Source: Gemmatimonadota bacterium (lineage in GTDB: Bacteria > Gemmatimonadota > Gemmatimonadetes > Palauibacterales > KS3-K002). Taken from it: DNA of 34,610 nucleotides. Under the pieces are notes generated by a model. That model saw only the letters and a list, made by a program, of their open reading frames with translations, was not told the DNA's origin and searched no databases. A program made the translations under genes and the position numbers. Position 1 is the first letter of the stretch; every line of letters begins with the position of its first letter. The stretch covers positions 1 to 34,610 of the forward strand of contig JBDHHM010000014.1 of the NCBI GenBank assembly GCA_039589355.1, in the 5' to 3' direction. Below, one piece after another: positions 1 to 34,610 of this stretch.

Positions 1-300
1 GTGGGGACCGGCGGCTGCGGGTGGACGGCCGGAATCGAACATACGCGCCGCCGACGATGTGGTCGCTTTAGGCGAGGAGCTGCACTAGACCGGAGGGTGG
101 ATCGCCTGCAAACAAGTTTTGCGGGCTCTGGACAAACTTTGCCCGTATCTCGCGAGCCCGGGCGCCGACTCCTGCCACCGGAATCCGTTGGGGCGACGGC
201 ACTAAGACGGCAGGTCGGCGCCCCGGCACGCGAGTTGCCACCTCGAGGACCGCGCGCGGCGGGACTCGCTCGAGAGCCCAGAGTGAACCCGCTGCCCAAC

Positions 301-335
301 GAGCCCGGGCGTATCGCCCGGGCTCTTCTTAATCT
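301..335 (+). terminator. Intrinsic-terminator-like hairpin with no credible ORF upstream
   Basis: GAGCCCGGGCG (301-311) pairs perfectly with CGCCCGGGCTC (315-325). The loop is 3 nt (TAT) and the stem is followed by TTCTTAATCT. Confidence 0.55.
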
Positions 336-368
336 GCGTGTATGTGTGCCGGGCACGCGTTCCGGGGT

Positions 369-501
369 GGGAATTCGGGAATCCATGATCAATAGACTAA
401 TAGACCATTCGAATACTCGAATTCGGAATGAGGGTGCGCAGTTCTGAATTCGAAGGTTCTATTGCTCTATTAGTCAATCAGTCACGGATTCCCGAATTCC
501 C
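369..501. repeat. AT-rich imperfect palindrome with perfect 16-bp terminal inverted repeats
   Basis: GGGAATTCGGGAATCC (369-384) versus GGATTCCCGAATTCCC (486-501). The interior is partly self-complementary (GACTAATAGA 395-404 / TCTATTAGTC 466-475, plus TTCGAA motifs). Four GAATTC sites occur at 371, 419, 446 and 494. G+C is clearly lower than in the flanks. The right arm encodes the C-terminal residues GNSGIRD of the CPBP gene. Confidence 0.8.
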
Positions 502-1524
502 AACAACCGCCGCCTTCTCTCGATACTCGATCACTAGCGCTAACACGCCCGCCACAGCCACCAGGACCAGCGCTACCGGCTGCGCGAACAGCAGGGTGAG
601 GAGGAAGATTACGAACAGCGCGAGCGCTCCCAGCGTCGCGGGCACGGACTCGATGCTTTTGAGCTCGAGCCAGAGCGCGCGTGCGTAGGCCGCGATCGGT
701 TCTCTGAAGAGGATAATCGTCGTGACCATCAGTCCGAGGATCGCGATCTCGGCCGCGCTGCGCAGCGGTACGTTCACTATGGCGTGCGCTATGACAACGG
801 GCAGCAGCGACCGTGTCCGGTAGAAGACATAGCCCATGAGAATCGAGCTGAACACGATGGTGACGAGCGTGCCGATGCTCATCACACTCAGTCGAAAGTA
901 CTGCGTATGGCTGAAGGCGAAGACGAAGGCGGTGATGAGGATGCCGCCGGCGGCGCCGAAGTCCTCGATCAAGCGTGTCTGGAAGTAGCCGCGCACGAAT
1001 AGCTCCTCCAGGATCGGCACCAGCAGGAAGCTCGATACTGCCATGAAGACCCAGAACCCGAAGCTCCACTTGTACGAGAACACCGACCAATGCTCGGGAC
1101 CTGCACCGAGGGAGATGAAGTCTGCGAGAATCAGCAGGACCGTCGTCGGCAGGGCGGCCACCGCGAACAAAAGCCACCCCGTACCCGCGTGTTGGGCGAG
1201 CGGGCGGCCGGCCAGCGTGATGCCGTAGGCTCGTAGAGGACGACGGCGATGCCACCAGCCGATCGAGAAGGCCAGGCCGAACATGATTCCGTATTTGATC
1301 AACAGGTCCAGAGCGCTCACCCAAGCCATCGCTAGGAAATCCGGGGTGGCGCCATCCGGCAGCGCGTTGATCAATGCTCGCGACCTGGCCAGACCCACCG
1401 AGTTGCTGACCGCACGCGCCAGCAGGCTCCCGCCCACCAGTACCGCCACCACTTCGAGGACGGCTGCGATCCGTCTGCTCCAGCGCCGCTCGCCGCCACC
1501 GGAGCCCCCTTCGACCGGCTCCAT
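478..1524 (-). CDS. CPBP (CAAX/Abi) family intramembrane metalloprotease
   Basis: ORF 478..1839(-) was trimmed to the ATG at 1524, which is preceded by GGAGG. The product is a polytopic hydrophobic protein with CPBP motifs EELFVRGY, FSHTQY and HAIVN. The longer N-terminal extension is Arg/Pro-rich and overlaps the sigma gene region. Confidence 0.8.
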   Translation of the reverse strand: MEPVEGGSGGGERRWSRRIAAVLEVVAVLVGGSLLARAVSNSVGLARSRALINALPDGATPDFLAMAWVSALDLLIKYGIMFGLAFSIGWWHRRRPLRAYGITLAGRPLAQHAGTGWLLFAVAALPTTVLLILADFISLGAGPEHWSVFSYKWSFGFWVFMAVSSFLLVPILEELFVRGYFQTRLIEDFGAAGGILITAFVFAFSHTQYFRLSVMSIGTLVTIVFSSILMGYVFYRTRSLLPVVIAHAIVNVPLRSAAEIAILGLMVTTIILFREPIAAYARALWLELKSIESVPATLGALALFVIFLLTLLFAQPVALVLVAVAGVLALVIEYREKAAVVGNSGIRD

Positions 1525-1637
1525 TTCCCCTCCGCTGTTGATCTCCGGGCCCGTTCCCGCGAATGTGGCCAAGCTGGTGAATAAAGGCCGGGTTGGTGTG
1601 TATCTTACTACGAACCGTCGGCGGTCGGAGATTCGCA

Positions 1638-2222
1638 GTGGAAATCGCGTTGGTGGAACAGAGCGAGGCGAGTGAGCGCGCCCTGGTGCAAAGGGCCCGG
1701 GCGGGGGACCGGCGTGCCTTCGGCGAGCTGGTGACGCGCTATATGCGCCGCGCCTACTACGCGGCCCTCGGTCTGGTGGGCTCCCACGAGGATGCCCTGG
1801 ATCTCTCGCAGGAAGCGTTCGCCCGCGCCTATCGAGCACGCGCCAACCTTGATCCCGACCTGCCGTTCTACGGCTATCTCTACCAGATCGTTCGCCGGCT
1901 CTGCTTCAATTTCCTGCGCGATAGCCGCACCCGACGTGTGCGAATGGAAGAGGCGACACCCTGGCTGATGAACCAGGCCGGAGCCAAAGCCGCGGCGACC
2001 GACCCGGCGCGTTCAGCCGAGCGATCCGAACTTTGCGCTCTGGTGCAGGCCGCGATCGAGAGACTGCCGGAACGTGAGCGCGAGGTGCTGGTTCTGAAAG
2101 AGTTCGAGGGGCTCCGCTATCGTGAGATCGCCGAGCTGCTCGGTATTCCGATCGGAACCGTTATGTCGCGCCTCTATACCGCCCGCCGGAACCTTGCCGC
2201 TGAATTGGAGGGCGTGTTGTGA
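1638..2222 (+). CDS. ECF-type RNA polymerase sigma-70 family factor
   Basis: Region 2 (LVQRARAGDRRAFGELV, DALDLSQEAF) and region 4 (LPEREREVLVLKEFEGLRYREIAELLGIPIGTVMSRLYTAR) are present. The start was set at GTG 1638, with GGAG 7 nt upstream. TTG 1593 is the longest alternative start. Confidence 0.85.
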   Translation: MEIALVEQSEASERALVQRARAGDRRAFGELVTRYMRRAYYAALGLVGSHEDALDLSQEAFARAYRARANLDPDLPFYGYLYQIVRRLCFNFLRDSRTRRVRMEEATPWLMNQAGAKAAATDPARSAERSELCALVQAAIERLPEREREVLVLKEFEGLRYREIAELLGIPIGTVMSRLYTARRNLAAELEGVL

Positions 2223-2686
2223 GCGACAGAGAAGTCAGAAGCCCAGAGGAACGCGCCCGCCGCTTGATCATGGCATCGATCGACGGCGAGCTGAGCGGTG
2301 GCGAGCGCGGCGAACTCGAACGTCTGCTGGACGAGCACCCGGCTCTGCGCGTTGAGTGGGCGCGTTTCCAGCGAGTGAAGGAGGTGACGGAAGCGATGGC
2401 ACTGCGACCTGCCCCGGAAGAGGTCTGGAGTGACTACTGGGCCTCGGTATACAGCCGCCTCGAGCGCGGGATCGGGTGGATCCTCTTCTCGCTCGGCGCG
2501 ATTGTTCTGCTGTCTTACGGCGCCTGGACGGGCGTACGAGAACTTATCGCCGACGCGACCATGCCCTGGTTCATGAAGGTCTCGCTGCTGGCGCTTACGG
2601 TTGGCACTGTGGTGCTGCTCGTATCGGTGGTGCGCGAGAAGGCGTTCGTCGGGCGGAGACAACGCTACAAGGATGTGGAACGATGA
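2219..2686 (+). CDS. Putative membrane anti-sigma factor (non-zinc type)
   Basis: GTG 2219 overlaps the sigma stop codon (GTGA). The N-terminus has an anti-sigma-like helix (ASIDGELSGGERGELERLLDEHPAL) but lacks the H/C zinc ligands. Two hydrophobic segments lie in the C-terminal half. Confidence 0.6.
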   Translation: MSDREVRSPEERARRLIMASIDGELSGGERGELERLLDEHPALRVEWARFQRVKEVTEAMALRPAPEEVWSDYWASVYSRLERGIGWILFSLGAIVLLSYGAWTGVRELIADATMPWFMKVSLLALTVGTVVLLVSVVREKAFVGRRQRYKDVER

Positions 2687-3003
2687 TCATGACGCCCTCT
2701 GAAGAAATCGCCGGCTACCGCGTTGTGGAGACGTTCGGCCTGGTGCACGGCAACACGATCCGGGCGCGACATGTCGGCCGGGACATCGTTGCCGCTTTGA
2801 AAGGCCTGGTGGGCGGCGAAATTGAGGAGTACACGAAGATGATGGCCGAGTCGCGCGAGCAGGCGAAGGACCGCATGGTCGCGCATGCTCAGCAACTCGG
2901 CGGAAACGCCATCATTAGCGTTCGCTTCTCCACCTCGTACGTCATGGGTGGTGCGGCGGAGATTGTCGTCTACGGCAACGCCGTGAAAATAGAGCCGGCC
3001 TGA
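2683..3003 (+). CDS. YbjQ/UPF0145 family (heavy-metal-binding-like) protein
   Basis: ATG 2683 overlaps the anti-sigma stop codon (ATGA). The 106-aa product resembles the family along its whole length (EIAGYRVVETFGLVHGNTIRARHVGRDI...GGEIEEYTKMMAESREQA...GGNAIISVRF...YGNAV). Confidence 0.85.
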   Translation: MIMTPSEEIAGYRVVETFGLVHGNTIRARHVGRDIVAALKGLVGGEIEEYTKMMAESREQAKDRMVAHAQQLGGNAIISVRFSTSYVMGGAAEIVVYGNAVKIEPA

Positions 3004-3056
3004 CCCGCGGTGTCGGGTTAGCCCGCTGCTCGAAAATCTCTAACAAGAGACGGACC

Positions 3057-4712
3057 ATGTTGCGCAAACACGTGGCTGTGCTGGCGCTCGCTCTCGTTTC
3101 GGCTTCTCCGGTCGGAGCCCAGGTACCGGATGCGCTGAGCGGGCGTCTGCTCTTTCAGATGGGGACGACCGATGCCGGGCACGAGACCTATAGCGTCGAA
3201 CGCCTGGCCGACGGCTATCGCATCGTCGGCGACGTCGACTTGCAGGTAATGAACTACCACATAGTTCAGCACCTGGAGGTCGAGGCGGGTGAGCGGTTGG
3301 AGTTCCGGTCTGCCGAAGTGCGGCTGACTGTTAACGACGAACCGACCACGGTGAGCCTGGTGCGGCGGAACGGCAGCGGATTCCAGGAAACGACGCAGGG
3401 CGACTCGACGGTGGCTCAGGACGTCGCGACGCCCGAATCATCGGTCCTGCTCACCAGCAACGTCATCCACCACATCGCCCAGTTCACCTGGCTGCATGAC
3501 GGCGGGGTCGGCGAGTCGCGGGAGCTAGTGGCCTTCCCACGGGTTCCCGTCACCGTCCTGCTCGAGGAGGTGGGCACGGCCCGATTGGGGGAGGAAACGC
3601 TCTCGTATCGCCGCTATTTCCTCAACATCGCCAACGCCATCGGCGCATATGTTTGGCTGGCTGACGACGGTACCCCGCTGAAGATCGCTGTTCCACTTCA
3701 GGCCTTCGTGGCCGTCAGCGAAGCGCACGCCCGGTGGTCGGACGCACTGAGCCAGGCGCGGGAGGAGCAGGAACCAGGGGCCGCTGCGGAGGCCGTTTAC
3801 GACGCCGAGGAGGTGACCTTCGAGTCGCAAGCGATCACCTTCGCCGGTACCTTGACGACGCCCAAAGGCGAAGGACCCTGGCCGGCTGTGGTGCTGATCA
3901 CCGGGTCCGGCGCGCAGGATAGAGATGAGAACACGCCTGGGCCGGGCGGCCTGAAGCTGGGTGTCTTCCGGACGATCGCCGATTCGTTGACTCGGCGCGG
4001 CATAGCAGTTTTGCGGTACGATGACCGCGGCGTCGGCGGCAGCGGTGGAAGTCTTGCCGACGCCGGGCTCAGCGGTCTCGTTGCCGATGTGGATGCGGCC
4101 GTCGGCTACCTGAGGAGTAATCCCGAGATCGACGGCTCTCGGGTGGGGCTGATCGGTCACAGCGAGGGCGGCATCATCGCGCCGATCGTCGCATCCCGGG
4201 GCAGTGAGATTGCAGCAATCGTTTTGATGGCCGGTACCGCCACGCCCATCGACTCTGTGATTCTCGAACAGTCGATCGAGCTTGCGCTGGCTGCCGGCGG
4301 TGATTCGGCCGACGTCGAGCGGGCCCGGCAGTCTACCCTTCGCCTGATGGATGCGATCAGGGAGGGCCGCGAGCCAGAGGACACGGATCTTTCGCCCGGT
4401 ACGCAAAGGTGGCTGCGCGAGCATATCGAGCACGACCCGATAGCGACAATCAAGCAGGTGCGTGCGCCGGTGCTGGTCGTGAACGGTGGCCACGACATCC
4501 AGGTATTTCCGGAGCATGCCCGGCGGTTGGGTGCGGCCCTCGAACAGGCAGGCCACCCCGACTACGAGGTGCGGATCTTCCCGGAGCTCAACCACCTGTT
4601 CGCCGTTTCGCGTGGCGAAGGGTTGGCCGAGTACGTCGACCCCGATGCCGAGGTCGACCCCGAGTTCTTGAGCTACATGGCCGACTGGCTGGTGGCACGG
4701 CTGGTCCGTTAA
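3057..4712 (+). CDS. Secreted alpha/beta-hydrolase with an uncharacterised N-terminal domain of about 250 aa
   Basis: Signal peptide MLRKHVAVLALALVSASPVGAQV. Nucleophile elbow GHSEGG. C-terminal ELNHLF histidine region. Confidence 0.75.
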   Translation: MLRKHVAVLALALVSASPVGAQVPDALSGRLLFQMGTTDAGHETYSVERLADGYRIVGDVDLQVMNYHIVQHLEVEAGERLEFRSAEVRLTVNDEPTTVSLVRRNGSGFQETTQGDSTVAQDVATPESSVLLTSNVIHHIAQFTWLHDGGVGESRELVAFPRVPVTVLLEEVGTARLGEETLSYRRYFLNIANAIGAYVWLADDGTPLKIAVPLQAFVAVSEAHARWSDALSQAREEQEPGAAAEAVYDAEEVTFESQAITFAGTLTTPKGEGPWPAVVLITGSGAQDRDENTPGPGGLKLGVFRTIADSLTRRGIAVLRYDDRGVGGSGGSLADAGLSGLVADVDAAVGYLRSNPEIDGSRVGLIGHSEGGIIAPIVASRGSEIAAIVLMAGTATPIDSVILEQSIELALAAGGDSADVERARQSTLRLMDAIREGREPEDTDLSPGTQRWLREHIEHDPIATIKQVRAPVLVVNGGHDIQVFPEHARRLGAALEQAGHPDYEVRIFPELNHLFAVSRGEGLAEYVDPDAEVDPEFLSYMADWLVARLVR

Positions 4713-4745
4713 CCTGGGCGCCCGGTGAACTCGGTGGAGTCCGGT

Positions 4746-5011
4746 CGGAGCCGGGTCGCTAAAACCGACGGGGGCGGACCTTCCGCCTTCGCTCGTCGGT
4801 CCCCCGGGCTCCTCCCGTCATCTCGGGGCTATATGCGACTAACGGGACAGCAGCGGTGAACAGCGGTTGGTGCTCACCCATCGGTTGCGGGCGTCGGGAC
4901 GGGTCGTCGAGCGGAGCTGGTGTTAGCGACCACGCGATCCCGGCGCAGGCGGGAGCGCGGGGGAGGCCGGAGCGAGACGACCGTCCCGACGCCCAAACCC
5001 GGATGCTGGCC
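4746..5011 (-). repeat. Structured intergenic repeat, copy A (about 266 bp)
   Basis: Shares the identical blocks CGGAGCCGGGTCGCTAAAACC, TCGTCGAGCGGAGCTGGTGTTAGCGA, GAGCGCGGGGGAGGCCGGAGCGAGACGACC and CCCGACGCCCAA with copies at 14568-14842 and 21657-21921. It ends at the base before the pfkA stop codon. The strand given is the orientation that follows the pfkA stop; the functional strand is unknown. Confidence 0.9.
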
Positions 5012-6085
5012 CTAGTCGCCGAAGCTCATCCCCAATGCCCGCGCGCTGGCGACGACGTCGCCGTCCACGGGCACTCCTTTCTGCCTGCAAATCGCGACGT
5101 CGAGAGGGATGCGGCGCACGTACGGCGGGTCGAGGGCGACCATGCAGCCGTAGTCGCCGTCATCGACGCACTCGATCGCCGCGGCGCCGAAACGCAAGGC
5201 GATGAGCCGGTCGTAGGAGATGGGCGAGCCGCCGCGCTGCAGGTGACGCAGGGCTATGGCGCGTGCGTCTTTTCCGGTCCGCTCGGCGACCTCGTTGGCG
5301 AGCACCTCGCAGACGCCACCGAAGCGCTTCAGCTCTGGGTCCTTGAACACCGGTGTGCCGCCGGCAGGGAAAGCGCCCTCGGCGACGACGATGATGGTGA
5401 AGCGGCGGCCGGCGCGGTCTCGTTCGGCGACCTTCTCGCATACCTTCTCGATGTCGTAAGGGATCTCCGGGATGAGGATGACGTCGGCGGTGCCGGCTAC
5501 TCCGGAGAACAGGGCTATCCAGCCGGTATCCCGCCCCATGACCTCGACTACCATGACACGCTCGTGCGACTGGGCCGTCGAGTGAAGCCGATCGATGGCG
5601 TCGGTGGCGATGTCTACCGCCGTTAGGAAGCCGAACGTCAGGACCGTGCCCTCGATATCGTTGTCGATTGTCTTCGGGACACCGACGACCGGCAGGCCCT
5701 TCTTGTACAGATCGCGGGCGATGCGCAGGCTCCCGTCGCCGCCTATCGCGATCAGTGCCTCGAAACCGTGCTCGCGGAATGCCGCGATGACGTCGTCCGA
5801 GCAATCGACCGCCTCGATCGATCCGTCCGGCTGCTTAACCGGGCGCATGAACGGATTGCCACGGTTCGTGGTGCCGAGGATCGTGCCTCCTACATGAGTG
5901 ATGCCGCGAACCGAGTCGCGGGTCAGCGGGACGATCTCGTCCTCGCCCAGCAGTCCCATGTAGGCCCGGTGGATGCCGTAGACCTCGTAACCCCGATTCA
6001 GAGCCGCCAGGGTGGCGGCGCGGATCACTGCATTCAGACCGGGGGCGTCACCGCCGCCGGTGTTGATCGCAATCTTTTTGACCAT
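5012..6085 (-). CDS. pfkA: ATP-dependent 6-phosphofructokinase
   Basis: MVKKIAINTGGGDAPGLNAVIRAA at the N-terminus, then IAIGGDGS (the ATP-type GGDG), PKTIDNDI and MGRDTG. The ORF extends to an upstream ATG at 6127, but the family N-terminus fits ATG 6085. Confidence 0.9.
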   Translation of the reverse strand: MVKKIAINTGGGDAPGLNAVIRAATLAALNRGYEVYGIHRAYMGLLGEDEIVPLTRDSVRGITHVGGTILGTTNRGNPFMRPVKQPDGSIEAVDCSDDVIAAFREHGFEALIAIGGDGSLRIARDLYKKGLPVVGVPKTIDNDIEGTVLTFGFLTAVDIATDAIDRLHSTAQSHERVMVVEVMGRDTGWIALFSGVAGTADVILIPEIPYDIEKVCEKVAERDRAGRRFTIIVVAEGAFPAGGTPVFKDPELKRFGGVCEVLANEVAERTGKDARAIALRHLQRGGSPISYDRLIALRFGAAAIECVDDGDYGCMVALDPPYVRRIPLDVAICRQKGVPVDGDVVASARALGMSFGD

Positions 6086-6292
6086 GGGGTACCTGCCGGT
6101 GGAGCCACAGTTCTCGCGCGGCGACATCGCGCCGCGTGACCGACCTAAAGGTACAGGCGCCGGCTAGAAAATTCGACACTAGACAGCGGACGGCCGTCCG
6201 GCCATTCTATCACTGTCCGAACTCCCAAACATGCCGATGCTCCGGTCCGCGCTCGAGCGCGTGGCGGGGGCCATCAACGCCGGAGGCTCCGA

Positions 6293-6727
6293 ATGGGCAA
6301 GATCAACGTGGTACGCGTAGTCCTCGGAGGGTTGCTCGCTGGACTGGTCATCAACATCAGCGAGTCGATCCTCAATCTGCTCGTCATCGCCGACAGCATG
6401 GAACTGGCGATGAGAGAGTTGAATATGGCGCCCGTGGGCGGTTCCACGATCGCTATCTACATGGTGGTCGGGTTCCTGCTGGGGATCGTCACGATCTGGA
6501 TCTACGCGGCGATCCGCCCGCGCTTCGGCCCCGGCCCCAAGACGGCCGTGCTCGCCGGGTTCGTCGTTTGGCTGCTCGCCTACCTGTGGCGGCTTCTCGA
6601 CATCGGCCTGGCCGGCCTGTTCGACCCCGACTTGCTGGTTCTGCCGGCCGCATGGGGTCTGGTCGAGATCGTGATCGCGGCACTCGCCGGCGGCTGGCTG
6701 TACCGGGAGGCTGAGGCTATAGGCTAG
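6293..6727 (+). CDS. Hypothetical integral membrane protein (about 4 TM segments)
   Basis: GGAGG lies 6 nt upstream of the ATG. The 144-aa product is strongly hydrophobic. No family was recognised. Confidence 0.6.
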   Translation: MGKINVVRVVLGGLLAGLVINISESILNLLVIADSMELAMRELNMAPVGGSTIAIYMVVGFLLGIVTIWIYAAIRPRFGPGPKTAVLAGFVVWLLAYLWRLLDIGLAGLFDPDLLVLPAAWGLVEIVIAALAGGWLYREAEAIG

Positions 6728-6764
6728 GTCGGGCCAGGGGACCCGGCCTCACGCTGCTGCCGCT

Positions 6765-7142
6765 ATGGACGTGTGGACGCTCATCTACGATGGGGATTGC
6801 CAGTTCTGCCGTCGGCAGGTCGACCGCCTCCGGAGGAGGGACAGGCGCGGACGCATCGAGGCCGTGCCGTTTCAAACGGCGGACCTGGCGCGCTTCGGTA
6901 TCGAGCTCCCGGCCGCCGAGGATGCGATGCACCTGGTGACGCCGACGGGAACGGTCTGGCGGGGGGCCGAAGCGGCGCGCGAAACCTTCCGCTTGCTCCC
7001 ATTCGCTCGGCCGCTGGTGTGGCTTTTCAGGGCTCCTGGTGCCATGTTCGCCGCAGAACGTGTCTATCGCTGGGTGGCGCGACGACGTCACCGCTTCGGC
7101 TGCGATAGCAGCGTCTGCCGACGCGGTACGGTCGGCGGTTGA
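6765..7142 (+). CDS. Thiol-disulfide oxidoreductase, DCC family (DUF393)
   Basis: N-terminal IYDGDCQFCRRQV motif (CxxC), with the size and layout typical of the family. Confidence 0.75.
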   Translation: MDVWTLIYDGDCQFCRRQVDRLRRRDRRGRIEAVPFQTADLARFGIELPAAEDAMHLVTPTGTVWRGAEAARETFRLLPFARPLVWLFRAPGAMFAAERVYRWVARRRHRFGCDSSVCRRGTVGG

Positions 7143-7160
7143 GCTCTGAGCCTGGACCCC

Positions 7161-7640
7161 GTGAGCGCGATCTTTCGACGACTAATACTGCTCTTCATTC
7201 TCGTCCCGATCGGCGAGCTGGCGCTGCTCATTCAGCTGGGACGATGGATCGGTCTCTGGCCGACGCTGGGACTGATCGTCGCTACCGGGATACTCGGTGC
7301 GACGCTCGCGAGTCGTGAGGGACTGAGGGCGTGGCACGCCTTCCAGCTCGACATACAGGAAGGGCGGATACCGGGCCGTCCGATCCTCGACGGCCTGTCG
7401 ATCTTTGTCGGCGGTGCGCTTCTGCTGACGCCTGGGCTGGCGACCGATCTGTTCGGTTTCGCGCTGCTCGCGCGCCCCACCCGGCGATGGCTGCAGAACA
7501 GGGTCGTCGGACGCCTGGGCGGAGCGCTCATGCGGCAGGGGCAGGTCTACGTGGGCAGTGCCACCGGCTTTCGAGGTCGCGAGAGCGGGCCGGACGACGG
7601 TCCGACGGGTCGTGAGATAGAGCATCCCGGTCCCGAGTGA
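7161..7640 (+). CDS. fxsA: FxsA family membrane protein
   Basis: GTG start. Family motifs LVPIGELALLIQLGRWIG ... LLLTPGLATDLFGFALLARPTRRWL. Confidence 0.75.
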   Translation: MSAIFRRLILLFILVPIGELALLIQLGRWIGLWPTLGLIVATGILGATLASREGLRAWHAFQLDIQEGRIPGRPILDGLSIFVGGALLLTPGLATDLFGFALLARPTRRWLQNRVVGRLGGALMRQGQVYVGSATGFRGRESGPDDGPTGREIEHPGPE

Positions 7641-7666
7641 GGACCGAATCGACGTAGGACGAACGG

Positions 7667-8119
7667 ATGCGCTGGTTTCTTACACGCTATCTTCCGGAAT
7701 GGGGAACAATCCCGCTGCGCCTGGCGCTCGGGTTAATCTTCATGTCGCACGGCTGGGCGAAGCTGACCGGACCGTTGGGCACGCCTGAGGGCTTCAACAT
7801 CGAAAGCTGGGGCTGGTCGCACCCCGTCTTCTGGGCCTGGGTCGTGGCTCTGGTCGAGACGTTCGGTGGAATGCTAGTTATCGTCGGCCTGTTCACGCGG
7901 GTGGCCGCGTTCGCTATAGCCTGCGTGATGGTCGTGGCGATTCTCAAGGTGAAACTGGCTCAGGGACTCGTCGGTGGATTCGAGGTCGACTTCGCGCTGC
8001 TGATGATCGCGCTCGCGCTTGTGGTGACTGGCGCAGGCCGGCTCTCCGTGGATCGTGATGTGCTCGGTTGGGGTGCGCCGCCTAAACGCAGCCACGTCGG
8101 GGATACACCGTATGATTGA
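7667..8119 (+). CDS. DoxX family membrane protein
   Basis: LRLALGLIFMSHGWAKL and a four-TM layout typical of DoxX. Confidence 0.75.
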   Translation: MRWFLTRYLPEWGTIPLRLALGLIFMSHGWAKLTGPLGTPEGFNIESWGWSHPVFWAWVVALVETFGGMLVIVGLFTRVAAFAIACVMVVAILKVKLAQGLVGGFEVDFALLMIALALVVTGAGRLSVDRDVLGWGAPPKRSHVGDTPYD

Positions 8120-8753
8120 CATCACTCAACCGCTCGGCAGCAATACCGCGACCTGGCCGGGCGACACCTGCTTCGAGATCGACTGGACGTTGCATACCAG
8201 CCGAGGTGACAACGTAACGCTGTCACGAATCACCTTTAGCCCCCACGTGGGAACGCACGCCGATGCACCGGCGCACTACGAGATGGATGGGCCTCTCACG
8301 GGCGCCTTCGAGCTTGGCGCATTCCTCGGGCCCGTGCGCGTCGTCGATGCCCGTTGGGCTAAGTCGGTGGACCTCGGCCTGCTGGAATCACAGGATGCGC
8401 TGGGGGCCCCGCGCCTGCTCGTGCGCTCGGTTCCGGAATTGCGACTCGAGGAGTTCGCCAGCGATTTCGCGCCGCTGGCTCCAGATGCTGCAGACGCGCT
8501 CGTACGGTCGGGCCTCCGGCTCTACGGGACCGATGCGCCGTCTATAGATCCTGTGCAGAGCGCGTCGATGAGCGCTCACCGCGTGCTCGGCGCCGCGGGC
8601 ATTCCCATCATCGAGAATCTCGACCTCTCGCTCACCGAACCGGGTGATTACGACCTGGTCGCGTTGCCGCTGAGGATGATAGAAGCGGAGGCCGCGCCGG
8701 TCCGGGCAGTGCTTCTGCCGGCCGGCAGCCTGAGGTTGGGTCTTCCCGAATAA
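8112..8753 (+). CDS. kynB: Kynurenine formamidase (cyclase family)
   Basis: ATG 8112 overlaps the DoxX 3' end by 8 nt. Motifs: MIDITQPL...TWPGDT, SPHVGTHADAPAHY (HxGTHxDxPxH) and GDYDLVALPLRM...APVRAVL, closely resembling bacterial KynB. Confidence 0.8.
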   Translation: MIDITQPLGSNTATWPGDTCFEIDWTLHTSRGDNVTLSRITFSPHVGTHADAPAHYEMDGPLTGAFELGAFLGPVRVVDARWAKSVDLGLLESQDALGAPRLLVRSVPELRLEEFASDFAPLAPDAADALVRSGLRLYGTDAPSIDPVQSASMSAHRVLGAAGIPIIENLDLSLTEPGDYDLVALPLRMIEAEAAPVRAVLLPAGSLRLGLPE

Positions 8754-8756
8754 GCT

Positions 8757-9848
8757 CTAGTAGGGTGGCGCCAGACGCCGCAACCCGTGGGCTAGCACAA
8801 CGATCAGGAAGAATAAGTTCCGCGGAATCAGCCCGGGCCAGAAGTAACGGACGGGAGGGGCGACTTGTCCGTCCGGCCCACCCGCAGCGAGCCGGTCGGC
8901 GATCTTACGCATGACGTTCGTTCCTCTGGGCCAGTCGACGATCCCTTCCACCCAGTCGCGAGGTATGCCACCCTCGCCGAGGACGGCGCCGGCGAGCGCG
9001 CCGGCGATCGCTGCGGCAGTGTCGGTATCGCCACCGCAATTCAACGTGGCCGAGATGGTGCCCTCGAAGTCCCCGAAATGCCTGTACCACGCGTAGACGG
9101 CTACGGGGACGGTATGGTAGATGTAGCCGCCGACCCCGTTGCCCAGCCCGAGAGATGCGGCGAACTCGTCTACCGAGGGCCCTCGCTCGCCGGCGCGACG
9201 CAGATGCTCCAACGCCTCCTCCCACTCCCCGTCCTTGGCGCTAGCGGCGCCGCGCATGACATCAATTAGATCGTCGACGCCGGGACGCTCGCGCAGACGA
9301 TCCCTGATGGCCCAGGCGGCCAGGTAGGCCACCGCCTTCGCGCCGGTCAGCGCTTTTGGATCGGTGTGCGTGATGCGCGTGCAGGCGGCGACGTAATCGT
9401 CCAGGTGTTCCATTGAGCCGGCGAAAAACGCGCCGAGCGGGGCGGTACGCATCGCGGGTCCGTTCCCGGCCGAGTACACGCCGCTCCTTGCGGGTGGGTA
9501 ACCTGCCCAGAGCCGGAGTATCGAGCGCAGGGTGGCGAAGCCTACGCCTGCCGGCAGCGATAGAAGCCAGAGCCTGAGACACCATGCCAGTCTGCGCGCG
9601 AAGCGGTCCGCCGAGCGCGGGTGCGCCAGAAGGCACTGGGCGACGAGGACTGTATGGTCGGTGTCATCGCTCACCATGCCGTGCTTGGGTAGGAGCCGGT
9701 GCCGCCAGCGGCCTCGGAACATCTTCCGGGCGCGCCGCCTCGAGATACCTTCGGCCGGCAGGCCGAGCGCGTCGCCTACGGCGGTGCCGATCAGCAGCCC
9801 GCGGAACCGTTCGCGAGTATTCGGAGCGTCACTCATATGCTTGAACAT
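8757..9848 (-). CDS. ADP-ribosylglycohydrolase family protein with hydrophobic C-terminal tail
   Basis: GLLIGTAVGDALGLPAEG and NCGGDTDTAAAIAGALAGA motifs. C-terminal LFFLIVVLAHGL segment. ATG 9836 is an alternative start. Confidence 0.8.
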   Translation of the reverse strand: MFKHMSDAPNTRERFRGLLIGTAVGDALGLPAEGISRRRARKMFRGRWRHRLLPKHGMVSDDTDHTVLVAQCLLAHPRSADRFARRLAWCLRLWLLSLPAGVGFATLRSILRLWAGYPPARSGVYSAGNGPAMRTAPLGAFFAGSMEHLDDYVAACTRITHTDPKALTGAKAVAYLAAWAIRDRLRERPGVDDLIDVMRGAASAKDGEWEEALEHLRRAGERGPSVDEFAASLGLGNGVGGYIYHTVPVAVYAWYRHFGDFEGTISATLNCGGDTDTAAAIAGALAGAVLGEGGIPRDWVEGIVDWPRGTNVMRKIADRLAAGGPDGQVAPPVRYFWPGLIPRNLFFLIVVLAHGLRRLAPPY

Positions 9849-9947
9849 TGTTGTTCGACTTGCCGGGGCGACGCCTTCTCAGGTAATCTCGGAAGCAGTC
9901 CCGGCCACGGGTGCCAGTCACTGAAGGAGAACCGGGAGGAGCCTGAC

Positions 9948-10277
9948 GTGTCACCGGAAAAGCCGCTGGTCATGGTCGCGGAGTACACGTTCCCGCGCTG
10001 GAAGGCCGTCGTGTACGGCGTACTCGTCGGCCTGCTGATCGGGTACGGAAACACCTTCCTGGAGGTCGACTTCACGTTACGAGCCGACCTGCTGGTCGCG
10101 TTGGTGATAGTCGCCATCGTGATCGTCGTGGTGGTGCATGAGGGCCTGCACGGCGGGGCGGGTCTGCTGCTCAGGATACGAAGTCCGGTGTCCAGGTGTG
10201 GAGACCGGAACCCGTGTGAGAGGCCTCGCGTTCGCACGGAGCGGAAGGACCGTCACCTCACTTGTACCCGCGTATGA
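9948..10277 (+). CDS. Small membrane protein with HExxH motif (DUF3267-like), possibly 3'-truncated
   Basis: GTG 9948 has GGGAGGAG 7 nt upstream. Two hydrophobic segments end in VVVVHEGLHGG, followed by a basic non-hydrophobic tail. The 3' end overlaps the convergent HD gene by 20 nt. Confidence 0.4.
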   Translation: MSPEKPLVMVAEYTFPRWKAVVYGVLVGLLIGYGNTFLEVDFTLRADLLVALVIVAIVIVVVVHEGLHGGAGLLLRIRSPVSRCGDRNPCERPRVRTERKDRHLTCTRV

Positions 10278-11169
10278 AATACTGGGAATCCGGCGTGCCG
10301 GGGAGTTCCCGGACCTCGCTGAGGTCATGGCTCACGGCGAACAGCTCGTACCGCGCCGGCCTGGTCGGCTGGCCGGGTATCTGAAAGAATACGGCGACGA
10401 CGGTTCTGTCATCCTCAGTCGCCCGATGCGACCTGATGCCTGTCCAAACCTTCCACTCGGGTCGGCGAGCGGCCAAATAGTCTCGTGCCGCTCGGCAGGC
10501 GGCCGTCGTCCCGACCAGGCGGCGGAGCCAGTTCCACGTCACGGTAGTCCCCTTTGATCTGGTAGCGAGGGTGGCCTCCGGGAGAAGCTCGAGCCAGTCC
10601 TCTGTGACCCGTGACTCGACTTTCCCGGCCAATTGCCCAAGAAACCAGCGGACGGGCCTTCGGCTCTTTCCCGCGGCCGAGCCGTCGATCACGAGGAAGG
10701 TCAGGAACAGATCCCAGTCACGCACGTTTTCGATGAGCGCGGCGAGCCGATCTTCGCTGAAGCGGCCCCGGGTGTGAAACTGCTGCCAGAGAGCGAATGG
10801 CTCATCGTGGTACTGTACAACGGCCAGTAGGGTGGGATCATTGCAGTAGTCAGAGAGGAACTCGCGTGCTAGCGACGCGTGGCTTCGTGCGTGAGCGATG
10901 GGAACGTTCGGCTCGGCAAGGCCCTTGAATGTGTCATGCGTGTGCATGATGATCATGAGCTTCCAGTAGTCCCCATCACGCAGTTCGGCTCGAACCAGAC
11001 CGAGGCTCCGTTCGAGCTCGTCTATGTGGGCGCGAACGGTTCCCTCCGGATGGCCTGGCCGGGGCTCGCCCCAGTCTAGCCCCTTCCGGTACCTCGGGTC
11101 CCGCCTGATCGCCTGAAGTACGGCTTCATAGTCGGTAGCGGGTCCCGCCGCCGTGGTGGAACGGTCAAT
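10258..11169 (-). CDS. HD-domain-like phosphohydrolase with extra C-terminal domain; start codon unresolved
   Basis: Motifs GHPEGTVRAHIDEL, LMIIMHTHDTFKG and YHDEPF. There is no in-frame ATG/GTG/TTG between the upstream gene's stop (11172) and the first His motif. The upstream part of the 468-aa ORF overlaps a better-coding frame. Confidence 0.5.
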   Translation of the reverse strand: MDRSTTAAGPATDYEAVLQAIRRDPRYRKGLDWGEPRPGHPEGTVRAHIDELERSLGLVRAELRDGDYWKLMIIMHTHDTFKGLAEPNVPIAHARSHASLAREFLSDYCNDPTLLAVVQYHDEPFALWQQFHTRGRFSEDRLAALIENVRDWDLFLTFLVIDGSAAGKSRRPVRWFLGQLAGKVESRVTEDWLELLPEATLATRSKGTTVTWNWLRRLVGTTAACRAARDYLAARRPEWKVWTGIRSHRATEDDRTVVAVFFQIPGQPTRPARYELFAVSHDLSEVRELPGTPDSQYFIRGYK

Positions 11170-11171
11170 CT

Positions 11172-11570
11172 TCAGAAGACCCGCCGAAGTAGGATGACAT
11201 GGCCCGCGATTAGGATGAGAAAGAGGAGCATCTCGAGCACCGTAGGCATGCAGCCGAAATCGTAGAATCCGCCGTATTTGCGCTCTACGAGTCCGGAACA
11301 TTGGGGGCACTTCTTGGGAATCGGGACCAGCGCGTCGCGCAGCCAGACCAGAAAACCCTGGAGGAGGACGATTAGAACGAGCTCGGCGAGAGGGACGACC
11401 ACCCAGTACCACCAGCGAAGGCCGAGTGCATCCGACAACGCTGGAACCATGAAAGCGGTTGCCGCAGCGGCCAGCCCGATCCAAAAGAGAATGGACGTTG
11501 GGGTTTGCCGCGCGGACTCGTAGCCGCACTGTGTGCAGCCGAACCCCACCACTTGGCCTGAGAAGAACAT
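11172..11570 (-). CDS. Membrane protein with split zinc-ribbon (CTQC ... CPQC)
   Basis: GAGGAGG lies upstream of ATG 11570. Third codon positions are strongly G/C-biased in this frame. Three hydrophobic segments and two CxxC pairs. Confidence 0.6.
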   Translation of the reverse strand: MFFSGQVVGFGCTQCGYESARQTPTSILFWIGLAAAATAFMVPALSDALGLRWWYWVVVPLAELVLIVLLQGFLVWLRDALVPIPKKCPQCSGLVERKYGGFYDFGCMPTVLEMLLFLILIAGHVILLRRVF

Positions 11571-11611
11571 CCCTGTTGTACCTCCTCGGATCGCTCTGCT
11601 GGCGCTGCCGC

Positions 11612-12280
11612 CTACTCGAGTAGCCTCTGCCTAGCGGTCTCGAGCGCCTCGCCGAAGGCGACATTCAGCTCCACGGTCCGATATCCTTCGGCGATGCACT
11701 CGAACATGTCGTCGTGGAACGCCAGCAGGTAGTGCTCGTACTGGTTCCAGCGGTACGGATCGTAGTTATCGTGAACGCCATTGATAGTTCTCTGTAGGGC
11801 GATCCAGCGGGAGTTCTGCACGAGGTAGGCGCCGTAGCCGCCGAAACCCCGACCGGTCAGCGGGTGTCCTCCGAACACCTCGTCGTTGGGTCCACCGAAT
11901 CGGTGGGCGTAACAGCGCTCGAACTCGACCAGCGCGATTCGCGAACGGCTGTCACTGCGTGGATCGGCGACCGTCACGTACGTGCCGTCCCAAGCCGGAT
12001 CTGGGTCCGCTATGTAGTACAGCAGGAGCGTCCGATGGCCGGAAGAGAGGACATGAGGCGATGGTGCCCCTACGTCCCAGGGCAACGGCCAATCGGATTC
12101 GATCGCGGCCTCTTCCCCGGTGGCGAGCGCCAGTGCACGCTCCGCGCTCAGGCAAGCTTCGCGTGCAAGAGAGTACTCATCCAGGCCGCCGCTCGCACTC
12201 TCGCCGGTCATAGCCCGTAGCGCTCTGTCGAGACGTTCCCTGGCCGACCGCAGTCTGCGCTCGAGTTCCTCCACGTCCAT
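11612..12280 (-). CDS. Hypothetical protein (N-terminal coiled-coil-like region plus uncharacterised globular domain)
   Basis: 222-aa ORF with AGGGG upstream. No recognisable catalytic motif. Distinctive segments are YLVQNSRWI and HYLLAFHDDMFECIAEGY. Confidence 0.6.
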   Translation of the reverse strand: MDVEELERRLRSARERLDRALRAMTGESASGGLDEYSLAREACLSAERALALATGEEAAIESDWPLPWDVGAPSPHVLSSGHRTLLLYYIADPDPAWDGTYVTVADPRSDSRSRIALVEFERCYAHRFGGPNDEVFGGHPLTGRGFGGYGAYLVQNSRWIALQRTINGVHDNYDPYRWNQYEHYLLAFHDDMFECIAEGYRTVELNVAFGEALETARQRLLE

Positions 12281-12313
12281 CGGTACCCCTACGGGTTGGG
12301 CACGGGAGCCGAT

Positions 12314-13726
12314 TCAGTGAGTGGTTTGAGCGCCGCCCCAGACCGTGAACAGTATCTGGAACGCGACCGGGCCACCTGTCACGCTCGGACTGGGCAACTG
12401 ACACAACTCGTCGCGCAGTTTCTGGAGCGTGTCGTCGGAGATGCCGGGTCGTGAGGCCATCGTCACGCTGGCGCTCCAGGCACCCGGTTCGATCTCGAGC
12501 TGTAGCATCAGCTCCTGTCCGGCGCCCGGCGGCTGTGTGCCGAAATAGCTCACGACGGTGTTCTTGATCACGTCGACGTAGGTCGCCAGCTCATCCACTC
12601 TCAGCCGCCGCGCGATCTCGTGCTCGGGTGTGAGCAGTACAATGCGCTTAACGTCGGTGGGCCCGACCTCCGTCTCGGGACCGCCTTCGGGCTCGTGGGC
12701 GCGCCAGCCTCCCTCGGCACGGTAGGTCAGGCCGTCCACCGGGTTCGAGTAGTCGCAGGCCAGCCACTCGAGGGCGAAGCCGAACCCACTGTTGCTGGGT
12801 CGCACTTCGACGGGGCTCTTGCTCGTGAGTCCGTTCTTGATGGCCTGCCACGACAGATCTCGTAGCGACATCATGAGCCCGTCTTCGACGATCAGGCCTT
12901 CGTCCTCGTTCTGGCCGGGCGCGAGTGCCAGGAAGCAACCGCTCAAGCGTGATCCTGCAGCGTTGGGCGCCGTGATCGCCTTCGCGTCTGTCTGTCCCGG
13001 CTTCCACACGAAGCAACCGTCGGCGGTGGGCTCGAGCTCGGTTAGCAGAACAGGTGGCGAGCTGGCGGGGAACTCGGCGAGCTGCTTCAGCAAACGCGCT
13101 CCGCTTTCTTCGGTCAGGCGGAACACGATCCGATCGCGTTCGAGACAGGCCGTCATCCCGGGCGCGTGGATGCGGGTCAACTGTGCGACGATGCTGTCTT
13201 CCAGTAGTCGGGCCATCGGCAGGCCGGGTCGTGCGCGATCGGCCCACGGCGGCCAGGGGTAGTGCGAGTAGGCCTGGCCCAGGCGACCGAGTACCCTCGT
13301 AATGCCGAAGGCCATGGCGGCCTCGATCTCTTCATCCCGGAGAAGGATGGCGGCGAGTCCGTCGGGGAATTCGACGCCCTCGAGGTACTCTCGGGTCGAG
13401 GTGTAAACGATGCCGCGGTGGCCCAGGAGCCCGGTGCCGCCGAGCTCGGTAATGTCGCCCGAGTCTGCCAATCTCCCGGCCTTGGCGAGCCGGAGCACTT
13501 CCACGAAAAGCCGTAGCGGCTCCTTGGGAAAATCGGCCGGCCCCTCCCCCGGATCGACTCGGACTGTCAGCAGGAGCTCGCGCTGGCCGTGCGCCGACAG
13601 GCCGTCGCTGGTATAGGACCAGCAAGGTATCGATGCGACCTGGTGCAGCCAGACGCGCGCCGACAGCTCGCCTGGGATCAGATCGAAGTGGAGGGGGAAG
13701 TCGCCGGGATCCGGGTTGGCAGGCAT
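12314..13726 (-). CDS. Hypothetical protein with SUFU-like (suppressor-of-fused family) N-terminal domain
   Basis: ATG 13726 has GAGGAG upstream and is preferred over GTG 13768. The N-terminal part (CWSYTSDGLSAHGQRELLLTV ... YPWPPWADRAR) resembles bacterial SUFU-domain proteins. The C-terminal region of about 280 aa was not recognised. Confidence 0.55.
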   Translation of the reverse strand: MPANPDPGDFPLHFDLIPGELSARVWLHQVASIPCWSYTSDGLSAHGQRELLLTVRVDPGEGPADFPKEPLRLFVEVLRLAKAGRLADSGDITELGGTGLLGHRGIVYTSTREYLEGVEFPDGLAAILLRDEEIEAAMAFGITRVLGRLGQAYSHYPWPPWADRARPGLPMARLLEDSIVAQLTRIHAPGMTACLERDRIVFRLTEESGARLLKQLAEFPASSPPVLLTELEPTADGCFVWKPGQTDAKAITAPNAAGSRLSGCFLALAPGQNEDEGLIVEDGLMMSLRDLSWQAIKNGLTSKSPVEVRPSNSGFGFALEWLACDYSNPVDGLTYRAEGGWRAHEPEGGPETEVGPTDVKRIVLLTPEHEIARRLRVDELATYVDVIKNTVVSYFGTQPPGAGQELMLQLEIEPGAWSASVTMASRPGISDDTLQKLRDELCQLPSPSVTGGPVAFQILFTVWGGAQTTH

Positions 13727-13877
13727 CCCTGGCTCCTCGTTCGTATAGTGGGCAGTTTCGGCTGGCACCCATCAGGCAAGCGGAGGTGCCCGGGGAGGGG
13801 TAGAATGTGGTACTACTCGGACCGGGGAATGGTTCCGGGCGGCGCCCGTCGTCGCCCGCTGCAGCGAGGAGTGACAG

Positions 13878-14522
13878 ATGCCGCAGGACAGATCCGGCCA
13901 GGGCGAGCGCCGCTTGATACGCACGGCCGACATTTCGGGCAAGGAGCGCTACCAGCTTCTCACGTCGCTCGTCGTACCCAGGCCGATCGGCTGGCTCTCG
14001 ACCTTTGCGAAGGATGGGACGGCGAACCTGGCGCCGTTCAGCTACTTCGCAGCGCTGGCCGACACGCCGATGCTCGTCGGCGTCTCCATCGGCTGGCGCG
14101 CCGGCGAACCGAAGGACACGCTCCGCAATATCCTGGACACGCGGGCCTTCTGCATCAACGTGGTCACCGAGCCGCAGCTGGAAGCGATGAACGCCACTTC
14201 AGGGGACTATCCGCGCGGGGTAGATGAGTTCAAGGTGGCTGGCCTGCCCATGGCGAACGGGTCGCTGGTTCGAGCGCCCTATGTCGAAAACTGCCCCGCC
14301 GTGATGGAATGCCGGCTCTACAAAGAGGTCGCGCTGGGGACGGCATCGAACAACCTTTTGTTGGGAGAGGTTCTGGCGGTGCGGCTCGGGTCTGAGCTAC
14401 GACTGGTTCCCGGTACCCAGCACGTCGAGACGGAATCGCTGAAGCCGGTCGGCCGCCTGTTCGCCAGCGGCTACACGCTGCTCGGCAAGATCAAGACGGT
14501 GCCGCGCCCCCAGGTGGGCTGA
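13878..14522 (+). CDS. Flavin reductase family protein (FMN-binding split barrel)
   Basis: AGGAG lies 7 nt upstream. Family motif LLTSLVVPRPIGWLSTFAKDGTANLAPFSYF. Confidence 0.8.
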   Translation: MPQDRSGQGERRLIRTADISGKERYQLLTSLVVPRPIGWLSTFAKDGTANLAPFSYFAALADTPMLVGVSIGWRAGEPKDTLRNILDTRAFCINVVTEPQLEAMNATSGDYPRGVDEFKVAGLPMANGSLVRAPYVENCPAVMECRLYKEVALGTASNNLLLGEVLAVRLGSELRLVPGTQHVETESLKPVGRLFASGYTLLGKIKTVPRPQVG

Positions 14523-14567
14523 AATGTCGACCCGGATCCTGCATCCCATGCCTGAAAAGACATGATA

Positions 14568-14842
14568 GCCCGGCCTCCGGGGGTTGGGCGTCGGGGCGGT
14601 CGTCTCGCTCCGGCCTCCCCCGCGCTCACGGCTGCGCCGTGATCGCGGGCTCGCTAACACCAGCTCCGCTCGACGACCCGCCCCGACGCCTGTAACCGGT
14701 GGGTGAGCACCAACCGCTGCTCACCACTACTGTCCCCCTGGTCGCGTATTCGCGGGGGATGCTTCTGGTCCCCGCCTCGATCCGGGCCGGGAGGAAAGCC
14801 GGGGGACCGACGAGCGAAGTTGGTTTTAGCGACCCGGCTCCG
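14568..14842 (+). repeat. Structured intergenic repeat, copy B (about 275 bp; inverted relative to copies A and C on the window strand)
   Basis: The reverse complement carries the same identical blocks as copies A and C. It starts 45 nt after the flavin reductase stop codon, in the same relative orientation as A to pfkA and C to the 1141-aa gene. Confidence 0.9.
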
Positions 14843-15122
14843 CCCTCGCCGCTCGAGGCGCAGGAGATCGTGGCGAGGGTGGCCAACGCGACGAGTAGCG
14901 ACTGAGAGGTTCTCATTTCCATACCTCAACGGTTTCGGCGCGTGAGCGGCGAGGTGTTGCACATTGGGTGGCGAACCCGGCGGTAGGGTTGGGTGGTTAC
15001 TAGGAAACAGGGCGCCATCCGGAGCACAGCCTCGCTGACGATAGGCGAAACGTGAGCGAAGTGGCCGGGGCTGCCCGCACGCACTGGCAAGGGGCCCTGG
15101 GGGCGAGCATTCTTATGAGCCA

Positions 15123-15830
15123 ATGCAAAGAGTAGTAGTACCAGAGCTGGTTGACCAGCGGTCGCCTGATCCGGCTCTTCTGCGTGAGAGCCTGGACGAT
15201 CTGGCATGGATGAATCGCTACCTGGGTGTGACTGCCGGCGTCGTACGCCGGCTCGAGCGGCTGTTGGAGGGCCGCTCGCTCGAGCGGCTCCGCGTGCTGG
15301 ACGTCGGGGCCGGTGGCGCCGACATCCTGGCGGCGCTTGGCCGCTGCTGGGCGCGGCGCGGTGGGCGCTTCGAGGGTGCGGCGCTCGACTTCAGCCGCAT
15401 GACGTCCCGCATCGCCGCGGCGCAGCTCACACAGGGCGATGGGGACGGCCGCATTCGCGCGGTCTGCGGCGATGCCAGAGCGCTGCCGTTCCCGGACGCC
15501 TGTTTTCACGTGACGATTTGCAGCACGTTTCTCCACCATCTCGATGAAGGCGACGCGTTGCGCGCCTTGCGCGAGATGGCGCGGGTCAGCGCACTGGGAA
15601 TGGTTGTCACCGACCTGCGCCGCGGTCGGCCGGGCTTGTTGGCGGCCCGGACGCTGGCGAACACCGTGTGGCGGCGTCATCGCTACACACGGCACGACGC
15701 CACTGCCTCTATGCGCGCCGCCTATTCGATGGTCGAGGTGCAGGAGCTGGCGATGAGAGCCGGGCTGTCGGTGATTGTCGAGCCGCAGCGCTGGTTCCGC
15801 TGGGCACTCTGCTGGAGGCGACCGGGGTGA
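15123..15830 (+). CDS. Class I SAM-dependent methyltransferase
   Basis: Motif I VLDVGAGGADIL, and a post-I acidic residue. Confidence 0.8.
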   Translation: MQRVVVPELVDQRSPDPALLRESLDDLAWMNRYLGVTAGVVRRLERLLEGRSLERLRVLDVGAGGADILAALGRCWARRGGRFEGAALDFSRMTSRIAAAQLTQGDGDGRIRAVCGDARALPFPDACFHVTICSTFLHHLDEGDALRALREMARVSALGMVVTDLRRGRPGLLAARTLANTVWRRHRYTRHDATASMRAAYSMVEVQELAMRAGLSVIVEPQRWFRWALCWRRPG

Positions 15831-17080
15831 AGAGACCCGAGGCCGAGGTCCTGATCGTTGGGGCCGGTCCTGCGGGCGCGGCTCTGGGACTCGAGCTGGC
15901 GCGGCGCGGCCGCGAAGTGCTCATCACGGAAGCTGCGCGGTTCCCCCGGGACAAACCGTGCGGCGACTGTGTAAACCCGGGCGCAGTAGCCGAGTTGGAG
16001 CGCCTCGCCGTTCGCGAGCGATTGCAGGCGAAGCTGGCGCCGAGGCGACTAAGGGGCTGGAGCGTCGAGGCGCCGGACGGTAGCGCCTTCCGGGCGTGCT
16101 TCGGGTCCGACCACGACGGCCGCGCACCGGAAGGTTGGGCGGTGCGTCGTCGCGATTTCGATGCGGCTCTCCTCGAAGAAGCACAGTGCGCCGGTGTCGG
16201 TGTGCGCTTCGGCGTGCGGGTCTACGACCTCATGCGGGCAGGTGGCCGGATCGCCGGCGTCGCGGCGCGCCAGGGAGCCGACCGAAGTGAGATCCGGGCG
16301 AGGTTCGTGGTGGGAGCCGACGGCCTCCGTTCCGTGGTGCAGCGCCGCCTGCGCTTGAAGCGCCGGCCTGCGAGACTGCGGAAGATCGCCCTGGTCGGGC
16401 ATCTCGCCGGCCCGGATGGCGAGGACGACTTCGGCGAGCTGAGGGTGCGCGGTGGCCGGACCTGCGGGTATGCGCCACTGCCTCACGGGGGCAACGTCAC
16501 CCTGGTCATACCTGAGGACGAAGCGGCCGAAGCCGGCGGCTCGCCGCGCGACTTCTTCTCGGGTGCTCTCTCGCAGTTCCCCGAAGTGCAGGCCCGCGTC
16601 CGCGCCTCCGGCCTGGAGAAAGCAGTACTGGTGACGGGCCCGTTCGACCGGCCGGTGCGCCGGGCCTGGTCGCCGGGCGCTCTCCTTGTCGGCGACGCGG
16701 CAGGCTACTACGACCCGTTTACGGGCCAGGGTATCTATCAGGCGCTCCGTAGCGCACGACTGGCCGCCGAAGCGATCGATGCCGCTCTTACGGATCCCGA
16801 GAGGGAGACTCACGCGTTGGCGCGGTACGGGCGGCGCATGCGACTCGAGTTCGAGCCGAAGCGTGGCCTGCAGCGCGTAATCGAGGCCGCCGTCAGCCGG
16901 CCCGCCGTCATGTCGCGCCTAATGGTCACGCTGTCGCAGCGCGAGGGCGTCGCAGCCGGTCGTCTGCTCAGGGCGACTGGCGACCTGGTCCACCCGGCTA
17001 CGTTGCTCGACCCTGCGCTCTGGGTACCGCTACTTTCGAGACTGGCATACGGCGAATGGACACACATAACGAGATCGTGA
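15827..17080 (+). CDS. FAD-dependent oxidoreductase, geranylgeranyl-reductase-like family
   Basis: GTG 15827 overlaps the methyltransferase stop codon (GTGA). Motifs VLIVGAGPAGAALGLELARRG (GxGxxG) and DKPCGDCVNPG. Confidence 0.8.
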   Translation: MKRPEAEVLIVGAGPAGAALGLELARRGREVLITEAARFPRDKPCGDCVNPGAVAELERLAVRERLQAKLAPRRLRGWSVEAPDGSAFRACFGSDHDGRAPEGWAVRRRDFDAALLEEAQCAGVGVRFGVRVYDLMRAGGRIAGVAARQGADRSEIRARFVVGADGLRSVVQRRLRLKRRPARLRKIALVGHLAGPDGEDDFGELRVRGGRTCGYAPLPHGGNVTLVIPEDEAAEAGGSPRDFFSGALSQFPEVQARVRASGLEKAVLVTGPFDRPVRRAWSPGALLVGDAAGYYDPFTGQGIYQALRSARLAAEAIDAALTDPERETHALARYGRRMRLEFEPKRGLQRVIEAAVSRPAVMSRLMVTLSQREGVAAGRLLRATGDLVHPATLLDPALWVPLLSRLAYGEWTHITRS

Positions 17081-17517
17081 TGAATGCGTCGCAGGCGCGC
17101 TGCTTCCAGGTGGCGGCCGACGTCGAACGCTGGCCCGAGATTCTCCCCCACTACCGGCGGGTGCGTTTCCGTCGTCGCGACGATTTCGGCGTGGGACTGG
17201 TAGAGATGGCGGCGCGCCGCATGTTCGGCCCGATCGGCTATCCGGTGTGGTGGGTGAGCGAGATGTCGGCCGATGAATCGGTTCCAATTGTTCGCTACAA
17301 ACACGTCGAGGGGATCACGAAGGGGATGGACGTCGAGTGGCGCTTTCACTCCGAGGGCGACACGACGCGGGTGGAGATCGTGCACGACTGGCCCGACGGG
17401 CCGGGCTGGCCGCTGATCGGCCGATTCGCCGCGAACGGCGTTATCGGCCCTGTCTTCATCCACCACGTGGCCGGGATGACTCTGGAAGGGGTAAAAGGAG
17501 CAGCGGAGGAACAGTGA
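17056..17517 (+). CDS. SRPBCC (START / polyketide-cyclase-like) family protein
   Basis: Product of about 150 aa with VERWPEILPHY, typical of the family. Alternative starts GTG 17077 and ATG 17080 overlap the upstream stop codon at 17078-17080. Confidence 0.7.
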   Translation: MDTHNEIVMNASQARCFQVAADVERWPEILPHYRRVRFRRRDDFGVGLVEMAARRMFGPIGYPVWWVSEMSADESVPIVRYKHVEGITKGMDVEWRFHSEGDTTRVEIVHDWPDGPGWPLIGRFAANGVIGPVFIHHVAGMTLEGVKGAAEEQ

Positions 17518-18782
17518 TCATATCGAGAAAGGACACCGGCAATGGGCGGCGCCGTGTCGCTGTGACGGGGATCGGGTGCATCACGCCCACGGGGGTTGGA
17601 GCGGACGGCCTCTGGGCCGGCCTGCGTCGCGGCGCTTCTGCGGTGCGCCGCATCACACGCTTCGATCCTGAACCGTTCCGCAGTCACATGGCGGCGGAGG
17701 TCGATGGATTCGACCCGGCAGATCACATGGGGGCGAAGCGGGCGAAGCGGCTCGACCGTTTCGGCCAGTTCAGTGTTGCGGCGGCGCGTATGGCATTGGA
17801 CGATGCGGAGCTCGACCCGGCGAACCTGGCGCGCGATCGTGTAGCGGTTCAGATGGGCTCGGCGCTCGGCGGGGTAGCGTACGCCGAGGAGCAGCACCAG
17901 GCGTACGTATCGGAGGGCCCTACGGGGGTCAACCCGCTTCTCGCACTCGCCGTGTTCGCGGGGGCCGCGAGCTGCAACGTAGCCATCGAGTTCGGCTTCA
18001 CCGGCCCGAACTCGACCAACGGCATGAGCTGCGCCTCGGGCGCCATCGGCATCGGCCACGGATTTCGCTTGATTCGTGACGGCGAAGCGGACGTGGCGCT
18101 GGCCGGCGGTGCCGAGTGCCCGCTATCGCCGCTGTCTTATGGCGCATTCGCGCTCATCCGCGCCATGTCGAAGCGCAACGACGACCCGGCCACGGCCAGC
18201 CGGCCCTTCGACCGGGAGCGTGATGGATTCGTCATGGGCGAAGGGGCTGCGCTGCTCGTCTTGGAGGAGTGGGGCCACGCGGTGAAGCGCGGTGCCCGCA
18301 TCTACGCCGAGCTGTGCGGCTTCGGTACCACCAACGACGGCTATCACATGACGGCGCCGCGGCCGGACGGCGCTCAAGCCGCTCGCGCCGTCGAGCTCGC
18401 TCTGGCGGACGCCGCCTCGGTGGCGGATGAGGTCGAGTATGTGAACGCGCACGCGTCATCGACCCGGCTCAACGATCCGGTCGAGACGAAGGCGATCAAG
18501 TCGGTGCTGGGTGAGCGGGCGTACACGGTGCCGGTGAGCGGCACGAAGGGATACTACGGTCACCCGTTGGGTGCGTCGGGTGCCATCGAGGCGGCGATCT
18601 CGGTTCTCGCCATCGAGCGGGGCTGGCTACCGCCCACGCTCAACCTTCGGGACCCCGATCCCGAGTGCGATCTCGACTACGTGGCCGGCGCCGGTCGCGA
18701 TGCCGACGTCGGCTTTGTCGTATCCAACTCGTTCGGGTTCGGCGGCGTCAACGCCGCCCTTGTTTTCCGTTCTACCGGGTAA
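17514..18782 (+). CDS. Beta-ketoacyl-ACP synthase II-like condensing enzyme
   Basis: GTG 17514 overlaps the SRPBCC stop codon (GTGA). Motifs RVAVTGIGCITP, active-site NGMSCASGA, GYHMTAP, NAHASST, GHPLGASG and SNSFGFGGVNAALVF. Confidence 0.85.
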   Translation: MIISRKDTGNGRRRVAVTGIGCITPTGVGADGLWAGLRRGASAVRRITRFDPEPFRSHMAAEVDGFDPADHMGAKRAKRLDRFGQFSVAAARMALDDAELDPANLARDRVAVQMGSALGGVAYAEEQHQAYVSEGPTGVNPLLALAVFAGAASCNVAIEFGFTGPNSTNGMSCASGAIGIGHGFRLIRDGEADVALAGGAECPLSPLSYGAFALIRAMSKRNDDPATASRPFDRERDGFVMGEGAALLVLEEWGHAVKRGARIYAELCGFGTTNDGYHMTAPRPDGAQAARAVELALADAASVADEVEYVNAHASSTRLNDPVETKAIKSVLGERAYTVPVSGTKGYYGHPLGASGAIEAAISVLAIERGWLPPTLNLRDPDPECDLDYVAGAGRDADVGFVVSNSFGFGGVNAALVFRSTG

Positions 18783-18800
18783 GCTGGAACGGACGTGCCA

Positions 18801-19133
18801 CTACGCGCTGGCAACCTTGGCGATGATCTGGAACCATGCGAACACGAAGAGAACGTTCGAGACCACCACCATCAGGAATGCGTCGGGGAAGAACGATGCA
18901 TCCATCACCTTGCAGATGAGTACGTAGAGCACGATCGTGCTGGCCAGCATACCTACGATCGGTCCAGCGAAGAACCCGGCCACACCGGCGGCGACGAACG
19001 ATCCGGTCGCTGCAATTAGCACGCCGAATATGTTGCCACCGACGCGGGTGATCTTCATGGCGATCCAGAGGCACGGAATGTAGATGACGAACGAGATTCC
19101 GGCGATCACCAATCCGATTTGTGTCTCCTCCAT
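18801..19133 (-). CDS. Hypothetical small membrane protein (3 TM segments)
   Basis: ATG 19133 has AAGGAG 8 nt upstream. The upstream part of the longer ORF is Arg-rich and unlikely to be coding. Confidence 0.6.
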   Translation of the reverse strand: MEETQIGLVIAGISFVIYIPCLWIAMKITRVGGNIFGVLIAATGSFVAAGVAGFFAGPIVGMLASTIVLYVLICKVMDASFFPDAFLMVVVSNVLFVFAWFQIIAKVASA

Positions 19134-19421
19134 CGCTCTTCTCCTTAACTCGTCTTGACGAGCCGCTGCCCGGGGCTGCCCGTTCGGCCGGGCCACGTAC
19201 CCGTTGCTGTGCTGCCGGTTACTGTGATTGGACTGGGCTGCGACTGGGACAGGGGACGACCGAGTCGATGAGAGGGCGGGGAAGCGGGTCGCCGCCGTGG
19301 TTGGGCCTGTAACTCTTTAGGACCCAACGGCTTGTAGTCTACGCCGGATAGTTCTCGGGCGGGGGGTCCGGCCTGTAGTTACCCGCCAGTCGGCCGGGAG
19401 GTCCGGCGGCTAGCTCGTGGC

Positions 19422-19449
19422 TTGACTGCGACGTGGGAGGTCGTAGCTT
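19422..19449 (+). promoter_or_regulatory. Candidate sigma-70 promoter for the yitJ leader
   Basis: TTGACT (19422-19427), 16-nt spacer, TAGCTT (19444-19449). Confidence 0.3.
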
Positions 19450-19454
19450 TGTAG

Positions 19455-19515
19455 CCTTGGTGGATTGATTTGTGGCTGCTTGCAACCACCGAAAAAAAAG
19501 TGCTAAAGAGCCGGG
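19455..19515 (+). promoter_or_regulatory. Candidate SAM-class riboswitch aptamer (hairpin plus A-rich 3' tail, pseudoknot-capable)
   Basis: GGTGG (19459-19463) pairs with CCACC (19486-19490), enclosing the U-rich loop ATTGATTTGTGGCTGCTTGCAA. The tail is GAAAAAAAAGTGCTAAAGAGCC, and its AGCC can pair with the loop GGCT. The element sits in the leader of a methionine-cycle gene. Confidence 0.35.
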
Positions 19516-19567
19516 CGCTGCGGACCTTTACGATAGCCGCGGCGACTTCCAGAGCTGAGAAGTTCCA

Positions 19568-19605
19568 CGCGACCCGTGCTCACCCTCGAGGTCGCGTTTC
19601 TTATT
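19568..19605 (+). terminator. Leader attenuator/terminator hairpin upstream of yitJ
   Basis: CGCGACC (19568-19574) pairs with GGTCGCG (19590-19596), followed by TTTCTTATT. It lies 33 nt upstream of the start codon. Confidence 0.45.
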
Positions 19606-19637
19606 CGGGCGGCCACCTCGCGTGAAGAGATATTTTC

Positions 19638-21509
19638 ATGCCGGACTTCAGAGCCCTGATCGAGAACGGCAGCGCCCATCTGTTCGATGGCGCCATCGGC
19701 ACCGAGCTATACCAGCGCGGCGTCTTCATCAACGTCTCTTACGACGAAATCAACCTGAAGAGCCCCGAGCTCGTGCGTGAAGTGCACCGCGCCTACCGCG
19801 AGGCGGGTGCCGAGATCCTCGAGACGAATACGTTCGGCGCCAACCGCGTGCGGCTCGACAGGTTCAGTCTCGGCGACCGGGTCGACGACATAAACAGGGC
19901 CGGCGCCGAGTTGGCGCGTGAAATCGCCGCGGACGACCGCTACGTAGCCGGCTCCATCGGGCCGCTGGGCATCCGTATAGAGCCGTACGGGCCTACGGCG
20001 CGTGACGAGGCCCGCGCCTTCTTCCGCGAGCAGGCGCAGGCACTGGCCGCCGGCGGTGCCGACGTCTTCATCATCGAGACGTTCGGCGACCTCTCGGAGA
20101 TCGAGCAGGCGATACTCGGGTGCCGCGACGCCGCTGATCTGCCGATCATCGCCCAGATGGCCGTGAATCCAGACGGGAATACCGCGTACGGCTATGACCC
20201 GGCGCGGATCGCCCACCACCTGGACGAGGCGGGCGCCGACGTTATCGGCCTCAACTGCAGCGTGGGACCGGCGCTCATCCACAAGGCGATCCAGAAGATG
20301 GCGGAGGTAACGAATCGGCCGCTCTCGGCGATGCCGAACGCGGGCCTGCCACGGGAGATCGAGGGCCGCAAGATCTACATGGCGTCGCCCGATTACTTTG
20401 CAAAGTACACGCGCCGACTGATCCAGGCCGGCGCACGCTTCGTCGGCGGTTGTTGTGGAACGACACCGGAGCACATACGCGCCATGGCGGCTCAGGTACG
20501 CGCGCTGCGCCCGGGCCGCCACACGATGGTCGTGGATGCGGTCCGCGACGTGGAACGACGTGAGGCGCATCCCGGGGTCGAGCCCGTCCCCGCAGCCGAG
20601 CGCTCGCAGCTCGGGCGCAAGATCTCAGCCGGCGAGCTGGTTACGAGCGTTGAGATCCTGCCGGCGAAGGGGTGCGATCCGGCCGACGTCCTCGAGAAAG
20701 TGCATGCGCTGAAGGCGGCCGGCGTCGATGCGGTTAACGTGCCCGATGGTCCCCGTGCGATGATGCGGATGGGCGTTCTCGCCAGTTGCGCGATCATCGA
20801 GCGGGAGGTCGGGCTCGAGACGATCCCCCACTACTGCTGTCGCGATAGAAACCTGCTGGGGATGATGAGCGATCTACTGGGCGCCCACGCCCTGGGGCTA
20901 CGCAACCTGCTCATAATCACGGGTGATCCACCGAAGCACGGGCCGTACCCCGACTCTACGGCGGTCTTCGACATCGACTCAGTCGGGCTCACCAACCTGG
21001 TGCGCAAGCTCAACGAGGGACTCGATCTCAGCGATAACTCCCTCGGGTCCGCCACCAGCTTCTTTCACGGGGTGGGCGTGAACCACGCGTCGGTCGATCC
21101 CGACTACGAGATCCATCACTTCGAGTGGAAGGTGGATGCGGGCGCGCAGTTCGCAGTGACGCAACCGATCTTCGACGTCCAGACCTTCCTGGAGTTTCTT
21201 GAGAATATCGACAACGTGCGCATTCCCGTCGTGGCCGCCGTCTGGCCGCTGGTCTCCTACCGCAACGCCGAGTTCATGGCCAACGAGGTGCCCGGCGTGG
21301 TCGTGCCCGACTCGATCCTCGAGCGGATGCAGCGCGCCTCCGAGCGCGGGAAGGACGCGGCGATGGAAGAAGGGCTGGCCATAGCACGCGAGATGGTGGA
21401 AGCGCTCGAGCCCCACGTACAGGGCATACAGGTGAGCGCGCCGTTCGGCAAGGTCGGTTTCGCGCTGCAGGTGTTCGAAGCGCTGGATGGTTGGGAGAAC
21501 CGGGCGTAG
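19638..21509 (+). CDS. yitJ: Bifunctional homocysteine S-methyltransferase / 5,10-methylenetetrahydrofolate reductase
   Basis: The N-terminal Hcy-binding domain has GAIGTELYQRG, ILETNTFGAN, LNCSVGP and GGCCGTTPEHI zinc ligands. The C-terminal half is MTHFR-like (VEILPAKG..., ITGDPPK...). The architecture matches Bacillus YitJ. Confidence 0.9.
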   Translation: MPDFRALIENGSAHLFDGAIGTELYQRGVFINVSYDEINLKSPELVREVHRAYREAGAEILETNTFGANRVRLDRFSLGDRVDDINRAGAELAREIAADDRYVAGSIGPLGIRIEPYGPTARDEARAFFREQAQALAAGGADVFIIETFGDLSEIEQAILGCRDAADLPIIAQMAVNPDGNTAYGYDPARIAHHLDEAGADVIGLNCSVGPALIHKAIQKMAEVTNRPLSAMPNAGLPREIEGRKIYMASPDYFAKYTRRLIQAGARFVGGCCGTTPEHIRAMAAQVRALRPGRHTMVVDAVRDVERREAHPGVEPVPAAERSQLGRKISAGELVTSVEILPAKGCDPADVLEKVHALKAAGVDAVNVPDGPRAMMRMGVLASCAIIEREVGLETIPHYCCRDRNLLGMMSDLLGAHALGLRNLLIITGDPPKHGPYPDSTAVFDIDSVGLTNLVRKLNEGLDLSDNSLGSATSFFHGVGVNHASVDPDYEIHHFEWKVDAGAQFAVTQPIFDVQTFLEFLENIDNVRIPVVAAVWPLVSYRNAEFMANEVPGVVVPDSILERMQRASERGKDAAMEEGLAIAREMVEALEPHVQGIQVSAPFGKVGFALQVFEALDGWENRA

Positions 21510-21510
21510 G

Positions 21511-21588
21511 CCGGGGGTCGGAGCCGGGGGACCGTTCGCTCCGGTCGACCCGGGGGTCGGAGCCGGGGGACCGCTCGCTCCGGCCGAC
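21511..21588. repeat. Two tandem 39-bp units
   Basis: CCGGGGGTCGGAGCCGGGGGACCGTTCGCTCCGGTCGAC (21511-21549) versus CCGGGGGTCGGAGCCGGGGGACCGCTCGCTCCGGCCGAC (21550-21588), with 2 differences. The core GGAGCCGGGGGACCG is the reverse complement of the CGGTCCCCCGGCTCC block inside the large repeat. Confidence 0.85.
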
Positions 21589-21656
21589 CCGGCAGTCGAG
21601 GTCGGTGGTTGCTGCGAGTACGTCGGGTAGCTCACCCGCGGACTTGGCCCATAAAT

Positions 21657-21921
21657 CGGAGCCGGGTCGCTAAAACCAGCTCCGCGAGTCGGTCCCCCGG
21701 CTCCTCGCGGTCAGGACAGAACGGCGACTAGGGCATCCCCGGCTGCACGCGACTAAGGCGACAGTGGCCAAGCAGCGGCTGACAATCACCCAACGGTTGC
21801 GGGCGTCGGGGTGTTTCGTCGAGCGGAGCTGGTGTTAGCGAGCCCGCGCTCACGGGTGACGTGAGCGCGGGGGAGGCCGGAGCGAGACGACCACCCCGAC
21901 GCCCAACCCCGGATGCCGGGC
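21657..21921 (-). repeat. Structured intergenic repeat, copy C (about 265 bp)
   Basis: Carries the same identical blocks as copies A and B. It ends at the base before the stop codon of the 1141-aa gene. Confidence 0.9.
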
Positions 21922-24900
21922 TTAACGGCAGCCGACGAAACGCACGCCGCTCTGGCGGTCGCCGATGACCTCGGCCAGACTCGCCAGCACGTAGTCGATA
22001 TCCTCGTCGGTATTGCCGACGCCGAGGGACATCCGGATGGCGCAGTGTGCGTCCTCGTCGCTCAGTCCCATCGCCACCAGTACGTGGGACGGTTCGGGGT
22101 TGCCCGATTTGCAGGCGGAGCCGGACGAGAAGAAGACGCCGTGCCGGTCGAGGAACAGCGCGAGCGACTCGCCGCGCATCTCGGGCAGCGTCATGTTGAG
22201 CGTGTTGGGGAGCCGCTGCGTCGCATGTCCGTTGAGCTTCGCCGCCGGGACGATCTGCCTGATTCCCGCCTCCAGTCTGTCGCGCAGCTCTCGCACCCGC
22301 TCCGGCTCCCTGTGGTTCAAGCGGCGCGTGCCGAGCTCGCAGGCCTTACCGAAGCCCACAATGCCCGGGACGTTCTCGGTGCCGGCGCGCAGCTTCCGCT
22401 CCTGACCGCCGCCGTGGATGACCGGCGACAGCTCGACGCCCTGGCGCACGTAAAGGGCGCCTACCCCTTTGGGCCCGTGGATCTTGTGGCTGGAGACAGA
22501 GAGCAGATCGACGCCCAGCTCCGCAACATCGATGGGTAACTTGCCGAGTCCCTGCACCGCATCGGTGTGAAACAGCGCACCGTTCTGGCGAGCGACATGA
22601 GCCAGTTCAGCGATCGGATTGATCGTGCCCACCTCGCTGTTCGCCATCATCAAGCTGACGAGGATCGTCTGTGGGGTGATGGCGCCGGCGAGTGCCTGGG
22701 GGTGCACCATTCCGTCGGAGTCGACGTCCAGGCAAGTGATCTCGAACCCGAACTCCTTGAGCGACTCGCAGGTCTGGAGGACGGCCGGATGCTCGACCGT
22801 CGACGTGATGATGTGGTTCCCCGCGTCGCGCTTCGCGAACGCCACGCCCTTGATCGCCAGGTTGTCCGACTCGGAGCCGCCGCCTGTGAACACGATGCGG
22901 CGCGCCGTGCAGTTCAGAGCCTGGGCCACCTTCCTGCGCGCCGCCTCCACCGCATCACGCGCCTCGACCCCGCGGCTGTGGATGCTGGACGGGTTGCCGT
23001 ACTCTTCTTCCAAGAACGGTAGGATCGTTTCGAGTACCTCGGGGTCCACCGGCGTCGTGGCATTGTGATCCAGGTAGACCCGTCTCCGCGGCTTCTGCGG
23101 CCTAGCGATCTCGACCACCGCCTCGCTCTCGTCTTCGGCGACACGCCCGGAGCCGTTCGAGCCCTCCGCCCTGACCACTTCGCAGAGCAGCGCCTTGTAG
23201 ACGGGGAAGCCCGAGATCGGGTCGTAGCGACTGAGGTCCGTGAGATCGTTGACGTTGCACTCCTGCCATTCCTTCGAGCCCAGTGGGCCGCCCCCTCCCA
23301 TGTTGGCGTCGATGGCGCCCTCGACGATGTCGGCGGTGACCCGCGCCTGGAAGCGCACTCTGCCGCGCGGAGTCGCCACCCAGACCCAGTCGCCGCTCTC
23401 GATGCCGCGCTCCGCCGCATCTCGTGTGTTCATAGTCACTTGCGGGACCGGCGCCTTGCGGCTCAGGCCCTGAACTCCGTGATGCTGTGTTCGGAAGTCG
23501 GCGAAGATGCGCGCACCCGAGTTGAAAACGAGAGGGTGACTCTCCGCCAGCGCCGGCTGCACCAACGGCCCTTCGCCCGGCTCGGTGTAGACGGGGAGCG
23601 CGTCGTAGCCGTGCTCCTCGAGAATGCTGGAGGCGATCTCGAACTTGCCTGATGGCGTGGCGAAACCGGGCTCGCCGTCCTCGCGCAACATCCCCTTCTC
23701 CCACTTCTTGTACTGCATCATCGCTGTGGGGATCTGCACCTCGCCGCCTGCCTCGCGCACATCCTCCAACGTGAAGCCCGAGCCTTCGAGAACGTGGCGC
23801 AGCAGGTCTTCCTCGGTGCGCGGATAGGAATCGCCGTATCCCAGGCGGTCCGCCAGCTCCGTGAGGATGAGGTAATCGTTCCGCGCCTCCCCTACGGGCT
23901 CGGTCAGCTTCTCGCGGATCTTGAAGATCGGGCCGTAGGTCATGTACGAGGTGATCTCGTACATGGTGGTGGCCGGCAGAACGATATCGGCGTAGGCGGA
24001 GTCGGCCGTATGGTGGCGGTTGATGGTGACGAGGAAGTCGAGGGCGCTTAGTGTGTCGCGCCAGACCTGCGACTCCGGCCAGGCGGTGATGATAGAGCCG
24101 CCCAGGACGATGAGTCCGCGGATCTTGTACGGTTCGCCTTTCAGCACCGAGTCGGGAAGCGCGATCGCGTGTGACTCGCCCCGGTACATACTATAGACGG
24201 GAAAACGATCGCGGCCCAGAGCCTTCTTCACGTTCGGATTCGGGATCAGCCCGGCGCGGTTGATCGGGAACTGGTTCTCCCGCATGCGAATGGCGAGGCC
24301 GCCGGGGACATCGAGCTGGCCGGCCAGGGCCCAGAGCGTGAAGACCGCGCGGATCGCCTGCACGCCGCTGTCGGAATACTCGAGCCCCGTGTACATGATG
24401 GGGCAGGCGCCGCGGGCCCGGGCGATGCGGCGAGCCAGTTCGACGACCTTTGCCGCCGGTACTCCGGTGATTTCCTCCACCACCTCCGGTCGATAGTGCT
24501 GCACGTACTGGGCTAACTCATCGAAGCCTACGGTCCAGTGCTTGACGAACTCCTCGTCGTGGAGCTCTTCCTCGATCAAGAGGTTGATCATGCCGAGCGC
24601 TAACGCGCCGTCGGTGCCGGGGCGAATAGGGATCCACTCGGCGTCGACCTCGCGGGCCGTATGGTTGCGTTGCGGGTCGATGCAGACCACTTCGGCGCCA
24701 CGGAGTACGGCCCGCTTAATCTGCTCGTGGGCCAGCGGCGGCGAGTCGGTCGCCGGGTTGGCGCCCCAGATCACGATGAGCTCTGCGTTCTCGATGTCGT
24801 GATCCATCGTGTGGTAGTACTCGCCGAATGTGACGTGCGGCGCGATCATCGCGAACGACACGTAACAGAGCGCACCCACACCCAGTGTGTTGGGCGAGCC

Positions 24901-25347
24901 GAAGGGGAAGAGGACGCTCGAGGCGGATGAGATGGCTACACCCGCAGGCTGGAAGACATCGCAGAGCGCCAGCTCGAAGCTGCCGCGGCCTGTGTAGATT
25001 GCGGTCGCTTCCGGGCCCGACTCGTCTCTTATCTTACTGAGGTTCTCGACGATGATCTCGAATGCGTCGTCCCAGCCGATGCGCTCGAACTCGTGCGTGC
25101 CCTTGAGGCCCACACGGCGCATCGGGTACTGGAGCCGATCGGGGTCGTGCACGATCTCCGATGAGTGAGCGCCGTTGGTGCAGATCATCCCCAGCGGGTG
25201 ATCCTGCGGCCGCACGCCCGCTATCCGCCCGGCCTCCAGGGTGACGGTCACCCAGCAACCGGCGGGGCAGATGCCGCAGAGGCCATCTCGCTCTTCGATG
25301 CGAGCACGCTTGGCCGCCTCACGACGGCTCATGGTGGCCTTATGCAT
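21922..25347 (-). CDS. Fusion of molybdo/tungsto-pterin oxidoreductase module and NifS/IscS-type cysteine desulfurase (metallopterin-dependent ergothioneine synthase-like)
   Basis: Single 1141-aa ORF. Residues about 1-745 carry the CGICPAGC [4Fe-4S] motif and bis-MGD family layout. Residues about 757-1141 carry VYLDHNATTP, SSHKIHGPKG (PLP lysine) and SSGSACKSG (catalytic cysteine). The junction is near nt 23079. The ATG lies 3 nt after the egtD-like stop codon. Confidence 0.85.
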   Translation of the reverse strand: MHKATMSRREAAKRARIEERDGLCGICPAGCWVTVTLEAGRIAGVRPQDHPLGMICTNGAHSSEIVHDPDRLQYPMRRVGLKGTHEFERIGWDDAFEIIVENLSKIRDESGPEATAIYTGRGSFELALCDVFQPAGVAISSASSVLFPFGSPNTLGVGALCYVSFAMIAPHVTFGEYYHTMDHDIENAELIVIWGANPATDSPPLAHEQIKRAVLRGAEVVCIDPQRNHTAREVDAEWIPIRPGTDGALALGMINLLIEEELHDEEFVKHWTVGFDELAQYVQHYRPEVVEEITGVPAAKVVELARRIARARGACPIMYTGLEYSDSGVQAIRAVFTLWALAGQLDVPGGLAIRMRENQFPINRAGLIPNPNVKKALGRDRFPVYSMYRGESHAIALPDSVLKGEPYKIRGLIVLGGSIITAWPESQVWRDTLSALDFLVTINRHHTADSAYADIVLPATTMYEITSYMTYGPIFKIREKLTEPVGEARNDYLILTELADRLGYGDSYPRTEEDLLRHVLEGSGFTLEDVREAGGEVQIPTAMMQYKKWEKGMLREDGEPGFATPSGKFEIASSILEEHGYDALPVYTEPGEGPLVQPALAESHPLVFNSGARIFADFRTQHHGVQGLSRKAPVPQVTMNTRDAAERGIESGDWVWVATPRGRVRFQARVTADIVEGAIDANMGGGGPLGSKEWQECNVNDLTDLSRYDPISGFPVYKALLCEVVRAEGSNGSGRVAEDESEAVVEIARPQKPRRRVYLDHNATTPVDPEVLETILPFLEEEYGNPSSIHSRGVEARDAVEAARRKVAQALNCTARRIVFTGGGSESDNLAIKGVAFAKRDAGNHIITSTVEHPAVLQTCESLKEFGFEITCLDVDSDGMVHPQALAGAITPQTILVSLMMANSEVGTINPIAELAHVARQNGALFHTDAVQGLGKLPIDVAELGVDLLSVSSHKIHGPKGVGALYVRQGVELSPVIHGGGQERKLRAGTENVPGIVGFGKACELGTRRLNHREPERVRELRDRLEAGIRQIVPAAKLNGHATQRLPNTLNMTLPEMRGESLALFLDRHGVFFSSGSACKSGNPEPSHVLVAMGLSDEDAHCAIRMSLGVGNTDEDIDYVLASLAEVIGDRQSGVRFVGCR

Positions 25348-25350
25348 GGA

Positions 25351-26400
25351 TCATCGAGTTGCCGACGGATAGGCGGCGCGGATCAGCGTGTCGTCGGTGC
25401 GCTCGAGGAGCAGGAGCGCGAACCATTTCTTCTCGTCGGTGAAAACGCGCTTGAGGTCGAAGCCGAACGCGGCCAACTCGCGCTGCAACTTCGACAGGCG
25501 GTACTTGCGGCTGATCTCGATCATAATGCGCTCGCCGCTGCCTATCTCGAAGGTCTGGTCGAGCGGTTCGACGTGAAGCTGTTGGTGCGTATGGAAGCGC
25601 GCGTAGATCTCGATGCGCTCGAGCACTGGATTCCAAACCGCGTGATGCTTGATCTGTGAGAGGTCGAGCGCGGCGCCCAGCTCGCGATTGATGCGGGCGA
25701 AGTAGTTGTTCGTGAACCTCGCGGTGACTCCGGCAGCATCGTTGTACGCCGCCTCCACGACGTCGACATCCTTCACCAGGTCAACGCCGAGCAGGAAGAA
25801 ATCGCCCGCCGGGAGATGGTCGGCGACGCTGCGCCAGAATGACGTGGTCTCCGCCTCGTTGAAGTTGCCGATGCTGCTGCCGAGGAAGATGAGTATCTGT
25901 GGCGACAGCTGGCGCAGCACGGGGAAGGCGCTGCGATAGGTCCCATTGATCCCGGTAAAATCGACGTCCGCGAAGCTCTCGGCGATGGACCGGCTCGCCG
26001 CAAGCAGCGCGCTACCGCTCACGTCCACCGGGACGTAACGCACCGGTTCTTCGCCACGGGAATAGGCGGAGAGCAGATACTCGGTCTTTACCGAGTAGCC
26101 GGAGCCCAGCTCGACCAGGGTGACCGGGCCGGTGAACCGCCGGATCTCGGCGGCGTGCTCCGCCAGGATGCCCGCCTCGGTGCGCGTCGGGTAGTACTCG
26201 GGCTGCCGGGTGATCTCCTGGAACAGTCGGCTACCCTCGGCGTCGTAGAGGAACCGGCAGTGGAGCCATTTCGGTTCATCGCTCAGCCCGGCAGCCACAG
26301 ATCTCGCGAACGCCTGCAGGGACTCGCTGGTGCCCGGGGCCTGCACGAGTACGGCGCCGGATCCGACGGCTTCCTGGAAGCGGGTCGGGAAATCAGACAT
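25351..26400 (-). CDS. egtD: L-histidine N-alpha-methyltransferase (EgtD/EanA type)
   Basis: Motifs FLYDAEGSRLFQEITRQPEYYPTRTEAGIL, LVELGSGYSVKT, YVPVDVS and FLGSSIGNF. Confidence 0.85.
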   Translation of the reverse strand: MSDFPTRFQEAVGSGAVLVQAPGTSESLQAFARSVAAGLSDEPKWLHCRFLYDAEGSRLFQEITRQPEYYPTRTEAGILAEHAAEIRRFTGPVTLVELGSGYSVKTEYLLSAYSRGEEPVRYVPVDVSGSALLAASRSIAESFADVDFTGINGTYRSAFPVLRQLSPQILIFLGSSIGNFNEAETTSFWRSVADHLPAGDFFLLGVDLVKDVDVVEAAYNDAAGVTARFTNNYFARINRELGAALDLSQIKHHAVWNPVLERIEIYARFHTHQQLHVEPLDQTFEIGSGERIMIEISRKYRLSKLQRELAAFGFDLKRVFTDEKKWFALLLLERTDDTLIRAAYPSATR

Positions 26401-26799
26401 GGGCTTGCAAGATAGGGTCAGGATTGACTCATTGCCAACGATCTGGTTGCCTTCCCATCCCTCTCAATGCAGACGGCGAGCCGAGAGTTCCCGGTGAACA
26501 GATGTGTGTTATGAGGAATCATAAGCGTTACAAGAGATCGCTGTTGGGCTGAGGCTCGGCCCTGGGGTTCCCGCCACTCCGGAGTTTCGAGCCGTGGTTC
26601 TTCTGTCTCCTACGGTTACGCCTGCCAGTAGTGGCGGCGTCCAGCCGGCCTTCCTCGCCCATACGCTCTCAGAGATCCGTTGACCGGGCATTCCGGGGAT
26701 GCCCCGCTGGTGGTGTCGTCGGAGTCTGCGCCTGAGCCCTCCGCTCGGCGGGACCCGGTCCGGGCGCTCGTTGGACGTCAGGGGCTCGGAGGGACCGCC

Positions 26800-27042
26800 A
26801 TGGAGAAACATCAAGTCGACATATTGCGCTCGGGCTTCCTCACCGATGGTCGCTTCTTCAGCATCGAGGCCGGCCGCATTAAGGGCGGCAGCTGGGGCGC
26901 CTGGATGGTGTGCGTGCCGTCTGAGGCCGAAATCCCTCAGGACGAAACACACGCGCTGCATGTTGCGGGCCGCAAGGAACTACTTCGCAGATGGGCAGAG
27001 GACCTCAGCGAGGAAGAGATAGAGGGTCTTGCGGAAATATGA
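26800..27042 (+). CDS. Hypothetical 80-aa protein
   Basis: ATG 26800 is preceded by GGAGGGA. The acidic C-terminus is plausible for a real protein. The upstream part of ORF 26680.. lacks coding character. Confidence 0.4.
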   Translation: MEKHQVDILRSGFLTDGRFFSIEAGRIKGGSWGAWMVCVPSEAEIPQDETHALHVAGRKELLRRWAEDLSEEEIEGLAEI

Positions 27043-27078
27043 GCCTGGTCCTACGTGCGGCCTGGAAAGCCCACCCGT

Positions 27079-28272
27079 CTACCAGCCGACCTTCTCCACG
27101 GTGACGCCGCGGGCCGCGTCGGTAATAAACTCATCGGCCTTGCGACCGTAGAGCCTGTCGTAGTTCTCCGTGACGTAGCTCAAGAAATCATCGACCAGCG
27201 CAGCGGTGACCAGGTTGACCGTGCAGCCGCCGAAACCGGCGCCGGTCAGCCGCGCACCAATTATCCCGGACGCCTGGCGCGCCAGCTCGACCAGCCCGTC
27301 CAGTTCCTCTGAGCTGACCTGGTAGTCGTCGCGCAGCGAGCGGTGCGATGCGAACATGAGCTCGCCAAAACGCTCGGTCTCGTTGGCCTCGAGGGCTGCC
27401 GCGGCCAGCTGGACGCGCTCGATCTCGCCGACGACGTGGCGGGTGCGCCGGTCGAGCGGCGGCGACAGATGGCGGAGCAGCGACTGGAGTTGCTCGGCCT
27501 CCACATCGCGTAGCGAGCGGATATCGTCGTCGAGCACGTTCAAACGGCTTACTGCCTCCTCGCATTCGCGCCGCCTGTCGTTGTACTCCGAGTCGCGAAG
27601 TTGGCGCTGGACGCCGGTGCAGAGGACGACGATCCGCATGGCCGATGGCAAGGGCAGATGGCGGATTCCCAGGGTGCGGCAGTCGAGGAGAAGGGCCTTG
27701 CCGGGCAGAGCGCAGGCTGCGGTGACCTGATCCATTATCCCGCATTGGACGCCGACGAAGCTGTTCTCGGCCGTCTGGCTGAGCTGTGCGAGCTTGAGCT
27801 CGGGGAGGTCCAGCCCGGAAGCCTGGCGGAACGCTGCGGCGAAGGCGACTTCGAGGGCGGCGGAAGAGGAGAGGCCGCCGCCGATGGGGATGTTTCCAGC
27901 CACGGCGGCGTCGAGGCCGCTGAGCGGCAGGCCTGCCTGAGCGATCGCCCAGGCGACACCCGCCGGGTAGGCCGCCCAGCCGCCGACCGAGCCGGGGGTC
28001 AGCTCGGAGATGTCGAACTCGGCCGTCTCGTCAAAGTGCTCGGCGTAGATGTGAACGCGTCGATCGTCGCGGGGCGTGAAGGCGACGGCGATCTCGAGAT
28101 CCACGGCGACCGGAAGCACGAGACCATCGTTGTAATCCACGTGGCCGCCGATCAGGTTCACGCGGCCGGGAGCGCGGCTCAGGAATTCCGGCCGGCGCTC
28201 TAGTGCCTTCTCGAAAGCCGAGCGGGCGAGTTCGAGTGGTGTCTGTTCTTCTGCGGGTTCTGTCGTTGACAT
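27079..28272 (-). CDS. galK: Galactokinase
   Basis: GRVNLIGGHVDYNDG galactokinase signature. GHMP ATP motif PIGGGLSSSAALEVA. C-terminal GAGFGGC. Confidence 0.9.
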   Translation of the reverse strand: MSTTEPAEEQTPLELARSAFEKALERRPEFLSRAPGRVNLIGGHVDYNDGLVLPVAVDLEIAVAFTPRDDRRVHIYAEHFDETAEFDISELTPGSVGGWAAYPAGVAWAIAQAGLPLSGLDAAVAGNIPIGGGLSSSAALEVAFAAAFRQASGLDLPELKLAQLSQTAENSFVGVQCGIMDQVTAACALPGKALLLDCRTLGIRHLPLPSAMRIVVLCTGVQRQLRDSEYNDRRRECEEAVSRLNVLDDDIRSLRDVEAEQLQSLLRHLSPPLDRRTRHVVGEIERVQLAAAALEANETERFGELMFASHRSLRDDYQVSSEELDGLVELARQASGIIGARLTGAGFGGCTVNLVTAALVDDFLSYVTENYDRLYGRKADEFITDAARGVTVEKVGW

Positions 28273-28338
28273 GTCTCCGGCACCGCTCTAGTCTCGGATC
28301 TGATCGGTCGCCTGTCCCGCGCCCCTAGCCCTTTGGCT

Positions 28339-30381
28339 ATGAACCTGTTCCGGACCTCTTTTCGCCGCCCGCTCGCGACTGCGGCCCTCGCGCTCTGGGC
28401 ATGCGTGCTGCCGGTCGCGGCAGGCGCGGCAGAGCCGCAGGCCGCCGCCTCGCAGGTGCGTCGCCTCGAGGTCCTCATCGTCTTCTATACCCGCTCCTTC
28501 TCGCAACAGCTGACGCGCGAGCAACTGGAGCGGGTCCACGAGGAGGTCCTCGAGTTCGTCGAACTCTATCGCACCGCGGCCGGCGACGCGGTGGACTTCC
28601 GTATCTCGCTTTTGCAGATCGACCGCGAGCTGGCCCGTGCCGAGGTCTCGGAGGTTGCTCCCGGCCGCTACTACCTGGCGCGCGAAGACATCGAGGACCA
28701 GCTCGTCGCGCTCGGTATGCTCGGCCACGAGTTCGACGAAGTGATCGCCCTCTACGCCTGGAACAACGCCAACCCAGAGGGCGCAACGCTCGCCTACGGC
28801 GGCGGCGCCGTCGGCCCCGACGGGGTCTTCCTGGGCGACGCCGGCTACAACTCGATCGGCGTCTTTGCCTGGGACCCTGGCCGCATCTCGCAGATCTTGA
28901 TCCACGAGGTGCTCCACAACATCGACGATATGTTCTCGAAGAGCGGCATGCCCGACGGCTTCCTCAACTCCGACGAGATGAGCCGCAACATGCCGACCCT
29001 GCTTGCAGAGCGGCCGGGCATCTTCCTCCCGCACTATGATGATGACGGCATGTTAAGGTACGCCGAGCGGGAGCGTGCCAACAGGGCGACATATCCGTGG
29101 GCCATGCAACTTGTCTACTACGGCTGGATGCTGCAGCGGACGCCGAGCGAGGCGTGGCTCGACCTCGATTACGGAAGCGTCGTCGACTCGGGCGAGCGTG
29201 CCCGTGGGGCGCGGCCGCTCTACGAGCGCATCTTCTTGAGCCGGGCCAACGAACGGGTGTACCTGCCCGTGGTCGCCGGGGGCGAGGCACCGCCGACTGT
29301 TGACGCCGCCGGCCGGGAGGCTCCGCTCGAGCGGCGTTCCTACCGACACACCGACTCCGACGGCAGCACGTTGTTCGAGGGCACGTACTACTCCGCCTGG
29401 CTCGATCTGTCCGGGTCCGCTGGCCCGCTGTCGGTGACAGTGGGAGCCGGAACGTCGGAGATCGTGCCGATCGGTATCGGCGAGCTGGTCGCGCCGAGCC
29501 GGGTCGTCACGCACGCCCGGCGCATCGTGTCAGCGGTTGAGGGGGATACCGTGGCCTTCGAGACGGCCGTAGCCGGCCCGGCGTCCGAGGGTGTGCTGCT
29601 CGTCGAGGCGCGGCAAGCACGCTTCGGCGGATCGGGCCCCGTGGCCAACGGTGCGACGCTGGGCGTGCTGATCGGAGAGGACACGCTTCCGCTCGACCAA
29701 GTCGAGCCGGGTCACTTCGCTTTCGACGTGTCGCGCCTCGAGATGGGGCTGCACGAGCTCATCCTCACAGCCGCTGCGCCCGAGCTCGTCTTCGTCCCGC
29801 GTGCGGTCCGCGTCGAGCGCCGCTCACCCTTGCGCATCTGGGCCGAGGGCCTGCTGACAACCGGGGTCGGCACACCACTCGACGTTACGATCCGCATAGC
29901 TCAGGACATGGGCGCGCAGGGCGCGAGAGTCACCGCCCGGGTCGGCGACCGTGACCTGGAGCTTCGCGAGCTGCCCGACGGGCGCTACAGCGCTGTGGTG
30001 GATGAAGGCCTGCTGCCGGGGCTCGATACGATCCGGGTCCGGGCCGAACTACCGGCGGAGGGCGGCTACGAGATCCTCGAGAGCTCGATCCCTGTCTACG
30101 TCGAGCCGCGTGGGTGGATCGAGGTGCCGCGCCGCATCGGCGCGCAGGCAGGAGAGATCGTCACCCTCGAGGCGCGGGTCCGCGATCGTATGGGGCGCGT
30201 CGTCGAGGGCGCGAACCTCGCGATCGCAGTCGTCATCGGGCCCGATCTCCTGACGATGCCGGAGGAAGAGCCGGGCGTGTACCGCGTTCGCTTCGCGCCG
30301 CCGCCCGGCGACCATCGCGTCTACGTGATCGGACTGGAAGGGAGCTTCGAGCGCCGTGTGGTGTCGCTGCAGGTCCGCTAG
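28339..30381 (+). CDS. Secreted hypothetical protein with HExxH motif and C-terminal beta-sandwich-like repeats
   Basis: Signal peptide (RRPLATAALALWACVLPVAAGAAEP). ILIHEVLHNID motif. Repetitive V/R/E-rich C-terminal third. The ORF also opens at TTG 28333. Confidence 0.65.
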   Translation: MNLFRTSFRRPLATAALALWACVLPVAAGAAEPQAAASQVRRLEVLIVFYTRSFSQQLTREQLERVHEEVLEFVELYRTAAGDAVDFRISLLQIDRELARAEVSEVAPGRYYLAREDIEDQLVALGMLGHEFDEVIALYAWNNANPEGATLAYGGGAVGPDGVFLGDAGYNSIGVFAWDPGRISQILIHEVLHNIDDMFSKSGMPDGFLNSDEMSRNMPTLLAERPGIFLPHYDDDGMLRYAERERANRATYPWAMQLVYYGWMLQRTPSEAWLDLDYGSVVDSGERARGARPLYERIFLSRANERVYLPVVAGGEAPPTVDAAGREAPLERRSYRHTDSDGSTLFEGTYYSAWLDLSGSAGPLSVTVGAGTSEIVPIGIGELVAPSRVVTHARRIVSAVEGDTVAFETAVAGPASEGVLLVEARQARFGGSGPVANGATLGVLIGEDTLPLDQVEPGHFAFDVSRLEMGLHELILTAAAPELVFVPRAVRVERRSPLRIWAEGLLTTGVGTPLDVTIRIAQDMGAQGARVTARVGDRDLELRELPDGRYSAVVDEGLLPGLDTIRVRAELPAEGGYEILESSIPVYVEPRGWIEVPRRIGAQAGEIVTLEARVRDRMGRVVEGANLAIAVVIGPDLLTMPEEEPGVYRVRFAPPPGDHRVYVIGLEGSFERRVVSLQVR

Positions 30382-31171
30382 GAGCGCGAGTGCCGCGCTG
30401 GTCTTAGCACTCGTCGCCTACGCGCTCGCGTCCGCGATGACGGACGCGGCGCGCCGTGGCGCTCCCCGCGTCGCCGTCGCGCCCTTCCTCACCTTCGAGC
30501 TACAACTCGACGGCGAGCTCTCCGAGTGGGAGGACGTGCCGGGGATCTCCTTCGACTCGTCCAGCTACCTGCTGACCGACACGGCGCTCTACGATGGGAA
30601 CGCCGACCTTAGCGGTGCGATCCAGTTCGTTTGGGACACGACCTGCTTGTATGTCGCGGGGCGTTTCGCCGACGATCGGCTCATCGGCGGCGCGGCTTGG
30701 ACGAGCGATCGCGTGAACCTCGTCTTCGACTTTCTCGGGGATAACCACCCGCTGAGTTACGAGGGCGAAGCGCCCGACGCTTCGCGCTGGCAGCCGGACG
30801 ATCAGTGGGTCTACGGCCACATCGTCGGCGATGGCGAGCCGCCTTACCCGGTCATGAGACTCGCCAACGACTACCACGGGCCGGTCGACGGTGCGCAGTT
30901 GGTGTCGCGCTCGGTCGAGGCGGGCTGGACGTTCGAGATGCGGGTCCCCTGGGCCGGGCTGCCTGAGGCGCTACCGTTCGTGGGAGCGGTCTTCGGGATG
31001 CAGATCTTTCTGAGTGACGGCGACGGCGTCGGCCGGCTGACCGAGATCATGTGGAGCGAGCGCTGGGGTCACTCGCGGGAGGTCGGTCTTATGTGGGAGC
31101 TCTGGAAGATGGGCAGACTGGTGCTCACGGGTGAGCCGTTGATACTGGAGCCGCCGGGAGGGAGCGGGTAA
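30356..31171 (+). CDS. Putative secreted carbohydrate-binding (CBM9/DOMON-like) protein
   Basis: N-terminal hydrophobic signal-like segment. LDGELSEWEDVPG and LYVAGRFADD resemble family-9-type binding modules. It overlaps the upstream gene by 26 nt. Confidence 0.5.
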   Translation: MWCRCRSARSASAALVLALVAYALASAMTDAARRGAPRVAVAPFLTFELQLDGELSEWEDVPGISFDSSSYLLTDTALYDGNADLSGAIQFVWDTTCLYVAGRFADDRLIGGAAWTSDRVNLVFDFLGDNHPLSYEGEAPDASRWQPDDQWVYGHIVGDGEPPYPVMRLANDYHGPVDGAQLVSRSVEAGWTFEMRVPWAGLPEALPFVGAVFGMQIFLSDGDGVGRLTEIMWSERWGHSREVGLMWELWKMGRLVLTGEPLILEPPGGSG

Positions 31172-31172
31172 G

Positions 31173-33438
31173 ATGGCCGATCCGCTGCAGCTGCTGGGGC
31201 GTACCGACAAGTTCTACCTGGGCTCGGGGAGCGGTATCATCTTCGCGCCGCGCTTTCCGCGCTGGCTCGAGTACCCCGGCTTCTGGGATGACATCGACGT
31301 CTACCACTACCAGCTCGCACCGCTCTTCACCGTCACGCTGCTCAGCGAGCGCGAGGACGCGCCCGGCGGTCCGGTGGTGCTGCGGCAGCTGAGCCGCCGC
31401 TGGTCGCCGGCCGAACTGGTCTGCGAGTACAAGTCGGAGGACGGCCTGCACGCCTGGGAGCACCGCTCGGTCGTGCCCGGCGGCTGGTTCGTGTCGGAGT
31501 GGAGCCTGCACAACTCGAGCGGTGCGGATCGGACGCTGCTGGCGGTGGCATGGACGGTCCAGGACGCCGACGGCGTCGACCTGGGCACGGTGGAAGCGGA
31601 GGCCGGGGCGGTGCGTTTCCGCTGCGCCGTCCAGGATCTGCACATCCATCGCGTCGGCGTCGATGTGGCGCTGGAGGCGCCGATCGATGCGATCGCCGGT
31701 TGCGCCCACCTGGCGGAACGCTCGAGCTTCGACCCGCGCTGGGAGTTCACGCCGTTCCCGGAGAGCTGGCGTCACCGCCTCGAGACGTCCGTTCGGATCG
31801 CCGGCGTCAGCCAGGCGGGCGCGCTCTACGCGGCTGCGGTATCGCGCGTGAAGGTTCCGGCCGGCGGCGCGGCGACGGCAACGCTTCGCGCCCGGGTCAG
31901 AGCGGAGAACGCCCGTGACGTTCAGATGACCAGCCCGCTCGCCGGCCACCTCAGAGAACACGCGCCGCCGCCCCCGCCGATCTCGGACGTCGAGCCGCCG
32001 GTCGGGGCTGAGCCCGGTGCGGTGAGCCGCGTCGGATGGACCGCCTACTTCCGCTCGGTGCCCGAGTTCTCGTGCTCCGATCCCTACCTCGAGGGCTACT
32101 GGTACTACCGCTGGTATGGGCTGCAGCTCTGCAGCCACGAAGGCGGCGTGGCGAACCATCCCTATCCGGGCTGCTGCGAGGGGACCGGCTACTTCCACGT
32201 GCCCATCGCCTACAGCGCACAGTGTCACGCCCGCGAGCTGCGCTGGCTGCCCGACCCGGCGTGGGCGCGCGGGGTCGTCTTGAACTTCCTAGCCCACCAG
32301 AAAGAGAGCGGCGAGTTCCACGGTCGTGTCTACGTGAACCACCTGGCGCACACCGATTTCTACTTCGCGAACTGGGGCGACGCGGTGCTCGCAGTCGATG
32401 CGGTGCACCCCGACGATTCGTATCTGCGGGCCGTCTACGATCCGCTGGCACGCTACGCCGAATGGCTGGCCCGCGAGCGGGACGCCGACGACACCGGTCT
32501 CTACGACGTCATCGATCACTACGAGACCGGCCAGGAGTACATGAGCCGCTACATGGCGGTGAGCGATGAGGCCGATAGCGAGGCGTGGGGCAGGAAGATT
32601 CGCCTCAAGGGCGTCGACGTGACGGTGTACGCCTATCAGCTACAGCGCGCGCTGGCGACGATCGCCGACCGGCTCGGCGACCCCAATGGCGTGAAGCGCT
32701 GGGAGAGCGTCGCCGACCGGACCGGCGACGCGATCATGGGTCTCATGTGGGACGAGAGCACGTTGATGTTCCACGATATCGAGCCGGGGACTATGGAGCG
32801 GACGCAGGCCAAGGCTGCGATTCACTTCTATCCCTTTTTCACCGACCTCGTCGGGCCCGAGCAAGTCGAGGGGCTGCGCTCGCACCTCCTGAACCCGGAA
32901 GAGTTCTGGACGATCTATCCCGTGCCGTCCAGCAGCGTCGATGACCCGTACTTCAGTCCCGACGCCGAGTGGAGGGGGAAGCGGCACAACTGCCCCTGGA
33001 ACGGTCGAGTCTGGCCGATGGCGAACTCGCACGTCGCGGAAGCGCTTGCCAGGGTAGCGATCGAGCACGATCCCGGGCTACGCGATCGGGCGGTGGAGCT
33101 TGATGTTCCACGACGGTGACCCGGCGCGGCCGAACTGCTACGAGCACTACAACCCGGAGACCGGCACACCTTGCCTCTACCGCGGCTTCGACGACTACCA
33201 GCACTCCTGGGTGAACGATCTCATAGTGAAGTACGTAGTAGGCTTCCGCCCCCAAGGCGGTGATTCGTTCATCGTGGACCCGTTCCCCTTCGAGATCGAA
33301 TCGTTCCGCCTGGCGCGGCTCCCCTTCCGCGGCCACCAGGTGGGGGTCGAGTTCAGGGAGACGCGATTCAGGGTCCGGCTCGACGGCGAGGTCATCGCCG
33401 AGTCGTGGATCGGTGAGCCGGTGGAGATCGGGCTCTAA
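31173..33438 (+). pseudogene. (alpha/alpha)6-barrel glycoside hydrolase (GH63/MGH1-like), interrupted by a +1 frameshift near 33095-33105
   Basis: ORF 31173..33119 ends in ...RDRAVELDVPRR*. The expected C-terminus (MFHDGDPARPNCYEHYNPETG...WVNDLIVKYVVGF) continues in the next frame at 33100..33438. The combined length is not a multiple of 3. Confidence 0.65.
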
Positions 33439-33613
33439 TTCGACATTGGACAGCCGACAGCCGTCGACCTACGTTCAGCTCACTTCTCAGCTTTCGATGT
33501 CCGACGTTCAGTATTCGGCGTACAAGTCGGACGTCGAGTATCGAACGTCGCGCGTTGGCAGCTGAGATTGAAGCCGGGCATCGATCATCGGCTGTCGGCT
33601 GTCCAATGTCGAA
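33439..33613. repeat. 175-bp imperfect palindrome with perfect 25-bp terminal inverted repeats
   Basis: TTCGACATTGGACAGCCGACAGCCG (33439-33463) versus CGGCTGTCGGCTGTCCAATGTCGAA (33589-33613). The interior is partly self-complementary (CTCAGCT/AGCTGAG, CGACGTTC/GAACGTCG, GTCCGAC/GTCGGAC). It begins at the base after the glycosidase stop codon. Confidence 0.85.
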
Positions 33614-33657
33614 ATAGACCACGTACTTGTGGAACCATCGACTAGAGGCGTCGCCCG

Positions 33658-34179
33658 CTAGGTATCGCGCTTCGTCGCCCGCACCCAGGCGGCGCGGACG
33701 CGCTGCGACCAAACCGCGAATCCCTCTCTCAGGCTACCGGGATCCGGACGGAAGCGGACGGCCAGCAGCTGCTCGGCCGGGATCAGCGGATTGAACAGCG
33801 TGTCGATGCGGTAGGCTTGTTCCCCGCGAAACTCCAGCATGTCGACGCCTTCGAACTCGACGGACCGTCCTGTCGCCGCGAAGCCCGGCGGGTTCATGAC
33901 GCCGAGATTCGTCGCCGTGATCTTCCAGGGAACGGCGCAGCGGCTGCCGTCGGCGGCGATACAAATCGGGTGGCGGATGACGTAGTGGAAGTCGGGGAAC
34001 GCCCGCAGGACCGTCTGGGCGAAGCTCCGCACCGCATCGTGGCCCTCAGCCGGCGCCTGCATCGCCGGGTCGTCCCACACCACATCCTCGGTGAGGTACG
34101 AAAGGAACCTGTCGAGGTCCCTCGAGTTCCAGGCTTCGGTCAGCCCTTCGACAAATGCGGGGATCTGTTGGGGCTTCAT
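33658..34179 (-). CDS. SnoaL-like / NTF2-fold (ester cyclase family) protein
   Basis: FVEGLTEAWNSRDLDRFLSYLTEDVVWDDP and FEGVDMLEFRGEQ are typical of the fold. The ATG overlaps the cupin stop codon (ATGA). Confidence 0.7.
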   Translation of the reverse strand: MKPQQIPAFVEGLTEAWNSRDLDRFLSYLTEDVVWDDPAMQAPAEGHDAVRSFAQTVLRAFPDFHYVIRHPICIAADGSRCAVPWKITATNLGVMNPPGFAATGRSVEFEGVDMLEFRGEQAYRIDTLFNPLIPAEQLLAVRFRPDPGSLREGFAVWSQRVRAAWVRATKRDT

Positions 34180-34517
34180 GAGCCCTTTGGGCCGTATTGG
34201 AGGTACTCTTCTCTCACCGGCGAAAACACCTCGATGACGATCGAGTCCTCCAGCGCGGTCGCGCTGTGCGGGACTTCGCCGGCTATGTTCCAGCTGTCGC
34301 CCGGTCCGGCGTCGAAGCGGCCGTCACCGATGACGAAGTCCAGTCGCCCCGAGACCAGGTAACCGGTCTGCTCGTGTGGATGGTGGTGAGTGGGTATCCT
34401 CGCGCCCTTGCTGATCCGGAACATGCTAAGCAACGTCCGCCCTCCGTGGGCCAGCGTCTTCAACCTGACGCCCTCTGCGACTTCAGCGTAACCGCTCTCA
34501 TCCGATTTCGTGAACAT
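34176..34517 (-). CDS. Cupin-2 domain protein
   Basis: GARIPTHHHPHEQTGYLVSG ... GEVPHSATALED cupin motifs. The start was set at ATG 34517; the longer ORF runs to 34586. Confidence 0.75.
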   Translation of the reverse strand: MFTKSDESGYAEVAEGVRLKTLAHGGRTLLSMFRISKGARIPTHHHPHEQTGYLVSGRLDFVIGDGRFDAGPGDSWNIAGEVPHSATALEDSIVIEVFSPVREEYLQYGPKGS

Positions 34518-34610
34518 ACGCGCCTCGATTCTCGGGTCCTGCACGCGCGGTTGTGAGAATAACGATGTCGAATGTGAGGGCGGCACACCAGAACAGAGCC
34601 GTCCGGGCGG

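Follow-up and report, generated by a model that had tools for sequence, protein, structure and literature searches.

A lineage-specific family of modular, structured interspersed repeats in gaps at gene 3' ends of Gemmatimonadota

The window, a 34,610-nt stretch of a Gemmatimonadota contig, carries three related copies (A, B and C) of a repeat at positions 4746-5011 (plus strand), 14568-14842 (minus strand) and 21657-21921 (plus strand). These positions came from a sequence-only reading of the window and held when we re-read the sequence and aligned the three copies (alignment A1), as did the four blocks identical in all of them, the indel-bearing middle between the blocks and the coordinates of two nested stems (4889-4902/4981-4994 and 4933-4942/4950-4959 in copy A; 21843-21854/21860-21871 in copy C). 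Pfam assigned the genes that adjoin the copies to the identities already proposed for them: pfkA next to copy A (5012-6127, minus strand), a flavin reductase next to copy B (13878-14522, plus strand) and a 1141-aa molybdopterin-oxidoreductase/aminotransferase fusion next to copy C (21922-25347, minus strand). Their stop codons lie, as previously reported, 0, 45 and 0 nt from the respective repeat. On its other flank, copy A has an alpha/beta hydrolase gene (3057-4712, plus strand) and copy C a homocysteine S-methyltransferase/MTHFR fusion gene (19638-21509, plus strand), referred to here as MetH-like. Upstream of copy B, an ORF opening with a lipoprotein-type signal peptide (14962 downward) extends into the element. 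Because of the strands of the flanking genes, all three copies are situated between convergent genes, and the three genes named by the sequence-only reading lie on the strand opposite to the element as it was written there. Two 20-21-mers occur three times each in the window against an expectation of 0.01, and none of 100 shuffles reached three occurrences; chance similarity of the three copies is excluded.

Upstream extension of the alignment revealed that the repeat, first described as a unit of ~265 nt in three copies, amounts to the 3' two-thirds of a larger, modular element present in more than 100 copies in public Gemmatimonadota assemblies. The modules keep the order m0 - m1(xN) - m2 - m3 - variable middle - m4 - tail - m5. 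Modules m0 and m5 are optional, m1 comes in one to four tandem 39-nt units (GGTCGGAGCCGGGGGACCGCTCGCTCCGGCCGACCCGG), m2 is a variable 64-nt segment, m3 is CGGAGCCGGGTCGCTAAMACCAGCTCCGCTCGTCGGTCCCCCGGCTCC and the middle is variable or deleted; the core, m4, spans ~105-120 nt and is followed on its 3' side by the tail, a short hairpin. When we looked in m2 for a conserved fold or a coding signal, we found no consensus structure on either strand. Copy C is full length (~410 nt, 21510-21921): it begins 1 nt past the MetH-like stop codon and occupies the entire gap between the two flanking stop codons. Copy A (4713-5011) likewise takes up the whole space between two stop codons, and in copy B the extra shared module m5 extends the element as far as the flavin reductase stop. 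The unit boundaries first drawn were thus wrong or unsupported. Copies A and B lack m1 and m2. Across loci, the combinations include m4 alone (34), 1234 (16), 11234 (10) and 34 (9), as well as 123, 14 and 124. The tail of copy A recurs 3' of m4 at many loci, and sequence related to m5 follows the tail in L026, L040, L011, L014, L021, L060 and L055. The features of the three window copies are listed below, with scores from a covariance model (R1) built for m4; P1 and P2 denote its helices and J1 and J2 the strands between them.

4713-4745, plus strand: leader of copy A, starting from the alpha/beta-hydrolase stop; the same leader precedes the orthologous copy in L011
4724-4745, plus strand: m0 fragment of copy A, GGTGAACTCGGTGGAGTCCGGT, fused directly to m3; in L024 and L041, m0 sequence is found ahead of m1
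4746-4817, plus strand: m3 of copy A (CGGAGCCGGGTCGCTAAAACC...GGTCCCCCGGGCTCCTCCC), longer than m3 of copies B and C by an 18-nt insertion (alignment A1; nhmmer module scan)
4818-4884, plus strand: variable middle of copy A, a segment often deleted or replaced in other copies
4885-5003, plus strand: core m4 of copy A; R1 scores 112.3 bits on the forward and 18.3 bits on the reverse strand
4889-4908/4976-4994, plus strand: P1 of copy A, with J1 at 4909-4931, P2 at ~4933-4959 and J2 at 4960-4975 (parts assigned by covariation)
4995-5011, plus strand: tail of copy A, a small hairpin, AAACCCGGATGCTGGCC, that stops at the pfkA stop codon (5012-5014, minus strand)
14523-14567, minus strand: m5 of copy B, CTATCATGTCTTTTCAGGCATGGGATGCAGGATCCGGGTCGACATT, occupying the entire 45-nt gap next to the flavin reductase stop (14520-14522)
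14577-14695, minus strand: core m4 and start of the tail of copy B; R1 gives 121.2 bits for the minus strand versus 24.5 bits for the plus strand
14696-14786 and 14787-14842, minus strand: variable middle and m3 of copy B, respectively; m1 and m2 are absent
21510-21591, plus strand: m0 remnant (GCCGGG) of copy C and two tandem 39-nt m1 units (21516-21552 and 21555-21591)
21592-21655, plus strand: m2 of copy C, a variable loop of ~64 nt with closing helix P2' (m1 end GACCCGGC, m3 start GCCGGGTC)
21656-21709, plus strand: m3 of copy C, which with m1 and m2 makes up an inverted paralogous unit (m4') whose preferred strand is minus
21710-21796, plus strand: variable middle of copy C (alignment of copies)
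21797-21921, plus strand: core m4 (21797-21913) and tail of copy C; R1 scores 111.2 bits, and the tail ends at the fusion-gene stop (21922-21924, minus strand)

Searches with the 20-mer GGAGGCCGGAGCGAGACGAC retrieved at least 72 loci from a collection of species-representative genomes, 70 of the 72 in genome bins or chromosomes of Gemmatimonadota; the two remaining loci (L004 and L018) carry the 20-mer without matching the element profile. A second pattern, taken from elsewhere in the element, added at least 45 metagenome loci, and neither pattern had a match in viral contigs. The R1 model found ~90 m4 copies and gave 26 matches to m4'. Because ascertainment required an exact match to J2 or J1, decayed copies are under-sampled. 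Among the carriers are Candidatus Kutchimonas (order Palauibacterales) and many metagenome-assembled genomes. The genome of the window shares ~92-95% nucleotide identity with bin BHB10-38_Bin_32, two contigs of which (L011 and L055) are syntenic with the window. Some loci represent a single population assembled repeatedly (L053/L103/L109, L044/L110/L115 and L054/L099/L114), and many copies lie near contig ends, as is typical of repeats that break assemblies. Rfam returned no match at gathering score anywhere in the window and, at E<=5-10, only chance-level matches for copies A and C; no group II intron, omega-RNA or HEARO family was matched. Further, the searched open-licence literature from PubMed Central and bioRxiv contained no description of repeats, MITEs or RAYTs in Gemmatimonadota. 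Together, the searches show a lineage-specific, previously undescribed repeat family that is confined to one Gemmatimonadota clade.

We aligned m4 from 52 copies (alignment A4) and recovered the two nested stems of the sequence-only reading as helices P1 (~20 pairs) and P2 (12-14 bp; 14 pairs). The cells of P1 and P2 were paired in 93.4% of cases, compared to 83.3% in shuffles and 38-50% when the partners were slid. Changes on both sides of a pair affected 23 of the 34 pairs and 128 cells, and none of 500 shuffles was as high on any measure. As many as four Watson-Crick pair types occupy one position (for example, AU 40, GC 6, CG 3 and UA 1 at 58-71). The compensatory changes seen in three copies are thus upheld, with ~90 further copies from ~30 Gemmatimonadota assemblies strongly supporting both stems. 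Between the helices lie the internal-loop strands J1 (GAGCGGAGCTGGKKTTAGCGAC) and J2 (GGGGGAGGCCGGAGCGA), which are almost invariant, J1 also among the copies found through J2 and J2 among those found through J1; in one copy (L092), the sequences of P1 and P2 are wholly different and those of J1 and J2 unchanged. In the set ascertained through J1, the fraction of copies off consensus was 0.51 in the flanks, 0.21 in outer P1 and 0.09-0.11 in P2; the corresponding values were 0.07 for J1, 0.03-0.06 for inner P1 and 0.03 for J2. Hence, the outermost stem is the most variable part of m4 and the interior the most conserved. The A4 alignment also suggests possible tandem G.A pairs (CGAGC/GCGAG), which would lengthen P1 into the loop. 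The analysis shows that m4 is a 105-120-nt unit with two helices kept by compensatory change.

The 5' half of the element is related to the core. In 26 elements, R1 matched this half over its entire length on the opposite strand, with scores of 41-54 bits (in copy C, 21550-21708 on the minus strand, 44.8 bits, model positions 1-120). Modules m1, m2 and m3 are therefore an inverted, diverged paralogue of m4 (m4'), which is incomplete in copy A for lack of m1 and m2. In the m4' fold, helix P1' pairs GGAGCCGGGGGACCG with CGGTCCCCCGGCTCC and P2' pairs the end of m1 with the start of m3, closing the m2 loop. The fold has 96.4% of its cells paired and doubly changed cells in 4 pairs (9 cells), values that 0-2 of 500 shuffles equaled. 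The full element is thus shown to be an inverted doublet of two two-helix units, m4' followed by m4. A third stem proposed earlier (GGTCGCTAAAACC with GGTGTTAGCGACC, that is, m3 with J1) fared less well: its arms are complementary, but they do not covary and the pairing is often broken. This pairing and a similar one between m1 and J2 are complementary in 89% and 99% of cells, respectively, because the two halves of the element are inverted paralogues; covariation did not exceed that of shuffles. Local hairpins within m1 and m3 were also complementary (within 89-99%) without covariation beyond shuffles. The P1'/P2' fold of the 5' half took the place of all these pairings.

Several asymmetries distinguish the two strands of each unit. 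Across P1 and P2, G.U outnumbered A.C 48:10; in a larger set fitted to the covariance model (alignment A7), the ratio for m4 was 78:31, and m4', taken in its own orientation, gave 13:0. The G-rich (forward) strand folded more stably in 51 of the 52 copies, and R1 scored the window copies at 111-121 bits on the forward strand versus 18-24 bits on the reverse. The structure is therefore selected on one strand per unit, as RNA or as single-stranded DNA. Within the doublet, the two units prefer opposite DNA strands, and both have their 3' ends facing outward. The preferred, G.U-tolerant strand of each unit is antisense to the abutting gene, which counts against a simple 3'-UTR function in that gene. 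Moreover, copies A and C contained no intrinsic terminator (GC-rich hairpin followed by a T-run) on either strand and no sigma-70-like promoter. Thus, of the two interpretations offered by the sequence-only reading, a structured 3'-UTR RNA is unsupported as it was stated and a REP/BIME-like DNA element is supported. The latter draws on the high copy number, the fixed-order module mosaic, the inverted doublets and the location in gaps at gene ends, and also on the lack of an Rfam match, on the lack of a transposase among ~650 neighboring genes and on the presence/absence between related species, the in-frame ORF copy and the deletion derivatives described below.

Gene context was counted across the family; the numbers are approximate, since genes were called by a crude GC3-based method and some of the loci are orthologous. 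About 24 of the 32 full elements (those starting with m1) begin 0-50 nt past the stop codon of a co-oriented gene, and the downstream gene, at 5-76 nt, is mostly convergent. Copies consisting of m4 alone had a convergent downstream gene in 21 cases against 8, and ~11 of 26 had no co-oriented upstream gene. Only ~4 copies mapped to divergent (promoter) gaps.

Comparisons of orthologous sites show that elements are gained and lost over species-level time. The genes that flank copy C are also neighbors in chromosome CP070815 (L075), where their stop codons are 21 nt apart with no element between them, compared to the 412-nt element in the window; in other relatives (L073 and L074), the position of copy C is taken by two unrelated genes. 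The MetH-like protein has 623 aa in the window versus 627-628 aa in its closest homologues, with its stop at the element's edge. In L030, an m4 copy sits in frame within a 162-aa ORF and orthologues without the copy align on either side of it (E = 3e-44). Deletion derivatives include one between GGGG repeats (L029) and one in which only the P1 3' arm and the tail are kept (L102), and tandem partial duplications of the m4 3' half occur. Comparing L102, as an "empty" site, with its filled counterpart gives a hint that the site already contains the outer stem arm and the tail beforehand; the "empty" site retains precisely these parts and may therefore be a deletion product. Orthologous sites in different species, with flanks 88% identical, carry different subfamilies with many compensated differences, and this indicates that elements were replaced, not preserved at the site. 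Copy B also contains the point at which the window and L055 cease to be syntenic. Copies within one genome had a mean identity of 78-84% and a maximum of 93-95%; none were identical, which argues against a recent burst.

We looked at the copy boundaries for the terminal inverted repeats and target-site duplications of a plain MITE and saw none: left junctions were heterogeneous, ~40 nt were replaced rather than duplicated between the empty (L075) and filled sites, and no clean insertion junction could be defined. All-against-all clustering of the ~650 proteins encoded in ~0.8 Mb around the copies, combined with a crude HUH motif screen, recovered only housekeeping families. No Y1/HUH, TnpB, IS110 or integrase-like protein recurred among them, extending to the family the earlier remark that no transposase is nearby, and no tnpB, iscB or IS110 recombinase gene was present across more than 110 loci. 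A lipoprotein protease gene (HExxH motif) separates the 5' half from m4 in L053, L103 and L109. We rejected the reading of this arrangement as a gene cassette inside the element: the three are a single locus seen in three assemblies, and L029 has a complete element before the lipoprotein protease gene and a remnant after it, that is, two separate elements.

Judged by likeness, the closest analogues of the family are REP/REPIN-RAYT systems and the BIMEs of E. coli. Like the former, the family consists of high-copy extragenic hairpin repeats, has the inverted doublet (foldable into a long hairpin) as its replicative form, would act on one DNA strand and persists in its lineage with several subfamilies per genome. 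It also shares with REPIN hairpins the combination of a conserved recognition sequence with compensatory stem changes (PMC3116915). However, REP sequences are 20-40-nt palindromes with a GTAG head, whereas m4 is a 105-120-nt unit with two helices and a large conserved internal loop, and has neither a GTAG-type head nor the form of a short palindrome. Unlike in REPINs, the halves of the doublet are diverged paralogues and m4' carries a 64-nt loop. REP/REPIN systems include a single-copy RAYT (Y1_Tnp) gene with the repeats on its flanks, and no RAYT gene was found in the sampled loci. REPIN populations are typically rich in master-sequence copies, and the lack of identical copies here again argues against recent bursts. 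With BIMEs, the family has in common a fixed-order mosaic of short modules, alternating palindromic units, a variable number of modules and a position after gene ends, but its sequence is unrelated, its structured units are much larger and it belongs to a different phylum. BIMEs have IHF, DNA gyrase and Pol I as protein partners. The Rickettsia palindromic elements (RPE) are palindromic repeats of 100-150 nt that can sit in frame inside protein-coding genes and are not known to have an associated transposase. The family resembles RPE in the size and palindromic nature of its units, in the in-frame copy of L030 and in having no known associated transposase; yet it has only one in-frame case, most copies are intergenic at gene 3' ends, and the sequences are unrelated. 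MITEs such as Correia (Neisseria), ERIC and BOX are non-autonomous elements of 100-400 nt, BOX being composed of boxA, repeated boxB and boxC. The family is similarly modular, would form stable hairpins in transcripts and varies in presence between strains, but it lacks the conserved terminal inverted repeats and target-site duplications of MITEs and concentrates its variation in the outermost stem and its conservation in the interior. Integron attC sites have R''/L''...L'/R' boxes (RYYYAAC...GTTRRRY) within a single hairpin, and occur in same-orientation arrays after cassettes with an IntI integrase; the CGCTAAC/GTTAGCG similarity to attC is only partial and is accompanied by no covariation, same-orientation arrays or integrase. 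The guide RNAs of OMEGA and bridge systems (TnpB, IscB, IS110) are scaffolds encoded at the end of an element that also carries the nuclease or recombinase gene; more than 110 loci contained no gene of these systems, and there was no Rfam match at E<=10. As the family fails defining features of REP, MITE, attC and known guide RNAs, we file it with the REP/BIME/MITE kind of repeat, as a member of none.

We regard as the best explanation, with moderate confidence, a REP/BIME/REPIN-like family of structured, modular interspersed repeats, lineage-specific in Gemmatimonadota, that acts as a single strand. Each unit would operate on its own G-rich strand, either as a DNA hairpin exposed during replication or repair or as RNA. 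The invariant J1 and J2 strands may be the surface that a trans-acting protein, with its gene elsewhere, recognizes in order to copy or maintain the elements, much as RAYT transposases do for REP and REPIN sequences. Selection would confine the surviving copies to gaps at gene 3' ends, where the strong hairpins probably also affect the 3' ends of convergent transcripts that enter the elements. The main rival, which we consider appreciably less probable but worth keeping in view, is a structured RNA that serves the host, with m4/m4' as a cis-acting module at the ends of convergent transcription units. A transcript would cross the C-rich strand of the proximal unit and end in the G-rich strand of the distal unit, before the opposing gene, and the module could work as a bidirectional terminator, an insulator, a 3'-end stabilizer or an RNA with invariant, GGA-containing loop strands to which a regulator binds. 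Functional RNA motifs characteristically combine covarying helices with invariant loop strands, the possible G.A pairs extending P1 would suit such a motif, and the G.U over A.C excess and strand-specific R1 scores fit RNA. So does the way in which elements fill stop-to-stop gaps between convergent genes. Furthermore, copies within a genome are old and diverged, yet they have kept J1 and J2 as if each were selected; this long-term conservation could reflect host-level selection on every copy, pointing to function rather than selfish spread. Against a host RNA stand the antisense orientation of the well-folding strand relative to the abutting gene, the m4-only copies without a co-oriented upstream gene and the lack of promoter-like or U-tract terminator signatures in copies A and C. 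Close relatives manage the same gene pair with a 21-nt gap and no element, and one copy lies inside an ORF. In addition, the ragged deletion derivatives, tandem partial duplications and same-site subfamily replacements look like the traces of selfish DNA.

The topology of the units (a stem, a large internal loop, a terminal hairpin and invariant loop strands) also recalls the scaffold of a guide RNA. The elements could be orphan scaffolds left as right-end or left-end remnants of an RNA-guided mobile element of the TnpB/IscB omega-RNA or IS110 bridge-RNA type. Host DNA next to the 3' end of the scaffold would then act as the guide, and the loop strands would pair with element sequences. The outward-facing 3' end of each unit, next to flanking host sequence, and the complementarity of J1 and J2 to the partner half agree with such an arrangement. 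We nonetheless find it very unlikely given the lack of tnpB, iscB or IS110 recombinase genes in more than 110 loci, the lack of omega-RNA or HEARO matches in Rfam and the inverted paralogy that explains the J1:m3 and J2:m1 complementarity, which shows no covariation. Still less credible are site-specific recombination sites of the integron attC type marking gene cassettes. This reading takes its appeal from the CGCTAAC...GTTAGCG pair, from the AAC and GTT held in complementary arms by m3 and J1, and from the bracketed lipoprotein protease gene; it is largely refuted by the single origin of that bracketed locus, the two separate elements of L029, the m3:J1 pairing without covariation, the predominance of m4 alone and the lack of same-orientation arrays and of an integrase. 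As for an assembly artefact or chance similarity, the clustering of copies near contig ends is what assembly-breaking repeats would produce, but the family turns up in separately produced NCBI genome bins, complete chromosomes and JGI/ENA metagenomes, where copies occupy orthologous positions and have flanks specific to their locus, and shuffles gave no matches; independent assemblies refute this explanation and leave it a negligible probability.

A bolder proposal, which we put forward only tentatively, is that m4 represents a new class of structured nucleic-acid motif, defined by two covarying helices and a strictly conserved asymmetric internal loop, and the partner of a putative protein. 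It would then belong either to a new hairpin-based mobilization system unlike Y1/RAYT, for which the L102 comparison gives a hint, or to a host-domesticated bidirectional transcript-end or insulator module, set as inverted pairs where convergent genes meet. Gemmatimonadota have been little studied despite their abundance in soils and saline sediments. The family contributes a well-supported covariance model absent from Rfam (more than 100 copies, 34 base pairs and strong covariation) and explains assembly breaks and synteny breakpoints in the genome bins that carry it. It also alters protein ends, as in the MetH-like protein, shorter by 4-5 residues, and in one small protein with an in-frame copy. 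The question that it poses is which protein reads the invariant loop strands, and whether it does so on DNA or RNA. With variable outer stems around an invariant interior, the reverse of transposase-bound MITEs, the family could indicate that hairpin repeats are copied or used in some other manner.

An m4 copy, the two-helix core (105-120 nt) of the modular hairpin repeat family, was found inside a reading frame at locus L030, where a 162-aa ORF (L030:3142-3630) contains it in frame at approximately 3266-3385 and translates it as ...GRRAELGLATPRSRPSRERGGGRSETT.... The orthologues in two other loci, L053 and L029, lack m4 yet can be aligned on either side of the m4 site. With orthologues free of the insert and flanks that align, the insertion behaves much like the Rickettsia palindromic elements.

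In the window, the ORF at 14654-14962(-) starts with an N-terminal lipoprotein-like signal peptide (MRTSQSLLVALATLATISC) and reads directly into module m3 of copy B (14568-14842(-)), the same element within which synteny with the close relative (contig L055) stops. Together, these observations suggest that the DNA was rearranged at this repeat or that a gene was truncated there. At the full-length copy C (21510-21921(+)), the inserted element borders on the stop codon of the MetH-like gene. The predicted protein has 623 aa, compared to 627-628 aa in its closest homologues, and terminates in GWENRA* (21489-21509) rather than the GWTGRRVALP* of the 627-aa orthologue in chromosome CP070815 (L075:4860-4887). 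Elsewhere in the syntenic block, which is otherwise 92-93% identical to L055, the two contigs differ by an indel (approximately 2.1 kb at window 10191-12332 and 1.0 kb at L055:2807-3835).

At L053:5686-6775(-), a gene is bracketed by family modules: the coding sequence for a 228-aa lipoprotein-type protein carrying a zinc-protease motif (HELGHSLSLQH) has m1-m2-m3, the 5' half, on one side and an m4 unit on the other. The same bracketed-gene locus is present in two further assemblies (L103 and L109). In the related locus L029, a whole element precedes the lipoprotein-type gene and an m4 remnant with a deletion follows it.

Bin M8-62_Bin_360 (locus L016) carries a variant of the 39-nt m1 unit, GGTCGGGAACGCGGGACCGCTCGCTCCGGCGTTG, in three to four tandem repeats, as well as two overlapping m4-like units on opposite strands:

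L016:4228-4345; about 5860-5925; upstream of L016:4283. Tandem m1 variant and overlapping m4-like units.

The window contains other palindromes. An imperfect one of approximately 135 nt (368-502), higher in A+T than its surroundings and with ends GGGAATTCGGGAATCC...GGATTCCCGAATTCCC, may represent a second repeat family. A motif similar to GGGAATTCGGGAATCC lies immediately upstream of the element in locus L026, and GAATTCCGAAA-like sequence was found after 'tail B' copies of the short hairpin segment 3' of m4. Between the convergent ORFs 33100..33438(+) and 33658..34179(-) is an imperfect inverted repeat of approximately 195 nt (33429-33623; 93-nt arms, 73% complementarity) that has no sequence relation to the m4 family. 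Last, the hairpin GAGCCCGGGCG-TATC-GCCCGGGCTC at 300-335, with TTCTT after it, resembles a classical terminator and shows that ordinary hairpin-plus-T signals are also in use by this genome.

Follow-up and report, generated by a model that had tools for sequence, protein, structure and literature searches.

Ergothioneine is made by a metallopterin-dependent ergothioneine synthase (MES) in a pathway described for the Caldithrix abyssi enzyme, CaMES (Beliaeva & Seebeck, JACS Au 2022, PMC9516567). Two other routes, through EgtB (a non-haem iron, O2-dependent sulfoxide synthase) and EanB (rhodanese-type), share the product and the first enzyme, of the EgtD/EanA family, but their sulfur-inserting enzymes are unrelated to MES. 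An MES is expected to form ergothioneine from trimethylhistidine and cysteine and to be active with Mo or W. Four MES orthologs, CaMES, AbMES, EaMES, and hvMES, produced ergothioneine in E. coli, and because E. coli carrying CaMES and M. smegmatis EgtD made 200–300 μM ergothioneine without added hercynine, two genes suffice (PMC9516567). The CaMES mutants C153S, K952A, C1074S, and C1135S are inactive, and mutation of Cys1097 has only a two-fold effect; the catalytic cycle is termed tentative by its authors (PMC9516567). The absence of EgtB/EanB-type sulfur-inserting enzymes from a genome was the criterion that uncovered the family, and the hosts in the published set are strictly anaerobic, which is a property of that set and not of the enzyme (PMC9516567). 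Table S1 of the same study already includes the Gemmatimonadetes entries A0A2D5ZQU6, Gemmatimonas sp. SG8_38_2 A0A0S8G1P3, and SM23_52 A0A0S8HDI0.

The DNA analyzed here is a 34,610-nucleotide stretch from a Gemmatimonadota bacterium (GCA_039589355.1 JBDHHM010000014.1:1–34610), hereafter the window. It carries an egtD gene followed on the same strand by an MES gene, and this pair very probably constitutes an operon for oxygen-independent ergothioneine biosynthesis, with activity assigned to the ortholog by homology. All of the features by which the published EgtD-MES pathway can be recognized in sequence appear in this predicted operon (Beliaeva & Seebeck, JACS Au 2022, PMC9516567). Gene order, domain architecture, full-length homology, conservation of functional residues, synteny, and purifying selection are our own observations, while two-enzyme sufficiency, the cysteine requirement, intramolecular sulfur transfer, and the tentative catalytic cycle come from the CaMES study (PMC9516567). 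The features are as follows.

25351–26400, minus strand: egtD, predicted SAM-dependent L-histidine N-alpha-methyltransferase of 349 aa, which would yield trimethylhistidine (hercynine); assigned from Pfam, NCBIfam, and EgtD alignment.
21922–25347, minus strand: MES, predicted metallopterin-dependent ergothioneine synthase, a single 1141-aa fusion; assigned from an uninterrupted ORF and CaMES homology.
23173–25347, minus strand: N-terminal bis-MGD (Mo/W) metallopterin module, residues 1 to ∼725; assigned from Pfam and the match to PDB 2e7z.
25180–25278, minus strand: [4Fe-4S] motif, C24, C27, C31, and C56 (CaMES C14, C17, C21, and C48); assigned from alignments.
24865–24867, minus strand: Cys161, predicted Mo/W ligand (CaMES Cys153), within GVGALCYVSFAM; assigned from alignments.
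23080–23172, minus strand: low-complexity inter-domain linker, residues ∼726–756 (AEGSNGSGRVAEDESEAVVEIARPQKPRRR), between the Pfam ends at 719 and 757.
21925–23079, minus strand: C-terminal class-V PLP cysteine desulfurase module (NifS/IscS type), residues 757–1141; assigned from Aminotran_5 and PDB matches.
22483–22485, minus strand: Lys955, predicted PLP Schiff-base lysine (CaMES Lys952); assigned from alignments.
22111–22113, minus strand: Cys1079, predicted persulfide-forming catalytic cysteine (CaMES Cys1074); assigned from alignments.
22042–22044, minus strand: Cys1102 (CaMES Cys1097); assigned from alignments.
21928–21930, minus strand: Cys1140, penultimate residue and predicted relay cysteine of the C-terminal tail (CaMES Cys1135, essential); assigned from alignments.

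Both reading frames, an EgtD-type methyltransferase of 349 aa and an uninterrupted 1141-aa fusion of a bis-MGD metallopterin module with a NifS/IscS-type cysteine desulfurase, had been proposed in an earlier note on this DNA, and their re-derived coordinates agree with it. The egtD stop codon (TGA, 25351–25353) and the MES start codon (ATG, 25345–25347) leave the 3-nt spacer claimed there, and the motifs that it quoted (FLYDAEGSRLFQEITRQPEYYPTRTE, LVELGSG, YVPVDVS, CGICPAGC, SSHK, and SSGSAC) are all found. The domain junction, placed near nt 23079, corresponds to the codon for residue 757 at 23077–23079. A separate JGI contig (L001, sample 3300041080) is 100% identical to the window over 21826–25571, which spans the entire MES gene. 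Given this identity, the same single fused ORF in 69 of 80 homologous loci, and a dN/dS of 0.11–0.17, the 1141-aa ORF is neither a chance open frame nor an assembly artefact. For EgtD, dN/dS is 0.13–0.23; both genes are under purifying selection. A dispersed repeat of ∼270 nt sits 3′ of MES in the window, an insertion that is missing from CP070815.1.

The near-identical contig L001 differs within egtD, where an in-frame 81-nt deletion removes residues 251–277. Such a deletion would fit a locus that is decaying or non-functional in the population. However, the window egtD is intact, of canonical length, and aligns without gaps to the crystallized EgtD, the MES proteins of the window and L001 are 100% identical, and dN/dS is far below 1 for both genes, so that we consider decay extremely unlikely.

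The 349-aa protein matches Pfam Methyltransf_33 at 1e-101 and passes the equivalog threshold of TIGR03438 egtD_ergothio (NCBIfam; 318.7 bits, cutoff 290.9), but fails the model of the sister EasF family (170.5 bits versus a cutoff of 205.55). It aligns without gaps, and with 41.7% identity, to structures of M. smegmatis EgtD. Histidine-contact roles in EgtD have been assigned to Tyr39, Phe47, Tyr56, Thr163, Asn166, Tyr206, Thr213, Glu282, and Ser284 (PMC8593015). Eight of these contacts are kept in the window protein as Y52, F60, Y69, N179, Y219, T226, E295, and S297 (M. smegmatis Y39, F47, Y56, N166, Y206, T213, E282, and S284, respectively), and at the ninth S176 replaces Thr163, a conservative Thr-to-Ser change. 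The pocket also differs at Ile265, where M. smegmatis has Met252; Glu282 is kept. We take Met252 and Glu282 to influence substrate choice in M. smegmatis EgtD.

The Ile265 replacement would be compatible with a pair that makes or handles a related product, either selenoneine, in which case the NifS-like module would use selenocysteine, or, should the methyltransferase favor an amino acid other than histidine, the 2-thio derivative of a different betaine. Selenocysteine lyases do match the desulfurase module, although more weakly (PDB 3gzc, 7e-65; NF040779 SclA, 1.9e-30). We nevertheless regard a related product as very unlikely. The retained histidine contacts, including Glu282, Thr213, and Asn166, and the scores against the EgtD equivalog and EasF models point to histidine as the substrate; the fusion protein shares 64% identity with CaMES, for which ergothioneine formation from cysteine has been demonstrated; and inspection of the window revealed no genes of selenium metabolism.

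In MES itself, the profile searches proposed earlier recovered Molybdopterin (residues 71–501, 6.7e-42), Molydop_binding (618–719, 1.2e-19), and Aminotran_5 (757–1120, 1.1e-83), whereas Molybdop_Fe4S4 (residues 22–67) reached 18.1 bits, under its Pfam gathering score of 22.7. The cluster cysteines C24, C27, C31, and C56 are all present and are kept in 69 of 70 aligned sequences. Cys161, Lys955, and Cys1079 are each conserved in 70/70 and Cys1102 in 66/70, and the C-terminal “-CR”, with which the window protein ends (“...RFVGCR”), recurs in 67 of 69 complete homologs. All nine CaMES-numbered family-defining residues are identical in the window MES; the linker varies in length and sequence among homologs. 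Two further cysteines, C129 and C722 (CaMES C121 and C714), are conserved in 70/70 and 69/70 sequences, respectively. Their CaMES equivalents are not among the residues mutated in PMC9516567, and they could be the metal-proximal end of a persulfide relay.

Alignment of the window MES with the true CaMES sequence, taken from locus L047 (UniProt A0A7V4WV16), gives an end-to-end match with 64.1% identity over 1132 positions. The two proteins have the same two-module architecture (1136 aa for CaMES, 1141 aa here) and share the Fe4S4 cysteines, the metal-ligand cysteine, the PLP lysine, the persulfide cysteine, the Cys1097 equivalent, and the penultimate cysteine, and CaMES is likewise encoded beside an EgtD-type methyltransferase. 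They differ in linker sequence and at the N terminus, which in the window protein is 10 residues longer and basic, as it is in Gemmatimonadota orthologs. Against the four experimentally active MES enzymes, identity is at least 55–64%, a lower bound because the supplement sequences were machine-read. The closest of the four by BLASTP, at no less than 63.7% identity, is AbMES (Candidatus Abyssubacteria, A0A314NVY7 in the supplement), which shares DGLCGICPAGCWV and “DHPLGMIC” near the N terminus. AbMES gave the lowest yield of the four in E. coli, 0.4 μM ergothioneine versus 370–420 μM for CaMES (PMC9516567), and likeness to AbMES is therefore no predictor of high heterologous activity. The full-length CaMES homology, the defining residues, the EgtD linkage, and purifying selection together support the earlier assignment of this locus to ergothioneine synthesis.

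As reported for the CaMES N-terminal module (PMC9516567), the nearest solved relative of the window's module is acetylene hydratase. The comparison suggested earlier returned PDB 2e7z, from Syntrophotalea (Pelobacter) acetylenica, as the best solved match (6.9e-68, residues 23–678). The Fe4S4 cysteines of the two proteins align, as does MES Cys161 with the tungsten-ligand cysteine. After the second cluster cysteine, in contrast, the window MES has Pro28 (“CGICPAGC”) where acetylene hydratase has an aspartate (“CQSCDINC”), presumably the catalytic Asp13. The window protein also carries an extra fused desulfurase, absent from acetylene hydratase, and would form a C–S bond rather than hydrate its substrate. 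Assignment of MES as an acetylene hydratase was rejected on the replacement of that aspartate, and assignment of the C-terminal module as a housekeeping stand-alone NifS/IscS (∼380–400 aa) was rejected since the domain is fused and misses the NifS and IscS equivalog cutoffs.

These matches bear on a further explanation, by which a conventional molybdoenzyme, be it an acetylene hydratase, a formate dehydrogenase, or a thiosulfate/polysulfide reductase, has by chance been joined to a housekeeping Fe-S cluster desulfurase. Besides acetylene hydratase, the N-terminal module matches thiosulfate reductase PhsA and FdhF; the C-terminal module matches PDB cysteine desulfurases at 1e-110 to 1e-95 and, at 516.9 bits, falls just below the TIGR03402 NifS cutoff of 530.75, with IscS models at 396–400 bits versus cutoffs of 548–643. 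All of the molybdoenzyme family models, however, score far under their cutoffs (Fdh-alpha, 266 versus 666; PhsA, 240 versus 694). Pro28, the MES-specific “-CR” tail, the EgtD linkage, and the lack of electron-transfer or membrane-anchor partner genes nearby also count against a conventional molybdoenzyme, and by eye the sequence after the N-terminal “SRRE” of MES contains no hydrophobic Tat signal region. A conventional molybdoenzyme is thus highly improbable.

For the ergothioneine operon, the following sequence of events is proposed. EgtD would convert L-histidine, with three S-adenosylmethionine, to N-alpha-trimethylhistidine (hercynine), and MES would place sulfur on C2 of the imidazole ring. 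The C-terminal PLP module is predicted to take this sulfur from L-cysteine, freeing alanine and holding a persulfide on Cys1079. Within one polypeptide, sulfur would then be relayed from Cys1079 to Cys1140, a residue of the flexible C-terminal tail, before reaching the Mo or W center of the bis-MGD module, which Cys161 would ligate with a [4Fe-4S] cluster nearby on C24, C27, C31, and C56. Attack of trimethylhistidine on a sulfido ligand of the metal, M(VI)=S, would let ergothioneine depart, and the next persulfide would reload the reduced M(IV) center with sulfur.

Chemically, the metallopterin step can also run backwards: with the K952A variant of CaMES, 34S passes from ergothioneine to trimethylhistidine (PMC9516567). 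MES might on this basis act in vivo mainly in reverse or as an exchanger, salvaging or stripping sulfur from imported ergothioneine. An intact desulfurase with all of its relay cysteines and a linked egtD under selection would be sensible only for synthesis, however, and the window holds no ergothioneine transporter or ergothionase-like gene; there is very little chance that the reverse direction predominates.

The earlier observation that egtB, eanB, and ovoA are absent from the window was borne out. The window ORFs scanned contain no FGE-sulfatase, DinB_2, or rhodanese domains, the JGI gene calls of contig L001 include none either, and the best match of an EgtB-type protein in a six-frame tblastn search of the window had an E value of only 0.24. 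As this assessment covers 34.6 kb of the host genome, the description of the locus as a complete pathway with no other ergothioneine genes applies to the window only. Genes for Moco biosynthesis or molybdate/tungstate uptake are likewise not found within these 34.6 kb. Locus L005, from another phylum, carries MES and, four genes further downstream, an EgtB-type gene, so the EgtB/EanB-absence criterion is not absolute.

The gene pair is widely distributed. Of 80 loci from more than 10 phyla, 63 have egtD and MES as same-strand neighbors, only 2 lack an adjacent egtD despite adequate flanks, and Geobacter sp. SVR, named in PMC9516567, has the same pairing. At least 509 species-representative genomes contain the MES module. 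That databases still label the protein only “cysteine desulfurase” is a mildly new point. MES-bearing MAGs include ones labeled Myxococcales, Thermoleophilia, Acidimicrobiia, and Magnetococcales.

Within its own phylum, the window host clusters with Gemmatimonadota MAGs of the same gene order, among them Ca. Kutchimonas denitrificans, with which it shares a four-gene syntenic block at 62–83% protein identity. The order galK, small ORF, egtD, MES, and a convergent MetH-like/MTHFR gene is common to the window, CP070815.1 (P0008), and Ca. Kutchimonas. The earlier note thought the lifestyle of the host worth establishing, and the question proved apt: Ca. Kutchimonas denitrificans belongs to the order Palauibacterales, for which a facultatively aerobic lifestyle is predicted. 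Judged from these relatives, this qualifies the “strictly anaerobic” statement and is mildly new. The chances are about even that the operon belongs to a facultatively aerobic, denitrifying-type Gemmatimonadota and that MES is a widespread route of oxic-anoxic gradients, not a strict-anaerobe relic. If true, a locus of the L005 type, where MES coexists with an EgtB-type gene, would suit organisms that alternate between sulfur insertion with and without O2. The host of CaMES, by comparison, is a hydrothermal-vent organism called strictly anaerobic (PMC9516567), and that of the window an uncultured, GC-rich Gemmatimonadota.

Novelty is low, because MES was published in 2022 with Gemmatimonadetes in its Table S1 and is present in so many species-level genomes. 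The MES proteins of CP070815.1 and Ca. Kutchimonas denitrificans are 80–93% identical to that of the window, and the database Gemmatimonadota orthologs show no functionally significant difference from it. By sequence, the locus is a clear but ordinary Gemmatimonadota member of the known MES family.

The two genes lie on the reverse strand with a spacer of three bases between them (egtD stop TGA 25351-25353, MES start ATG 25345-25347). The ORF list, with its start and stop positions, bears out the earlier note's description of 349-aa and 1141-aa frames 3 nt apart, and every sequence motif that it quoted for the two proteins was found.

25351..26400 (-), egtD, ATG start, 349 aa
21922..25347 (-), MES, ATG start, 1141 aa

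Pfam domains of the MES protein
Residues 22-67, Molybdop_Fe4S4, weak (18.1 bits, under the gathering score of 22.7)
Residues 71-501, Molybdopterin, 6.7e-42
Residues 618-719, Molydop_binding, 1.2e-19
Residues 757-1120, Aminotran_5, 1.1e-83

These domains place a metallopterin module and a class-V aminotransferase/NifS-type module on one uninterrupted ORF, as proposed from the sequence. Among the NCBIfam models, the C-terminal module scores 516.9 bits, just short of the NifS equivalog cutoff of 530.75, and all molybdoenzyme family models fall far under their cutoffs. The long ORF is neither a chance open frame nor an assembly artefact, because a separate contig from JGI metagenome 3300041080 (Ga0452215_008801, here L001) carries the MES gene intact and is 100% identical across window positions 21826-25571, of the 80 homologous loci in other genomes, 69 have the fusion as one single ORF, and its dN/dS against five orthologues is low, at 0.11-0.17. 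The corresponding values for egtD are 0.13-0.23, and we consider it very improbable that the locus is decaying.

In 55 genomes without EgtB and EanB, genes for histidine methyltransferases are accompanied by one for a metallopterin::cysteine-desulfurase fusion, which was named MES; four orthologues turn trimethylhistidine into ergothioneine in E. coli, and the Caldithrix abyssi enzyme (CaMES) together with M. smegmatis EgtD yields 200-300 uM ergothioneine without added hercynine (Beliaeva and Seebeck, 2022; PMC9516567). The window MES gives full-length BLASTP alignments at 55-64% identity or more with these four proteins, taken as machine-read copies from the supplement of that paper. A genome scan located the real C. 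abyssi locus (L047), whose 1136-aa ORF has Cys and Lys exactly at the numbered positions of the paper and is 64.1% identical to the window MES over 1132 aligned positions.

Functional residues of the window MES and their CaMES counterparts, from the alignment
C24, C27, C31, C56 = C14, C17, C21, C48, [4Fe-4S] cluster
C161 = C153, Mo/W ligand
K955 = K952, PLP lysine
C1079 = C1074, persulfide cysteine
C1102 = C1097, conserved, minor effect
C1140 = C1135, penultimate relay cysteine

The mutations C153S, K952A, C1074S and C1135S lower production by CaMES about 2000-fold or to almost nil, and C1097S has a two-fold effect only (PMC9516567). The mapped residues are kept in 66-70 of 70 sequences (the window protein and 69 complete homologues), and the C-terminal end "-CR" is present in 67 of the 69 homologues. 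Considered together, the full-length identity and the retained family residues uphold the assignment of the fusion to the C. abyssi-type metallopterin ergothioneine synthases. Two further cysteines are also conserved: C129 (24961-24963; CaMES C121) in 70/70 sequences and C722 (23182-23184; CaMES C714) in 69/70. Neither C121 nor C714 of CaMES was discussed or mutated in PMC9516567. Cys129 and Cys722 may belong to the persulfide relay, at its metal-proximal end.

The earlier note had proposed alignment to acetylene hydratase as well as to CaMES. Acetylene hydratase (2e7z) is the closest solved relative of MES residues 1-745 (6.9e-68), and its cluster cysteines and metal-ligand cysteine align, whereas a non-cysteine residue stands at the position of Cys129. 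Acetylene hydratase also has an aspartate after the second cluster cysteine, the catalytic Asp13; the window MES has Pro28 there and is therefore not an acetylene hydratase. That the protein is a conventional molybdoenzyme, a reading that its N-terminal domains would allow, we regard as most unlikely.

The 349-aa protein matches Methyltransf_33 (Pfam, 1e-101) and scores 318.7 bits against the curated cutoff of 290.9 for the EgtD equivalog TIGR03438 (NCBIfam). It aligns with the M. smegmatis EgtD crystal sequences ungapped over 309 positions at 41.7% identity, so that window numbering equals M. smegmatis numbering plus 13. Met252 of the M. smegmatis enzyme aligns with Ile265. EgtD structures show histidine in contact with Tyr39, Phe47, Tyr56, Thr163, Asn166, Tyr206, Thr213, Glu282 and Ser284 (PMC8593015); these residues are identical in the window protein with the sole exception of Thr163, which is replaced by Ser176. 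With the TIGR03438 cutoff exceeded and the binding pocket kept, the proposed identity as an EgtD-type histidine methyltransferase stands.

The window and L001 match at 99.6-100% identity and are not identical throughout. Between L001 positions 9777 and 9778, 81 nt of egtD (window 25570-25650) are missing in frame, which removes residues 251-277 (KHHAVWNPVLERIEIYARFHTHQQLHV) and leaves a 322-aa product; direct comparison rules out a later start codon as the source of the 322-aa JGI call. Either a strain variant whose EgtD is crippled or a collapse during assembly could account for the deletion. Another stretch of about 65 nt, window 21762-21825, is likewise missing from L001. The egtD copy in the window is intact and of canonical length.

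The best-supported account for the window MES is the published CaMES cycle, termed tentative by its authors (PMC9516567); the anatomy and conservation are observed, and the chemistry would follow by homology. EgtD would trimethylate histidine, and the PLP module would take sulfur from cysteine onto Cys1079, from where, within the same polypeptide, it would reach the Mo/W-bis-MGD centre, held by Cys161, by way of Cys1140 in the C-terminal tail. Trimethylhistidine would then attack the metal sulfido ligand, ergothioneine would leave, and the reduced centre would be re-sulfurised. In CaMES, sulfur transfer is needed within one polypeptide and the metallopterin step is reversible (PMC9516567); we nevertheless give very little credence to a catabolic or exchange role of MES, and just as little to a different product of the pair, such as selenoneine. 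From sequence comparison, egtD and MES very probably form a functional ergothioneine operon.

A database search returned more than 120 full-length fused MES homologues at 67-96% identity, of which the nearest with a name come from Gemmatimonadota MAGs and are labelled cysteine desulfurase only, and the metallopterin module, scanned against one genome per species, has relatives in at least 509 genomes. Among the matches listed, the closest (82-93%) are Gemmatimonadales/Gemmatimonadota MAGs, including both the closed chromosome CP070815.1 and Ca. Kutchimonas denitrificans. The next matches listed are from Acidobacteriota, Desulfobacterota/Geobacterales, Myxococcota, Planctomycetota (Scalindua, Brocadiaceae), Nitrospirota, Actinomycetota, Calditrichota and others; cultured Geobacterales are represented by Geomonas paludis Red736, Geomonas anaerohicana Red421 and Pelotalea chapellei DSM 13688. 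EgtD lies directly upstream on the same strand in 46 of the best 80 MES loci and directly downstream on the same strand in 17; it is upstream on the opposite strand in one, farther away in one and missing despite adequate flanks in two, and the flanks are too short to tell in 13.

Several of these loci have features of their own. In a 'Deltaproteobacteria' MAG (L005, 11592-15489; GCA_029261835.1, JAJDAO010000021.1; the same locus as L024), the genes that come after egtD-MES on the same strand encode an ABC ATPase, a betaine-type transporter in which OpuAC is fused to a permease, and a 414-aa protein of DinB_2 and FGE-sulfatase domains, which has the EgtB/OvoA architecture. This locus may bring together transport and both kinds of sulfur insertion, O2-independent and O2-dependent. 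In an uncultured Leptospirales MAG (L079, 5947-9200; CAZZCF010000013.1), a stand-alone metallopterin module of 755 aa, 69% identical to the N-terminal module of the window protein, ends at a stop and is directly followed by EgtD, with no NifS-like desulfurase in the roughly 6 kb to each side; the genes that come next encode an MscS-like channel and an MFS_2 transporter. This unfused variant is notable since CaMES needs its sulfur transfer within one polypeptide. A Calditrichota MAG (L064, 8835-9377) has a frameshift in the MES desulfurase domain, from a pseudogene or a sequencing error, and at L084 the ORF leaves MES after about residue 653 into unrelated sequence, on what may be a chimeric contig. 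The 'triple fusion' of roughly 1670 codons that L065 seems to have is an artefact, produced by a masked run of N.

Within the 34.6-kb window, neither the scanned ORFs nor the JGI gene calls contain an FGE-sulfatase/DinB_2 (EgtB, OvoA) or rhodanese (EanB) domain, and a six-frame search with an EgtB-type protein reached a best E of only 0.24; all three agree with the first reading that the window holds no egtB-, eanB- or ovoA-like gene. The remaining features considered are the following.

26716-26958 (+), galK-egtD intergenic ORF, about 80 aa, divergent from egtD
26409-26438 (-), promoter-like site
19638-21509 (+), 623-aa homocysteine S-methyltransferase and methylenetetrahydrofolate reductase (MTHFR) fusion, convergent with MES
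13878-18782, flavin reductase, UbiE-type methyltransferase, FAD-dependent monooxygenase (PF01494), polyketide cyclase and beta-ketoacyl synthase
12314-13768 (-), 484 aa, SARA_C (Smad anchor for receptor activation-like C-terminal domain) as sole Pfam match, 2.8e-9
10258-11664 (-), adjacent 468-aa ORF, no Pfam match

The promoter-like site was the single one from a promoter and terminator scan, is no more than chance predicts (0.9 expected), and was accompanied by no terminator. A search for Moco and SAM riboswitches in the 678 nt upstream of egtD and in the whole window gave no Rfam match at gathering thresholds, and the window also contains no tRNA. The MetH-like/MTHFR gene holds its place in those Gemmatimonadota loci whose downstream flank is long enough to show it, and it is absent from the MES loci of other phyla. 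It may be linked to the SAM demand of EgtD, and cross-phylum synteny gives such a link no support; a role as SAM-regenerating partner is disfavoured by conservation in the Gemmatimonadota clade only. The order galK, small ORF, egtD, MES and convergent homocysteine-methyltransferase/MTHFR is likewise common to that clade only and is better explained by lineage synteny than by function. The small ORF, also called in L001, has no Pfam match, and CP070815.1 has a similar-sized gene (83 aa) in its place. The genes at 13878-18782 are conserved in CP070815.1 and look like a small aromatic polyketide or quinone-type pathway. The family name SARA_C has eukaryotic associations.

The window has three copies, 80-82% identical, of a structured repeat that is about 180-270 nt long; each lies just 3' of a gene and in constant orientation relative to it.

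21657-21924, next to MES
4827-5014, next to phosphofructokinase, 5012..6127 (-)
14567-14842 (inverted), next to flavin reductase, 13878..14522 (+)

Two copies begin at the stop codon itself, and one abuts the MES stop codon. The repeat holds a perfect 10-bp hairpin, CGCGCUCACG-ucacc-CGUGAGCGCG, and its RNA fold has an energy of -138.4 kcal/mol (z-score -3.0). It has no Rfam match, and it is missing from the syntenic spacer of CP070815.1 (22 nt) and from all other loci fetched. It may be a REP/MITE-like or 3'-UTR element. Directly past the stop of the MetH-like gene, at 21515-21595, are two tandem GC-rich units of about 47 nt (gggggtcggagccgggggaccgYtcgctccggYcgacccg), whose 'ggagccggg' core is found again in the hairpin at 21657-21702.

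MES homologues have been described as 'exclusively' in 'strictly anaerobic' organisms (PMC9516567). The host is 85-92% identical to three MAGs (L006, L007 and L009) over shared syntenic proteins, and 62-83% identical at the protein level to Ca. Kutchimonas denitrificans, with the same gene order. Palauibacterales, the order of the latter, are predicted to be facultatively aerobic; complex IV oxidases and N-oxide respiration are predicted in almost all species of a study set that did not include the closed relative CP070815.1 (PMC10469786). Because a syntenic relative belongs to this order, the analogy suggests that the host may not be a strict anaerobe. Flavin monooxygenases of the PF01494 class use O2, and the one at 13878-18782 is a weak hint that the host meets oxygen. 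MES in Gemmatimonadota offers a concrete test of the published confinement to strict anaerobes: if hosts with terminal oxidases do carry and express MES, the account of ergothioneine as an 'ancient anaerobic relic' needs qualifying. This ecological point is a modest one.

The main value of the finding is correct annotation, since standard annotation misses this recently described pathway. The public names for the protein and its relatives are only 'cysteine desulfurase NifS', 'IscS subfamily cysteine desulfurase' and 'aminotransferase class V-fold', as the earlier note had anticipated in expecting a routine mislabelling, and such naming keeps an ergothioneine pathway out of view, both in Gemmatimonadota of sediment and soil and across many other phyla. 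For biotechnology, the pair is another sequence-diverse two-gene cassette for O2-independent ergothioneine production. It is neither a new enzyme class nor new chemistry: the MES family is already known, and the published list of hosts (PMC9516567, Table S1) contains three Gemmatimonadetes MAGs, together with Geobacter sp. SVR, whose MES (match P0102) is 69% identical to the window protein.
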